Assembly: GCA_963796685.1 (NCBI GenBank)
Contig: CAWCMR010000011.1
Location: 128,001 to 192,000 of the forward strand
Length of the DNA: 64,000 nt
Direction: 5' to 3'
Source of the DNA: an uncultured delta proteobacterium
GTDB lineage: Bacteria; Myxococcota_A; Polyangia; Fen-1088
Part shown: one piece after another, positions 1 through 64,000 of the stretch
Numbering within the stretch: position 1 is the stretch's first letter
How the letters are laid out: each line of letters starts with the position of its first letter
Notes under the pieces: generated by a model
Database searches by the model: none
What the model saw: the letters and a program-made list of their open reading frames with translations, nothing else
Told to the model about the DNA's origin: nothing
Program-made: the position numbers and the translations under genes

Positions 1-186
1 GACGCCGACGGCCTTTTCCTTCACCTGCTTGCAGAACGCCTGCACGACCTCGAACCCGACGTCCGCCTCGAGCAGCGCGGTCCGCACCTCGACCAGCGCT
101 TCGTCCACGGTTTTGTCGTCGAGCTCGGCCAGGCCCTGGAACTTCTGCTTTGCGGACCTGAATCCCTTGGTAAGTGTCTCAAACAT
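1..186 (-). CDS. ffh: Signal recognition particle protein Ffh, N-terminal part (runs off window)
   Basis: Manual translation from ATG at 186: MFETLTKGFRSAKQKFQGLAELDDKTVDEALVEVRTALLEADVGFEVVQAFCKQVKEKAVG, typical SRP54 N-domain (ALLEADV). Not in the ORF track. Confidence 0.9.
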   Translation of the reverse strand, partial: MFETLTKGFRSAKQKFQGLAELDDKTVDEALVEVRTALLEADVGFEVVQAFCKQVKEKAVGV

Positions 187-350
187 CGGGCGCGCAATCT
201 ACCACAGGCCAGCCCAGTCGCAGCCGGCGCGATTGTGGGGACACGATTGGGGCGGTTCCGCGCTGCCTGCGGAGCCGACGAGGCCTCGGCCGCACCGCAC
301 GCGCAGGTCCTGGATTCACGCTTGAAGATGCGACGGCCCAGGCTACCCTG

Positions 351-2474
351 ATGGAAGACATGCCCAGGTGCGGGGAACTGGTACCGGTGGCTCTTTTCTT
401 GCTCGGCCTCTCCGCTTGCTCGAGCCGTGGCGGCAAGCGCGTGGACACGGCCCCCGCGGTCGCGCCTGACGCTACCCCCCTGGCGCGGAGCCTGGTTTTG
501 GCCGAGGAGCCAAGCCTGCCGGGAGCGCCCATTTCCACGTCCAGCCTGCCTTCACCCCTGACCTTCTGCCCGGAGACCATGCCCCTCGACCTTGGCCTGA
601 AGGTCATCGAGAAGACCTATGTATGCGGCGAGTTGCTCCACGCCACGGGGAAGCTTTTGGACCTTTGGCGAGATCCCTGGACCGGGCTGCCCTACGACAG
701 CCTTCCGTGCGGTGGGCCCCACGCGACCAGTCCGACCGGCGCCAACCCGGCCTGGGGCGTGCTTCCGCAGCTGGCCTTTTCCGACCTTTCAGCGTTCGCC
801 GAGGACGCAACCCGGACGAGCACGACGGTCGACTGGGAATTCGTGGATCGGGCGCCCGACGGCACCCTTCCCAGCCTGCTGTGGGCTTTGAGCATTACCC
901 TGCGCCTCGATCATGGCGGCAAGTCCGGGGCGCAGAATCTGTTCGGCGGCCTCATGTGGCAGGCCAAGGCCGACGTCAGCCGCTATGCCCAGGTTCGCAT
1001 CCGCTACCGCACCTCGGCGGTCGCGTCGGCCTGGCAGCTCAAGCTCAATTCCGGGACCGCCCGCGCGGTCGAGCCCGCGGTCATCCTTCCCGGCTCGACG
1101 GCCTGGACCGATCGGACCTTCTCCATGGCCACAGACTTTCCAGGCACGGACGCGTCCCATCTCAATTACCTCACCTTCGCGTCGTCCTTCGCGGCCAGCG
1201 GCGCGAATCCGACCCTCTGGATCGACCAGGTCAGCTTCGTGGCCGATCCGTCGCGGCTGGCCGACTGCAAGGTCTCGTGCCCAGCCCCGTTGCCGGCCTA
1301 TCCCGATCTCGCCTGCTTCGAGCCGCAGACCGGGGCGGTCGACATCGCCAATGCCCTGACCTTCCTGAGCGCGGCCTCCGCGGCCGAGTTGCTGGATGAC
1401 GCGACAGCCAAGGCGGGCGCAACCCGCATCCTCGAAAGCCTGGAGTCCTTTCCGGGAGCCCTTCCCGGAGCACGCGCCGATGGCCAGGCCTACGCCGGTG
1501 GGGGATGGTTCCAGGATTGGCACTCGCCGGTGTCTTTGATGCCGAATCCCCGCAACCGAGTGGCGAGCCTGGCCGCCGAGTCCCAACTCGTCGCGGCTCT
1601 GATGGTAGTGGAGACCACGTGGCCGGACCTGGCCGCGCGCGCCACGGCCCAACGCAAAAGGGTGGACCTCTCGGTGCTCTACGACGGTCGTTCTGGTTGT
1701 CCAGGATTGCTGCTGCCCGGCTTGGACCGCTGTGGAGGCCTCGAAACGGATGGGCAAGTGGAGCGCTTCGGCACGGACCATCTCCTGGGCGCGTTCTTGG
1801 CCGAGGCTACCGGCGCGACGCCCCTTTGCTTCTGGACGAGCGGGCTGTCGCGTCGCGGTTGCGCGCTGGCAGGACCGAAGGAGGCGCCTTGGTACGATGC
1901 CGGCGGCCTCTGCGCCAACGCCGCCATCCCGGCCAGCGACGGCGGCGGACCTCGTTTGCAGCTCGCGGGGCTGCTTTATCTTGCGAGCGACCAGATCTCC
2001 ATGGGACCGCTTTCGCTGGAGGCGTCCGCGCGGCACATGCTGCACGCGCAGTATCGATTCGCCCTCGAGAACAACCTGGCCTTGGCGGGATGGTCCGACG
2101 CCTCCGACCCCGACGCTTGCGCCACCCTGTCGTGCTCCGGATTCGCGCCGGACAAGGTCACGCCTTACATCTCAGGCATGGCGGCCTCGGATTCGTTTCC
2201 CGAGGCCTACCACATGCTGCGCGCCTTCCACCTCCTGGGCGCGGACGCGTGCCTCGACACCGGCACCGATGGCATTCCCCTGGGTTTGCACGATGGTTTC
2301 GATCAAGCCGGCGCCCGCGCCCGCGACAGCTACCGCTATCTCGATGCGGGCTGGACCGAGCTTGGCCTCCTCAATGCGTGCAAGGACAACCTGGTTCGGC
2401 GGCGTTTCAGCCAACATCCGGTGGCCAAAGCGGGCTACGGGCGCTTGCAGTCCGGCGTCCTGCCGTGTCCGTAG
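351..2474 (+). CDS. Lipoprotein with carbohydrate-binding module inserted in a glycoamylase/GH144-like alpha/alpha-barrel
   Basis: Lipobox LSAC. DPWTGLPYD, GWFQDW and W..G.SDA motifs resemble DUF3131/Glycoamylase-type proteins. Internal beta-sandwich ending LWIDQVSF is CBM11-like. Confidence 0.5.
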   Translation: MEDMPRCGELVPVALFLLGLSACSSRGGKRVDTAPAVAPDATPLARSLVLAEEPSLPGAPISTSSLPSPLTFCPETMPLDLGLKVIEKTYVCGELLHATGKLLDLWRDPWTGLPYDSLPCGGPHATSPTGANPAWGVLPQLAFSDLSAFAEDATRTSTTVDWEFVDRAPDGTLPSLLWALSITLRLDHGGKSGAQNLFGGLMWQAKADVSRYAQVRIRYRTSAVASAWQLKLNSGTARAVEPAVILPGSTAWTDRTFSMATDFPGTDASHLNYLTFASSFAASGANPTLWIDQVSFVADPSRLADCKVSCPAPLPAYPDLACFEPQTGAVDIANALTFLSAASAAELLDDATAKAGATRILESLESFPGALPGARADGQAYAGGGWFQDWHSPVSLMPNPRNRVASLAAESQLVAALMVVETTWPDLAARATAQRKRVDLSVLYDGRSGCPGLLLPGLDRCGGLETDGQVERFGTDHLLGAFLAEATGATPLCFWTSGLSRRGCALAGPKEAPWYDAGGLCANAAIPASDGGGPRLQLAGLLYLASDQISMGPLSLEASARHMLHAQYRFALENNLALAGWSDASDPDACATLSCSGFAPDKVTPYISGMAASDSFPEAYHMLRAFHLLGADACLDTGTDGIPLGLHDGFDQAGARARDSYRYLDAGWTELGLLNACKDNLVRRRFSQHPVAKAGYGRLQSGVLPCP

Positions 2475-2698
2475 CTGAGTCCGTAGCTGCCCAGGGCACC
2501 GGCAGGTCGGGAGGTGAGCTGAAGTGCGGGCTCCATTCTGGAACCTCTCGATTGTGCCCGTAGGTCTCAATTTTCAGTAAACTCCTGCGTGGCTCGCGGC
2601 ACTAAGAGTACGAAGGAGAAGCAGCCTTGGACCTTGTCGCGCACCAGTTCTCCACCCACTTCACCCATGCGAAGATCATCGGTATATATTCCGTGGTC

Positions 2699-3919
2699 AT
2701 GCGCTCCTCGGTTTCCTCGTTGACCGGGTCAAGCTGTGAGCGCGAGAGGGGGCTTGGGGTTGCCTTCCTGCTGCCCATCCTGGTCGCATCAGCCATGGGG
2801 TGCGGACGCATTCCAGGTTTGCTGGATCCGGCGAGACAAGCGCCGACGGACTCGTCCGACCATGGTGACCGTCGCGGAGACGGCGGCCTGGACGCTCCCA
2901 AGACAACCGATACCGCGGCCGGCAGTGGGGGAGCCGCGCGAGATACGAGAGCGGACGGCGCGGGCGGGGTGGTCGGCGCGGGTGGAGCCGCAGGCGCGAC
3001 AACCAGCTGCAGCGGGGTGGTGGCGACGACGGCCACCCGCCAACCTGCCGACGTCCTTCTCGTGCTCGATCGCTCGGGATCGATGAACTACCGAATCGAC
3101 GAAGAGTGCTCCTGCGATCCGACGAGCAACCCGAAAGTCATTTGTGCCGACACGGTGAATTGCCAGACACGTTGGGCAAGCCTGGTGGCAGCGCTCGACA
3201 GCGGACTATCCTCCACGCCATTTCTGCGTTGGGGGCTCAAGCTCTTCTCTTCGCCCAACGGGGGCTCGTGCGATGTCACGAGCAGCATCGAGGTACCCTT
3301 CGGAGACGGCGCAACCAGCGCGATCCAAACCCTGATCGCCACCATTACGCCCGCGGGCGACACGCCGACAGCGGCCGCCATTGCCACGGCGACCGGCTAT
3401 CTCAAAACCCAAACCGACCCTAACAACAAGGTGATTTTGCTCGCCACCGATGGAAAGCCCAACTGTGGAGGGCCCGAGCCGTCCGTCTATGACGAGGACG
3501 TGGCAGGGACCATCGACGCCATCACGGCAGCCATCAACGCAGGATTCCTGGTCTATGTCGTCGGCATAGGCACGGGCACGAGCGCGGACAACTTGGACAG
3601 CTTTGCTCAGGCGGGGGGAACCCAGAATCACTATTCTGCCCAATCGCCGAGTGATCTCACCTTGGCGTTGGATGCAATCAGCAAGGCGGCGACCTGTACC
3701 TACGCGCTCGTCCCGGTGCCGCCCGCCCCCAGTAAGGTCGGGGTCTACCTCGACAAGGACATGGTTCCCCAAGACGCCAGCAACGGTTGGACCTTCGGCG
3801 CGAGCTCGCAGACGGTGATCTTGCACGGCACCTTCTGCGACCAGGCGCTCGACGAGTCGCCCGGTGCTGTCCAAGCCCTCTTCGCCTGCGACGCGCCCCT
3901 GCCAGTGAGTCTACCGTAG
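2699..3919 (+). CDS. Myxobacterial VWA-domain lipoprotein
   Basis: MIDAS motif LDRSGSM, TPT and LATDG motifs, Cys-rich C-terminus. Start codon uncertain. Confidence 0.8.
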   Translation: MRSSVSSLTGSSCERERGLGVAFLLPILVASAMGCGRIPGLLDPARQAPTDSSDHGDRRGDGGLDAPKTTDTAAGSGGAARDTRADGAGGVVGAGGAAGATTSCSGVVATTATRQPADVLLVLDRSGSMNYRIDEECSCDPTSNPKVICADTVNCQTRWASLVAALDSGLSSTPFLRWGLKLFSSPNGGSCDVTSSIEVPFGDGATSAIQTLIATITPAGDTPTAAAIATATGYLKTQTDPNNKVILLATDGKPNCGGPEPSVYDEDVAGTIDAITAAINAGFLVYVVGIGTGTSADNLDSFAQAGGTQNHYSAQSPSDLTLALDAISKAATCTYALVPVPPAPSKVGVYLDKDMVPQDASNGWTFGASSQTVILHGTFCDQALDESPGAVQALFACDAPLPVSLP

Positions 3920-4076
3920 TCGTGAAGCCCCCGGCCCTGGTTGTCCCACAGGAACGACCAGGGCCTCGCACCATCAGCCGATCGGGGCGCGTGGTACGAC
4001 GGGCCGATACGGGACCGGTTGTTCGACGGCCCCACCGCGCCTTCGCGACCTTGCGCAGCCGCTGCGTTCGTCGTAG

Positions 4077-4090
4077 TCTTACCGGTAGGA
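4077..4090. promoter_or_regulatory. Probable TA autoregulatory operator palindrome
   Basis: TCTTACC-GGTAGGA near-perfect inverted repeat just upstream of the AbrB-type antitoxin start. Confidence 0.45.
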
Positions 4091-4098
4091 GTATTACC

Positions 4099-4332
4099 AT
4101 GCGGGTCACGTCGAAAGGCCAAGTGACAATCCCGATCGCGGTCCGCGATAGGCTCGGCATCTTGCCGCATACCGAAGTCGACTTCGAGGTGCACGGGAAT
4201 ACCGTGCGACTTGTGAAGGCCGCCGCGAGAGGTGCGACCGGCAGAGGGGCCAGCGTCGTGGCGCGGCTGCGGGGCAGTGCAGAGGTGAAGATGAGCACCG
4301 ACGATATTCTCGCACTGACGCGGCAGCCCTGA
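4099..4332 (+). CDS. AbrB/MazE/SpoVT-family antitoxin
   Basis: MRVTSKGQVTIPIAVRDRLGI signature. Stop overlaps toxin start (TGATG). Confidence 0.9.
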   Translation: MRVTSKGQVTIPIAVRDRLGILPHTEVDFEVHGNTVRLVKAAARGATGRGASVVARLRGSAEVKMSTDDILALTRQP

Positions 4333-4739
4333 TGAAGCCCACGCTGGTGGACAGCAACATCCTTCTCGATGTTGCGACAGGCGACCCGACCTGGGCGGAC
4401 TGGTCATCACAAGCCCTCGAAGCAGCGGCGAACGAGTCGCCTTTGGTGATCAACGCGCTCATCTACGCGGAGGTGTCGATCGGCTACGAAAGGATCGAGC
4501 AACTCGAGCAGGCGATTCCCAGTAACACCTTTCGGAGGGAACCACTGCCCTATGAGGCGGCCTTTTTGGCAGGCAAGGCGTTCCTGAAGTATCGTCGTCG
4601 CGGCGGCCAGCGAACGTCCCCGCTGCCGGACTTCTACATCGGCGCGCACGCCGCGGTTTCGAGCTTCCGCATCTTGACGAGGGACCCTCGGCGGTATCGG
4701 ACGTACTTCCCGACCGTGGACGTCATCTCACCCAAGTAG
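4332..4739 (+). CDS. vapC: VapC-family PIN-domain toxin
   Basis: LVDSNILLD, YAE, LPDFYIGAHA and LTRD PIN motifs. Paired with the antitoxin. Confidence 0.9.
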   Translation: MKPTLVDSNILLDVATGDPTWADWSSQALEAAANESPLVINALIYAEVSIGYERIEQLEQAIPSNTFRREPLPYEAAFLAGKAFLKYRRRGGQRTSPLPDFYIGAHAAVSSFRILTRDPRRYRTYFPTVDVISPK

Positions 4740-4826
4740 GCCCGTCGAACGGCTTGCCGTTCACCGGGGCAGAGGGCAAGGTCGCATGTCGGACACGCCC
4801 GACGAACTGCTGCACTATGCGGAGGG

Positions 4827-5918
4827 TCAGGTCCCTTGCTTCTTGCTTTGCCACCACGCGATCCAGCGCTGGCGCGCCTCTTCGCGGTCGCGCTCGGGAA
4901 GGTCGTAGTGGTAGCCGAAGTACTCGCCGGAGATCTCGTACAGCTCGTTGGAGGCGAGCAGGCGCAGCTCGGGATCGCGGCTGGCCAGGGCTTCGAGAAG
5001 CCATTCCGTGCGCGAGAGGCTTCCCATCTTGGCCCACCAATCCTGCCAGCGTTTGGCCTTCATGCCCACGTCCTCGCAGCTCAGGGCCACCAGCGCGGCG
5101 TGCGCCGCCGTCGCGATGCCGAGATCCTCGGCCTCCAGGATTTCGGCGATGGCGGGAACAGCGTTCTTGTCGCGCAATTCGGCCAGGGCGCGTAGCGCAC
5201 CCGTGGCGACGACGGCGTCGCCTGTTTCCGCCTTCCTCTCCAGGGCGCGCCGAAAGGCGATCACGCGCGGGTCGTGAAGGCGTCGGGATAGGCGTCGCAG
5301 GGCCGTCCGTCGCGCGCTCTCGTTGCCCAGGCGCGCGGCGGCCAGCAGGGTCTCCACCGGATCGACCCCTCCCGCCATGACCGGCGTGGGCGTGCGCATG
5401 TCGCGCGCACTGTCGCCGGCCACGGCGCGCGCTTTGTCGGTGCCGACCAGCTTCGCCAGCAGGGACAGATAGCGCGGCGGCATGGGTACGTCGTACAGGG
5501 CGTGCACGTGGGCGCGAAAGCGCACCTCGCACACCAGAGCCGGCTCGATGAGCAGCATGCGCTCCGCGGCCCAGGCCACCAACGCGTCGTGATCGTGCTC
5601 CGGCCGGACCAACACATCGAGCACATCGCCTTGCTTGGTCCGGGGTACGGCGCCCAGCTTCTGCGCCGTGGCGCCATCCATCCATGCACTCGCTGCCCGA
5701 TCCGGTCTCGCTGCGAGCATGCCCGGGGACGCCAGCGGGATCCCGATGAGCTCGGCCAGGTGACTGGTCAGCGTCTCCTCGTCGGTGGCGCGCAACTCCA
5801 GCAGTGCGCTGTCGAGGCCGCCGCCGTAGAGTTTCTTGCGCTGCTCTGCCTGCGCCGCAGCGTCGCGCGTGATCACTCCGCGGCGAACGAGGGCCTGGGC
5901 GATTTCGGACAGGGGCAT
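4827..5918 (-). CDS. MshEN/GSPII-N-like domain plus HEAT-repeat protein
   Basis: N-terminal LVRRGVIT...AEQRKKLYGGGLDSALLE. C-terminal HEAT-like helices with W..WW motifs. Confidence 0.6.
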   Translation of the reverse strand: MPLSEIAQALVRRGVITRDAAAQAEQRKKLYGGGLDSALLELRATDEETLTSHLAELIGIPLASPGMLAARPDRAASAWMDGATAQKLGAVPRTKQGDVLDVLVRPEHDHDALVAWAAERMLLIEPALVCEVRFRAHVHALYDVPMPPRYLSLLAKLVGTDKARAVAGDSARDMRTPTPVMAGGVDPVETLLAAARLGNESARRTALRRLSRRLHDPRVIAFRRALERKAETGDAVVATGALRALAELRDKNAVPAIAEILEAEDLGIATAAHAALVALSCEDVGMKAKRWQDWWAKMGSLSRTEWLLEALASRDPELRLLASNELYEISGEYFGYHYDLPERDREEARQRWIAWWQSKKQGT

Positions 5919-5943
5919 GGCGGCTGATCCCGGCGCATCGCCG

Positions 5944-6528
5944 TCATCGTTCGTCGAGGATGACGTAGGTGCCCGACAGGTGGTCGTGCAGGGCGCGGCG
6001 TTCGCGATCGAAAATGCACCACAGGAAACCCAGGCCGGCCAGGCCCAGCGAGAGCACCATGGCGAGGAAGCGCACACAGGCGACGAGCGGTCCCGGGGCT
6101 TGCCCGCGCGAGGAAATCACGCGCAAACCGAGCAGCCGCTTGCCCGGCGTCTGGCCGAGGACGCCACCCAAGTAGATTTGGTAGAGCGCGCTCAATCCGA
6201 AGAGCAGGCCGACCGCGCCCGCGGCCATGGGGTTGCGATCGAGCAGGCCCGCCATGACGAAGTCGGGACCGAATTCCTTGGCCGTGGGCAAGTGAACGCC
6301 GAGCACGAGCGCCGCACCCACCGTCACCGCCACCGCAATCGTCAGGACGAGCGTCAGGTCGACGAGGGAAGCCAGCAAGCGCCGCGGAAATCCCGCGGCT
6401 CGCACGCGCAGCACCTGCGTTTCTCGGCTGTGCATCTTGGCGCCACTCGATACCGCCCGCACGGGAACGCCCGTTCCCACGGATTCGCTCTGGATTCCCG
6501 TCTCGACGACGGCCGCGTAGCTAGTCAC
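5944..6528 (-). CDS. RDD-family membrane protein
   Basis: AGFPRRLLASLVD, GQTPGKRLLGLRV and LHDHLSGTYV motifs. Confidence 0.9.
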   Translation of the reverse strand: MTSYAAVVETGIQSESVGTGVPVRAVSSGAKMHSRETQVLRVRAAGFPRRLLASLVDLTLVLTIAVAVTVGAALVLGVHLPTAKEFGPDFVMAGLLDRNPMAAGAVGLLFGLSALYQIYLGGVLGQTPGKRLLGLRVISSRGQAPGPLVACVRFLAMVLSLGLAGLGFLWCIFDRERRALHDHLSGTYVILDER

Positions 6529-6593
6529 CTGCCCATTTTGCGAAGGCCGGCCTCCGGCCGCAAGTTTATTGGTTCATTGTCTTGGAAACCCAG

Positions 6594-7316
6594 CTAATCC
6601 AGCCCGCCGGCAGCGGCCTGGGCCAGGGCCACGGCCACCATGGCGGCCGTCTCCGCGCGCAAGATACGCGGGCCGATGGAAACGGGCAGGAAACCAGCCT
6701 CGACGGCAACGCCCACCTCGGCATGGGAAAATCCGCCCTCGGGTCCGACGAGCAGCACGGCCCTTTTCGGGCCGCCAGCGAGCGCGGCGCGGAAAGGTCG
6801 GGTTCTCTCGCCTTCCCACAGCATGAAGCGGTCGCCTTCCGTGCTCGCGACCTTCGCCAGGGCAGGGGCCAAGGCGAGGCAATCGAGGATCTCGGGAACA
6901 TCGGCGCGGCCGCACTGCCGGGCCGCTTCTTCGGCGATGGTGCGCCAGCGCTGGCTGCGGTTGGCCGGCGGGTTGACCATGCCGTACTCGGAAAGCACGG
7001 GCACGATGCGCGCCACCCCAAGCTCGGTGGTCTTTTGCACGATGAAATCCATGCGCTCGCCCCGCGGCAGCGATTGCAGCAAGGTGATGGCGCAGGCGGG
7101 CCCGGGAACCTGAAAACGCTCGCCGAGGGAAATCTCGACCGACGCCTTGCCCACGGCTTCGATGCGCGCCTCGATGACGGTCCCTGTACCATCGAAGACC
7201 TGGAGCGCCGCCCCGGGCGCGAGGCGCAGCACCTTGATCAAGTGGCGGTGGGCGGCATCGTCGATGGTGGCGCGGGCGCCTTGCAGCTTCTCCGGGGTGA
7301 CGTAGAGGCGAACCAT
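6594..7316 (-). CDS. rsmE: 16S rRNA m3U1498 methyltransferase RsmE
   Basis: HLIKVLR, QKTTELGV, EAARQCGR, VGPEGGF and RILRAETAA motifs. Confidence 0.95.
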   Translation of the reverse strand: MVRLYVTPEKLQGARATIDDAAHRHLIKVLRLAPGAALQVFDGTGTVIEARIEAVGKASVEISLGERFQVPGPACAITLLQSLPRGERMDFIVQKTTELGVARIVPVLSEYGMVNPPANRSQRWRTIAEEAARQCGRADVPEILDCLALAPALAKVASTEGDRFMLWEGERTRPFRAALAGGPKRAVLLVGPEGGFSHAEVGVAVEAGFLPVSIGPRILRAETAAMVAVALAQAAAGGLD

Positions 7317-7323
7317 GCTCGCT

Positions 7324-8253
7324 CTAACCTGCGCTTGCCCTGCCGAGCAGCAGGCCGGTCCACTCGCCTTCGTTTTGCCGCGCGTCCAAGGCCAAGCCGG
7401 TGGCAGCGTAGGCGGCCAGGACCTCGTCCGCCTGCTCGCACAGAATGCCGGAGAGGATGACGCGGCCGCGGGATGCCAGCTTGGCCGCCATGGCGGGCGC
7501 CAAGTCGCACAGCACGTCGGCCTGGATATTGGCCAAGATGACATCGAAGCTTGCCTCGGCCTTGTCCAGCGTGCCGGTCGTCAGGGCGACGGTGGTCACG
7601 TGGTTGCGCTCGAAGTTCTCCTGGCTGCACTCGGTGGCTTCGGGGTCGTTGTCGATGGCCAGCCCGGCTGCCTCGGGCCACAGCCGCGTGGCCACGATGG
7701 ACAGGATTCCCGAGCCACAGCCGAGATCGAGAAAGCGCGCGATGCGGGGAACGGCCTCGTTGACCTTTTCGGCCAAGGCGATGGCCAACCTCGTCGAGGG
7801 ATGGGCGCCCGTGCCGAACGCCCGCCCCGGATCCAAGTCGATGACGAGCTCGCCCGCAGGGGCCGGACCGGGATCCCAACTCGGACGAACCGTGAAGCGG
7901 CGGCCGACACGCGTGGCGCGAAAAAACTGCTTCCAAACGTCCCGCCACTCGCTTTCGTCGGCCTGGCGCTCGCGGACGACCACCGGATCGACGGACAGGC
8001 CCGACGCGCGCGCGGTGGCCAGCGCATCGTGCGCGCTGGCCAGCACGAGCTCGCGATCCTCGGGCTTGCACAGCGCAATCACGGCGGTGCGGCCGGGCGC
8101 AACGGAAAGCAGGGTTCCGGCATCGCGCAGCTCCACGCCTCCGACCAGGGGCCCGACCTCGGCCGCCAGCACCTCGGCGGCCTCGGCCTGCGTCTCGAGC
8201 TGGATTTCGATCCAGTACCGCTGCCGGGTCGATGGCTCGGATCCTTCAGACAT
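7324..8253 (-). CDS. prmA: Ribosomal protein L11 methyltransferase PrmA
   Basis: DPGRAFGTGAHPSTRL, LDLGCGSGILS and ANI motifs. Adjacent to rsmE. Confidence 0.95.
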   Translation of the reverse strand: MSEGSEPSTRQRYWIEIQLETQAEAAEVLAAEVGPLVGGVELRDAGTLLSVAPGRTAVIALCKPEDRELVLASAHDALATARASGLSVDPVVVRERQADESEWRDVWKQFFRATRVGRRFTVRPSWDPGPAPAGELVIDLDPGRAFGTGAHPSTRLAIALAEKVNEAVPRIARFLDLGCGSGILSIVATRLWPEAAGLAIDNDPEATECSQENFERNHVTTVALTTGTLDKAEASFDVILANIQADVLCDLAPAMAAKLASRGRVILSGILCEQADEVLAAYAATGLALDARQNEGEWTGLLLGRASAG

Positions 8254-8339
8254 GAAACGTGACGGCCCCTCACCCGCTTCGCTGCGCTCAGCGACCTCTC
8301 CCCGCTTCGCTCCGCTGCGCGGGGCGAGGCGGGTGAGGG
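8231..8339. repeat. REP-like palindromic repeat, family A (CCCCTCACCC...CCTCTCCCCG...GGGGCGAGG)
   Basis: Homologous to 41383-41472 and, inverted, to 28428-28486. Confidence 0.75.
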
Positions 8340-8347
8340 TCAGACGG

Positions 8348-8563
8348 TCAGCGGATCACGCGCCTCTTGGCCTCGCGCCTACGCCGCTTGCGCGCCTCGC
8401 GGATCTTTCGCTTGCGCTTGACCGAAGGCTTCTCGTGGTACCTGCGGCGCTTGATCTCCTGCAGGATGCCCTCTTTCGACATCTTCTGCTTCAGGATCTT
8501 CATCGCTTTTTCGATGGAATCCCGAACTTCTACTTCGAGGGGGCGTCCGAGCAGTGTCTCCAA
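8348..8563 (-). CDS. rpsU: 30S ribosomal protein S21
   Basis: IEKAMKILK...EGILQEIKRRRYHEKPSVKRKRK. Likely TTG start preceded by GGAGGA. Confidence 0.9.
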   Translation of the reverse strand: METLLGRPLEVEVRDSIEKAMKILKQKMSKEGILQEIKRRRYHEKPSVKRKRKIREARKRRRREAKRRVIR

Positions 8564-8800
8564 GCAATCCTCCAGGTGGGGCGGTCGAATTTGTGAAGGG
8601 TGAGTATTAACCACTAGAGATGCTCTCGGTCAAGGCTCGTCTAGCGGGGACGGCGCGTTAGCGAAAAACTTTACCGTATCGCAGATTACCAAAAAAAATG
8701 TTTACCTTTTCACTTTTGCATCGTATTCCAATAAGCAAGCAGGTTGTGAGAGAGCCTCGCGTACAGCGTTCTGTAGGACAGTTCGGAAGGAGAAGCGCCA

Positions 8801-8983
8801 ATGATGGGGGCAAAGGTATTTACGGCTACCAAGGCGAAGGATCGCGATGAGCTCGGGGAGGTTCTGACACGGTGGATTCACGACAATCCCAAGGCTCGGA
8901 TCATCGACAAGGTCGTGACCCAGAGCTCGGATCGAGAGTTCCATTGTCTCAGCATCACCATCTTCTACGAGATGCAGCCCTAG
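8801..8983 (+). CDS. Small conserved hypothetical protein (Cse60-like alpha/beta)
   Basis: GGAG RBS. KVFTATKAKDRDELGE...VVTQSSDREFHCLSITIFY resembles a recurrent myxobacterial small protein (from recall). Confidence 0.7.
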   Translation: MMGAKVFTATKAKDRDELGEVLTRWIHDNPKARIIDKVVTQSSDREFHCLSITIFYEMQP

Positions 8984-9143
8984 CCAGGTCGGCGGCAGGT
9001 CGATAGTTTCCTGAGGTAAGCAACGGGCAGCACCGTGCCGGACGGTGCTGCCGGTGGCGTGGTGCTCTCTGTGGCGGTGTCACGGCGGATGGCTTCACCG
9101 TCGTAGGTGCGGTTGCACACGCGTCCATGCCATACTCACGCCG

Positions 9144-9998
9144 ATGCGATTCGGTTTCCTGGTCAGGCAGGGCAATCCCGAGGCCGAGAGTCTCGCGGCC
9201 GGATTGGCGAATCTGCTCGACGGGCAAGGCGCGCAGGTCCTGTTCGTCTCGGACCACGGGCAGGGTGCGCCGGCCGGTTATCCATCCGTGCCGGGCGCGG
9301 ACATCGGGGCGCGCATTGACGCCATGGTCGCGCTTGGTGGCGACGGTACCTTCCTCTACGGTGCCAAGCTGGTCGCCGACCACGATGTCCCGTTGCTCGG
9401 CCTCAACCTGGGCAGCCTGGGATTCCTCACCCCCTATGCCATCAGCGAGGCCAGCGCCGCTCTCGTCGCGGCCGCCCAGGGGCGCCTACCGGTCGAAGAG
9501 CGCATGCGCCTGCTCGTCACCTTGCACGCCAAGGACAAACCCGCCGAGAGTCAGAGCGCGCTCAACGAAGCCGTCATCAACCAGCGCGAGGTCGCGCGCT
9601 TGATGGATCTCCTGGCCACCACCAACGGCGACACCATCACGACCTACAAGGCCGACGGGCTCATCCTTTGCACCCCCACCGGATCGACCGCCTACAACCT
9701 CTCGGCGGGTGGCCCCATCTTGAGCCCCGATCTCGAGGCCATCATGCTCACGCCCATCTGTCCCCACACCTTGTCCAACCGGCCGCTGGTGGTGCGCGCG
9801 GACATGGGCGTCACGGTGACCAATGTCTCGCGCTACCAGGGCGTGCTGACCGTCGACGGACACTGGAGCCGCGAGGTGATGCCCGGCGATGTGGTCGAGG
9901 TTCGCAAGATGGAGCGGCGCCTGCGGGTGTTTCGCCCCGGCCATTCCTTCTTCAAGATCCTGCGCCAGAAGCTTTCGTGGGGAGAGCGCAAGGCCTGA
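9144..9998 (+). CDS. nadK: NAD(+) kinase
   Basis: [38 protein letters not shown] and PICPHTL motifs. Upstream of recN. Confidence 0.95.
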
Positions 9999-10042
9999 CC
10001 CGAGCGCGCAACTTCAACCGCCCCCTTGCCGACAAAGACACC

Positions 10043-11711
10043 ATGCTGACGCTGCTGCGAGTTTCCGGTTTCGCGCTCATCGACGAGGTCGAGCTGTCGC
10101 TCGGCCCCGGTCTGACCGTCATCACGGGCGAGACCGGCGCGGGCAAGAGCATCTTGGTCGAGGCCTTGGGGCTTTTGCGCGGCGGGCGGGCGCGGGCGGA
10201 TTCTGATTCGCACCGGCGCCGAGGAGGCGCGGGTCGAGGCAGTGTTCGACATGCCCGCCGATTCGCACATGGCGCGCGCCCTTGTCGACGACGGTCGCGA
10301 CGTGGGGGACGGACTGGTCGTCCGCCGCGCCATCGCGCGCACCGGGCGCGGGCGCATTCATCTTGGCGGGGGGCTCGGCACGGTGGCGGATCTCGCGGCC
10401 ACGGTGGGCCGGCTGTGCGACATCACCTCGCAGCACGATCAACAGCTGCTCATGGATCCGGACAGCCAGCTCGCCATCCTCGACGCGTTCGCGGGCAACG
10501 CGGCCACGCTGGCCGAGGCCAGGCAGGCCTTTGCGGCCCTGTCCGAGGCGCGTGCGGCGCTGGCGGTCTTCGACGCCGACGCGAAATCGCGCAGCGAGCG
10601 CGAGGATCTGCTGCGCTTCCAACTGGGCGAGCTGGCCGAGGCCGATCTGAAGGTCGGCGAAGACGAGGCCCTGCGCGCCGAGCGCGAGCGCTGCAAGGGC
10701 GCGGAGAGATTTCTCGCGGCGTGTACGCGGGGCGAGGACGTGCTCTATTCGGGCGAGGACGCGGCAGCCGGCCGCATCGTCGCGGTGGCGCGCGAGATCG
10801 CCGCCTTGTCCGCGCTCGACCCGTCGCTGGCCCCGGTCGTCGAAAATCTGCAGGCCGCGCAGGCCCAGGTCGAGGACGCCGCCTCGTCCCTGTCGCGCTA
10901 CGCGGGCAAGCTTCGCTTCGAGCCCGAGCGCCTGGGCGAGATCGAGGAGCGCCTGTTCCTCATCGGGCGCCTCGTGCGCAAGCACGGCGGCTCGGTCGAG
11001 GCGGCCATCCAGCGTCGTGAGGATATGGCGCGAGAGCTGTCCGAGCTGGGGTCGTTCGAGGAAGGCTTGGCCGTCCGGCGCGCGGCCGTCTCCGAAGCCG
11101 AACAGCGCATGGGGGAGCTGGCCGGGCAGCTCGGCGAGAAACGGCGCAAGGCCGCGCGGACCTTGGCCAAGCGGATCGACGAGACCCTGCGCGACCTGGG
11201 ACTGTCCGGCGCGCGCGTCCCCATCGCGGTCGAGGATCGCGAGAGCCTGGGCGGCAGCGGGCGTGACCGCGTGCGCTTTCTCTTCGCGCCCAATCCCGGC
11301 GAGGAACCCCGTCCGCTGGATCGCATCGCCTCGGGCGGCGAGCTATCGCGCGTGATGCTGGCCGTGACCCAGGCCCTGGCGCGCGAGGGACAGGCCACGA
11401 CCTATGTCTTCGACGAAGTCGATGCCGGGGTCGGCGGCGCCACGGCCGAGGTCATCGGGCGCAAGCTGCGCGCCATTGCCCAGCACAAACAAGTCCTGGT
11501 GGTCACCCACCTGGCGCAGATCGCGGCCCTGGCCGACCAGCATGTCAAGGTGACCAAGGAAGCGACCAAGACGCGAACCTCGGTTCGGGTCGCGCTGCTC
11601 TCGGAAAGCGAGCGCAAAGACGAGATCGCGCGGATGCTCGGCGGGGCCACCGTAACTGCGCAGGCCTCGGCCCACGCCGAGGAGATGTTGCGGCGGTCGA
11701 AGGGGATGTGA
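10043..11711 (+). CDS. recN: DNA repair protein RecN with a +1 frameshift at ~10202 (likely sequence error)
   Basis: Walker [10 protein letters not shown] in one frame; [18 protein letters not shown] and VTHLAQIA in the next. Removing one T in GATTCTG restores [14 protein letters not shown]. Confidence 0.9.
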
Positions 11712-11717
11712 AAGCAC

Positions 11718-11798
11718 AGGGGCCGCGCAGCGGCCCTATCGCCTCGCCCCGCGGGCACGCGGGGAGAGGCCGACGCGCGAAGCGCGGCCGGTGAGGGG
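11718..11798. repeat. 81-bp palindromic repeat, family B
   Basis: Reverse complement of 45346-45426 with 1 mismatch by manual alignment. Confidence 0.85.
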
Positions 11799-11869
11799 TT
11801 CGGGCATGCCTTGAAAGGACTGGACCCACGGGCTTGACGGATCGAGCGCCTTGCGATCATATTTTCAGG

Positions 11870-14194
11870 GTGCGTTGGGTCTCTCTCTGCGTCGGCGCCT
11901 GGTCTTTCGCGCTGGCAACCACGACTCCCTACGCCGCCGACGATGCTGCCGTCACGCCCGCCGTCACGCCCAAATACGAGACGGTCGTCGTCGCCACCAC
12001 GCCCGTGCTCGGCTCCTTGCTGGCCAGCGATCGGGTCGCTGCCAACGTCCAAACGGCCACCGCCGAAGCCATCGATGCGAATCGCGACGTCGACCTCGCC
12101 GAATTCATGAACGAATCCTTGGCCAGCGTCACGATCAATCAGGTGCAAGAAAGCCCGCTCGCCCCCGACCTGCAATACCGCGGCTTCAGCGCCTCGCCCG
12201 TCTTGGGCGCCTCGGAGGGGATGTCGGTGTTCTTGAACGGCGTTCGCCTCAACGAATCGTTCGGCGATGTCGTGAGCTGGGATCTCATTCCGCCCGGTGC
12301 CATCCGCTCGCTGAATTTGATGCCCGGGTCGAACCCGCTCTTCGGTCTCAACACCCTGGGCGGTGCCCTTTCGATGGAGACCAAGACCGGCTTCGACTCT
12401 CCAGGGGTCGAGGCCGTGCTGTCGGGTGGCTCTTGGGGCCGTCGGATTCTGTCGGTCGCGGCCGGCGGTCACGGCGAGCACTGGGGCATTTTCGGGGCAG
12501 GGCGCCTCTTCGACGAGGACGGCTGGCGGCAGCACTCGCCCTCGCGGGCGCTGAACGGCTTTCTTTCGGCCGCCTACCAAAAGGGCGGCTCGACGCTCGA
12601 CCTGTCGCTCGTCGGAGCCGGGACCGTGATAGACGGCCTCGGTCCCTCGCCGATTCAGCTCCTGGCGCAGGAGCGCAGCGCCGTGTTCACCTATCCCGAT
12701 GAAGACCGCAACCGGATGCTGATGGCGATCCTGCGCGGAGACCGGCCCCTGTCGTCGACCGCCCACCTTTCGGCCACGGGGTACTACCGTGTCAGCCGCA
12801 CGCTGACCCGCAATGGCGATCAAGGCGCGTGGAATCCGTGCACCTCCGCCGGCCAGACCGGCTTCGTCTGCGCCGAGGGCGGCACGGCGGTCGTCCTCGA
12901 TCCTTCCGGTGCGCCCGTGCCCTTCGACGCCGGCAATCCTTACGACGGGTCGGACCACACCACCAATACCCACCAGATCGGCTTCGGCGGGAGCGCGCAG
13001 GGCAGCTTCGAAGCGACGGTGGCCGGTCGCGAGAACCATCTGTTCATCGGCGGGAGCGCGGACGAGGGGCTGATTCGTTTCAGCTCCCGGACGCTGCTTG
13101 CCCGCCTGAGCGACGCGCGCGAAGTGGTCGATACCGACCTCGTCGATCCCACGTCCCCGGTCGCGGTGGACGGCACGGTGAGGAACCTGGGAATCTATGC
13201 CAGCGACACCTTCGCGCTCTTGCCGGCGCTGTTCCTGACCGTATCGGCGCGGTTCGACCATTCGACCCTGTCGCTGCGCGATCGACTGGGCGGCGCTCTG
13301 GGGGGCGACCACGGCTACAGTCGTCTCAACCCCGCCGCCGGTGTCTCCTACCAGCCACGCCCGCAAATCGGCGTCTACGGCAGCTACAGCGAATCGGCGC
13401 GCTCGCCCACGCCGATGGAGCTGACCTGTTCGAGCCCGACCTCTCCCTGCCGCCTGCCCGACGAATTCGTCTCGGATCCGCCGCTGGCCCAGGTGGTGGC
13501 GCGCACCCTCGAGGCAGGCGTGCGCGGACACCTCGAAGGTGGGAGGCTCTTCGTCGACTACGCCGTTTCGGCCTTCCGCACCGCGAGCAGCGACGACATC
13601 CTGTTTGTCAGCGCGGGACCGCTCACCAGCGAGGGTTACTTCGCCAACGTCGGCGATACCCTCCGGCAAGGGGTGGAGGCGCATCTCCGTGGCGGCCTTC
13701 GCCTGGGGGCCCGAACCGGACGCTTGAATTGGTCGGCGAGCTACACCTACCTCGACGCGACCTTTCAGACGCCGTTCCTCGCGCCGAGCCCCCACCATCC
13801 GCTTGCCGTCGACGGACAGATCGACGTCGCGGCCGGCGCGCGCTTGCCGTCGACCCCGGCCCACGTCGGCAAGGCCACGCTCGCCTGGATCGCGCCCTTC
13901 GGGCTAGCTCTCGGCGCCACCGTCCTCGGCAACAGCGGCCAATCCTATCGCGGAGACGAGGCGAGCCTGCTGCCCCAGATCCCGGGGTACCTGCTCGTCA
14001 ACCTGCTCGCCGACTACGCCTTCACCCGCTGGACTTCGGTCTTCGTCCGCGTGGACAACGTCCTTGGCGCCTCCTACGCCAGCTTCGGGGTCCTGGGTGA
14101 TGCCACGCCGGTGTTCCCGACCTTCACCGATCCACGGTTCCAAAGCCCAGGCGCCCCGCGCGCGGTCTGGGTCGGCATCGATGTGCACGACTGA
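11870..14194 (+). CDS. TonB-dependent outer-membrane receptor
   Basis: Signal peptide, TonB-box-like ETVVV, plug motif GVRLNESFGDVVSWDLIP...PGSNPLFGLNTLGGAL, barrel ending PGAPRAVWVGI. Confidence 0.9.
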   Translation: MRWVSLCVGAWSFALATTTPYAADDAAVTPAVTPKYETVVVATTPVLGSLLASDRVAANVQTATAEAIDANRDVDLAEFMNESLASVTINQVQESPLAPDLQYRGFSASPVLGASEGMSVFLNGVRLNESFGDVVSWDLIPPGAIRSLNLMPGSNPLFGLNTLGGALSMETKTGFDSPGVEAVLSGGSWGRRILSVAAGGHGEHWGIFGAGRLFDEDGWRQHSPSRALNGFLSAAYQKGGSTLDLSLVGAGTVIDGLGPSPIQLLAQERSAVFTYPDEDRNRMLMAILRGDRPLSSTAHLSATGYYRVSRTLTRNGDQGAWNPCTSAGQTGFVCAEGGTAVVLDPSGAPVPFDAGNPYDGSDHTTNTHQIGFGGSAQGSFEATVAGRENHLFIGGSADEGLIRFSSRTLLARLSDAREVVDTDLVDPTSPVAVDGTVRNLGIYASDTFALLPALFLTVSARFDHSTLSLRDRLGGALGGDHGYSRLNPAAGVSYQPRPQIGVYGSYSESARSPTPMELTCSSPTSPCRLPDEFVSDPPLAQVVARTLEAGVRGHLEGGRLFVDYAVSAFRTASSDDILFVSAGPLTSEGYFANVGDTLRQGVEAHLRGGLRLGARTGRLNWSASYTYLDATFQTPFLAPSPHHPLAVDGQIDVAAGARLPSTPAHVGKATLAWIAPFGLALGATVLGNSGQSYRGDEASLLPQIPGYLLVNLLADYAFTRWTSVFVRVDNVLGASYASFGVLGDATPVFPTFTDPRFQSPGAPRAVWVGIDVHD

Positions 14195-14328
14195 CAGGGT
14201 AGGCTTTCGATCCTCATAGAAGGCGATAGTAGCTCAAGACGACCGGCTGGCGATGGTGGGCCTGCAGGCACGCAAGTTCGATGAACCCTGGCCTGCACGG
14301 GGCCATCCAAACAAGTGGAGGTCTTGCC

Positions 14329-15210
14329 ATGCACATCTTTTGCTGCGTCTTGTCCGCAGTGCTTGGCGTCTATCCCGACACCTATGTGCCGGACAGGCCA
14401 GTGGAATTTGCCCCAGCCGCCTCGCGGCTGCCGGCAAGCGCCGCCATTCCAGAGGAAGTACCGACCAGTCGCGCCAAGCTACCGCCGCGACCCGAGGCGC
14501 ACCCTCGGCGCGACTGGATGCTGTCTCTCGAGGGCGTCACGCATGCGCCCATCGACATGGGCGTCCAGGCCAGTCTCGAGACGCCCATTCGTGTGCGCCT
14601 TTCGTTCGGTTACGGTTGGGTCCCCTCGACTTACAGCGGTCTTCTGACTGGCATTGCCGCGTCCGCGAGCGGCGACGCGCAGGTGGGTGCGATCTTGAAT
14701 CACACGAGTTATCAAGGCCGCACCTTCCGCGGGCAGGTTGGCGTGCGGCCATTTCGTTCCCTTGGCCTGTATGCCGATTTCGGCTACGCCAGGTTGAGCA
14801 TCGACGGATCGCTGGACCTTGCCGCAAGCGGCGTTCCTTTTTTGCAAGCCCTTGGGGGCGGCTACCAAGCTCACACCACGGTGGACATGTGGCTGGTCGA
14901 GATCGGTTCGCAACGTGAGCTCTGGGACAGCGTCGTCATGGGGTTGGCGTTTGGCGTGATGGGGACGTTTGACGCAAGCACCAACATTACGTCCCAAAGC
15001 GGCGCGCCGACCAGCCCAGCCCTGGGGCAAGCCGCGAAGCAGACAGATGCCGCCCTGAAGGCCTATGGTTTCGTCCCCACGATTACCCTTCGCCTGGGCT
15101 TTGATTTCTTTTCGCTGACTCCCGGGTTTCTTGCCCAAAGTCGCCCCACCGGATGGTGGCAGACCCCCGCGGGTTCGGCGGGGCCGGCGAGTCCGGCGAG
15201 TCTGGATTGA
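14329..15210 (+). CDS. Hypothetical outer-membrane beta-strand protein
   Basis: Amphipathic beta strands and a PTITLRLGFDF-like C-terminal strand. GGAGG RBS. Confidence 0.55.
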   Translation: MHIFCCVLSAVLGVYPDTYVPDRPVEFAPAASRLPASAAIPEEVPTSRAKLPPRPEAHPRRDWMLSLEGVTHAPIDMGVQASLETPIRVRLSFGYGWVPSTYSGLLTGIAASASGDAQVGAILNHTSYQGRTFRGQVGVRPFRSLGLYADFGYARLSIDGSLDLAASGVPFLQALGGGYQAHTTVDMWLVEIGSQRELWDSVVMGLAFGVMGTFDASTNITSQSGAPTSPALGQAAKQTDAALKAYGFVPTITLRLGFDFFSLTPGFLAQSRPTGWWQTPAGSAGPASPASLD

Positions 15211-15259
15211 CGGGCAGCGGTCGATTCGGCATACCTGCGTCGCGCCGATCCATCGGCAG

Positions 15260-16159
15260 TCAGATGTGATTACGCGCCAGCGGCTCCGTGATCAGCGGAC
15301 CGGCCAGTAAGTCCTCTGGAACAGGTCGCAGGTCCCACACCAGGCCGAGCAGCTCGAGACCGCGCAGGACGTAGTAGGTCAGGTCGAATTCCCACCAGTA
15401 GAACCCCTGCCGGGCCGAGCTCGGAAAGTGGTGGTGGTTGTTGTGCCAACCCTCACCCGTGGTGAGAATGGCCAACAGCCAACTGTTGCGGGACTCGTCT
15501 GATGTGACGTAGCGCTGCCGTCCGACAAGGTGGGCGAAGGAATTGATGGCAAACGAACCGTGCCAAAGAAAGATGGACGAGACCCCAAAGCCCCAGAGAA
15601 GACCGTGAATTCCCCCAAGGAAGAGGCAGAGAAGCGCGACGGCGATGATGGGGATCGCTTGAATGCCTTCTCGGTCGAGAAAGCGAAGCTCGGGATACTT
15701 GTAAAGATCGGGAATGAGCGTGGGATCGGTCGTGTTCCATCTCTTGCTGAAGAGCCATCCCATGTGCGCAAAGGCAAAACCGCGGAGCTTGGCGGAGTGC
15801 GCATCCTGCTCGGTGTCGGAGTACTTGTGGTGCCAGCGGTGGTGGCTCGCCCACCACAGCACGCCCTTCTCGGCGCCACTTTCGGCTCCCAGCGCAAGCA
15901 GGAACTGGAACACGCGCGAGGTGCTGAAGGAGCGATGGGCGAAATAGCGATGATACCCGGCCGTGACCATGATCATGCGTATGTAGTAAACGCAGACCGC
16001 CAATAGCAATCCCCTCCAGGACCAACCCGTGAGTATCACGCCAATCAACGTGGCCAGATGAACAACCAACAGGGCATGGGGGCAGTATTTGAGCTTTTCC
16101 TGCCAAGTTTCGGGCCTGGCCGAGGGAACAACCGGGGGATGGAGAACAACCTTATCCAT
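15260..16159 (-). CDS. Acyl-CoA (delta-9) fatty acid desaturase
   Basis: His boxes HRYFAH, HRWHH and GEGWHNNHH. Confidence 0.95.
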   Translation of the reverse strand: MDKVVLHPPVVPSARPETWQEKLKYCPHALLVVHLATLIGVILTGWSWRGLLLAVCVYYIRMIMVTAGYHRYFAHRSFSTSRVFQFLLALGAESGAEKGVLWWASHHRWHHKYSDTEQDAHSAKLRGFAFAHMGWLFSKRWNTTDPTLIPDLYKYPELRFLDREGIQAIPIIAVALLCLFLGGIHGLLWGFGVSSIFLWHGSFAINSFAHLVGRQRYVTSDESRNSWLLAILTTGEGWHNNHHHFPSSARQGFYWWEFDLTYYVLRGLELLGLVWDLRPVPEDLLAGPLITEPLARNHI

Positions 16160-16411
16160 TGATCAAGTCTGGGGCACCGGCGTGCAGAACCCGCCCATCG
16201 TTGTGTCACGATCCCTCCATGATTTGACGTTGACTCGACACCGCCGCCGGCCAAGGCGCGGGGCCTTGCGAGCCGCTGGGCCACTGTGGCGAAGGGCGCG
16301 TTGGCGGTCCGGTCGGTGGACCGCTGGAAGACGGCCGGGCAAATGCGCGGCATTGGTGCCAAGCTTTCGTTCATGAAGCAAGGCGAGCTTCTGCGGGTGA
16401 GCGCTCCGTCC

Positions 16412-16882
16412 ATGTCGATCCGTTTTGCGCGGTTCGAGGACGTGTCGGGGATTCTTCGGCTGATCGAGCGCGCTCTCGAGCACGGTTGCCGCGACGACTA
16501 CGACGAGCGCCAGCGACGCTCGGTCTACGTCGGATACGCGTCGACGATGTTCATCGAAGCGCTGGGCCCGTTCGAGACCCTGGTGGCGGAAATCGGCGGG
16601 CGTTTGGTCGGTGCGACGCAGATCGATCCAAGGACCGGCGTGTTGCGCGCGCTCTTCGTGGACGCCGGATTTCAGGGGCAAGGCGTGGGGCGTGCGCTGC
16701 TCACGGCCATCGAATCGCGTGCCCGCGCCGCCCACTGTCAGCGTCTTTGGGGCGCGATGTCCCTGAACGCGGTCGGGTTCTACCGACGAGCCGGATTCTG
16801 CGCGCAGGGTGGACCTGAGGGACTCCGTGGCACCCCCACCAGGGTGCCGGTGTTATGGATGGAGAAGCTTCTTGGCAAGTAG
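16412..16882 (+). CDS. GNAT-family N-acetyltransferase
   Basis: LFVDAGFQGQGVGRALL and NAVGFYRRAGF motifs. Confidence 0.85.
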   Translation: MSIRFARFEDVSGILRLIERALEHGCRDDYDERQRRSVYVGYASTMFIEALGPFETLVAEIGGRLVGATQIDPRTGVLRALFVDAGFQGQGVGRALLTAIESRARAAHCQRLWGAMSLNAVGFYRRAGFCAQGGPEGLRGTPTRVPVLWMEKLLGK

Positions 16883-16906
16883 AGAGACAGAAACGGGGGA
16901 GAGAGG

Positions 16907-17503
16907 ATGAGAAGTATCATTGCAATCACCCAAGTCACGCTGGACGGTGTCATGCAGTCGCCTGGTGGCCCCGAGGAGGATCCGAGGAACGGGTTCACCC
17001 ACGGAGGCTGGGCCATGCCCTTCTTGGACGACGCCGGGAGCCAGGCCATTGGCGAGACCATCGCCGGTAAGTTCGACATGCTTTTGGGGCGCCGGACCTA
17101 CGAGATCTTCGCCGCCTACTGGCCAAAGCACGGCGACCATCCGATCGGGATGGCGTTCAACATGGCGACGAAATACGTCGTCACGCGCAGCCTCGACCAA
17201 CTCGACTGGGAGCACTCGCGGCCCATAGGTGGTGACGTCGTGGACGAGGTCCGCCGGCTGAAGGCGTCGGATGGGCCGGCGTTGCACGTTTGGGGCAGCG
17301 GCGAATTGCTGCAGACGCTGATCGCCGCCGAGCTCGTCGACGAATATCGCATCTGGGTCTTTCCGTTGGTGCTCGGCGAAGGAAAGCGGCTGTTCGGAGA
17401 TGGCGTCCCGCCGCGCCGACTCTCTCTGGTCGCATCGCAAAGCACGCCAAAGGGCGTTCTCCTCAACAGCTACCGACCCGCCGGGTCTTCTCGAAAGGCG
17501 TGA
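16907..17503 (+). CDS. Dihydrofolate reductase/RibD C-terminal-like protein
   Basis: VTLDGVMQSPGG, LLGRRTYE, WGSGEL and LVDEY...P.VLGEGKRLF motifs. Confidence 0.9.
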   Translation: MRSIIAITQVTLDGVMQSPGGPEEDPRNGFTHGGWAMPFLDDAGSQAIGETIAGKFDMLLGRRTYEIFAAYWPKHGDHPIGMAFNMATKYVVTRSLDQLDWEHSRPIGGDVVDEVRRLKASDGPALHVWGSGELLQTLIAAELVDEYRIWVFPLVLGEGKRLFGDGVPPRRLSLVASQSTPKGVLLNSYRPAGSSRKA

Positions 17504-17655
17504 CTCGGCGTTTGGCCGTGCACGCCCGCCGGGTCTCGAGGTGGTGTATCCTGACCGGCGGCGAGCCGCGATGCTGTCCAAGATCCTACACGAGTTGCAG
17601 TCCGAGAGCGCGAAGTGGGAGCGATGCAAGGGATTCTTCAGTTAGGAGTGCATCC

Positions 17656-17895
17656 ATGGCTTCGCTCTTTTCCAGTCGCCGCCTGCCCGGAACGCGCTTC
17701 GTGGAATTCGACTCGCGCAGGTGCCAGGCCTGCTGGTCCTGTGTCGACGCCTGTCCGAAGCACGTGATCGGAAAGGTGTCGGTGCTCTGGCACAAGCATG
17801 CTGCGCTTCGCAAAGGCGAGGACTGCGCCGGGTGTTTCAAATGCGTGGCGGTCTGCCGGTCAGGTGCCTTGCAACAACGGATCGTGGCACGATGA
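17656..17895 (+). CDS. 2x[4Fe-4S] ferredoxin
   Basis: CQACWSCVDACP and CAGCFKCVAVC motifs. AGGAG RBS. Confidence 0.8.
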   Translation: MASLFSSRRLPGTRFVEFDSRRCQACWSCVDACPKHVIGKVSVLWHKHAALRKGEDCAGCFKCVAVCRSGALQQRIVAR

Positions 17896-18123
17896 GGTCG
17901 GCCGCGGCCTGGGCCGCCGCCGTAGGCTTCGACCACCACCTCGTCGAGCGAGCCTTCGTGGAGATCCACGACAAGATCGTGATCGCGATATCCGTCCTGC
18001 TTGCGCTCCACGTTTGGCAGAGGCGTTCCCGGCTACTGCCGCGCCCGCGCTCAATGGGAGGAGGACGGACCTAGGCTGCGAAAGCCGTCACGGCGATCGG
18101 CAGGTCAGCGCAGCGGGCTTCCG

Positions 18124-18600
18124 TCAGCCGCGCCGGGCCTTTTCGATGGCGGCAATGTCGATCTTCTTCATCGGCATCATGGCCTCGAAAGCACGCTTGG
18201 CCTCGTCGCCGCCGGCCGAGAGCGCGTCGGTCAGGGCGCGCGGCGTGATCTGCCAGGAAAGGCCAAAGCGATCCTTACACCAACCGCACGCGCTCTCCTG
18301 GCCACCATGGCCGACGAGGGCATTCCAGTAGCGATCCGTCTCCTCCTGCGTGTCCGTCGCGATCTGGAACGAGAAGGCCTCGCTGTGCTTGAACACCGGG
18401 CCGCCGTTGAGGCCGAGACAGGGAATGCCGAGCACGGTGAACTCCACCGTGAGCTCATCGCCCTTCTTGCCCCCCGGATAGTCGCTCGGCGCCTTGTGAA
18501 CGGCGGTCACCTTGCTGTCCGGGAACGTGGCGGCGTAAAAGCGCGCCGCCTCGTGTGCGTCCTTGTCGAACCAGAGACAAATCGTGTTCTTCGGTTTCAT
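18124..18600 (-). CDS. VOC-family (3-demethylubiquinone-9 3-methyltransferase/PhnB-like) protein
   Basis: ICLWFD...AARFY, LNGGP and CGWCKDRFGLSWQI motifs. Confidence 0.9.
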   Translation of the reverse strand: MKPKNTICLWFDKDAHEAARFYAATFPDSKVTAVHKAPSDYPGGKKGDELTVEFTVLGIPCLGLNGGPVFKHSEAFSFQIATDTQEETDRYWNALVGHGGQESACGWCKDRFGLSWQITPRALTDALSAGGDEAKRAFEAMMPMKKIDIAAIEKARRG

Positions 18601-18748
18601 GTTCGTGTCTCCTCTTGCGCGTCGGAACACTCTTGTGTGTTTGAAGTCTGTAAACCGCCTGAGGAAAAGCCAGGGCGAAATCGAATATCGGATCGGCTGT
18701 ACACGATGGTAAGCCGTCGTCTCTTCTCTTCGCCACGTGGGCCCAAGC

Positions 18749-19012
18749 TCATAGGACGCAGATGGAACCGGCGATGCACTGCCAGCGCCAGGCACCCTGG
18801 TCGTCCTTCTCGCAGGTGCAGGCGAGGTTGCGATGGCCTTCGGCCTCGCAGGGCCAGCGGCAGGTCGCGTGCTTCTTCTTGCACGGCGATCCATCGGTGG
18901 CGGGGGCGCGGGGGCAGCCCGGGGCGGACCTGGCGCGCGACCAGGCGATCGCGGAAGACATCGCCACGGCGAGCACGATGATCAGGCCGAGAGCTGGCAC
19001 GGGTTTGCGCAT
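18749..19012 (-). CDS. Small secreted cysteine-rich protein
   Basis: Signal peptide followed by ~60 aa with 8 Cys (CP...C...C...C...CTC...C...C). Confidence 0.55.
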   Translation of the reverse strand: MRKPVPALGLIIVLAVAMSSAIAWSRARSAPGCPRAPATDGSPCKKKHATCRWPCEAEGHRNLACTCEKDDQGAWRWQCIAGSICVL

Positions 19013-19280
19013 GGATGGGATTGTAGATCAGGTGCGCCACGACGGTGGGTTGTTTGGGGCTCGCGCCCCGAGCCGGGCTACTTGGGCGTCAGGCGGGCAG
19101 ACGATCACAAGGGTATCCATGGCCGTGCGACCCCCGCAGGAGGCAAGCAGGCAGAGCGCGAAAGCGAGCAGCAACCGGAGAATCACGTTCTTGTGATGAA
19201 GTATCGTAGCATCTTCGCATACACAGATTGGCGTGCAACTTTGCGCGTGATCGCCACGCATCGCCGATGCGCCGGCGCCC

Positions 19281-19922
19281 TTGGCCACCTACCGCGTGGG
19301 CAAGCTGGCGCGTCGGATGCCGTGGATGCGCGTCGCCATGCCGTCGGGTTTCTTCGAGCGTGGCCTGCGCCGGCTCGCCGACTTCTCCGCCAAACAGGAC
19401 GGCAAGGGAGGCGCGGATGACATTCCCGCAAAGCTCATCAGCTCCGTCCCGCGAGATGCGGTCCCCGGCGCGACCATGACCAGCAGTACCCAGGACGGTA
19501 AGCTCACCATCAACGTCAAAGCAGCGCTCGGTGCCAAGACGCAGATCTTCAGCACATCGCTGTTCTTCGACAAGTGTGTGGATGCCAGCGGCTACGCTGG
19601 GATCGAGCTCTCCATCAGCGGCTCGCTTTCCGGTTGCTCGTTGACGTATGCCTCGGTGGATCCCGAGCACCAGTTCTATCGTGCCGGTGGGCCGTACCCG
19701 CCGCAAACGCGGATCTCTCGAGATGATGTGAAGTCACAGCCCAAGAAGATCGTCGCGCCCTTCCGGGGCTCCGACATCGTGGGAAGCCCACCCACGCCGA
19801 CCGATCCGAGCAAGCTCGCCTTCATCCAGTGGCTGGTCATCGCGCCGGTCGCGGCCGACGATGGTAGCGCCCCACCTTGCGCCGGGAGTATCGTCATCGA
19901 CGACGTCAAGCTGTACCGCTAA
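19281..19922 (+). CDS. CBM11-like carbohydrate-binding domain protein (5' end uncertain)
   Basis: CVDASGYAGIEL...IQW...IVIDDVKLY pattern. Confidence 0.55.
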   Translation: MATYRVGKLARRMPWMRVAMPSGFFERGLRRLADFSAKQDGKGGADDIPAKLISSVPRDAVPGATMTSSTQDGKLTINVKAALGAKTQIFSTSLFFDKCVDASGYAGIELSISGSLSGCSLTYASVDPEHQFYRAGGPYPPQTRISRDDVKSQPKKIVAPFRGSDIVGSPPTPTDPSKLAFIQWLVIAPVAADDGSAPPCAGSIVIDDVKLYR

Positions 19923-20556
19923 CTTTCCAGGATGCCGAGGTTATCAGTATGCGGTTATCGCCCTGGCTGAGCTCTTGGCAACCGGGGAAGGCAGATGCAA
20001 CAACCTCCTTCACCTTCTCCCAATTCTGCTTGTCGAGCTCGATGTAGTTGAAAGCCAGTCGGCCGCCAGGTGAGAGGCTTTCCCGGCACCGCATCAGGAA
20101 GGGCGGAGTAGTCACAAAGCCAGGCACTTCCCTGCCCTTGAATACGTCAACAAAGACCACGTCGTACTTGCGCTCATTTTGCGCCATGAACGACTCGGCG
20201 TCACGACACACATGCTCCAGCTTCGGCGAGTCGCCCTCGCCGAGGATCTCTCGCGCCCACCCGAGCTCCGTTTTGTCCTTTTCCACCAGCGTGTAGCATG
20301 GGTCGTATCCTCGCGCACGCATGACCTGCACGATGCTGCCCAGGCCCGCCCCGAGTACGAGCACGCTCTTTGCCGCCGGCAAGAACTCTCGCAGGTGCCT
20401 TTCTACTGCCACGGCCGGGAAGTAGCGGTCGCCATCGGAGTACAAGGCGCCATCGGTCAGGAGCTGGAACCGATTGCGGTACAGGAGCAACTCGAGGTAA
20501 CCGCTGATATTGCTTGCCGACCGTCTTAGCGGTACGGGTTGGAGGTAACTCAGCAC
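19906..20556 (-). CDS. Spermidine-synthase-like SAM methyltransferase
   Basis: VLVLGAGLGS, VEKD, DAESF, YDVVFVDVF and LSPGGRLAFN motifs. Confidence 0.8.
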   Translation of the reverse strand: MLSYLQPVPLRRSASNISGYLELLLYRNRFQLLTDGALYSDGDRYFPAVAVERHLREFLPAAKSVLVLGAGLGSIVQVMRARGYDPCYTLVEKDKTELGWAREILGEGDSPKLEHVCRDAESFMAQNERKYDVVFVDVFKGREVPGFVTTPPFLMRCRESLSPGGRLAFNYIELDKQNWEKVKEVVASAFPGCQELSQGDNRILITSASWKVSGTA

Positions 20557-20610
20557 TCTTTGATAAAAGGGGATGTGAATGACTAGCCTCCGGCCGAAGG
20601 GATCGGTGCC

Positions 20611-20990
20611 TCACTGCATGGGCACTATCACGTCTACGGATCCCGACGTCACGGCGAGATTGACGTTGGTTCCGAGCAGGACGAGGGTGCCGGCGAAGGT
20701 GCCCGTCAGGTGGCCGAATCCGGCTGCCGGCGGGTCCATCGTGAACAAGCCAGAGCACGCCTGGGGGATGCTCCCCGTCAACCAAGTCCCGGTGGTGTTG
20801 CTCAAGCCGAAACCGAACGTTCCGCTGGCCGACGTCATCCCGCACGTGGTCGCTATGCTGGTCGTGCCCGGCGCAACGTAAATGTCCATGCTCAGCCCCT
20901 GGAAGTCCGGGACCGTGGCGGCGGTGCCGACCAGCGAGATGGCGAGGTTGCTCCCGAGATAGCGATTGTTGTCACCGCCGAGCCCGAGAA
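20611..20990 (-). pseudogene. 3' fragment of a secreted beta-rich hypothetical protein
   Basis: Coding-like T/G/S-rich sequence (LTGTFAGTL...GSVDV) with no credible start. Abuts a divergent ORF. Confidence 0.35.
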
Positions 20991-21483
20991 TGATCGTTCC
21001 CCGCTTCCTCGTGCCGTGGCTGGCGGCCGGGCTGGCTCTCGTGGCCGAGCCCGCGAAGGTCATCGCGGCCGCGGCAGAGCCGGATTTCGATCCGGCCACT
21101 GTCTACGCGGTCCGGTTCCAGCCGCCGGGTGCGGGGCTCGTGGAGACGGTTCGCAGCAACTTCAATTTTCTAGGCGTCAATTTGCTGGGCGGAGCGGTAG
21201 GGGTACGGTTCTCTCGATTGGTGGAGGGGGAAGTCGGAGGGATTCTGATGCAGGGATTGTGTGAGGGTGGAACATCTCTGTTTGCCCGCGCCGGGGTGTC
21301 GCCAAGTCTGCTCAAGGCGCGAGCCGAGGGCACGCATTGGAATCCGGCTTCAACCTGCGCTTGCTGTTCAGCATGGGCCCCGCATGGATGAAGGAGACCA
21401 GTGCATACGCAGCTAGCGCAACCTGGTCCGACCGGGAGCGGGTCATGGAGCTGGGTCTGACGATCGGCCTCGTTTTGCGATGA
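20990..21483 (+). CDS. Hypothetical exported protein, probably disrupted
   Basis: Signal peptide MIVPRFLVPWLAAGLALVA. Frame breaks near 21340-21390. Possible terminal strand LGLTIGLVLR before TGA at 21481-21483. Confidence 0.35.
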
Positions 21484-21506
21484 CCACGTCCTTTCCCTTT
21501 GGCTTC

Positions 21507-22964
21507 CTACTTCATCGTCAACAGTCCGGAGCCGCGGATGTACCTGCCGCCGAACAACATCTCCAGGATGGCTTGAATGCGCTGGTCGAAGATCTGGTGG
21601 CCGCCTAGCGCTTGAATCGCCAGGCGCATGCTGAAGTTGTAGCGCTCGACGATGATCTCCAAATCGAAGGGCTTGGCGCTGTGCATTTCTTCGATGACCT
21701 GCAGATCATGCTTCGCCGCGCGCAGCGCCTTCATCATCAGGATATCGTGGCGTTCGGGCACCCAAACCACGAGGTTGCGAAAGCGCAGGTCCGGCTTGTA
21801 GCGACGCTCTTCGTAGGAGACCGGTGCATAGGGCCCGGGTGCCTGCTCGAGCGGGATCTTGAGTGTCGTGCTGGAAACGAGCCGGACGATGCGCGCGTCG
21901 AACGGCGAAAGGCTGTTGATGTCCTTGGTCGCGCTCCGCGCTCCGTGGGCAAGCAACGCAGCCGCGCCACCGATGATCTCCATCACCACCGGCTCGTGGA
22001 GCATGCCGTCGATTTCGGTGAGAAATGCCAGGATCTGCTCGCGTCCGAAGGTCCTGTTTGTAGCAGCCTCCAGCCTGGCTTGCGGCGAACAGGGCTGGAC
22101 CTCGCTCGCGACCGCAGGGTCTCCGCGGGCCGACGTAAGCTGGGTCAGCACTTCGAGCATCGACGCCTGTCGTTCTGCCGGGGCCTTGGCCATCGCCTGC
22201 AGAATGATGGCTTCCACGGCGGGAGGAAGGTCGACCCGGTAGGTCGTGGGGGCGACGGGCTCGTCGGCGATGTGCTTGCTGATGACGACGAAAAGACCAT
22301 CGCCATCGAAGGGGCGCTTGCCGGCCACCATCTCGTACAAGATCACACCCAGGGAATAGATGTCGCTGCGGGAGTCGATGTCCTTCAGGCTCAGACACTG
22401 CTCGGGCGACATGTAGAGAGGCGTGCCGAGAAGGGCACCGGTTTGGGTCTTGTGGACTTGCTCCAGCGTTCGCCGTTGCAGCTTGGCGATGCCAAAATCC
22501 AGGACCTTCACTTGCTTCCTGCCTGGACGGCGTGGATCCGCGACCAAGAAGAGATTGTCGGGTTTCACATCGCGATGGATCACGCCGTGGGCGTGGGCCG
22601 CGGCCAGCGCCTCGGCCACCTGGCTTCCCCAGTCGAGCACGTCATCCAGCGCGACTGGACCGCGGTCGAGCACCTGCTTGAGCGTTTCACCCTCGAGGTA
22701 CTCCATCACGATGTACGGAGAGCCCCCCTCGATCAGGCCCGAGTCGTAGATGTCCACGATGTTGGGATGGCGAATGGCATTGGCGGCGCGGGCCTCGGTG
22801 ATGAAGCGGCTGACGATCTGCGTATCCTCGGCATCGCCCGCGGACAGCACCTTGATCGCGGCGTGGCGGCCTATGCCGGGATGGACGGCCAGGTACACCC
22901 TTCCCATCCCGCCTTCTGCGATAAGACGCTGGACTTCGTAGTTGCCGATGGTCGTCCCAATCAC
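21507..22964 (-). CDS. Hanks-type Ser/Thr kinase fused to a DUF6036-like nucleotidyltransferase domain
   Basis: GGMGRVY, AIK, HRDVKPDN, DFG and GTPLYMSPEQ kinase motifs. C-terminal IIGGAAALLAHGARSATKDIN...MKALRAAKHD. Confidence 0.8.
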   Translation of the reverse strand: MIGTTIGNYEVQRLIAEGGMGRVYLAVHPGIGRHAAIKVLSAGDAEDTQIVSRFITEARAANAIRHPNIVDIYDSGLIEGGSPYIVMEYLEGETLKQVLDRGPVALDDVLDWGSQVAEALAAAHAHGVIHRDVKPDNLFLVADPRRPGRKQVKVLDFGIAKLQRRTLEQVHKTQTGALLGTPLYMSPEQCLSLKDIDSRSDIYSLGVILYEMVAGKRPFDGDGLFVVISKHIADEPVAPTTYRVDLPPAVEAIILQAMAKAPAERQASMLEVLTQLTSARGDPAVASEVQPCSPQARLEAATNRTFGREQILAFLTEIDGMLHEPVVMEIIGGAAALLAHGARSATKDINSLSPFDARIVRLVSSTTLKIPLEQAPGPYAPVSYEERRYKPDLRFRNLVVWVPERHDILMMKALRAAKHDLQVIEEMHSAKPFDLEIIVERYNFSMRLAIQALGGHQIFDQRIQAILEMLFGGRYIRGSGLLTMK

Positions 22965-23192
22965 GCGCGAATAGGCTGCAGTATCGGCGCGATCCGAACC
23001 GTCTGCAACACGATCCCTGGCAAGGAGAGGCCGCACGCGCAGGTTCACGATCTTCTGCCCGCTCGCCGACTGGCGAGACCGGGCCGCTTCCGCGCCCCGT
23101 GGGGGGGGGCAGAGTCTTCCTCCCCGACCTTGCCAATCGTCGAATGCAGAGCCTGCATTGACTAAACTTCATCTTCTCTGTAGGAACAATGG

Positions 23193-24032
23193 ATGATCTT
23201 CACGCGTACGGCTGCTCCGGTCCTCATGGCCTTGCTTTCCTTGGCGACGGTTGGGTGCGGCTCTTCCGAGAGCGGGGCAGACGGTGCTAGGAGCTCGAAA
23301 GACGGCGGGGTCGTGGGCTCGGGCGGGCAGGTTGGTGGTGGGGGTGATGCGTCCGGCACGGGGGGAGTTGGCGGCAGCTCCACCGGTACCGTTGCGATCA
23401 GCGTGCCCGGCCTCGGCGCCGCTGGATTCAATTACACACAGGGAAGCTATCTCATCGGCTTCGTATTCCGGGCGAACACCGCTATCAGCATCACCCAACT
23501 GGGCTACTACGACTCCAACCTGACCGGCGGCGTTGAGACGTTTCAGCCGCATGCGGTCGGAGTGTACGAGCTGAGCACGCACACTCTTCTGGGGTCGGCG
23601 ACGGTGCAGCCATCCGACCCGGTGACCGGAGTCTTCCACTATGTTTCGCTGACCACTCCCATTGCGCTCAATACGACGGGTACCTACGCGATTGTCGGAG
23701 TCACAGGCACCGACAAGTATTCGGTCGGGATAACTGCAAAGGAGGCGCCGGTGAACGCGGCGATCACCTATTTGAGCGGCGCCGGCTACGGCCCAAGCAA
23801 CAACAACGCCACGATGACCAGCACACTCGTTGAGCCCAACGCCTTCGACGCGGGAAACATCTTCGGTCAGCCTGTTCCGACCGGCACTCTCTGCGACTTC
23901 GGACCCAACTTCATGTTCGTGCCGAGCTCAGGTGGCAGCGATGCTGGCGTGGACACCTCCACCCCAACTCCTTTGGATTCTGCGGCCACCAGCGACAGCC
24001 CGGCCGCCAGCCTGGACAGCTCGACCGGTTAG
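23193..24032 (+). CDS. Lipoprotein with DUF4082-like beta domain
   Basis: Lipobox TVGC, Gly-rich linker, GFVFRANTAISITQLGYYD...HAVGVY motif. Confidence 0.65.
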   Translation: MIFTRTAAPVLMALLSLATVGCGSSESGADGARSSKDGGVVGSGGQVGGGGDASGTGGVGGSSTGTVAISVPGLGAAGFNYTQGSYLIGFVFRANTAISITQLGYYDSNLTGGVETFQPHAVGVYELSTHTLLGSATVQPSDPVTGVFHYVSLTTPIALNTTGTYAIVGVTGTDKYSVGITAKEAPVNAAITYLSGAGYGPSNNNATMTSTLVEPNAFDAGNIFGQPVPTGTLCDFGPNFMFVPSSGGSDAGVDTSTPTPLDSAATSDSPAASLDSSTG

Positions 24033-24096
24033 GGCGGAAGGCAGCACAGCCCTCGCCTGTGCTCTTCTCGTGTTTCTGGGCAGACTCGCACGCCCC

Positions 24097-24250
24097 TCAT
24101 TTCGACGAGGCTCGCAGCCGTCCTTCGAGTCGATCCAGGACTTCACTCCAGGGTCTTGCCTCGTTGGCATCACCAGCCCGATGGGCGGCCAAGCGTTCTA
24201 GTGCAGCGGAACCTGATCGGCGCTGGCCACGATCCGATCCCATAGAGCCT
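24097..24250 (-). pseudogene. Duplicated 3' fragment of addiction-module antitoxin
   Basis: Near-copy of 28051-28225 with an internal deletion. Fused in frame to the HEPN gene. Confidence 0.75.
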
Positions 24251-24497
24251 GGTCATGAGCCAGGACATCGCGCAGACCTGCGATGCCTCGCCATTCCACG
24301 ATGGGGTAGCGCCCTCTCACCTCGGCAGGGATCCCTTTCGCTGCCTCTCCCAAGACGAAGAGGTTGAACATGACGGCGTCCAGAATTTGTTGGTTGGAGG
24401 CCAAGCTCGCCGCGTCCGGGATGCCCGTGGCGTATGCGTGCGCCCTTGTGGCCGCAGCGAGCATGTCGCGCAGACGGATGAGGTAGTCACGCGACAT
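24198..24497 (-). pseudogene. HEPN (DUF86/HepT) ribonuclease toxin, truncated and chimeric
   Basis: [18 protein letters not shown]...[13 protein letters not shown] (Rx4H), then switches to antitoxin sequence [15 protein letters not shown]. Confidence 0.8.
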
Positions 24498-24778
24498 GGA
24501 TGGCTTCGCGCTCGACACGCTCACGTAGCTCGGTCCTCAGGGCCCGCTCTGTTACCAAGTCCACGCGGCGACCAAGCAAGTCCTCGAAGAAAGTGCTTCA
24601 GACCCATGTAGTGGCCGAACGTGGCCGCGCCCCGGAAGGACACCAACAGGTCGACGTCGCTCTGCTCGTGGTCCTCGTCGCGAGCCACGGAGCCGAACAG
24701 CAACAGGGACTGCACGTCGAAACGCGGAAGCTCGCCCGCGTGGGACCGAATGGTTTTGATGATTCGCTCGCGTTGCAT
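24487..24778 (-). CDS. MNT (minimal nucleotidyltransferase) antitoxin, frameshift at ~24590
   Basis: LFGSVARDE...SDVDLLV, continuing in another frame as [17 protein letters not shown]...EAIHVA*. Confidence 0.85.
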
Positions 24779-24857
24779 GACCTTGGGAAGAGTGTACGTC
24801 GCACGCGATGGAAGGCCAAGGCCAAGGCCAGGCTCGTCGCGGACCTGTCCTTGCCGC

Positions 24858-24921
24858 CCTCTTGACACGTTCGCATATTCCAATAACAATTCGTGTCACT
24901 TGCCCGCCACGGAGGCGCCTG
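24858..24921 (+). promoter_or_regulatory. Repeated sigma70-like promoter plus leader module, copy A
   Basis: TTGACA-17 nt-AACAAT followed by CACTTGCCCGCCACGGAGGCG. Also found at 28359 and 31921. Confidence 0.65.
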
Positions 24922-25003
24922 TAAACACTCGTGGCATACCGCCAAGGCGTCGATATCGCCGCACGGGTGCGAGACGCCCTCTCTGGATCCCTGACGCCAT
25001 CGC

Positions 25004-25991
25004 ATGAACCTGGTCGATTCACTCTGTGCCCACGCGAGCCCGGTGGTTGCCTTTCGGGCAAGGCGGCTGCTCGGCGGCGAGTCGGAGCGCTCGTCCGCCT
25101 TGCGCAAGCTGCGCCGGGCGATCGGCTCGTCGGAGATGGCGACGCGTCTCCTGATGGCTCTGCACGGCGAGCGCTTCAACCCCTACCGCAAGTGGCAGGG
25201 GCCGCACTGGACGTTGTACTCGCTGGCGGAGATCGGGTTCCCTGCCGGGGATCAGAGGCTGCTTCCCCTGCGCCAACGCGTGATCGACTGGATGTTCGCG
25301 CCAGCCTTCCTGAAGGCACCAAGCACGGTGGTCTTCCCAGGCCAGCCCAAACGACCGCGGCACTGCGCATCGATGGAAGGCAACACCCTCTGGTCGCAGC
25401 TCGTGTTGGGCATCGTCGATGACGAGCACGTGCCGCTTCTCGTGGACCGCCTGATCGCCTTCCAGTGGCCGGACGGAGGATGGAACTGCGACAAGCGACA
25501 GGACGCGTGCGTATCCTCCGTGCAAGAGACGCTGCTCCCGCTTCGGGGACTGGCCGCGTGGGCCCGTGCCACGGGAGACGAGCGAGCGCGGGGGGCCGCG
25601 AAGCGCGCGGCGGAGCTCCTGCTCGATCGGCGCCTGCTCTGGCGCAGGCGGGATGGCGTGCTCATCGGGCCCGAGTGGGGAGGTCCCGTCGACAAGGTCC
25701 ACCAAGGTCCACTATCCCATCCGGTTCTACGACGTGCTGAGTGCGCTGCTCGTGATGACGGAGATGGGCGTCGTTCGCGATCGGCGCTGCCAGGATGCCC
25801 TCGATCTCCTGGAACGGAAGCGTCTCGCCGACGGCTCGTTCCCGGTCGAGTGGACCAACGTGAAGCAGGCCGACCGGATCGAGACCCGCGCGACCTTTGC
25901 CGACTGGGGCCCGCTCCACAAGAAGAAGGGCAATCCCCTGGTGACCGTGGACGCGCTCTACGTGCTCAGGGAGGCCGGCCGAGTAGGGTGA
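25004..25991 (+). pseudogene. Prenyltransferase/squalene-cyclase-like alpha/alpha-barrel protein, frameshifted by a 10-bp duplication
   Basis: PYRKWQGPHW, QWPDGGWNCD and HYPIRFYDVL motifs. CAAGGTCCAC is tandemly duplicated at 25693-25712. Confidence 0.7.
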
Positions 25992-26029
25992 AGCGGAGGT
26001 AGCCACGCGACCTGGTACGGGGCGAAGGT

Positions 26030-26082
26030 CGTGGCTGTGGCCGTGGCCGACGTGATCTTGTTCGGCCAAGGCCACGGCCACG
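26030..26082. repeat. GC-rich hairpin (GTGGCC/GGCCAC hexamer palindrome)
   Basis: CGTGGCTGTGGCCGTGGCCGA pairs with TCGGCCAAGGCCACGGCCACG. Confidence 0.6.
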
Positions 26083-26294
26083 TGGACGACCACGAAAACG
26101 ACCGCCCTTCGTCGCTCCTCTGGGGGCAAGCATCGGGCGTGGAAAGGGGGCTCCTTCTGAAGCCGTCACAGCAGAGCCACCGAGGCGACGAGACCGAAGA
26201 AGAAACCTCCGCGCTTCTTGCCGAGCTTCATGACTTTCCGAGGATTGGCCGATGCCTCACCGACCGTGATGCTGCGGGGGAGAACGATTCCTTC

Positions 26295-26474
26295 TTAAGG
26301 CGCCTTCTTGGCCGTCCCGGCACGCCTGGGTGGCAGGTTCACGACCTTCCGTCCGCTCGCCGCCTGGCGAGACCTAGCTGCTTCCGCGATCTTGCGCAGG
26401 TCATCGTTGGACGTCTTCGCAATCGCCTCGCGAATGGCGTGAATCTCCTCGATGATGGGATCGGATAGTGGCAT
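26295..26474 (-). CDS. Small TA-associated protein (DPIIEEIHAIRE type), orphan
   Basis: SDPIIEEIHAIREAIAK motif typical of small partners of PIN toxins. Fragments recur at ~23039-23095 and ~27905-27955. Confidence 0.6.
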   Translation of the reverse strand: MPLSDPIIEEIHAIREAIAKTSNDDLRKIAEAARSRQAASGRKVVNLPPRRAGTAKKAP

Positions 26475-26534
26475 CGGCCTAGTCTCTGCCAAGGATGTTG
26501 CCTGTACGGCGGAATGGAATCCAGCAGGGAAATG

Positions 26535-27215
26535 TCATCGAGTGCCGTTCTTCTCGAGGGAGAACCGAACGAGGTCTCCCATATAGACCGCATAGACCTT
26601 GGCAGCCTGCTCATCGACCCAGATATCGTTGGTTCGAAGAGCCAGCCCGTGCAGCACGCGGACGGGCGTGAAGGTAAACTGCTTTAGATCGTAGCGCCCG
26701 ATGACCGACTTCCCCTTCTGCCAGTCAGCCGACGAGGCCCAGATCTTCCCTGAAGCCGTGGCCTGGAGCGGATTCACCAGCTCATACGGCAGCGGCTCGA
26801 AGTTACCTTCAACCTTCTTCACCGCGCCCGATCCCGAATCGAGCAGGTAGTATTCGGCACTCTCCGGGCCCTGGAAATTCCAATCGCTGGGAAGTCCCCG
26901 CGGATCCGCGCGTGCGCGTTTCACCAGGATCCCTCCTGGGGTCGGCAGCATGGGCAGCATCTCATTGGCGGTGGGGATTTCGACGCGGCTCAACTCTCTG
27001 GTCTGAAGGTCGATCCGCGCGAAGTAGCTCGAGTGCCCCCATGAACGGAGATCCGTTTTGTCGACGACGATGGCTCTCCCATCGAGCGAAACAAGCGGCG
27101 TTGACATCTTCCCTGCGACAACCAAGTCGACTTGGCCGCCCGGGGACACGCGCCAGAGCCCCTCTTTCTCCTCTAGCTCGCCAACGATGTACCGGAAACC
27201 GCCGTATTCGCTGGC
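26535..27215 (-). pseudogene. C-terminal beta-propeller fragment of a larger protein
   Basis: Coding-like propeller blades (GLWRV, PLVSLDGR, IWVDEQAAKVYAVYMGDLVRF). 5' end replaced by the HEPN remnant. Confidence 0.5.
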
Positions 27216-27221
27216 CCCGCC

Positions 27222-27313
27222 ATTGCGTCGAACCGCTCGCGCGTTCGGGCTTGTTCCTGGATGGCAGCGATGGCTTCCAGGATGTCGAGCAAGCGGTCGC
27301 AATCGGCTCTCAC
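27222..27313 (-). pseudogene. HEPN toxin 5' remnant
   Basis: GTG start overlapping the MNT stop: MRADCDRLLDILEAIAAIQE..., truncated after ~30 codons. Confidence 0.65.
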
Positions 27314-27606
27314 AGGACCACAGCGTCGGCAAGAACCCGCTCACGAAACCGATCGCCGAGGCCCCGCGCACTGACCACGTCGACCCGGCAACCCAGGACG
27401 GCCTCCAGATCCAGCACGAGCTCACCATGGTCCATGAGGCTGCGCCCACTATCAAAGTCGACCACCAGGTCAAGGTCGCTGCCCGCGACCGCATCGCCAC
27501 GGGCGACCGAGCCAAACACCCGCACATTGCGTGCACCATGACGACTCGCCAGCGCGAGTATCTGATCCCTGCGCTCTCGAAGATGGTCGAGCGTCAGTCC
27601 CGGCAT
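27310..27606 (-). CDS. MNT nucleotidyltransferase antitoxin
   Basis: RHGARNVRVFGSVARGD...SDLDLVV...LEAVLGCRVDVV. Confidence 0.9.
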   Translation of the reverse strand: MPGLTLDHLRERRDQILALASRHGARNVRVFGSVARGDAVAGSDLDLVVDFDSGRSLMDHGELVLDLEAVLGCRVDVVSARGLGDRFRERVLADAVVL

Positions 27607-27954
27607 CTGCTTCACCCGATCACTAGGCTACGCCGCTCCGAGCGCTGGCGCAACTGCCCCACGACGTCGTCGACGTCGTGTCCCCCACGACGTTCGCCGG
27701 AGGTCGGGACGTCGAACCGGCGGCAGCTCACGGGCACGACCATCGGCTCGCGCGCACACGGCGGCCTGGCAGAATCGTCGAAAGCCTTCACGAAGGCCAT
27801 TTGTCGAGGACACGAACACGCAAGCTCATCGAGTGCGCGTGTTCCATGAGGAATCCGAGCACGCCGGTGTCGGGCGAGGATTGGCCCACGGAACACCGGC
27901 CGTGACATCGCCTCGCGAATGGCGTGAATCTCGTCGACGATGGGATCGGATAGC

Positions 27955-28055
27955 TCGATAAATTCACCACCAAGACCCGACTGTTCGCGGTCGTACCACA
28001 GCGCTGCCTCGAACATGTCCAACTCCGCTTCTGGGCGGACACGGAGCGCTCTCAT
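27955..28055 (-). pseudogene. ParE/RelE toxin 5' remnant
   Basis: MRALRVRPEAELDMFEAALWYDREQSGLGGEFIE, then fused to a DPIVDEIHAIRE fragment. Confidence 0.75.
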
Positions 28056-28300
28056 TTCGACGAGGCTCGCAGCCGCCCTTCGAGTCGGTCCAGGACTTCA
28101 CCCCATGGCCTCGCCTCGTTGACATCACCAGCCCGATGGGCGGCCAAGCGTTCCTCAAGGATCTGACGCTGCCACTCGTGCAGCGGAACCTGGTCGGCGC
28201 TGGCCGCGATGCAGTCCCAAAGCGATTGCACATAGTCGATCTTGTCCTCGACCGTGAGCTCGTCGAATCCTGAAGGCGGCATGGGCAATGGCTGGGGCAT
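28052..28300 (-). CDS. Addiction-module antitoxin (TIGR02574-like)
   Basis: LTVEDKIDYVQSLWDCI...WQRQILEERL...PWGEV. Overlaps the ParE start. Confidence 0.85.
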   Translation of the reverse strand: MPQPLPMPPSGFDELTVEDKIDYVQSLWDCIAASADQVPLHEWQRQILEERLAAHRAGDVNEARPWGEVLDRLEGRLRASSK

Positions 28301-28358
28301 GACCAGAGTATACAGCGCCAGGTTCGTGCAAGGCACCGCCTAACGGGCCTTCGTCACT

Positions 28359-28422
28359 CCTCTTGACACGCTCCGCCTCTCCCGATAACAAGCCGTCTCA
28401 CTTGCCCGCCACGGAGGCGCCT
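28359..28422 (+). promoter_or_regulatory. Repeated promoter plus leader module, copy B
   Basis: CCTCTTGACACG...GATAACAA...CACTTGCCCGCCACGGAGGCGCCT. Confidence 0.65.
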
Positions 28423-28427
28423 AAAAC

Positions 28428-28486
28428 CACCTCGCCCCGCGCAGCGGGGAGAGGTCGCCGAGCGCAGCGAGGCGGGTGAGGGGCTG
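28428..28486. repeat. REP-like repeat, family A (inverted copy)
   Basis: Reverse complement nearly identical to 41414-41472. Confidence 0.8.
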
Positions 28487-28499
28487 CCCCGGTGTGGTA

Positions 28500-28908
28500 C
28501 AGGACGGTCTCGCGGCACGCCTGTTTCCGTTCGTGCGCACCGGCGACAGCGACGAACCCAGGGCCATCGTGGTCGCCCCCCGGATTCTCGTTCGGCAGGC
28601 CGGTCTTGGCGAAAACCGGCATCCCGGCCAGCACGGTGGTCAGTCGCCTCAAGGCTGGAGAGTCCCTGGACTCGATAGCGTCCGACTACGGCATCACCCC
28701 CGAACAAGTCACCGATGCCATCCGCTGCGCACTCCCGGCCGCTGCCTGAGCCTTGGGTCTTCTTCCTCGACCGCCCCCTTGGGGCCGCCTGGTGTTCGAA
28801 GCACTGCGCGCCATCGGCGAAACCGTCGAGGCACACGACACCCACTTCTCCAAGAATGCGACTGACGTGGAATGGCGGGGCGTCGTCGGGCGCAAAGAAT
28901 GGGTCTAG
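28500..28908 (+). pseudogene. DUF433 antitoxin 3' remnant plus VapC45-like PIN 5' remnant
   Basis: SFGRPVLAKTGIP...AGESLDSIASDYGI...AIR, followed by FFLDRPLG / EALRAIGETVEAH...DVEW...GRKEWV, frameshifted and truncated. Confidence 0.65.
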
Positions 28909-29043
28909 GAGCAAGTAATTCCGGCCTTCACGGGCCGAAGCAAGGAAGACACCTCCTCCTGGCGAAACCGGGAGGAGGTGGCGCCACCGACCATCTTGCT
29001 GGCGCACAGACGGCAGCCCTGGCAGAATCTCTGGGAGACGAAC

Positions 29044-29295
29044 ATGCAGGCCCACCGAGTGCATGTCACCATTCCCGAAGACCACAAGGTCATGATCGAA
29101 GTTCCCGCGGAAGTGCCCACGGGCGACGCCGAGGTAATCGTACTGTCCAGCGCATCCCTGGGCGCGCCCCAGCCTGCCGACACAACCTTCGCCGCGCGTT
29201 TTCGTCCAAACCCGGCCTTGGGGCCGATTGTATTCCATGAGGATCCGACCACGCCATTGTCGGAAGAAGATTGGCCTTCGGATCTGCGGCCGTGA
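29044..29295 (+). CDS. Putative antitoxin
   Basis: VTIPEDHKVMIEVPAEVPTGDAEVIVL...DPTTPLSEEDW. GTGA overlap with the PIN gene. Confidence 0.7.
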   Translation: MQAHRVHVTIPEDHKVMIEVPAEVPTGDAEVIVLSSASLGAPQPADTTFAARFRPNPALGPIVFHEDPTTPLSEEDWPSDLRP

Positions 29296-29677
29296 CGCCG
29301 GTCGTTCTCGACACCTGCGTGCTTTGGCTCGCCGGCCAGCAGGATTCGCTGAGCGCAAACGCTCGTGGCGTTCTTGCCGACCCGACCGTGGCATTGCACG
29401 TTCCGCCATCTCGGCCTGGGAGATCGCAATCAAGTCGCGGAAGGGGAAGCTTGCGTTACCCAGCGCAACGGAAGCTTGGTGGCAAACCTTCCTAAACAGC
29501 TTCGGCGTGCATGAGGTTGCCGTGACCGGAGCCATCGCGATGGGTGCAGTCGCCGAAGAACTTCCCCACGGAGATCGAGCCGATCGCATAGTTGTGGCAA
29601 CTGCTCGCAGCCTCGGCGCAAAACTTCTGACCGCGGACAAGATCCTGCGAGAGACGATCCCCTTCGTGGTTTGGTAG
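29292..29677 (+). CDS. vapC: VapC PIN toxin with frameshift at ~29401
   Basis: VLDTCVLW in one frame; SAISAWEIAIK, HGDRADRIVVATA and LLTAD in the next. Confidence 0.8.
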
Positions 29678-29974
29678 CGTCGTCGGCGACACCGACAGCA
29701 ACATCGGTGGCCGCCAAGGGCCGGGCATGGTTCCCATCCGCGACCATGGTCCGTGCGACGAAGGGGTAGGGTTGTTTTTTTTTGTGACCATCACCGATGT
29801 CCCGGTCATCGCGAGATCCTGACCGCATCGCCGGGGATGGATGCTCTCAGGCTCATCCGCCAATCTCCAGGAGGTACCTGGCGTTCGCGACACTTTGTCG
29901 CGAGGAGTGTCGCGAGAACCGGGCGGCGATGGCGCGAATCGCCTCGCGACAGAGTGTGGTGAGAAGTGTCGCGC

Positions 29975-31474
29975 TCATGGCTTCAGCACCTCGTATCTCG
30001 TGGATGAGCTCGCGCCCACCTTGCGCAACAATCCAAGCTCGGCCAGCTGCTTGAGGTGGCGCTGTGCCTTGCGGGCATCGAATCCCAAGTGCTCGGCATA
30101 CTCCATCCGCGTGACAGAAGTCTTCGTGGCCAGAAACGCCCAGCCTTGCTTCTCGTCGACGTTCAGGGCCCTCAGCACGTCGGCGTTCAAGGCACCAACC
30201 GCCGCCTGGGCGTGTCGGTAGATGGTCAGGTTCAGGTAAAGTCCATCGAACGCATACTTCGGCACGGGCAACCCATACCTGTCAGCAGCCTCGCCGAAAG
30301 TCCGCATGCCAAAGCCTCGCCCCTCCACCAGTCTTGTTCCGCCAAACGCGAACTGCAACTTGGGATTCCGGTTGTACATCGGCGCGGTGAATGCCTGCAT
30401 CTGCGCCACCGTGATGGGAGAAAGTGGCGCGCCTGGACTGCGCACCGTAACCGAATCCGACGTCACCACCAGATGGCAAGTAGCCCCTACCAGGTCGTAA
30501 TCACGATGCACGAGAGCATTGATGACCGCCTCTCGCACCAGCTCGAAGGGCAACGAGGGACGCTCCCGGCGGGTCATCCTGCTCCGGTCAATCACGGTCG
30601 GCAGCTTCGGACGTAGCCACGCCTCCATGCGGTCGGGAATCAGGATAGTCGGCCCATCGAAGTCCCGAATCTCGTGCGTGCCGTCGGGAAACTCTATCGT
30701 GGCATTCAGACCGGCGTGGTGCAAAACCTCGCGCGGGGCCTTTCCAAAAAGCAGCAATCCAAACCCAGTCGGTACCAGCTTCGAGCCGCGATGGCGAAGT
30801 AGTCCCTGGCGCTCAAGCCGTTGCAGAAACGTGGCCGACGTCGCCTTGTCCGGAATTTTCGTGCGTTCGCGATAGCGAGCCAAAGCGGCTGACGCCAAGT
30901 CGTCTAGCACCGCGCCAGCCAGCGCTTCATCCCAAGGTGAGAGCGGCGCGTGCTTGACGGCCTTCCCATCCTTGGCCTCGGCCGCGCGTTGCAATGCCTG
31001 GGCGATGAACTCCTTGTTCGCCTGACCTATTTGCTCCTGCAAATCAAGATCGAACAGGTAGACCTTGATGCCGTTCTCCTCCAGATACCGAATACCCTGT
31101 CGGTCCACGGCGGGGTCGGGGTCTTCGATGCCCACCCAAACCTCGGCAATCCTGGCGTCTACGATGCGTTCGGCACAGGCCAGTTTGGGATGTTTTCGCG
31201 CTCCTGGCGCGCAAGGTTCCAAGGTAGCGAACAACACCGAGCCATCGAGGCGCTCGTCACGATGCTTGCGCTCGAGCAGCGTGTATTCCGCATGGTCGCC
31301 GTGGCGAAGCTCGCCACGAAACGCGGTGTCGAGCGTTCCGTCCGGTTTCACCAGGACGGCACCCACCAACGGGCTCGCCTTCTTGTCGGCGCGCGGCTCG
31401 TTGACGGACAGCTTCATCACGTCGATGGCTTTCTCCATCATCTTGCGCGGGTCGAATTTGGACTTGGTGGGCAT
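29975..31474 (-). CDS. Zn-dependent deaminase fused to HATPase_c_4 (RecG-C-like) and HTH domains
   Basis: HAE and LEPC...C deaminase motifs, REAVINALVHRDY, SPG, RNP, EGRGFGM, terminal wHTH. Confidence 0.85.
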   Translation of the reverse strand: MPTKSKFDPRKMMEKAIDVMKLSVNEPRADKKASPLVGAVLVKPDGTLDTAFRGELRHGDHAEYTLLERKHRDERLDGSVLFATLEPCAPGARKHPKLACAERIVDARIAEVWVGIEDPDPAVDRQGIRYLEENGIKVYLFDLDLQEQIGQANKEFIAQALQRAAEAKDGKAVKHAPLSPWDEALAGAVLDDLASAALARYRERTKIPDKATSATFLQRLERQGLLRHRGSKLVPTGFGLLLFGKAPREVLHHAGLNATIEFPDGTHEIRDFDGPTILIPDRMEAWLRPKLPTVIDRSRMTRRERPSLPFELVREAVINALVHRDYDLVGATCHLVVTSDSVTVRSPGAPLSPITVAQMQAFTAPMYNRNPKLQFAFGGTRLVEGRGFGMRTFGEAADRYGLPVPKYAFDGLYLNLTIYRHAQAAVGALNADVLRALNVDEKQGWAFLATKTSVTRMEYAEHLGFDARKAQRHLKQLAELGLLRKVGASSSTRYEVLKP

Positions 31475-31920
31475 AGGTTACGACTTTTGCAGCCGCAGGC
31501 TCACCCGGTGCAAGGTGGTACCAGTGCGCGGACGCATCCACCCGTTGCCGATGATGTCGGGGATGACGTCGGTGAGCTCGGGGACTGTCTGAGCAGCAAC
31601 CTCCCCTGAAAGTTCCGCGTGGTGATTTCGACGAGGGCGTGCTCCGGAACGAATCGCGGTGGTCTGGACATACGTTGCTATCGGCCTGGAGGCGGGAAAG
31701 TTGCGCGTGCTTCCCCAGAAATCTCTGGCACCTTCTCCGGTGCCTCGAGCGGTGGGGGGCCAGCGTTCTTTTGGAAGGCGCACCCGGTGGAAGGCCAAGA
31801 ATCAGACTCCGGGGTCCTGACCGATGGTCGTTCAGCGCAGGCCGTGGCGTCCGGGGCCGGGCGTGTTTCCCATCCGCGACCATGGTCCGTGCGAGGAAGG
31901 GGGAGGGTTGTTTCTTTCTA

Positions 31921-31990
31921 CCTGACACCCCAAGCGTCGCCCGATAACAATGCGTGTCACTTGCCCGCCATGGAGGCGGGACTGGAGGTA
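31921..31990 (+). promoter_or_regulatory. Repeated promoter plus leader module, copy C, with RBS
   Basis: CTGACA...GATAACAAT...CACTTGCCCGCCATGGAGGCGGG hairpin, then GGAGG before ATG at 31994. Confidence 0.65.
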
Positions 31991-31993
31991 CCC

Positions 31994-32768
31994 ATGCGAA
32001 GTGTAAAACCCGCAATGGCCTCGGAGACGATGTTGGATCTGGGGCGCTATCACCTGGCCGCGCTGGCACGGGACGCGTGAGTACCGGTGGGCTTTGCCCA
32101 GCGGTACTCATCGCGGGAGATTGAAAGAACCCTCTCAGGGTTCTTTCATAGATTGCCGGGACCAAGGCATTGGCCAGCGCATTTCAGCCCGTGCAGGACG
32201 AGCTGCAAGCAGCGACCACAGCGCGCGTGGAAGCCGAAAAAGCGATGACCAATCCGCGTGTGGCTGTGCGCTTCGCCGAGAATGCGGTGGAGCGTGCGAT
32301 CCGTCAGGTGGCGCTGCTCGCCCACGGGGCGGACAACAACGCCACCGGTGGACCGGCGTTCAAGGCGTTGTTCCCGAATGGCCTCGACGCCGAGCTGCGC
32401 CCCATCGGCGCATCCCAAGTCTCGGCAGCCGTTACCTTGCGCGAGCGCCTCGACACCCAACCGGCCGCAGCCAAGGTCAAGGCGCAAGTCATGGACGACT
32501 TCGACAAGGCACTCGCCGCCTTCAGGTTGGCCATTGACGCCCGCCAAGCCGGCGAGACCAAAGTCAGCCAAGCCCGTGCCACCGAATTCGGCGCGCGCGA
32601 GCGCTTCGTCTCTGCCTACGACAGCAACATCGGAGCCATCAGGCAGCTCTTCCCGCGCGACCGCGCCCAGCAAGACCGGAACGAAGGCGGAATCGCGCCC
32701 AGCCACGCCTCGAACAACGGCGGAGGCGGTGATACACCGACCCCACCCACACCGGCGACCGACACTAG
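31994..32768 (+). pseudogene. All-helical hypothetical protein interrupted by an 80-nt insertion
   Basis: Removing 32077-32156 joins MRSVKP...LARDA to GTKALASAFQPVQDEL...LFPNGL...RQLFPRD in frame. Confidence 0.65.
32077..32156. mobile_element. 80-nt double-hairpin insertion (MITE- or IS-remnant-like)
   Basis: Hairpins at 32078-32110 and 32122-32148 (12-bp perfect stem). GC dinucleotide at both junctions. Excision restores the ORF. Confidence 0.55.
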
Positions 32769-32835
32769 GAGCAAGCAATTCCGGCCTTCACGGGCCGAAA
32801 CACGTGGAAACCGTCTCCTGGTCCACCCAGCAGGC

Positions 32836-33090
32836 GGTGACCACTCTGGAAATGGCCGTTGGGCCGACCTAGGTGGCATTTCCCGAAGTGGTGGATGCGC
32901 AGTGCGGCGGCCCAGGTGGGGGTGACCGTGGGGGAAAGGGGAGATGGGTGGACCTAGGTGGGGCTGCCCGCGGGGGAAGGGCAGGGTGGGTGGACCCAGG
33001 TCGGGCTGACAGCGGTGGGAATGGGAGATGGGTGGACCCAGGGGAGGTTGACCGGGGGGGGCCAGGGGAGGGTGACCACAGGTGGGGGAG
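32836..33090. repeat. Degenerate G-rich ~42-bp tandem repeat (~6 units)
   Basis: Units such as GGTGACCGTGGGGGAAAGGGGAGATGGGTGGACCTAGGTGGG at 32921, 32963 and 33005. Confidence 0.75.
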
Positions 33091-33205
33091 GGGAGTTGTG
33101 GTGTTGCGGCGATGGAACGTGTATTGCCAGCACTGGCCCATCGACAAATCGCTTGTCGCTCGACTACCAGCAACACGAATCGACGAGTCCGAGCAGGACG
33201 GAAGG

Positions 33206-34702
33206 TTACGCTGGAAAAGCGGTACGTCGCCGCGACCGACCGGACACCCAGTCATCTGCAATTGCCTGCGCTCCGTCGTGGTCCCCGGACAGTAGCTTTG
33301 TCACAGCCTTGCGGTAGGCGTTTCGGGCTCCTGAGAAAGTGGCTGGAACCGGCAGAGGCAGAGCGGCCAAGTCCCTTGGTTCAAACTTCAGCAGGCCATC
33401 TGCGTAAATCCGCCCTACCTTGAACGCCGCAGTTCTCGTGCGAGATGACAGCAATGCAAGACTCCACGCTGCCATTTCCTCGATCGTCTTGGCGCTCTTG
33501 AACCGCACGATGTAGAGAGTGTTCGTGGCAGCCAATCTAGGCATGGTCCGGAGCGAGAGCCACGGCCCATGGATGGACATTCCGCTGAGAAACCCGTCGA
33601 TACGTGCAGGCAATGGTACCCGGTACCACGGATCCCGCTGACTGACCTTGAACCCCCTGCGATGACAGCCGCCGCGTTCCTCTTGAAGCGAAAGGTAATC
33701 CTTCACCTTAGGGTGCCTGCAAACATTGGGCGAGGGGTCGAAGAGCCAGATTCTCTCTCCACTTTCGAGATGGATGTTCCACTCAATTGGCCCTATTTCG
33801 GCAGCCCGAAGCTGTCGGGCCTTGGTCAATACCGGTCTAACTGCGTCTAGTGGAAGCCCCAAGTCGCGCCTCTCGCTTTCCTTCAGCAGGAAGAAGTGAG
33901 CATCCCCTGTTACGCCTCCAATGAGAACCTCGGCCACGTCCCCGAACCGACGTTCGCAGGAAGTGCGGACACCGCATTCCTTTGTCGCAGGTTCTACTGC
34001 TTTGGGCGCTGGATGACTGAGCGACGCGGCGAGTTCGGCCGCTGTATCGCAGTCACGCCGACCGAAATGAACGTGCGGTTCGCCAAAACCACGTCCGACG
34101 ATGACGATGCACCCGTCTTGAACATCACCGAAGAGTCGATCTCTCGTCCGGAACACGTCAAACGAGCGAAACGCCCGAGGAATGCGCTCCCTCATGACTG
34201 AGGCATAGTCGGCGTGGTCCCAGGACGCCGGTAGGATGAAGCCCAGGTGGCCCCCCGTGCGAAGTCGCTGGAGAGCCCTGCAGAGAAACGCAACCCAGTA
34301 GTTGCTGCGCAAACGAATGCGCGATCCATTGGGAAGGCTCGTGACGAGTGCAGCGTCTCTCAGTCGTTTGGGAACCCGCCCTAAGGAGAGGTACGGCGGG
34401 TTGCAAATGATTCGATCGAAGAGATGATCCGAGATGTCGGCCCAAGCGACAAAGTCGACGCCCCTTCTCGTATGCGCTAGGCCATCAGCAAGCGACGAGC
34501 ATCTTTCGATATCGAACGCATGGATCCGCTCGCGGGCAACACCGGCACCGTGAAGCGCACGAAGAAACGCCCCCGTTCCAACGCAGGGGTCCAACCACCT
34601 ATCCGCGGGGCCGCCGTTGAGCGCCCGAACGAGTGCTGACGCGAGCGGAGGTGGTGTGTACACCGTCGCAGAAGAGAGCTTATCGAATGCAAAAGAGATC
34701 AT
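33206..34702 (-). CDS. N6-adenine DNA methyltransferase (gamma group, Eco57I/TaqI-like)
   Basis: YTPPPLA, motif I LDPCVGTGAF, motif IV NPPY, GFILPASW, C-terminal TRD-like region. Confidence 0.9.
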   Translation of the reverse strand: MISFAFDKLSSATVYTPPPLASALVRALNGGPADRWLDPCVGTGAFLRALHGAGVARERIHAFDIERCSSLADGLAHTRRGVDFVAWADISDHLFDRIICNPPYLSLGRVPKRLRDAALVTSLPNGSRIRLRSNYWVAFLCRALQRLRTGGHLGFILPASWDHADYASVMRERIPRAFRSFDVFRTRDRLFGDVQDGCIVIVGRGFGEPHVHFGRRDCDTAAELAASLSHPAPKAVEPATKECGVRTSCERRFGDVAEVLIGGVTGDAHFFLLKESERRDLGLPLDAVRPVLTKARQLRAAEIGPIEWNIHLESGERIWLFDPSPNVCRHPKVKDYLSLQEERGGCHRRGFKVSQRDPWYRVPLPARIDGFLSGMSIHGPWLSLRTMPRLAATNTLYIVRFKSAKTIEEMAAWSLALLSSRTRTAAFKVGRIYADGLLKFEPRDLAALPLPVPATFSGARNAYRKAVTKLLSGDHDGAQAIADDWVSGRSRRRTAFPA

Positions 34703-35424
34703 TCCTTCGCCACAAAGAGAGAGGTTGGCGGCATCGCGCGCTTAAGCACCACCCATGGTGAGCCTGCACTGTTCTTCAGTTCGTCGGTCTGCCATCTTGC
34801 GTACGCGGAAAGGCGATGCCCCTGCAGTGTGCGCCACCGTAACTGATGGTGGCTTTCTTTCGCGGCGAACTTCTCCCATTCTTCTTGGAACAGTTCCCCC
34901 AAGACAAACTCAACAACTACCATAGGCGTGGCAGGCAGGATTGGAATGCGCGGCACCGGTATTCCGCACGTGTCATGGATGTGCGAGTGAAAGAAGCAGC
35001 CTGGCGCGTCTCTTGCCCCAAGCTCCATTTTCCACCTCGTCAGCAGTGCCCCCTTTGCTTCGGGTGTTCCTCCGAACAGCGCGACGGCGGTTGAGGCCTT
35101 TCCCACAACGTAAAGATCCGGAAGATGCGAGTTCTTCTTGTGAGGGATACACGTGATCTCCCAGGTTGTCGCAATCTCCGCAAAGACTGGCTGTCCCGTG
35201 GCTTTGTCGTACTGAATGCTTGCCGCCGTAATCAGTGGATCGTCCTCCGGGATAGAGAGCACTCCCGTCCTTCTCGAGTCGCGAATCCGAGTCAAAAGCG
35301 AGCGGTACTCGCGCAGAACTCTTTCGGCTGTCGGGTAAAGAAACGATCGAGGCAATGACGCGACAAAATCGACTTCGGCGATTGTGTCTACGAAGCGATA
35401 CTGAAGTTCGCCCACCCCTGGCAT
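34699..35424 (-). CDS. Hypothetical protein with DUF2290-like C-terminal signature
   Basis: PGCFFHSHI...PRIPILPATPMVVVEFVLGELF...W. ATGA overlap with the MTase. Confidence 0.55.
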   Translation of the reverse strand: MPGVGELQYRFVDTIAEVDFVASLPRSFLYPTAERVLREYRSLLTRIRDSRRTGVLSIPEDDPLITAASIQYDKATGQPVFAEIATTWEITCIPHKKNSHLPDLYVVGKASTAVALFGGTPEAKGALLTRWKMELGARDAPGCFFHSHIHDTCGIPVPRIPILPATPMVVVEFVLGELFQEEWEKFAAKESHHQLRWRTLQGHRLSAYARWQTDELKNSAGSPWVVLKRAMPPTSLFVAKE

Positions 35425-35429
35425 GGTGC

Positions 35430-36557
35430 TCAGATCTCGGCCTTCTCGCGGTCGTCCTCGACTACCAGCGCACGCAGCCGGGGGTGCTCACGAACGTCGC
35501 CCAGCAATACCCACGCGGGTTCAGCGTAGGCCGGCCAGTCGTCCGGTTGAATTCTGACTGCAGCAGAAACCGGCACTGCGGGTTCAGTTGGTCTCAAGTC
35601 GACATCAAGGCATTGCACGGAGTCTTTGGCCTCTAGCCGCGCAGGAGGATGACCAGCGATACCTTCGAGTCGTTCGTGGAGCAACCTAAGATCAAACGGC
35701 CGCCCGGCAGTAATGTTCCACACGAATGCATCCACGCCCGGTCGCCACCAGTGTTTCCCCTGGAAGTCTTTGAGTATCCCCGTGTATCGGAACGGCAAAA
35801 GGGCCATTGAGAGCTCAGATCCGTCATCTTGAAGGTCCGCTTTGACCGCCATGGGATCGAGACGGAGGCGAATGGCGAGCCGGGAAGCGTCCATCAAGAA
35901 GCACGGGTACGGCAGGATGCGGTGGAGCATCCAGCGAACGAACGCTAGACCATGGCTGTGGCTCGACATATTGTGAATGGGCGGATGGCACTGCTCAATC
36001 TCGAGCCATGCACTGTCTCTCCACTCGGATTGCGACAGGCCGAGGAGTGATTCGACGGAATCCCGGAGTCCAGCAAAGTCGTCGGGGCTCCAATCCTGAG
36101 GAAGGAGTGCGACGGCTTCCGCTAGCGACAACACCTGAGAGTGGAGTCTATCTGCGTCCTTGTAGAAGACCCACTCGAGGTCATGCGCGGCTGCCAGAAC
36201 ATGATTCCGCAACTCAGTTGGGTGCCCCAAGCTTAGGTCTCCTGGGTGGCCGGAGTGGAGAGCGAAGGCCACCGGCGCTTGACTCTTCTTCCGCTTCAAG
36301 TGGTCTTTCAGAAGCGCTGCGAGGCCAAGACCGGAGTGCACTTGGCATGCAAAAGGAAGGTTGTCGCGCTCCGGCCAAACCTCGAGCCGAAGGTCCAGAA
36401 GGACTAGTTGCCTCCCCAGAAGATCACGCTCTTCAAGTTCCTGCGGATGAAGCGCTGTTACCTTGGCGGCATCGCCGAACTCCGCCTGCAGGGCAGTCCC
36501 GACCGTCGACTCATCATCAGCCACCAGAATCTTTAACGGTGTTTGCGCAATAGCCAT
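35430..36557 (-). CDS. Response-regulator receiver domain plus large uncharacterised C-terminal domain
   Basis: KILVADDE, LVLLDLRL (phosphoacceptor D), HSGH and FYK positions intact. No recognisable HTH output domain. Confidence 0.8.
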   Translation of the reverse strand: MAIAQTPLKILVADDESTVGTALQAEFGDAAKVTALHPQELEERDLLGRQLVLLDLRLEVWPERDNLPFACQVHSGLGLAALLKDHLKRKKSQAPVAFALHSGHPGDLSLGHPTELRNHVLAAAHDLEWVFYKDADRLHSQVLSLAEAVALLPQDWSPDDFAGLRDSVESLLGLSQSEWRDSAWLEIEQCHPPIHNMSSHSHGLAFVRWMLHRILPYPCFLMDASRLAIRLRLDPMAVKADLQDDGSELSMALLPFRYTGILKDFQGKHWWRPGVDAFVWNITAGRPFDLRLLHERLEGIAGHPPARLEAKDSVQCLDVDLRPTEPAVPVSAAVRIQPDDWPAYAEPAWVLLGDVREHPRLRALVVEDDREKAEI

Positions 36558-36562
36558 TGGTC

Positions 36563-38926
36563 CTACTCCGCGAAAGTAATCTCAAGCGCGGTCACGAATG
36601 GCCGAGAGGATGGCGCCACGAAGTGTATCTCAGCGCCGTACTGATCGAGAATGCCTCGCGTGATTGGCAGCCCCAGGCCCATGCCTTGGCCGAGCACGGG
36701 ATCGAGTTCAGTGGTTGTCGATTCAAACGGGAGGAACCAACGCTCCCCCTCGGTGGGCTCTATCCTCTTCCCGGTATTCTCTAACAGGACGCGCACTCCA
36801 CCTTGATCGATGATCGAGGCCGTCGCCCGAATGCGTCCCCCGTCTCCGGCCGCCTTCACTGCATTGGTGAGCAAGTTTGAAAAGACCGTTGTTAGCTCAG
36901 CAGGGAACATGGGCGGCGTTTTGAGGTTTTCCGGGATAGCCGGCTCGATTCCTATGTTGCGCTTCGTGGCCGACCCTTCCACCAATTTGACCGCGGATGC
37001 AAAGCGCTCGGCGATGTTCAGCCGCACCCTCCGCCTACGTGCATCGGGAGTAAGGATGTCCGTAAGGTAGGACGCATGCCGCTCGAGGCTATGGCGAAGG
37101 TCCACCAGGGTGGCGTGAACGGTCGCGAGTTGCGTACGGGCCGAGGTCGGTAGACCCGGGTCGTTCCGAATGCGAGTCAATGCGGTGTCTGCGGCGCGGG
37201 CGACGCCCAAGAGGCCACGAACCTCATGGATGAAGCTACCCATCTGCGTGCCGACCGATGCAAGAACCCGGAGCATCGCTTCGTCTCGGCGGAGAGATTG
37301 AAACGTCGAGACGGCCTCATCGTAGAGCGGAATTGCCTTTGCGAACTTCTGGACTGCTGCAGCGAGATCGCCTCCCCCTGCGAGCCTTTTGGCCTCTCGG
37401 GTGAGCTCGACTGCCATCGCTGCAGCACCGGTCGCCTCAGTTGCCGGGCTCTCGGGACCATGAGTGTTACGCGATCCACCTTCGGTTGCCGTTTCGTTGT
37501 CGCGTGACGTTGGGTCTCTCCCTGCACGTCCAGACTGGCGTTCCTTTCGCCGCTCCGCCCTTGTGGCCTCTGAGGAGGCCGCGCGAACGCGGGTCGAGAG
37601 GTCGATGGCCGTACGGACGATGTCGACGAGTGCGTGGTAGGTGTCGTCTGGGACAAAACCCTCACGATTCACGAGCATCTCGAGGGACTTAGCGCCGTCT
37701 TCAATTAGGAGGACCGCCCCAAAGTAGTGGGCGTTGGGTAGTACGCTGAGTATCTCTTCTTGGACAGGGTCCTCCCCTGGGGCGGCATGCTTCAGATCCA
37801 ATTCGCCAGAACGTCTGGTGTATGCAGCATCAAGGCCCAGCCAGTCATTTCCAGTCTCACCGTAGGGAAGGACGCGGAATCCCTCCATGAATACTCGAAT
37901 ACCGGTGGTAGCGCGCACCCATGCTTGAGCGGTTTTCGGTGCGTTCAGAATTCCTTCTCGGACCAATATTCGGGCCTGAAAAAATGGGCCGAGTTGCTGA
38001 TTTGGATGAGCAAAGTCGTACGAACGCGTTTCCGCGTCCTTGTTCTTGTCGCGCGTTCGCACTGTCGGGGAGATTAGGACTCTGACCGGCTGCTTTGGGC
38101 TGGCTTCGATTTCGATGATCCAAGAGGCAGCCTCGAGCAAGGCTTGCCAATACTCGTCTCCGCCGCTGAAGTCACCTTCGAGAAGCACGCGAAATGACGG
38201 ATCCCTGCTGCTAGAGTCACGCACTCGCGGTTCCGCGAAGAGCGGCTTGGTCTTCAGAACGGACCTGGGCGGCGGCTTGATGAGGGACGCTGGTGGCTGA
38301 AAGCTCTGAACCTCCGCTAGGAACCGAGTCAGGGCAGCATCGCTCCACCTACGCCTCAGGTGGCGTAATTCGATTCGCGTACCACACTTCACTGAAGTGC
38401 GAACGGCGGAAGATCTCACCGATAGCGCGGCGTCCTTCTTCTTGGGTTCACCCGAGTCGTCGAGCTCGGACTGCTCAATCTTCTCAAGCGTTTCGTAGTT
38501 CTCGATGCTGTCCCAGTTGATTACCGCTTCGACCGACCTGCGGTCAGTGTTGGGCGTGGTCGACCACGGAACCGAGGAGACCTTGAGCGATCGCGACAGC
38601 TTATGGGCCGCAAGCCGACCTATGCCCTTCGCACCGGTGAACCTTCGCCCCCATCGCGTCGACCTGCGGTCCGTCGTATCTTTGGCCCTAGATGCGATAC
38701 GAAGGAATCCGTTCTCAAACTGTTCCGGAGCCATGCCTGTTCCGTCGTCCTCTATACGGATGATTCCGCCTCTGCCCGACCGAAGAGATTCTCCCCAAAC
38801 GACGACCTCGGATGCGTCGGCGTCGTAGGCGTTCTTCACCAGTTCGACCAGCGCAGTCGAGTCCCGCCCGACGAGCAGTGCGCCAAGTTCGCGGAAAAGG
38901 TGTGTATCAACGGAGAAACCGGCCAT
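36563..38926 (-). CDS. MORC/GHKL (HATPase_c_3) ATPase fused to a histidine kinase
   Basis: ELVKNAYDADA, IEDDGTGM and GAKGIGRLA (GHKL); S5-like GIRVFMEGFRVLPYG; H-box FIHEV, N-box SNLLTNAVKA, G2 GQGMGLGL. Confidence 0.9.
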   Translation of the reverse strand: MAGFSVDTHLFRELGALLVGRDSTALVELVKNAYDADASEVVVWGESLRSGRGGIIRIEDDGTGMAPEQFENGFLRIASRAKDTTDRRSTRWGRRFTGAKGIGRLAAHKLSRSLKVSSVPWSTTPNTDRRSVEAVINWDSIENYETLEKIEQSELDDSGEPKKKDAALSVRSSAVRTSVKCGTRIELRHLRRRWSDAALTRFLAEVQSFQPPASLIKPPPRSVLKTKPLFAEPRVRDSSSRDPSFRVLLEGDFSGGDEYWQALLEAASWIIEIEASPKQPVRVLISPTVRTRDKNKDAETRSYDFAHPNQQLGPFFQARILVREGILNAPKTAQAWVRATTGIRVFMEGFRVLPYGETGNDWLGLDAAYTRRSGELDLKHAAPGEDPVQEEILSVLPNAHYFGAVLLIEDGAKSLEMLVNREGFVPDDTYHALVDIVRTAIDLSTRVRAASSEATRAERRKERQSGRAGRDPTSRDNETATEGGSRNTHGPESPATEATGAAAMAVELTREAKRLAGGGDLAAAVQKFAKAIPLYDEAVSTFQSLRRDEAMLRVLASVGTQMGSFIHEVRGLLGVARAADTALTRIRNDPGLPTSARTQLATVHATLVDLRHSLERHASYLTDILTPDARRRRVRLNIAERFASAVKLVEGSATKRNIGIEPAIPENLKTPPMFPAELTTVFSNLLTNAVKAAGDGGRIRATASIIDQGGVRVLLENTGKRIEPTEGERWFLPFESTTTELDPVLGQGMGLGLPITRGILDQYGAEIHFVAPSSRPFVTALEITFAE

Positions 38927-39445
38927 CTGGGGGGTAGCGTACAGCAAGTCCCTGTGGCTTGCGACGTTTCTGGGCCTCGTTTCTGGTTCTCGTCTCCCGG
39001 GGGGCGACGGTTCCTAGTCAACGCGAAGCAGGTCAAGTCACTGGCATAACTACTCGGGTAAACCGCTACCAGCGACGCAAGCGCCAAACCAGCATCCTGG
39101 GGGCAATGCTCCCATGCCGACGATGCCGTGAAGACCGACGCAGCCGACGGCGACGGCGCCGGTGAACAGGGCCATGGAAGGGGGACCAGCAGCACCACAC
39201 CCGAGGGTGGTTCTCGAGGCTGGTTCCAGAGGTTTCGAGGAAGACACCGACAGAGTGGAGCAACCGTATTCGAGCACGCGAGCCATCGAGGCGGCAGCGT
39301 GGAAACGGTGCCACAATCTTCCGCGCGGGGCCTTGGCCCCATACCCGGGGCTCCTTGTGGTTCAGGTGGGAGAAGCACTCCGGGGCTCGCACTTGTGGTA
39401 GGAATGGGTTCGTCGGCCGGGATGTACGTAGCATCGGAGGGCACG

Positions 39446-41173
39446 ATGGTCGCAGGCACCGCGAAGAGGATCGGTCTTGTCATTGCTTCCACCCTTGCCG
39501 TCGCCGCATGCGGTGGTTCCTCGCTGAGAACCAGCAAGGCCAATGATTCAGGGACGAGCTCACCCGATCTTGGGGTGCAAGGCGATCTGGCGGCTGACCA
39601 CAATCCCGCCTACAAAGACGTGGCTGCTGACGTGGCTGGCATCATCCCCGATGCGGGATCCGCCGCTGATGCGGGCGTCGTCGCCATCGATCTCCGTCCG
39701 GATGCACCTCTCGTCAACCGCGACAGCGCGAGCCCAGATACTACCCTCATCGAGAAAGATGCTGCGAACGACGCCGCGGGCAAGCAGGACGTTGCTGCCA
39801 AGAAGGATGTCTCTTTGGACGGCGGTGGGGCGCCGGTATGCACGGGGACGCTCTTGTTCGGCGGCCTGCCCTTGGTGGAAACCGGGTCTTCCCCGAATGC
39901 GCTGGTATCGGGGGATCTGAACGGCGACCGCAGGCTGGACCTCGTGACAGCGAACGTGGGCACGAGCACGGTAAGCGTGCTGCTTGGTGACGGGACCTTC
40001 GCCGGCAGGGTGGACGGTGCGACCGGAGGACATCCAACCTCGGTGGCGCTCGGGGACTTGAACGGCGATGGCAAGCTGGACCTTGTTGCAACGAACGACT
40101 CGAGTACCCTGGGCGTGCAGCTCGGGAACGGCGACGGAACCTTCGGCACCATCGTGGGCTACCAAGACGTGTTGCCGAATTATGTGTTGATGGGTGACTT
40201 GAACGGTGACGGCAACATGGACTTGGTTGGGGCAGGACCTTGGTTGACTGTCTTGCTCGGCAGAGGCGACGGAACCTTCGCGACCACGGTGCTCGACACG
40301 AGCCTGGCCGCGGAGGCGGCGGCGCTGGGCGATCTCGATGGCGATGGCAAACTGGACGTCGTGGTGACGGCCACAAATCCGGAGGCGGTGAGGGTGTTGC
40401 TGGGCAAGGGGGACGGAACCTTCGTCGCCAAGGGGGACTACGCCATGTCGGCCATAGCGCTGGTGCTGGGTGACGTGAACGGCGATCGGAAGCTCGACCT
40501 CGTCCTTGCCATCCCTGATTCGAAGGTCATGCGCGTGCTGCCGGGCAAGGGCGATGGAACCTTTGCCGCGAGCAGGGACTATCCAACCGGCGGCACCCCA
40601 AGCGCGTTGGTGCTGGGGGACGTGAACGACGATGGCCACCTGGACATCCTTGCCGCGAGCTACGAATCCCAAAGCGTGAGCGTGCTGCTGGGCAAGGGCG
40701 ATGGCACCTTTGCAGCGAACACCGACTATCCGACTCCGAACCTCCCGACTTCCGTCGTGCTCGGTGACTTGAACGGCGATGGCGACCTAGACATCCTGAC
40801 AACGAACGGCGCCTTCGACGACGCCCTTGGCATTCTGCTTGGAAATGGGGACGGGACCTTCACCGCCAAGGACGGTTACCCAACCCTGCCTGACCTGACT
40901 CCGAAATCAGTGGCGGTGGGCGACTTGAATGGCGACGGCAAGATGGATCTGGTGACGGCGAACCACACCGGCACGGTGAGCCTGTTTCTCGGCAAAGGGG
41001 ACGGGACTTTCGCGACAAACGTGGACTTCGCCGCTGCCTCCATATGTCTACCCTGTGACGGCGGTCCGGACTCGGTGATGGTGGGCGACTTGAACGGTGA
41101 CGGTAGGCTGGACATCGTGGTCACGAACGAAGGCTCGGACACCATGAACGTGCTGCCCAACTCGTGCCAGTAG
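39446..41173 (+). CDS. FG-GAP/VCBS repeat lipoprotein
   Basis: Lipobox VAAC. Many GDLNGDGKLDLV...LGKGDGTF repeats. Confidence 0.9.
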   Translation: MVAGTAKRIGLVIASTLAVAACGGSSLRTSKANDSGTSSPDLGVQGDLAADHNPAYKDVAADVAGIIPDAGSAADAGVVAIDLRPDAPLVNRDSASPDTTLIEKDAANDAAGKQDVAAKKDVSLDGGGAPVCTGTLLFGGLPLVETGSSPNALVSGDLNGDRRLDLVTANVGTSTVSVLLGDGTFAGRVDGATGGHPTSVALGDLNGDGKLDLVATNDSSTLGVQLGNGDGTFGTIVGYQDVLPNYVLMGDLNGDGNMDLVGAGPWLTVLLGRGDGTFATTVLDTSLAAEAAALGDLDGDGKLDVVVTATNPEAVRVLLGKGDGTFVAKGDYAMSAIALVLGDVNGDRKLDLVLAIPDSKVMRVLPGKGDGTFAASRDYPTGGTPSALVLGDVNDDGHLDILAASYESQSVSVLLGKGDGTFAANTDYPTPNLPTSVVLGDLNGDGDLDILTTNGAFDDALGILLGNGDGTFTAKDGYPTLPDLTPKSVAVGDLNGDGKMDLVTANHTGTVSLFLGKGDGTFATNVDFAAASICLPCDGGPDSVMVGDLNGDGRLDIVVTNEGSDTMNVLPNSCQ

Positions 41174-41382
41174 ACATCCGTGGATGTCGGGTGGAGGACG
41201 GGACTACGCGGCGAAGCGCAGAATCTCGACTTCGGCACCGGAGCGCACGGCCAAGTCAGCCACGGCGTAGACCTTCAGCGCGACCTCTTCGGAGAGATAG
41301 TACTCCTCGACTTTTCCGGGTCGGACGACATGCAGGACCCGCCCGGCGACGGTCCCCGGCAGAAGGGCGCTAGGATACGGCC

Positions 41383-41472
41383 GACGGTTCGGATCCTCAT
41401 GTATAAAACGTGACAGCCCCTCACCCGCCTCGCTACGCTCGGCGCCCTCTCCCCGCTGCGCGGGGCGAGGTG
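41383..41472. repeat. REP-like repeat, family A with extended leader
   Basis: GACGGTTCGGATCC...AAACGTGACAGCCCCTCACCCGC matches 8231-8277. Confidence 0.75.
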
Positions 41473-41703
41473 TCTTCAGGTCAGGACGCTGGCGAATCGA
41501 GTTGTGAACATGTGCTTCTGCCTGCGCTCAAGGGGAGCACCTTCGGGGTTTTTCCTATTTGTGCGTCTTGGTTCCGGTCCCGTGCATCGAACGATAGCAG
41601 TTGCCTAGGAAACGAGGTTTGCTACCTTCCCATCTTCCGGTTTCAATCCTGGTTGGGCATGATCGCGAAGTGACGCCCGGTCGGGCCAAGCAAGGAGGGA
41701 CAA

Positions 41704-42106
41704 ATGGATACACAGTTGGTCGAGATCGCTCAGAGCTGCCTGTCTGCCGCGTTCGATGGAACCTGGGACTTCCCCACCATTGTGCGGACACTGCTCGCAG
41801 CCGGGTTCGAAGGGTACGACGTAGACTATCGACGAGGCACGTTCACCTACTTTCTGCCCAGCGGCGCCGGTGTGCAGCTCGGCCATGCCCAAGACGGAGG
41901 GCTCGGTGGCGGCGGAGTTCAAAGCGTCCGACGTCGAACGGGCAGTGCGAGAGGCACAGAGCAAAGCGCCGGGGTACACCTATTCAGGTTTCTGCGCGAA
42001 AGTGAAGACGGCAGGTTGCGCGGGGTATATGGTCTCGTTCCTAGGCAAACGCGTCGTGTACTTTGGGCGAACCGCAGAGACGCATGTCGAGCACTTCCCG
42101 AAGTAA
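41704..42106 (+). CDS. DUF1398-family protein, frameshift at ~41881
   Basis: FPTIVRTLLAAGFEGYDVDY, then YSGFC...AGCAGYMVSFLGKRVVYFGRTAETHVEHFP in the next frame. Confidence 0.8.
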
Positions 42107-42234
42107 GCCCTCGAAGGCGAGATTTGCGCCCCGGCCATCGAGTATCCTCCGCTGTGGCTGCGTACCCTAACCCTCTCAGCCCAAGGGCACTTCGGGACCA
42201 CCCCACCCACCACCAACCCCCGCGGCTTCGACGC

Positions 42235-42261
42235 GCCCTCGCCCGCTGCGCGGGGCGAGGG
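42235..42261. repeat. Partial family A hairpin
   Basis: CCCTCGCCCGCTGCGCGGGGCGAGGG. Confidence 0.55.
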
Positions 42262-42325
42262 GATCGGAGGGCGCACGTGCGTAGCAACTTCTTGAATTCT
42301 CGGCACCTTCAACCCGTTCGGTGCC

Positions 42326-42988
42326 CTACGAGGCCGTGGCTCCTTTGAGGAAGACGAAGTAGTCGCGATCTTCACCCACCACGTGGCCATGGATGGTCTC
42401 GACGATGACGAAGTTCAAGACGGCGGCGACCAAGATGGAACTGTCGTTCGCGCGCTCACACAGCTCCTGTGCGCGAGCCAACAGCGTGCGATGTCTGGCG
42501 GCGTGGCCTGCCAGTCCTGGATAGCCCACTTGTTTTAGAATGCGTTCCTCCTGCTGGAAGTGGGCTTCGGCGGATTGTACCAGCCGCAACAGGCTCACTT
42601 GCGCGTCTTGCGTCTTCATGCCTGGCCGCGTGGTCAGATCGAGGAGTTGGTTGCAATGGCGAAAGAGCTCGCGGTGCTCGGCATCGATGAAGGCATTGCC
42701 ACTGGCGAAGCTCGCGTCCCAGTTCAGGTTCACCAGGCCCGAGCTGCTGTCGGCCACAGCCACCGGGGTCGGGGGCGGCGTCGCGAGTCGACGCGAGTGA
42801 ACCACCTGGTTGCGTCCCGACTTCTTCGCCAGGTACATAGCCTCGTCGCTCGCCTGCAGCAGGTCGCGGGCGCTTTCGGCGTGGTCGGGGAAGAGCGACA
42901 CGCCGATGCTGGCCGAAATCTCCAACTGCACAGTCGTGCGGGGCTTTCCAAGCCGGCTGTTCCTGTTCTTGTCCCGTCCGTGCTTCAT
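42326..42988 (-). pseudogene. GGDEF C-terminal remnant fused to a hemerythrin domain
   Basis: ISASIGVS...SDEAMYLAKKSGRN without the GGDEF motif; IDAEHRELF, HFQQEE, HAARH and HVVGED hemerythrin ligands. Confidence 0.7.
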
Positions 42989-43120
42989 GCTTCTTCTGCG
43001 TCATGCACGAAGATTTGCCTCGTCACGCGGTGAATCTCCCGCTGGCGTTGGTGCATCCCAGACTAGCGGGCCACGGGCCGGGGTTGTTCGCGCGACATCC
43101 GAAGATGCGAGAGGAGAATC

Positions 43121-43759
43121 ATGAGTAAGGTATTCGTCAACATCGGGCTCAGCCTCGATGGCTACATGGCACCGGAAGGAATGACCATGGAGCATTGGGA
43201 CACGCCTGAGTACAAGAACTGGGGCACCAAGTGGGGGGCGCTGATGGCGTGGATCCTCAACCAACAGTACTTTCGCCAGAACCTCGCGCTCGGAACAGGG
43301 GGAGAGACCGGCCCGGTCAATGACCTGCTTCGCAGCACCACGGAGCGCATCGGTGCCAACATCATGGGCAAGCGCATGTTCGAGCAAGGCGAGCGCGCCT
43401 GGCCAGAGAAGGCTCCGTTTCACACGCCGGTCTACGTGCTTACCCATGAGAAGCGCGAACCGTGGGCGCGCCCGGGTGGGACGACCTTCTACTTCGTCAA
43501 TAGCGGGCCCGTGCGTGCGCTCGAGCTGGCTCGGGAATCCGCGGGCAGTCGCGACATTCGTATCGCGGGTGGAGCGGATGTCATCCAGCAGTACCTGACC
43601 ATGGGTGTCGTTGACGAGCTGGAAATCGCCTTGGCACCCGTGTTGTTCGGCAGTGGGCGGCGTCTCTTCGAGAACCTGGGCGAGACCGGGCCGCGGTTTC
43701 GCATCGACAAGGTTCTTGATGGTCCGGCAGCCACACACGTGCGCTACGTGCGTCAGTAA
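43121..43759 (+). CDS. DHFR/RibD C-terminal-like protein
   Basis: SLDGY, MGKRMF, IAGGA and VDEL...PVLFGSGRRLF motifs. Confidence 0.9.
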   Translation: MSKVFVNIGLSLDGYMAPEGMTMEHWDTPEYKNWGTKWGALMAWILNQQYFRQNLALGTGGETGPVNDLLRSTTERIGANIMGKRMFEQGERAWPEKAPFHTPVYVLTHEKREPWARPGGTTFYFVNSGPVRALELARESAGSRDIRIAGGADVIQQYLTMGVVDELEIALAPVLFGSGRRLFENLGETGPRFRIDKVLDGPAATHVRYVRQ

Positions 43760-43766
43760 GGGCGGC

Positions 43767-44327
<561 letters not shown>

Positions 44328-45068
44328 CTACATCCCCAACTTCACGCGCTGAAGCCCCATCCGATTCTGCACCAAGGGGTCCGCGGGATTGCCATGGTTG
44401 ATGTACGGAGGCGTATCAATCCACGCCACGATCGCGTCTGTCCCCTGATGGGCCATCGCGTACGACGTGATCACGCCCGCTTGGGCGATCGGCGTGGGTG
44501 CCGCCATGGGCACGCCGGCAGGTGATAGGCGCGCGATGGCGAGCTGACTGAGCGCGCCGGTGTCCGGGGCCTCCAGGACCACGGTGTCTTCGCCGATCGA
44601 GAAGAGCGGATAGGCGCCGTAGTCGTTCGTCGTATCGAGCTGCAACGGGCTGCCAAGCAAGGCGCCCGCCTGCGAAACGTGCACGAAGAGCGTCTGCGGG
44701 TCGGTGGCCAGCGAAAGGTAGACCATGGCGATTTGCGTTCCCGACCAGGTCATGGTGACTGCGTACATCTGCTGCCCGGAGATGAACGAATCGGTCCTCA
44801 GGCTGTCGTCGAGCGCGAGGTGCATCAGTTGAATGCGCTCGTTGCCGCTTGCAAACCCGACGTCCGCTGCGACTTCGAATCCATCGGCGACATAGACGGC
44901 CGACCATCCGTAGGAGAGACTGCCGACCAGATGGTCTGTGCCGATCGCGCTGCCGTCGGCGCCGACCCGTTGCAGGTGTAAGTTGCCTGTCGTGGCGGAT
45001 GAAGTGGCTTGCGGTGCGTCGCTCCACGAAAATAGGGGTCCTGCGCCGGGCTGTTCGGTGAGCTGCAC
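44328..45068 (-). CDS. Hypothetical beta-rich protein (possibly a 5'-truncated lipoprotein)
   Basis: Repeated W.G...and L...G motifs resembling propeller blades. No clear start. Confidence 0.45.
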   Translation of the reverse strand: MQLTEQPGAGPLFSWSDAPQATSSATTGNLHLQRVGADGSAIGTDHLVGSLSYGWSAVYVADGFEVAADVGFASGNERIQLMHLALDDSLRTDSFISGQQMYAVTMTWSGTQIAMVYLSLATDPQTLFVHVSQAGALLGSPLQLDTTNDYGAYPLFSIGEDTVVLEAPDTGALSQLAIARLSPAGVPMAAPTPIAQAGVITSYAMAHQGTDAIVAWIDTPPYINHGNPADPLVQNRMGLQRVKLGM

Positions 45069-45327
45069 GCCATATGAGCCCGGGTAGTCGTGCGAGCCAA
45101 TGACAGCGCCCGTGGCATCGAGGGCTATGAGCGTCGTCTTGGTCGGACCGCCGGCACTTTGGATGCAGGAGAGAGGTGGCCGTTACAAAGGGAACAAAGG
45201 AGGCTCCGTCGAAGCAATGTTCGTCACCCAGGTTCGTCGATGCCCGCCCACCAGGCGGACTTCTCCGGGAAGGGCGCGGTAGCTGCGCCAAAACCGAGCA
45301 CTTGCCCGATGGGTCACAGGCTTGTCG

Positions 45328-45428
45328 GTAGGCGCGGCTTCACTTCCCCTCACCGGCCGCGCTTCGCGCGTCGGCCTCGCCCCGCGTGCCCGCGGGGCGA
45401 GGCGATAGGGCCGCTGCGCGGCCCCTAC
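45328..45428. repeat. Family B repeat bracketed by GTAGG...CCTAC REP-like feet
   Basis: 45346-45426 is an inverted copy of 11718-11798. GTAG at 45328 and CTAC at the 3' end. Confidence 0.8.
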
Positions 45429-45516
45429 AAGACAGCATCCGGGCTCACGCGGCGGACGAGGTCCGGGGCTTGGGCGGGGGAAAGACTGGCGGTGATAGCG
45501 CCGGCTTACGGGTCGG

Positions 45517-46065
45517 CTAGCGCTGCGATCTCTTTCCCGCGGTCACGTCGGCGTTGAACTGCGCCGACTGCCCCTTGGGCACCGAGAGGGTCTTCCAGGC
45601 GCCGCCGGCGAAGTGCTTGGCGAGGAAGACCATCTGACCGATGTGGTACGCATAGTGGGCCACCTGCCGGTTGATCGCCTGCATGACCGAGTGAGGCTCC
45701 CCGCGGATGGTGACGGTCCTCGTCAGCTCGGCGTCGCTGAGCGAGCCGAGCGCAGAGAACAGCACCGCCCATCCCCGCCCCCACAACTCCAGCAGCTCGG
45801 CGCGCGCGGCCGGCGGCGCTTCGAACTCCGAGTCGCGATTGCGGTCGGGCTTTTCCCCATCGGCGGTCAAGAAGTCGGTCCAGCGTGAACGCATGTTTCC
45901 CGCCAGGTGTTTGACCAGGATTGCGATGGAGTTCGATTCAGGGTCCAGTTGCGTCGTCAGCCGATCGTCCGGGCACTGGTCGATCGCGCCTTGACCGAGC
46001 TTCTGATACTGGCGGAAAACGGCGAGCGCATCCTTGACATACGAGGTGGTGAATTCGAGTGCCAT
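45517..46065 (-). CDS. DUF1572 (DinB superfamily) protein
   Basis: SNSIAILVKHLAGNMRSRWTDFLT..GEKPDRNRDSEF and HYAYHIGQ motifs. Confidence 0.9.
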   Translation of the reverse strand: MALEFTTSYVKDALAVFRQYQKLGQGAIDQCPDDRLTTQLDPESNSIAILVKHLAGNMRSRWTDFLTADGEKPDRNRDSEFEAPPAARAELLELWGRGWAVLFSALGSLSDAELTRTVTIRGEPHSVMQAINRQVAHYAYHIGQMVFLAKHFAGGAWKTLSVPKGQSAQFNADVTAGKRSQR

Positions 46066-46179
46066 GCGTACAGCATAGCTTGGTATCTTCCGGGTAACCA
46101 TTGCGTCCCGCGGTTGCTTCGTGCCGGAAGCGCGGGCACCTGCGTGGCTGGCTTGCTAGCCTCGGGCGAGGAGGACAGG

Positions 46180-46743
46180 ATGATGAAATTCAGTGCGCTT
46201 CTTTTCTTGCCCCTCGTGGCGGCATGCGGGTCGAGCTCGGAAAACGCGGATGCGACAAGCGCGGGTCACGAAGGCGATGGCGGTCTGGCCGTCGGCACAC
46301 GGGACGCCGCCACCGGTGCTTGCTCTGCTATTTCGCCGGCAGGAGCCGTATTTTCCTGGCAGGACAACGGTACGCCCGAATGTGCGGTGGTGGTCGAGGC
46401 CACGCGCATGACCAGCTCGACCCAGGATTTCCTCGAAATTGTCACCGGGACGGGCACAGGTGTCGGTGTCGGCATTACGGTGGTCGCCTATGGTTCGGCT
46501 CTCGAGGGAACCTACAACTGCAAGAGCGACGCGGGCATCTCGTCCCAATATGTGGACTTCGTCTATACGGGGCGATCAGGGCTCATGCTCCAGGATTGCA
46601 CGATCACCATCGTCAGCGCCGGCGCGCCGGGCGGCGTGAATGCCGTTGGAACCTTCTCGGCGGTTCTGACCTCGGCCACGGGTGGCACCACCACCATCTC
46701 CAATGGCGTGTTCAACACGCCCATCCCGGTCACCGGTGGCTAG
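46180..46743 (+). CDS. Hypothetical lipoprotein
   Basis: GGAGG RBS, lipobox VAAC, ends GTFSAVL...ISNGVFN. Confidence 0.7.
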   Translation: MMKFSALLFLPLVAACGSSSENADATSAGHEGDGGLAVGTRDAATGACSAISPAGAVFSWQDNGTPECAVVVEATRMTSSTQDFLEIVTGTGTGVGVGITVVAYGSALEGTYNCKSDAGISSQYVDFVYTGRSGLMLQDCTITIVSAGAPGGVNAVGTFSAVLTSATGGTTTISNGVFNTPIPVTGG

Positions 46744-46744
46744 A

Positions 46745-47284
46745 CTAGGCCGCGCTGGCTCCGCCGGGCCCGCGCGACTCAGCTCTCTCTGCCAGCAGCA
46801 ACATGCTCTGGTAGGTGAGCACCTGCTGAGGAAAGAGGTCTTCGGTAATCCATCGTCGAGCCGAGCTGTCGAGGGCGGGCCACGCCTTGTCGTAGAAGCG
46901 GATACCCCGGCTCTCGCCGGCTTGCAGAACGCGTGTGGCCCACTTGAAGGTCATGGCCTTGGCCACGCCTTCGAGGAGAGCGACCACGCGGCCCCGCAGC
47001 CCGGAGGTGGCGACGGGCGTGCCGTCTCGTCGCAGGATTTCAGCGACCAAGAGCTGCACGCGCGCGCGATGCGATGCGAGGCATTCCTGGAGGTCGTCCG
47101 AATGAGCCACGGCGTGGCTTCGCCCGGGAGCCAGCGCCTTCTCATAGGCCTCGACCGCGGCCAGCTCGCCCCGCAGCAAGGCATTGAGAGCCTCCACTGT
47201 ACCGGACGGGCCGTCGCAATCCCACCGATCGGCCCGCTGACTTTGTTGGCTTACCCCAGAGGAGTCGTTCGAGTGCACATCCAT
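46745..47284 (-). CDS. DUF2383/PA2169 ferritin-like protein
   Basis: LNALLRGELAAVEAYEKAL...H...LQAGE motif. Confidence 0.75.
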   Translation of the reverse strand: MDVHSNDSSGVSQQSQRADRWDCDGPSGTVEALNALLRGELAAVEAYEKALAPGRSHAVAHSDDLQECLASHRARVQLLVAEILRRDGTPVATSGLRGRVVALLEGVAKAMTFKWATRVLQAGESRGIRFYDKAWPALDSSARRWITEDLFPQQVLTYQSMLLLAERAESRGPGGASAA

Positions 47285-47492
47285 GCCGCCTTGCCTTGCC
47301 AGATCCGTGCCTGCTCTCTCAATTCCATGGGCTCCGGGCTTGGAACCGGCGAATTCGTCACCAACTAGTAACAGACGGTGGGCGTCGTTTCCTTCTTGCT
47401 ACTGGTTGCAGGCGCGAATCCTTGGTCTATCCGCCTTCATCGAACAAGGGCCTCTGTCATGAAGACGCAAACTCATAGTCTTCATACCCACC

Positions 47493-48053
<561 letters not shown>

Positions 48054-48138
48054 CCCCATCGTCGTTACCAGAGTTCCGCGCGAAACCTTTCGCGGCTGCA
48101 CGTCATCCATGACGGACACATCACGCTTGGGAGGAGTC

Positions 48139-48618
48139 ATGGCCGAAACAGTGAACGCGATTCCCGATGGTCTTCACAGCGTTACGCCGAACCTCATTAT
48201 CAAGGACGCGAGCAAGGCGATCGATTGGTACAAGAAGGCGCTTGGCGCGCAGGAACTCTACCGCATGCCGGGACCGGACGGGCGTCTCATGCACGCGGAG
48301 ATCAAAATCGGCAACGCGGTGGTCATGATGACGGATGAGATGCCCGAGATGGGCGGCAAGGGCCCGCAGATGCTCGGGGGCACGCCGGTCAGCCTGACGA
48401 TCTACTGCGAGGACTGCGACGCACTCTTCAACCGCGCAGTGGGTGCCGGAGCCAGCGTGCGCATGCCGCTGGAGGATGCGTTCTGGGGTGACCGCTGGGG
48501 AATGCTGACCGATCCGTTCGGGCACGTGTGGTCCATCGCGACCCACAAGAAAAACCTCTCGGTGCCACAGATGAAGCGCTCCATGGAAGAGTTCATGGCC
48601 AACTTCAAGGCTTCCTAG
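48139..48618 (+). CDS. VOC/glyoxalase PhnB-like protein
   Basis: AIDWYKKALGA, MHAEIKIG and FWGDRWG...DPFGHVW motifs. Confidence 0.9.
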   Translation: MAETVNAIPDGLHSVTPNLIIKDASKAIDWYKKALGAQELYRMPGPDGRLMHAEIKIGNAVVMMTDEMPEMGGKGPQMLGGTPVSLTIYCEDCDALFNRAVGAGASVRMPLEDAFWGDRWGMLTDPFGHVWSIATHKKNLSVPQMKRSMEEFMANFKAS

Positions 48619-48633
48619 CGCTCCCTAGCCAGG

Positions 48634-49773
48634 TCACGGTACCGTCGGTGGTCGGCGCAGGCGGATGGGGGGCAAGGCGGAGCGCGGCGGGCCGGCCGCT
48701 TCGGCCAGTGCGCGCGCGCCCCGCACGATCTCGTGCCGCGGAGAGAGCTTGCAGCTTGGATCGGTCAAGGTCATGTCGCCGGTCAGGTGGTACGCCTGGC
48801 AACGGCAGCCGCCGAAGTCGACCTGGCGATGGTCGCAGGTGCGGCAGGGCTTGGGCATCCATTCTTCGCCGCGAAAACGCGTGAAGGCCGGCGACGAAGT
48901 CCAGATGTCGGCGAGCGCGCGTGCCCTCACGTTGTCGAAGCCGAGGCCGGGCAGGGTGTGTGCGGCATGGCAGGGCAACACGCGCCCATCGGGTGCGACG
49001 ACCAGGTAGCGGCGACCCCACCCGTCCATGCAGGCGCGAGGCCGATCGGAGAAGTAATCGGGCAACACGGCGGCGATCTCCATCCGGCCTTCGAGGCGCG
49101 CGCGCGCCTCGGACACCGTGGCCCGAGCCTCGGCGATCATGGCCGCGGTCGGCAGCAGGTGCGGCCGGTTGACGAGCGCCCAGCCGAGATACTGTACGTG
49201 GGCCAGCTCGAGACGATTGGCCCGCAACCGTTCTGCCATGGCGATCATGTTGGGCAGACGGGGCAGGTTCTCCCGGTGCAGGACGATGTTCAACGTGAGC
49301 GGCAGGCCGAGAGCCCGGACCTGACCGGCCACCTCCTCCTTCCTGGCCAGCGCGTCCACGCCGGCGATGCGCGCGGCCGCGCCACCGTCCACGTCTTGAA
49401 TAGAGAGCTGAACGCCTTCCAGCCCGGCGTCGCGCAGGCGAGTCAGGGCATCACGGTCGGACGGGATGCCGCTGGTGATGAGCGTGGTGTAAAGGTCGCA
49501 GTCTCGCGCGGCCCGCACGATCGATTCCAGATCGGGACGCAAGAGCGGCTCGCCCCCGGTCAGGTTCACCTGCATGACGCCGAGAGCCTCCGCTTCGCCG
49601 AACACCCGGCCCCAGGTCGCCGCGTCGAGCTCCGCATCCATGGCGTCCAGGCGAACGGGGTTGGAACAATACGCGCAGCGAAGCGGACAGCGGTAGGTCA
49701 GCTCGGCCACCAAGGTGTACGGGCGCGGGGCTGCGGCGGCCGGGGCCACGGACGGGACAGCCTGGCCCGTCAT
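48634..49773 (-). CDS. pqqE: PQQ biosynthesis radical SAM/SPASM protein
   Basis: AELTYRCPLRCAYCSNP, CMDGWG, VLPCH and DFGGCRCQAY motifs. Confidence 0.97.
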   Translation of the reverse strand: MTGQAVPSVAPAAAAPRPYTLVAELTYRCPLRCAYCSNPVRLDAMDAELDAATWGRVFGEAEALGVMQVNLTGGEPLLRPDLESIVRAARDCDLYTTLITSGIPSDRDALTRLRDAGLEGVQLSIQDVDGGAAARIAGVDALARKEEVAGQVRALGLPLTLNIVLHRENLPRLPNMIAMAERLRANRLELAHVQYLGWALVNRPHLLPTAAMIAEARATVSEARARLEGRMEIAAVLPDYFSDRPRACMDGWGRRYLVVAPDGRVLPCHAAHTLPGLGFDNVRARALADIWTSSPAFTRFRGEEWMPKPCRTCDHRQVDFGGCRCQAYHLTGDMTLTDPSCKLSPRHEIVRGARALAEAAGPPRSALPPIRLRRPPTVP

Positions 49774-50078
49774 GCCTCGCCCTCTCCGGGCTCATCCGCC
49801 ACGAGAACGAGTCCCCGGCGAGCCAGCGCCGCCAGCAGCCGCGTCACGTCCTCCGCGATCCGCTCGCGGGTGACCTCGCGGTAAGTCTCGGCCAGTCGGT
49901 CCACGATCTCGGCCACGGTGAGCTTGGCCGTACACAACTTCACCACCTCGCTCGCCGAGCCCAGCAATTCGAAGCCGGTTTCCGGTCGTAGCAGGAACAG
50001 CTTTCCGCTGATGCGATCCCTTCGCAGACGTGCCCCGCGCGCCAGGCGCGGTCTCGACCCGATGTCGATCTCGGTCAC
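49770..50078 (-). CDS. pqqD: PQQ biosynthesis peptide chaperone
   Basis: RPRLARGARL..DR...LL.PE...EVVKLC...IVDRLAETY. Lies between pqqC and pqqE. Confidence 0.9.
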   Translation of the reverse strand: MTEIDIGSRPRLARGARLRRDRISGKLFLLRPETGFELLGSASEVVKLCTAKLTVAEIVDRLAETYREVTRERIAEDVTRLLAALARRGLVLVADEPGEGEA

Positions 50079-50824
50079 GCGCGCATCGCCCCCGTCGCTG
50101 GTTGGGGGGGCGCGCTGACGCAGTCGAGGAGGTGCCACAGGATCTCGGTCTTGCGAATCAGGGCCGCCACGCACGCTTCCTGCTCGGCGCGGGTCTGCGC
50201 GTGCGCGACCACGAACGCGATCGCCTCCTCGGAGTCGCGGCGCGCGCGCGGCACACGGCTGCGAAAGTAGGCCAGCCCGGCCGGGTCGACGAAGGGATAG
50301 TGCTTTTCCCACGCGGCGATTCGCTTGGACATGAGATCCGGCGCGAAAAACTCCGTCAGCGACGAGGCCACGGCCACCACCAGGCTGCTGTCGCGAACCA
50401 ACGACACGTACGCGTCGCAGGCGAAACGCACGCCGGGCAAGACCTGGCGGCAGCTCGCCACCGTGTCGGCGTCCAGCCCCGCGGCCACCGCCAGCCTGAG
50501 CCACTCGGCCAGCCCGCCCTCGCCCGGGACGCTTCCGTCGTGATCGTGAATCCGGCGTATCCAGGCCCGCCGAAACGCGGGATCCTCGCTCTTGGAGGCG
50601 ATCAGTGCGTCCTTGATGGGGATGCGGGTCTGGTAGTAGTAGCGGTTCAGAATCCAGCGGGCGAGATCGTCGGGCGTGAGCCGCCCTTCATGCATCGCCA
50701 CGTTGAACGGGTGCAGGTCGTGGTAGCGGGCGGAGCCCTCGCAGCGCAGGCGCTCGATGAACGCGTCGGCTTCGAGTGGCGGGCCCAGTTCCCCACCCGA
50801 GGCGGGCCCGGATGCGGCGCTCAC
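50075..50824 (-). CDS. pqqC: Pyrroloquinoline-quinone synthase
   Basis: YHDLHPF, NRYYYQTRIPIKDA and SSLTEFFAP motifs. Confidence 0.97.
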   Translation of the reverse strand: MSAASGPASGGELGPPLEADAFIERLRCEGSARYHDLHPFNVAMHEGRLTPDDLARWILNRYYYQTRIPIKDALIASKSEDPAFRRAWIRRIHDHDGSVPGEGGLAEWLRLAVAAGLDADTVASCRQVLPGVRFACDAYVSLVRDSSLVVAVASSLTEFFAPDLMSKRIAAWEKHYPFVDPAGLAYFRSRVPRARRDSEEAIAFVVAHAQTRAEQEACVAALIRKTEILWHLLDCVSAPPQPATGAMRA

Positions 50825-51732
50825 AGCTCCATCTCCATGCCGTCGAAGGCAACTTCGATCCCTGCCGCGGTTGTTTCGGCGCGCTCGGGCGAGTCGTTTC
50901 GTAGCAGCGGGTTGGTGTTGTTGATGTGAATCAGGACTCGTCGCGCCGCCGTTATGCGGGCGAGATGGGAAAGGGTGCCCGCCGGGCCACCCACCGGCAG
51001 ATGGGCCATGTCCTCGGCACGCTTGGAGCCGACTCCAGCGGTCAGCAGCTCGGCGCTGGACCAGAAGGTGCCGTCGAAGAACACGACGTCGACCTCAGCC
51101 AACATCCGCTCCAGCGTGGTGGTCCAGGCGGCTGCCGCGGGCACGTAGGCGACGGTACGGTTGGCCGCGCGATCCCGGATCAGCAGCCCCACATTGTCTT
51201 CTTCGCTGGCCGGTCCGCGACCTTCCAAATGAATCGGGCGCTTGCCGGGGACCGGGAAAGCCGTGAGCGACAGCGCGCTGTCCTCGGCTCCCAACCCGCG
51301 CGAGACGCCGAGCGACAAGGTTCGCCACGTGGTCTGCCCCTCGAACCGCTCGAGCGTTCGGTAGAGCACATTGCCGTCCGTGAACCCGGCCCGCACCGCG
51401 CTCGTCGCGTAAAGGGTGAGGGGCTGCGACTCGCGCAGCGACAGGAGGCCCAGGCAGTGGTCCAGATCGCCATTGGTGAGCACGATGCCGGCAATCGGCG
51501 AATGGCGAAGCTGCCGCGGCCACAGCGGGGGAAAGCTCTCGATCTGCTCGCGAATCTCCGGCGAGGCGTTGAGCAGAAACCAGGCCTCCCCATCGGCGCT
51601 GAGGGCGATGGATTCCTGCCGACGCGACGCGCCTCGCAGACTTCCGGAGCGCACATCGCGACAGTTGGGGCAACCGCAGTTCCACTGCGGAAAGCCCCCT
51701 CCGGCGGCTGAGCCTAGAACGCGAACGCGCAA
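50821..51732 (-). CDS. pqqB: PQQ biosynthesis protein B
   Basis: LGSAAGGGFPQWNCGCPNC, LNASP and IHINNTNP motifs. Confidence 0.97.
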   Translation of the reverse strand: MRVRVLGSAAGGGFPQWNCGCPNCRDVRSGSLRGASRRQESIALSADGEAWFLLNASPEIREQIESFPPLWPRQLRHSPIAGIVLTNGDLDHCLGLLSLRESQPLTLYATSAVRAGFTDGNVLYRTLERFEGQTTWRTLSLGVSRGLGAEDSALSLTAFPVPGKRPIHLEGRGPASEEDNVGLLIRDRAANRTVAYVPAAAAWTTTLERMLAEVDVVFFDGTFWSSAELLTAGVGSKRAEDMAHLPVGGPAGTLSHLARITAARRVLIHINNTNPLLRNDSPERAETTAAGIEVAFDGMEMEL

Positions 51733-51750
51733 CGGCAGACGGCCCGGGGG

Positions 51751-51909
51751 TCAGAAGACTGCGGCTGCGGAGTCCTTGTCTTCTTTGGGCTCGGCATCGA
51801 GCACGGGGCCGCGCGGGCCCAGCGGCGGTTCATCGCCGAAATCAGACTGATAGCCACCGATTTCCGCGTTCATTGCGATCTCGACGAAGTCTGGCCGTTC
51901 CCATTGCAT
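51751..51909 (-). CDS. pqqA: PQQ precursor peptide with C-terminal extension
   Basis: MQWERPDFVEIAMNAEIGGY (W..P.F leader, ExxxY core) directly upstream of pqqB. GGGAG RBS 9 nt before the ATG. Confidence 0.85.
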   Translation of the reverse strand: MQWERPDFVEIAMNAEIGGYQSDFGDEPPLGPRGPVLDAEPKEDKDSAAAVF

Positions 51910-52284
51910 GTTTGCCATCTCCCTGCTGTCAATCGAACCCGAGCGAAGCCCTGGCGAAGCTCCGGAGTCGCCACCTCTTACCCAGGCGAAAGCTACCATC
52001 CGCGGGCCGTGACGCACGGAAATTCAGTCTTGCTCTGCGAAAGGGGACGAACCTGGTCCGCCGCAATCGGGGATGCCCCACCCCTGGCGAGTGGAACGAG
52101 AACCCATCATCCCGTCGATAGCCGCAGAGCGTCGTGGCAGTGGCCGGAGTCGTGGCCATGGCCGCACCCGGTTGTAACTGCCGTCAGTCACCAGTCGCCG
52201 CGGTGAGCCAAACATCGAGAAGGATTGAACGAACCGCCTGCTTGATCGTGCCGAGGGGTTTTCGGGTATAGTGCCCGAACTGCG

Positions 52285-52441
52285 TCCGCCCGAGCCCATC
52301 CGTTCACCATCGAGGCGGCGTTCAACATAGATGATCAACTCCACAACCATCTTCCCGCGAGGCGACTTACTCGCTCTTGCTGCACACCCTACCTTGCGGG
52401 TGGGGTGCCCGTTCCATGGGTTGTTTGACCATCTCGGGGCA
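52285..52441 (+). ncRNA. ssrS: Probable 6S RNA
   Basis: Directly upstream of ygfA (conserved synteny). TATAGT -10 box at 52267-52272. Ends pair (GCCCGAG/CTCGGGGC) and an internal duplex is possible. Boundaries approximate. Confidence 0.5.
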
Positions 52442-52461
52442 AGAACGAAACGTCGGTACCG

Positions 52462-53088
52462 ATGCACCAAGCCGAGCTGTCGCTAAGGGAGGAAAAGCGC
52501 TCACTGCGGCGCGCCATGGCGGAGCAACGGGATGTGCTGCTGCAGGCTGAGCGGGAAGCCATGACCGCCCGCGCAGTGGAGAGATTTCTCGACCTGCCTG
52601 AAATTCGCGCGGCGCGCAGCGTGGCGGGATTCGTTTCCACCCGTTCGGAGATCGATACCGAACCGCTTCTCACCGAGCTTCGGCGCAGAGGGGTCGACGT
52701 CGTGCTGCCACGGGTCAGCACCGGCCTCATCCCACCGCGCCTGCGCTTCCACCGGGCGAAGACGCGGGCCGACCTCGTGTTCGGCATCTTCGGTTTGCTG
52801 GAACCCGGGCTCGATTGCCCCGAGCTGGCCGCTCAGGACATCGACGTCTTCATGGTTCCAGGGTTGGTGTTCGACAAGCGCGGCTCGCGCATCGGCTACG
52901 GCGGCGGCTATTACGACGAGCTGGCCGCCTATGTCCGGGCCCATCCCGATGCCACCAATGCCCGTTTCGTCGGCTACGCCTTCGACTTTCAATTGGTAGA
53001 GACCTGTCCCGCGGGGGAGTGGGACGTACCGCTAGACACCATCGTGACGGACGAGCGAGTCGTCCGCTGCCAAGAACCGATCGGCTGA
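52462..53088 (+). CDS. ygfA: 5-formyltetrahydrofolate cyclo-ligase
   Basis: EKRSLRR, SEIDT, VPGLVFDKRGSRIGYGGGYYD and DVPLDTIVT motifs. Confidence 0.95.
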   Translation: MHQAELSLREEKRSLRRAMAEQRDVLLQAEREAMTARAVERFLDLPEIRAARSVAGFVSTRSEIDTEPLLTELRRRGVDVVLPRVSTGLIPPRLRFHRAKTRADLVFGIFGLLEPGLDCPELAAQDIDVFMVPGLVFDKRGSRIGYGGGYYDELAAYVRAHPDATNARFVGYAFDFQLVETCPAGEWDVPLDTIVTDERVVRCQEPIG

Positions 53089-53096
53089 GGTAGGAC

Positions 53097-54656
53097 ATGA
53101 CCGCTGGAGCAATCATCGGCGCGATCCTGGCTGCTGCGGTGGCCGGGGTGGTCGCGTTCCTGCTTGGACGTCTGTCCAAACCCGACGCGGTGCCCGAAAG
53201 CGAAGAGGAACGCAAACGGGCGCTGGCGGCCGCGACCAGCGAAGCGGACGCCATCAAACGCCAGGCCCTGGTCGAGGCCAAGGAAGGCGCGCAGAAGATC
53301 CGCAGCGAGGTCGAAAGCGAGCTGCGTGCTCGGCGCCAGGAGCTGGACCGGAGCACGGCGGAGATCCGCGCGCGGGTGGAGGCAGCCGACCGGCGCGATC
53401 GTGAGATGAAGACCGAGCGCGAGAACATCGCGCGCAAGGAAAAGCAGCTCCAGGCGCGCGAGCAGGCTGCCGAGACCGTGGCCAGGACCGCGGCCTCCGC
53501 CGCAGCGGAAGCGCGGACGCGGCTCGAAAAGATTGCGGGTATGGGGGAAGCCGAGGCGCGCAAGCTGTTGACCGCCGAGGTCCAAGCCGAGGCGCGTGCG
53601 GCGGCGGCCGGCGAGGTCAAGCGTATCGAGGAAGAAGCCCAGGCGCAGGCCAAGCAGAAGGCGCAGCTCATCCTGGGCGCCGCGGTCCAGCGCTACGCCA
53701 GCGACTACGTCGCCGAACGCACGGTGTCCGTGGTGCCCTTGCCTTCCGACGACATGAAGGGCCGTATCATCGGCCGTGAAGGTCGCAACATTCGCGCCCT
53801 CGAATCGGCTACCGGGATCGATTTGATCATCGACGACACGCCCGAGGCGGTGGTCATCTCGTGCTTCAATCCCGTGCGGCGCGAGATCGCCCGCCTGGCG
53901 CTCACCCGCCTCATCGCCGATGGGCGCATCCATCCGACCCGCATCGAGGAGATGGTTCGCAAGGCCACCGACGAGGTGGAACAGCAGTGCAAGGAGGCCG
54001 GCGACCAGGCCGCCTTCGACCTCGGCATCGGCCGCTTGCACCCGGATCTCGGCCGGTTGCTCGGCAAGTTGCGCTTCCGCTCGGGAACCGCGCAGAACCT
54101 GCTTCAGCACTCCATCGAGGTCGGCTTCCTGGCCGGCACCATCGCGGGCGAGCTCGGCTATCCGGTCAAGATGGCCCGCCGCGCGGGCCTTCTGCACGAT
54201 ATCGGCTGTGGCGTGGACCAAGAGGTCGACGGCTCGCACGCCGTGGCGGGCGCGGTCATGGCGCGCAAGTTCGGTGAGACACCCAAGATCTGCCACGCCA
54301 TCGAAGCCCACCACGGCGAGGTGCCCGCCGAAGACGTGCTCGACCACATCGTGGACGCCGCCAACGTGCTGGCCAACCAGCGGCCCGGGGCACGGCGCGA
54401 GTCGCTGGAATCCTACGTGCAGCGACTGGACGATCTGGAGAAGATCGCGTCCGGCTTCGACGGTGTGGAACGTGCCTTTGCCATCCAGGCCGGGCGCGAG
54501 GTGCGCGTCCTGGTGGAGAACACCAAGATCAGCGACGAACAGGCGCGCGTGCTGTCCAAGGACATCGCCCGCAAGGTCGAGGCGCAGCTCGCGTACCCCG
54601 GCCAGATCCGCGTGTCCGTGGTGCGCGAAACGCGCGCCGTCGACTTTGCCAAGTAA
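53097..54656 (+). CDS. rny: Ribonuclease Y
   Basis: N-terminal TM, coiled coil, KH domain MKGRIIGREGRNIR, HD motif LLHDIG, AIQAGREVRV. Confidence 0.97.
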   Translation: MTAGAIIGAILAAAVAGVVAFLLGRLSKPDAVPESEEERKRALAAATSEADAIKRQALVEAKEGAQKIRSEVESELRARRQELDRSTAEIRARVEAADRRDREMKTERENIARKEKQLQAREQAAETVARTAASAAAEARTRLEKIAGMGEAEARKLLTAEVQAEARAAAAGEVKRIEEEAQAQAKQKAQLILGAAVQRYASDYVAERTVSVVPLPSDDMKGRIIGREGRNIRALESATGIDLIIDDTPEAVVISCFNPVRREIARLALTRLIADGRIHPTRIEEMVRKATDEVEQQCKEAGDQAAFDLGIGRLHPDLGRLLGKLRFRSGTAQNLLQHSIEVGFLAGTIAGELGYPVKMARRAGLLHDIGCGVDQEVDGSHAVAGAVMARKFGETPKICHAIEAHHGEVPAEDVLDHIVDAANVLANQRPGARRESLESYVQRLDDLEKIASGFDGVERAFAIQAGREVRVLVENTKISDEQARVLSKDIARKVEAQLAYPGQIRVSVVRETRAVDFAK

Positions 54657-54700
54657 TCACGCTTTTTTGACGTGCGCCCTGTCCGGGCCAAGATCCAGCC

Positions 54701-55444
54701 ATGAACCACCGTTTCGTCATTCTCGGCGCGATCGCCTTTGCCGGTTGTAGCAGCCAGCCCGAACCCCTGACCCAAACCGAGTACTGCAACCAGTACGCGC
54801 AGGACGTGTGCGCTGGAATTGTGCCGGCTTGTCTCATGCCGCAGGCCGACTGCATGGCCGGTCGCCTCGCCGAGTGCACCGCCCAGGCGCAAGAAAACGC
54901 CGGCCGCGACTTCCTACCGCCGAACGCGCAGGTTTGTCTCGACAAAGTCAAAGCGGTCTATGGGAAGCTGAACCAGGGGGCGGTCTCTCTGAGCCCGGCT
55001 GATCTCGAGACCGTGGCTCTCGCCTGCGGCAAGGTCTATCGGGGGACGGAGCTGCCCAACGGACCGTGCGTCGCCGACGCCGACTGCCTCGATGGCCTCA
55101 TCTGCGACAAGGGTTACTGCGGAACCGCCAGGTTGGTTGCGCAAGGAGCCGGGTGCGCCAACATCGGCGAATACTGCCCGTCCGGATCCTATTGCAGCAC
55201 CACGAGCGGTGTTTGGATGTGCGCGAGCAAGTTGGGGCTCGGCGGCGCTTGCAGCGCCGCGAATCCTTGCCTGGAGAGCCTGCGCTGCGCGGGAGGCATC
55301 TGCTCCGTTCAGCTGGACATCGGCGGGGCTTGCTCCGTCGACCAGGACTGCAGCAGCGGCTTCTGCGAGCCCTACGCGCTCAAGTGCGCCCAGGACGTGC
55401 GCTTCGCCAACGGCAACCTCGATTGCCAGGCCATGGGCGGCTGA
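54701..55444 (+). CDS. Cysteine-rich lipoprotein
   Basis: Lipobox FAGC. Repeated G..C....C...L.C..G.C units. Confidence 0.8.
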   Translation: MNHRFVILGAIAFAGCSSQPEPLTQTEYCNQYAQDVCAGIVPACLMPQADCMAGRLAECTAQAQENAGRDFLPPNAQVCLDKVKAVYGKLNQGAVSLSPADLETVALACGKVYRGTELPNGPCVADADCLDGLICDKGYCGTARLVAQGAGCANIGEYCPSGSYCSTTSGVWMCASKLGLGGACSAANPCLESLRCAGGICSVQLDIGGACSVDQDCSSGFCEPYALKCAQDVRFANGNLDCQAMGG

Positions 55445-55797
55445 CCGCCGATTCGACCGCTCTGCGCTCTCCTCGTTCTCTGCGCCCTCTCATTTTCCGC
55501 ACTCGCAGTCGCTCACCAACAGGATTTCCGCGCGCAGGGTAGCGGGCGACAGGCGCGTGGTGATGCAGATGCAGCGCTCGGCATCGCGTTCGACCGCCTC
55601 GGCGAAGTCCGCCAGATCGTATCTCAAGGAGGCCGGGTCCTTGGGGGTCTGTCGCAGCACCTGCGGCACGGTCAGTCGAAACATCTCTGCCAGGACCAAG
55701 GTCGTGAGCATCATGGTCATCTCTCCGTCGTGAAAGCGGGGCGAGGTTACTCCGATCGCGCACGCCTGGCGCAAGTCTCGTGGCGGTGGCGACGCGG

Positions 55798-56889
55798 TCA
55801 ATCGCCGAAACAGGTGCCCACGGCGCGGGCGGTGCGAACCAAGGGGTCGTCGGGGGCGACCTTGCGCTGCTTGCCGGCCACGCTCTGGATGGGAACTTCG
55901 CCCAGGTGCCCGTTTTGTTGCACCACGAGCTGGCCCTGTGCGCCGGCCATCAGGATCTCCAGCGCGTGGTGGCCGAACTGGGTGGCCAGCACGCGATCGG
56001 CCGGGGTTGGCGAGCCGCCGCGCTGAATGTGCCCGAGCACGGTGGCGCGTGCGTCCAGCTTGGTGCGCTCTTCGATGTCGGCGACCAGCTTGTTGGCGAT
56101 GCCGCCCAGGCGGATGGGATCCGGGCTGGTTTCCACGCGGCGCTGGATCACGACGTCGCCGCCCTTGGGTTTCGCCCCCTCGGACACACAAATGATGGAG
56201 AAGCGCTTGCCGCTCTTGCTGCGGCGTCGGAGCACCTCGGCGATGACGTCGAGGTCGTAGGGGATCTCGGGGATCAGGATCACGTCGGCGCCCGAGGCCA
56301 AGCCGGTGTGCAAGGCCAGCCAGCCGGCGTTGCGGCCCATGACCTCGACCACCATCACGCGGTGGTGGCTCATGGCCGTGGTGTGGATCTTGTCGAAGCA
56401 TTCGGCGGCGGTGTGCACGGCGGTGTCGAAGCCGAAGGTGCGTTCGCAGCCCTCGAGGTCGTTGTCGATGGTCTTGGGCACGCCAATGCAGTTGATGCCG
56501 CTTTCGACCAGGTTCGCGGCGCCCGTCATGGTGCCGTCGCCGCCGATGCAGACCAAGGCGTCGAGCTCGTTCGCGCGCACGTGGTCGATTACCCGGTCGG
56601 TGACGTCGACCCACTCGGTCTTGCCGCCTCTCTCGATGGCGAAGCGTTGCGGGTTGGCCTGATTGCTGGTGCCCAGGATGGTGCCGCCCTGGGTAAGGAT
56701 GTTCGAGACGTCGTTCCAGCCCAGCAGGCGCATGCGGTTCTGGATGAGGCCGAGGAAGCCGTCTTCCACGCCGATGACCTCGAGCTTGTACTGGTGCATC
56801 GCCGTCTTGGTCACGGCACGAATCACCGCGTTCAGACCCGGACAGTCGCCACCGCCCGTCAGCACCCCGATGCGTTTGATGGTCGCCAT
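55798..56889 (-). CDS. pfkA: 6-phosphofructokinase (PfkA family, probably ATP-dependent group III)
   Basis: TGGGDCPGLNAVIR, GGDGT, PKTIDND, EVMGR and LGHIQRGG motifs. Confidence 0.95.
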   Translation of the reverse strand: MATIKRIGVLTGGGDCPGLNAVIRAVTKTAMHQYKLEVIGVEDGFLGLIQNRMRLLGWNDVSNILTQGGTILGTSNQANPQRFAIERGGKTEWVDVTDRVIDHVRANELDALVCIGGDGTMTGAANLVESGINCIGVPKTIDNDLEGCERTFGFDTAVHTAAECFDKIHTTAMSHHRVMVVEVMGRNAGWLALHTGLASGADVILIPEIPYDLDVIAEVLRRRSKSGKRFSIICVSEGAKPKGGDVVIQRRVETSPDPIRLGGIANKLVADIEERTKLDARATVLGHIQRGGSPTPADRVLATQFGHHALEILMAGAQGQLVVQQNGHLGEVPIQSVAGKQRKVAPDDPLVRTARAVGTCFGD

Positions 56890-57311
56890 GGTGGCGCGAT
56901 GCTAGCCCCAAACCTCGTTCTCCGTCTAGCAATCGACCTGGGTCGGTTGGTGTCATCTATCATCGTCCATGGTCTTCGCGCCCATTTTCCCTCGCAGAGC
57001 CCACCGCGCAGTGTTTCCCGCTTGGCAAGCGGCCTTAATCTTACTAAGTTTGCTCACCAATAGATTTGCGCGCAGATTCGCGCTCGCGTTCAGGGTATCC
57101 GTGAGTCCTGCGCCCAGGCGCCCTCTCTTCAGATCGAGGAGGATTCCTATTGATGCAACCCTTGCTTCGGCACCTATGCGCAAGCCGCGCCAGCACGATC
57201 GTGCCGCCTGCGCACGACGGCAGCCCTGGCGGTTCTTCTTGCCAGCAATAGAGCCTACGCTCCGACACTAACGAACCGTCCGACAACAGACCCGACGAGG
57301 AGGCCTTCCAG

Positions 57312-59118
57312 ATGTTGCGTGTTTCCACAGCGTTCGTCCTTTCTGGCTGTCTATGTCTAGGCGGTCTGGGTTGTAACCAAGCGACTCCGAGTGGATCGGG
57401 GGGAAGCGGCGGTTCGTCGAGTCACGGCGGGTCTTCCGGCAATGGCGGTTCGTCGAGCAACGGCGGGTCGTCGGGCAACGGCGGTTCGTCGAGCAACGGC
57501 GGGTCGTCGGGCAACGGCGGCTCTTCCGCGAGCGGCGGGTCGTCAGCCAAGGGTGGCAGCGGTGGGGCGGCGGGCAGCGGCGGGTCCTCGAGTGGTGGAT
57601 CGGGCGGCGGAAAAGGCGGCAGTGGCGGGTCGTCGGCCAAGGGCGGCAGCGGCGGAGTCTCCACCAGCGGCGGCACGAGTGGCGGATCCTCGGGCAGCGG
57701 TGGGAAGGGTGGCAGTGGCGGTTCCTCGGGCGGGGGTGGATCGGCCGGAAATGGCGGATCCTCGGGCTCCGGCGGCTCGGGCGCCGGGGGTGGCTCGGGA
57801 ACGTCCGTCTCGTGTACGTTCACGCAGTCGTCCTCGACGAGCGCGAAGATCGCGACCGTCGGCATCGTCAAATGGTCCACGACCCTGTCGAGCATGACCT
57901 CGGCGCACATCGATTTCGGGCTCGACACGAGCTACGGAATGACCGCGCCGATCGACAATCCCGGAACAGGCACCGTGACGACCCTGCTGCTCGGGATGAA
58001 GCAGTCGAAGACCTACCACTACCGGATCACCGCGACGAACAGCAGCGGCGACTGCGCGAGCAGCGACTACACGATTGCCACCGGCACGCTGGCGAGTGGT
58101 TTGCCGAAGATCTCGGTCACCACCAACAACAAGTCGGGCCTCTACGGTGGCTTCTTGATCACCGGTCAGTACCTGCAAAGCGGCGGCGGATCGCCTTCCT
58201 ACATCCTCGACGCCGACGGGGATATGGTGTGGGCCTTCAGTACCAGCAAGGACGTGACCGGGGCGGCGATGGACTACGCCGGGACGCACATGTGGATCAA
58301 CAGCGCCAACGTGCCGTGTGGCACGACCAGCGTGCACCGTGTGGCGATGGACGGCTCGACGGACGAGGATCTCGTCCTCCCACTTCACGGGACTCAACCA
58401 CCAGCTCACGGTCTTGCCCGATGAGACGGTGGCCTTCTACGCCTACCCGATGTCGGGGAGCCAGTGCCCGGGCATGACCAGTGGCTGCGACGACATCAAG
58501 GAATACTCGCCGAGTGGAGCCACCAAGACGATCGTGAACTCGGGCACCGCCGAGGGCACCAGCCCCACAGCGTGCCACTGCAACAACATCCAGTACTCCA
58601 AGGCCGACGACACCTTGGTCTTCTCCGATCTCGACAACCAGGTCGTGGTGAAGGTCAAGCGCAGCGACGGGTCGGTCGTATGGAGGCTCAACGGGAGCAA
58701 GTCCACCTTCACCGGTACCACCTCGCCGATCTGGAAGGGCGGCGAGCACGGGCTTCACGTCCTGGGGCTCGACGACCTCCTGATTTTCAACAACAACAGC
58801 AGGAACGTCGCCGGGAGCTTTGCCTCGGCGGGTGGCGACGGAAGCGGCTCGATCGCAACCGAGTTCAAGCTCGATCTGACCGGGAACAAGGTCTCTCAGA
58901 TTTGGTCGTACAAATCGTCCGACGGTATCCAGAACGACGTCATGGGCGATGTGCAGCGGCTTCCCAACGGCAACACGATCGTCGCGTACTCGACCCAGGG
59001 GGTGCTCCACGAGGTCGATTCGAGTGGCACGCTTCTTCAGGAGTTGAATTGGCCCCTCGGTGCATCCTTTGGCTATGTTCAGAAGCGTGCCAGCCTGTAC
59101 GGGTCGCCACCCAGGTAG
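57312..59118 (+). CDS. Aryl-sulfate sulfotransferase-like lipoprotein with Gly/Ser linker, frameshift at ~58373
   Basis: Lipobox GLGC, FN3-like TYHYRITA, ILDADGDMVW, HCNNIQY, EHGLH and GDVQRLPNGNT motifs split over two frames. Confidence 0.7.
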
Positions 59119-59149
59119 GTATCCACATTTCATTTCGGAGGCTCTTTTC

Positions 59150-60169
59150 ATGAAGAATCAATCCATCCTTTTCCTCGTCCCGTTCCTTGCGCTCGCGGCA
59201 CCGGCTTGTAGCGGTGGCGGAGGCGGCGGGAACGGAGGAAGCGGTGGCGGAGGTGGCAGCGGAACTTGCAGTGGGACCACGCTGATGGCAAGTACGGCGC
59301 ACGACTACGGGTTCACGAGCACGCTGACGTTTCCCCCGGTGAAGGTCAAGCCGATGACCAATCTGACGTTCGACTGGGGGAGCGTGACCACGGATTTCCT
59401 TGGCCATGACATCGATCCTAAGAAGGACCTCAACACCATCTTGGTTCTCATGTGGAAGCTCACGCTGCCCGACCTCCAGACCAAGCTGAACGCCGATTCT
59501 CTTCAGCAGCGCGATCTCGTAACCCTGCCCTTGCAGTACGCCACCGACGGCAACAACACGTCGGCGAAGCTCCTGGACTTCACGAACAGCGGCAACCCCG
59601 ATGCCACCACCATCCTCTCGTTCCTGGACGCGACCCAGTACGACCCGACCAAGTTCACCTATACGCTGATGGCGGCCACGGGCAATACGCTCGGCGAGGG
59701 GACCAAGATGATCCAGTCCTTCCAGGTCGACCCCTCTTCTTCGAACACGGCCGTTACGATGACGACGGATTCTACCCAGCTCACCTACACCGCGGATCTG
59801 CACAGCCTGACACCGACCGAGATCCCCGCGGGACAAGCGGGCATCACGCTCGATTGGAGCCAGATGACCAAGAACGCGCTTGGCAACGACTTCGTCGTAT
59901 CCAACATCACGAGAGCCCTCGTTGGTCACTACACCCAGACTCCCACCGAGATCGAGAGCCAATTCCTCGACATCGAGTTGATTGCGACCAAGCTCTACCA
60001 GGGTGATATCGGCACGGGAACCTCCGTCAACTTCTCGTCTCTGAAGACGGACGGTGGCGAGTCCTTCCAGGGAATCGACGATACCGGCACCTGGATGGTG
60101 GCGCTTCAGTGTGGCGGCTGCCGCAATCCCGCGCCCTGGTACCTGACCATCCTCAAGCCCTGCCAGTAG
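59150..60169 (+). CDS. Hypothetical lipoprotein
   Basis: GGAGG RBS, lipobox APAC, internal duplication (FDWGSVTTDFLG / LDWSQMTKNALG), terminal C..C.NPAPWYL. Confidence 0.75.
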   Translation: MKNQSILFLVPFLALAAPACSGGGGGGNGGSGGGGGSGTCSGTTLMASTAHDYGFTSTLTFPPVKVKPMTNLTFDWGSVTTDFLGHDIDPKKDLNTILVLMWKLTLPDLQTKLNADSLQQRDLVTLPLQYATDGNNTSAKLLDFTNSGNPDATTILSFLDATQYDPTKFTYTLMAATGNTLGEGTKMIQSFQVDPSSSNTAVTMTTDSTQLTYTADLHSLTPTEIPAGQAGITLDWSQMTKNALGNDFVVSNITRALVGHYTQTPTEIESQFLDIELIATKLYQGDIGTGTSVNFSSLKTDGGESFQGIDDTGTWMVALQCGGCRNPAPWYLTILKPCQ

Positions 60170-60177
60170 GGCTCTCG

Positions 60178-62514
60178 CTACCGGCGCTTGAGGAAGCGCG
60201 GGGTCAGGCGCAGCAACACGGACGGGAGGAAGGCCACGGTCGCCGCGCTGCTGGTGACCATGGTCAGGGCCACCAGCACGCCGAGCTGAACGTGGACCTT
60301 GAATCCCGAGAAGGTCAAGCACAGGTAGCCCCCCGCCACGGCGCTGGCCACGTAGGCAATGGCTTTGCCCGACGTGGTCAGGGCGATCGCCGTGGCCTCG
60401 CGCAGGTCGCCGCTGCGCTGGAATTCCTCGCGCACGCGAAAGATGAAGTAGACGGCGTAGTCCGCGCCGATGCCGACCGCCATGGCGGAGATTGCGGCCG
60501 TTCCCATGGACAGCGGGATTCCGGTCCAGCCCATGAGGCCGAGGTTCACCAGCGCCGCGGTGGCCAGCGGCAAGAGCACGAGTAACCCGCCGGCGAACGA
60601 GCGCAGCAAGAACGACGTGATGACGACGACCAGGATCGAGATCTGGATGAGGTTGATGGTCTTGCCCCGTACCATGGTCTCGTTCAGCGCGATGGCGTTG
60701 GTCACGCCGCCGCCGACGCGCGCCTTGACCGGCAGCCCGACGAACAGCCGCTCGGCCTCCGCGCTGGTCGCCACCACCAGGGCCTTCATGGCCCGGTAGT
60801 CATCCGTGCGCAAATAGGTGGTGATCACGGCGTTCTGAAAGTCGTGATCCACGAGACGGCTCAAATCCTTGTCGTCCCCGCCCATCGAGTAGAGCAACAG
60901 ATACTGCGCGACGCCTTGAACGGTATCCGGGAGAGTGCCCGGGCCGCCGTTGTTCAAGACCAGGCTCATTTGCTTGAACAGGTCGACGATGGACACGACC
61001 TTGCCGATGGGCAGCGGTTGCTTGGCGATGAAGGTCCCGAGCTGGTCGATCCGGTGCAGGACCTCGGGGTTCTTGATGGTGTCTGGGGCGTTGCCTTCGA
61101 TCAGCACCTGGATGACGCGCGTGCCGGCCAGGCGGGAATCGGCCATGCGGAAGCCGTGGATGGGGGCGTTGCTTTCGAAGAACTGGGCCCCGAGGCTGTT
61201 GTTGGTATCGAGACGCTCGACCCCGACCAGGGCGACGAGGATGAGACACACGAACACCCAGAAGATGGGACGCTCTTTGCCTCTGCGGATGATGCTCGCC
61301 AGCTTCTCCAGGATGGGGTCGAAGTACTCTTCGCGCTTCTCGCGCTCGGTTTGCTTGGGCGAGGGCGGCGAAAGCAGGATGCGCATGGCCGGGATGAACG
61401 TCATCTCGACGGTGAGCGCGGCCAGGATGCCGAAGGCCGTACACAGGCCGAAGTTCTTGATCGACGGCAAGCCGAAGGCGGCCAGCGAGCCGAAGCTGAG
61501 CGACGCGATGGTGCCCGCGGCGAGCATGACCACGCCGACCTTGGTGGTGGCCTCGATGACTGCGAGCCGGTTGTGCTCGACCGGCGACAGCTCGGGATGG
61601 GCCACCTTGGCACGACTGTATTCCTCGTAGTAGCGCTTGAGGATCTGCACCGAGTGTCCGGCGCCGATGGCCAGCAGCAGGATCGGGGTCATGATGTTCC
61701 ACGGATCCATGGGCGCCCCGATGAGCCCCATCAGGCCCAGCGCCCAGATCACGCCCATGATGGCCGTGACCAAGGGAACGATCATGCCCTGCAGGGTTCG
61801 AAAGGCGCGGTAGTGAAGATAGCCGATCATGCCGAGAGCCAAGAGGAAGAGCCCGGCCACGCGACGCGTGTAGATGAGCAGCCAGTAGAGGATGGTGACC
61901 GCGCCGGCGGGAAGGATCTCGAGCCCGGGCTCGCGCTCGGGCGCGACGATGCTCTCGATCCGGCCGTAGAGGTGCTTGGCGCCACCGGCCTTCTCGAAGT
62001 CGTCGAAGTCGACCAGGACCGAGGTCGCCCGGCCGTCGTCGCTGACCAGAAGGCTGGTGATGAAGGCGTTCGCCTTCACGCGCTCGCGAAAGGCGGCCAT
62101 CTCGGCATCCGTCTCGGGAACCTTGCTCGCCAGCGGCGTGATTTGTAGCGCGTCGTCGGTGCTGTGCACGTCCTTCACCCGGGGCGACATCAGGGACAGC
62201 ACGCTGCCCTCCTTGACGCCGGGCAGGCGCGCGAGCTCCTCGGTCACGCGTTTCACCTTGGCCAGAATCTTCGGCGTATAGATGGTTCCGCTCGACGGAT
62301 AGAAGCCGACGACGGTCATGTACTTGCCGCCGAACAGCTTCTCGACCCGCTTGCCAACCACCACCAGCGGATGGCCGGGCGGAATCTGGGAATCGATGTC
62401 CAGCATCAGATGCAATCGCGTGATGAAGAAGCCGAGCGTCAGGGTGACGGCCATGACGGCTGCAATCACAGTTTTCGGACGGCTCACGAGGGATGTCACA
62501 TAACGGCGCAGCAT
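60178..62514 (-). CDS. MMPL/RND-family transporter
   Basis: Two TM repeats with periplasmic loops, GIGADYAVY and TSGKAI motifs. Confidence 0.9.
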   Translation of the reverse strand: MLRRYVTSLVSRPKTVIAAVMAVTLTLGFFITRLHLMLDIDSQIPPGHPLVVVGKRVEKLFGGKYMTVVGFYPSSGTIYTPKILAKVKRVTEELARLPGVKEGSVLSLMSPRVKDVHSTDDALQITPLASKVPETDAEMAAFRERVKANAFITSLLVSDDGRATSVLVDFDDFEKAGGAKHLYGRIESIVAPEREPGLEILPAGAVTILYWLLIYTRRVAGLFLLALGMIGYLHYRAFRTLQGMIVPLVTAIMGVIWALGLMGLIGAPMDPWNIMTPILLLAIGAGHSVQILKRYYEEYSRAKVAHPELSPVEHNRLAVIEATTKVGVVMLAAGTIASLSFGSLAAFGLPSIKNFGLCTAFGILAALTVEMTFIPAMRILLSPPSPKQTEREKREEYFDPILEKLASIIRRGKERPIFWVFVCLILVALVGVERLDTNNSLGAQFFESNAPIHGFRMADSRLAGTRVIQVLIEGNAPDTIKNPEVLHRIDQLGTFIAKQPLPIGKVVSIVDLFKQMSLVLNNGGPGTLPDTVQGVAQYLLLYSMGGDDKDLSRLVDHDFQNAVITTYLRTDDYRAMKALVVATSAEAERLFVGLPVKARVGGGVTNAIALNETMVRGKTINLIQISILVVVITSFLLRSFAGGLLVLLPLATAALVNLGLMGWTGIPLSMGTAAISAMAVGIGADYAVYFIFRVREEFQRSGDLREATAIALTTSGKAIAYVASAVAGGYLCLTFSGFKVHVQLGVLVALTMVTSSAATVAFLPSVLLRLTPRFLKRR

Positions 62515-62691
62515 GACGGGTTCATGCAAATTCGCACGGACCTTGGTCACGCAGCAAGGGCAATTGCGGTGGATTTCTGTGCTATTCGTGGCTGTGTTCT
62601 ACGATCGGCGCGACAATTCCCGCGGTTGACAATGGGCGGAACAGAGGACCAGACTCGGGTGGTTTCCTTTCGTTGCTCAAGGAGGTTTCCG

Positions 62692-63888
62692 ATGCGAACG
62701 ATCCGGACCTCGCGACAGCGCGTTTGGCAGCGGTCCTTGGTTTTGATGGCCTCCGCCGGTATCGCATGTAGCTCGTCGGGTACGCAATCGGGCTCGCAAG
62801 GTACCGGAGGGGGATCGAGCTCGGGTGGCTTGGGGGGCAATGGCGGCGCAACTGGAAGCAGCGGTGGAGCCGGGAGCGGTGGTGGAGTGGGGAGCGGCGG
62901 ATTCGGAAGCGGTGGCGGTGGCGGTGGTGGCATCGGGACCGGCGGTGGCATCGGGACCGGCGGCGCGACTGGAACAGGTGGTAAGACCGGAACGGGTGGC
63001 GTTGCAGGAAGCGGCGGTGTTGTCGGAAGCGGCGGTGCTGTCGGAACTGGCGGCGTCGTCGGCTCCGGCGGTGTTGCGAGCGGTGGTGTCGTGGGAACGG
63101 GTGGCAAGAGTGGCAACGGGGGCGGCTCCGGAACCGGGGGTGGCTCCGGCGCAGGCGCGAAACCCAGCGCAGGCTGCAACGCGGCCACCACCCCGGCCGG
63201 CGGTCACGCCACCATCGACGTATCGGGCACCACCCGCGAGTACATCCTCACCCTTCCGGCCAACTATGATTCGAGCCATCCCTACCGCCTCATCCTCGCC
63301 TTTCACGGACGTCAGTACGACGCCCAATCGGTCGCGGATGGCGGCCCGCCAGGCAGCGGCCCTTACTACGGTATCCAGGCCGAGGCCAAGGACACTGCGA
63401 TCTTCGTCGCCCCGCAGGCAACCAGCTCGAGTTGGAGCAGCAGTGATGTGGCCTACGTCAAAGCGATGGTCGCTCTCTTCGAGTCCCAGTTGTGCATCGA
63501 CCAGAACCGCGTCTTCGCGACCGGGTTCAGCATGGGCGCCATCATGACCATTACCCTCGGGTGCGGCGTCGCGGATGTCTTTCGCGCCATTGCGCCCATG
63601 TCGGGAGAGATCTCGGGGACCTGCAGCGGCACGCAGCCCATCGCCTACTGGGCCTCGCACGGCACGAGCGATCCGACCATCAACATTTCCCTTGGGGAAG
63701 CCGCCCGCGACGCCTTCGTGACCCGCAACCACTGCACCACCCAGACCGTCGCCGGCAGCCCCGCGGGCTGCGTGAGCTACCAGGGCTGCGACGCCGGCTA
63801 CCCCGTCACGTGGTGTCCCTTCGACGGTGTGCACGAGCCCGCGCCCTTTGCCGGCACGGCCATCTGGGCGTTCCTTTCGCAATTCTAG
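62692..63888 (+). CDS. PHB-depolymerase/CE1-type esterase lipoprotein with Gly-rich linker
   Basis: LAFHG, FVAPQ, CIDQNRVFATGFSMG (GxSxG), HGTSD and FDGVH motifs. Confidence 0.85.
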   Translation: MRTIRTSRQRVWQRSLVLMASAGIACSSSGTQSGSQGTGGGSSSGGLGGNGGATGSSGGAGSGGGVGSGGFGSGGGGGGGIGTGGGIGTGGATGTGGKTGTGGVAGSGGVVGSGGAVGTGGVVGSGGVASGGVVGTGGKSGNGGGSGTGGGSGAGAKPSAGCNAATTPAGGHATIDVSGTTREYILTLPANYDSSHPYRLILAFHGRQYDAQSVADGGPPGSGPYYGIQAEAKDTAIFVAPQATSSSWSSSDVAYVKAMVALFESQLCIDQNRVFATGFSMGAIMTITLGCGVADVFRAIAPMSGEISGTCSGTQPIAYWASHGTSDPTINISLGEAARDAFVTRNHCTTQTVAGSPAGCVSYQGCDAGYPVTWCPFDGVHEPAPFAGTAIWAFLSQF

Positions 63889-64000
63889 CTAGAGCTTGTC
63901 GGGAAATTCACGGGGCCAATCGCGATGTCGGGCCATCCCACGCCGCCAGCGCTGCCAACTTCCCGATTTTTCTCGTAGGGGACCACTCCCGCCCGTTTTC

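Follow-up and report, generated by a model that had tools for sequence, protein, structure and literature searches.

The four-gene cassette at positions 33206..38926 of the window (the whole stretch of 64,000 nucleotides that was analysed) is, to judge from its sequence, a sister of the anti-phage system Ambrosia with a different likely effector, and not Ambrosia itself. The class to which it belongs is already known; what appears to be new is a widespread form in which a DUF2290-like third gene stands in place of the HNH nuclease or MBL-fold hydrolase of related loci.

Organisation of the cassette

The four genes are coupled, and all lie on the minus strand:

36563..38926, minus strand: gene 1, 787 aa, a paraMORC-type GHKL ATPase module plus a soluble histidine kinase (H567)
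35430..36557, minus strand: gene 2 ("REC-X"), 375 aa, a receiver (residues 6-152, phospho-acceptor D55) plus an unnamed output domain of 220 aa
34699..35424, minus strand: gene 3, 241 aa, a remote DUF2290 relative and probable effector
33206..34702, minus strand: gene 4, 498 aa, an amino (N6-adenine type) DNA methyltransferase, TaqI/Eco57I-like, with NPPY

The GC content of the cassette is 59%, against 65% for the genome, and the relay residues of ATPase-kinase and receiver are all invariant across homologues, which bears out the original prediction of four coupled genes of lower GC than their host with catalytic and phosphorelay residues intact. The 5′ neighbour of the cassette in the window encodes an FG-GAP protein, and toxin-antitoxin genes lie nearby. 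Gene 1 matches Pfam HATPase_c_3 and HATPase_c, and its architecture is that of a soluble protein with HATPase_c_3, an H-box and HATPase_c, and no transmembrane segment; its matches among PDB sequences are to ZraS and to MORC2/MutL. Gene 4 matches Pfam Eco57I above cut-off, as well as PADLOC MTase_II (E 1e-47) and M.TaqI (E 3e-17). No nuclease of the PD-(D/E)xK, HNH, GIY-YIG or PLD kinds was found using Pfam, PADLOC, NCBIfam or the fold search with gene 3; gene 3 may have a nuclease fold of a new kind, or the output domain of gene 2 may hold a nuclease.

Conservation and distribution

Gene 2 has 209 homologues. Loci were retrieved with an alignment of 113 homologues, which gave the best 80 of 208 metagenome loci and four genomes of the host phylum besides the host itself; one further locus came from a single-protein scan of named genomes, the coverage of which was thin. 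Together they amount to 71 distinct loci, not counting the window, mostly on metagenome contigs and biased toward close relatives. An ATPase-kinase lies upstream of the receiver in all 53 scorable loci, and gene 3 lies downstream of it in 57 of 58; genes 1-3 are the fixed core. A methylase is found 3′ of this core in 39 of 44 scorable loci (in one of the 39, L078, on the opposite strand), and these three counts support the conserved co-occurrence that the original prediction called for. In the five loci with no downstream methylase, two have it upstream, two are on contigs that are cut off upstream, and the remaining one (L001) has a DUF5131 + GMT-wHTH pair of genes in its place. Altogether the methylase is upstream in three loci, the third being L084, which is not scorable downstream. 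It is divergent in one locus and convergent in one, in another (L133) a C5 enzyme replaces the N6-type, and one locus has no methylase in roughly 5 kb upstream or 7 kb downstream. The methylase is thus the least fixed part, nearly always present yet mobile.

Among 927 flanking ORFs (>=80 aa), no family occurred in more than two of the 72 distinct loci; most of the evidence against a fifth gene comes from 17 loci, the only ones to hold the full cassette plus 1 kb on either side. An HNH profile built from nine proteins of Ambrosia-layout loci, and an MBL profile, found no match among the ORFs of 86 loci, and the recurrent neighbours included neither an SF2 helicase nor a Vsr or RE-fold partner. 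The lack of any recognisable restriction nuclease that had been noted for the cassette therefore holds both within it and next to it, as far as clustering of flanking ORFs and the HNH and MBL profiles can reveal. The cassette is patchily distributed, with a strong match in five of the 401 host-phylum genomes, and it occurs on plasmids (2 records).

The wider ATPase-kinase family

Contigs of a virus collection were scanned with an alignment of gene 1, yielding 80 loci, many of which could be typed by walking along each operon and by Pfam. A short receiver is followed by an HNH nuclease in nine of these and a receiver by an MBL-fold hydrolase in three; other types have receivers of about 450 aa, at least some of them adjoining C5 methylases, or receivers of about 400 aa together with another small gene. 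At all 15 loci whose receiver matches REC-X, the next gene belongs to a single family related to gene 3 (14 called by leave-one-out at E<=1.2e-8, the fifteenth with the profile of gene 3, 5e-15), and the HNH, MBL and gene-3-like sets of loci do not overlap. In a kinase tree (FastTree, 64 chosen rows, midpoint root, SH-like support; L206 and unclassified loci excluded) the window protein falls within a 37-row clade (SH 100) containing all the REC-X loci and relatives; the HNH loci are separate (9 rows, SH 97), and the MBL loci form 3 rows with SH 100. The third gene sometimes differs within the REC-X clade, being a metallophosphoesterase in Halomicrobium and, in Clavibacter, a 193-aa protein with no Pfam match that looks PIN-like by its motif. 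The full Ambrosia layout (XRE-methylase-kinase-receiver-HNH) is seen on a Deinococcus plasmid.

Because gene 3 occupies the slot held by HNH or MBL hydrolases in the sister clades, and because it retains a set of conserved polar residues, it is the likeliest candidate for the effector.

Gene 3 and its probable relation to DUF2290

Relatives of gene 3 number at least 394 representatives at the 50% cluster level (E<=0.001). Its AlphaFold2 model has a pLDDT of 94.5, and a fold search with it gave no clear structural match. Conserved positions are E/D134, P141, H146, R159, E177 and K228, with an acid at 134 and H146, R159, E177 and K228 present in 139/139 homologues. None of these 139 matches Pfam HNH, and gene 3 itself scores 0.09% against the HNH profile.

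The connection to DUF2290 is made through an intermediate: the gene 3 profile matches the distant third-gene family at 94.6% (E 7e-8), and that family in turn matches eight annotated or cut-off-passing DUF2290 proteins at 91.5% (E 9e-7), as against at most 0.44% for unrelated controls. Gene 3 is thus probably a remote homologue of DUF2290, with which it shares, via the intermediate family, a core of the form [RH]-x-[DE] ... (H)P-x(2-4)-H ... R-x-P ... F-[VI]-[FL]. The same bridge is thin when tested with HMMER (1/139 at E<1e-3; 0/8 DUF2290 proteins at E<0.1), PADLOC finds a DUF2290 match in 1/139 homologues (E 0.0038), and an Atlas cluster with 15% DUF2290 members resembles gene 3 at 0.85, which should be read as a lead only. 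Membership of the DUF2290 family proper was considered and rejected: gene 3 misses the cut-off of PF10053 (one of the 139 homologues matches at E 0.085, and nothing in the host genome does), and direct comparison with DUF2290 gives only 2.5%, on the same motif. The original label "DUF2290-like" was accordingly probably right in respect of remote homology and wrong in so far as it implied family membership.

The receiver and its output domain

The AlphaFold2 model of gene 2 (pLDDT 95.7) recovers the receiver fold. Its output domain, as had been anticipated, is unrecognised, with no match in Pfam, PDB sequences or the Atlas; the structure searches used the full-length protein, and their lists were filled by receiver matches. 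Profile comparison indicates that these C-terminal 220 residues are common to the whole REC-X clade (98.4%), and they appear unrelated to the tails either of the short receivers of about 210 aa found in Ambrosia-layout loci (1%) or of the 450-aa receivers (0.2%). Prediction of a complex between gene 2 and gene 3 gave 0.02, 0.60 and 0.02 in successive runs (median 0.02), which is evidence neither way.

Comparison with known systems

Ambrosia (AbrR-AbrA-AbrB-AbrC-AbrD), from Pseudomonas aeruginosa, blocks phages and comprises an XRE protein (AbrR), an N6-methylase (AbrA), a HATPase/histidine kinase (AbrB), a receiver (AbrC) and an HNH protein (AbrD); all five genes are needed for protection, which the receiver mutation D60A abolishes, the cluster is induced upon infection, its receiver bears a wHTH, and phage passaged through the methylase stayed sensitive, i.e. 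methylation was not protective (bioRxiv 10.1101/2025.09.30.679545). In common with Ambrosia, the present cassette has a soluble relay beside an N6-methylase, made up of a HATPase/histidine kinase and a receiver with a phospho-acceptor, and has one more small gene; the defence role originally proposed for it is supported by this analogy. Unlike Ambrosia, it has neither an XRE gene (AbrR has no counterpart among the recurrent flanking ORFs of at least 80 aa in the 72 loci) nor an HNH gene, its fourth component being DUF2290-like. Given these absences, a 375-aa receiver whose output domain is different, and a kinase placed in a clade apart from Ambrosia-layout loci (so called by gene content, these not being the Ambrosia sequences themselves), the cassette would be a sister system.

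Pairs of a MORC-kinase and a receiver beside methylases were already predicted in 2021, with no experiments reported in the parts available (Bellieny-Rabelo et al., PMC8011034). The view that the class was unnamed must consequently be abandoned, given this paper and the Ambrosia preprint, and that a phosphorelay next to a methylase might serve in defence can no longer count as a new idea. These HEF_HK (PF19191)/Response_reg_2 (PF19192) pairs resemble the cassette in having HATPase_c_3, H-box and HATPase_c with no transmembrane segment, an adjoining receiver and a neighbouring methylase; their loci mostly contain C5 methylases, Vsr and HNH, and the accessible parts of PMC8011034 name no conserved third gene. 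The cassette differs in matching neither model: PF19191 gave no match on gene 1 at E<=1 (a model run with no positive control), and PF19192 matched 0/113 gene 2 homologues at E<=0.1 and nothing in the host genome, though it did detect G067. A comparison of gene 2 with a true PF19192 protein by hhalign gave 3.4%, single-sequence comparisons of that kind being uninformative.

Two further precedents are relevant. A helicase + DUF2290 system has been validated against T7, no activity being given to DUF2290 in the passages available (Rousset et al. 2022, PMC9122126); the cassette lacks a helicase, and the N-terminal halves of gene 3 and DUF2290 do not align. Prokaryotic MORC and paraMORC ATPases, of which paraMORCs were placed in RM neighbourhoods and proposed as RM components (Iyer, Abhiman and Aravind 2008, PMC2292703), share with gene 1 an N-terminal GHKL module with intact motifs and a DNA methylase alongside; what sets gene 1 apart is a C-terminal histidine kinase in place of a nuclease or TIR domain, and the absence of those authors' SF2 helicase, Vsr and RE-fold partners from its recurrent neighbours.

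A paper describing the four-gene DUF2290-like form was not found in a search of mainly freely accessible literature, though Table S1 of the Ambrosia preprint (>500 candidate clusters) may list it; the available parts of PMC12839542 and of the Tiamat preprint (10.64898/2026.09.30.754977) do not describe it.

Proposed mechanism and alternatives

The best explanation, which we hold to be about evenly balanced between right and wrong, is an Ambrosia-like, infection-triggered anti-phage (or anti-plasmid) system in which a relay leads to gene 3 as effector and the methylase mark is not a simple self tag. In such a system the GHKL clamp of gene 1 would engage DNA, or else a DNA structure induced by phage, and ATP-driven closure would activate its own kinase domain; phosphate would then pass from H567 to D55 of gene 2 (the residues for this being intact), and phosphorylated gene 2 would, via its unnamed C-terminal domain, license gene 3, either directly or through transcription; gene 3, with its conserved acid/His/Arg set, would most likely act on nucleic acid. 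The methylase would lay down a DNA mark that the system reads. In favour of this are the fixed order and membership, the invariant relay residues, the equivalence of slots, the kinase clades, the precedents of DUF2290 and Ambrosia, the patchy distribution, the plasmids and the low GC.

If this were instead classical self/non-self restriction, as in the original prediction, the methylase would shield host sites, the clamp would find unmethylated ones, and the relay would let gene 3 cut. Such a scheme would suit the frequency of downstream methylases (39/44 loci, plus three upstream), the proposal regarding paraMORCs in PMC2292703, and the resemblance of the gene 1 N-terminus to restriction proteins of the BbrUII/HgiDII family (under cut-off, at 74 of 550 bits) and to PADLOC type II restriction proteins. 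However, these matches span the ATPase part of gene 1 only, and the methylase varies in type and position (e.g. at L133 and L001) round a fixed three-gene core. Moreover, because methylation gave no protection in Ambrosia, the step "methylase marks self", assumed in the original prediction, is doubtful. We consider classical restriction unlikely. It is quite improbable, in our estimation, that gene 2 provides the effector itself through its output domain, or that this domain binds DNA and activates transcription, with gene 3 as an adaptor, sensor or inhibitor. The domain is large and conserved, the Ambrosia receiver has a wHTH in an infection-induced cluster (bioRxiv 10.1101/2025.09.30.679545), and DUF2290 is elsewhere the small partner of a helicase; residues 222-244 also match an excisionase-type helix-turn-helix (HTH_17) at 14%, but over a short stretch of 23 columns, and this drops to 3.9% once the wider family is used. 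No DNA motif upstream of the cassettes rose above shuffles (the best 8-mer, in 4/21 regions, equalled them), the wider REC-X consensus does not keep a common acidic catalytic set, and it is gene 3 that holds the nuclease slot of the sister clades.

A role unconnected with phage, as a selfish module for addiction or epigenetic regulation that persists through horizontal transfer, seems very unlikely to us. Mobility, patchiness and toxin-antitoxin neighbours would all be in keeping with such a module, as would the near-absence of PADLOC system matches for genes 2 and 3 (a single weak one); set against these, the closest tested relative by layout, Ambrosia, is anti-phage, DUF2290 has a defence precedent (PMC9122126), and the presence of relatives on virus-collection contigs would fit prophage-borne defence.

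Significance

Returning to the Ambrosia-like reading, the cassette is compact, having four genes and no XRE layer, so that sensing, relay and output should be separable by single mutations. What bacterial MORC ATPases sense has been a question since 2008, and Ambrosia gave the kinase-fused form its first phenotype. Should gene 3 be the effector, a testable activity would follow both for its fold, which has no solved relative, and for the DUF2290 family. A bolder proposal, and an unlikely one as matters stand, is that the DUF2290-like proteins represent a catalytic fold that has gone unrecognised as an effector and that a phosphorylated receiver switches on post-translationally; a MORC-type clamp would then read DNA for its methylation or its structure and trigger immunity by His-Asp relay, independently of transcription. 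Were it true, DUF2290 would acquire a function in the Helicase-DUF2290 system, and the effector branch so defined would be the largest of those sampled here.

Variation around the core in related loci

Among loci elsewhere that carry related or distant copies of the cassette, both the place of the methylase (gene 4) and that of the probable effector (gene 3) may be occupied differently, and on plasmids further genes may adjoin them:

L001, 9893-12085: DUF5131, with a GMT-wHTH gene, after the cassette
L086, 3342-4184: DUF5131, after the cassette
L094 (Clavibacter plasmid), 10529-11110: 193-aa protein in place of gene 3
L095 (Rhizobium plasmid), 11118-12047: GIY-YIG-annotated gene, 12 nt after gene 3
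L096 (Hymenobacter plasmid), 1-4847: Piwi-domain gene and second DNA methyltransferase, directly adjoining a distant cassette copy

It is the usual methylase position that DUF5131 takes in L001. In L095 the methylase is transcribed divergently; among the core-family loci seen, L095 alone has an annotated nuclease attached.

The 193-aa protein of L094 sits behind a close homologue of REC-X (the receiver family of gene 2), and gave no Pfam or PADLOC match; judged by eye from its motif, it looks PIN-like. A further unnamed family provides the third gene behind receivers of about 400 aa in L137, L139, L142, L146 and L148, its motif, R-x-E ... H-x-x-(F/Y)-x-H-x-Q, resembling gene 3 by eye, with profile support of only 6.8%.

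Flanks of the cassette in the window

The cassette itself has the following surroundings:

24198-29677: toxin-antitoxin cluster (HepT with nucleotidyltransferase, second nucleotidyltransferase, addiction-module antitoxin, DUF433, PIN gene)
29975-31474, (-): fusion protein (499 aa) in which a CMP/dCMP-type deaminase is joined to a RecG_C-type ATP-binding domain, with an HTH at the C-terminus
32826-33074: direct repeats, imperfect and G-rich, separating the end of gene 4 from the next gene
39128-41173, (+): protein with FG-GAP repeats, on the upstream side of the cassette

Many repeat genes related to the FG-GAP protein were found in sequencing runs. The G-rich repeats comprise two copies, some 85 nt apart and 71% alike, and contig C25 holds a weakly related stretch. 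Close by, near 32765-32799, contigs of two sequencing runs depart from the window sequence, which hints at a variable junction. The deaminase fusion gene, 1.7 kb downstream of the cassette, is plausibly a stand-alone defence gene.
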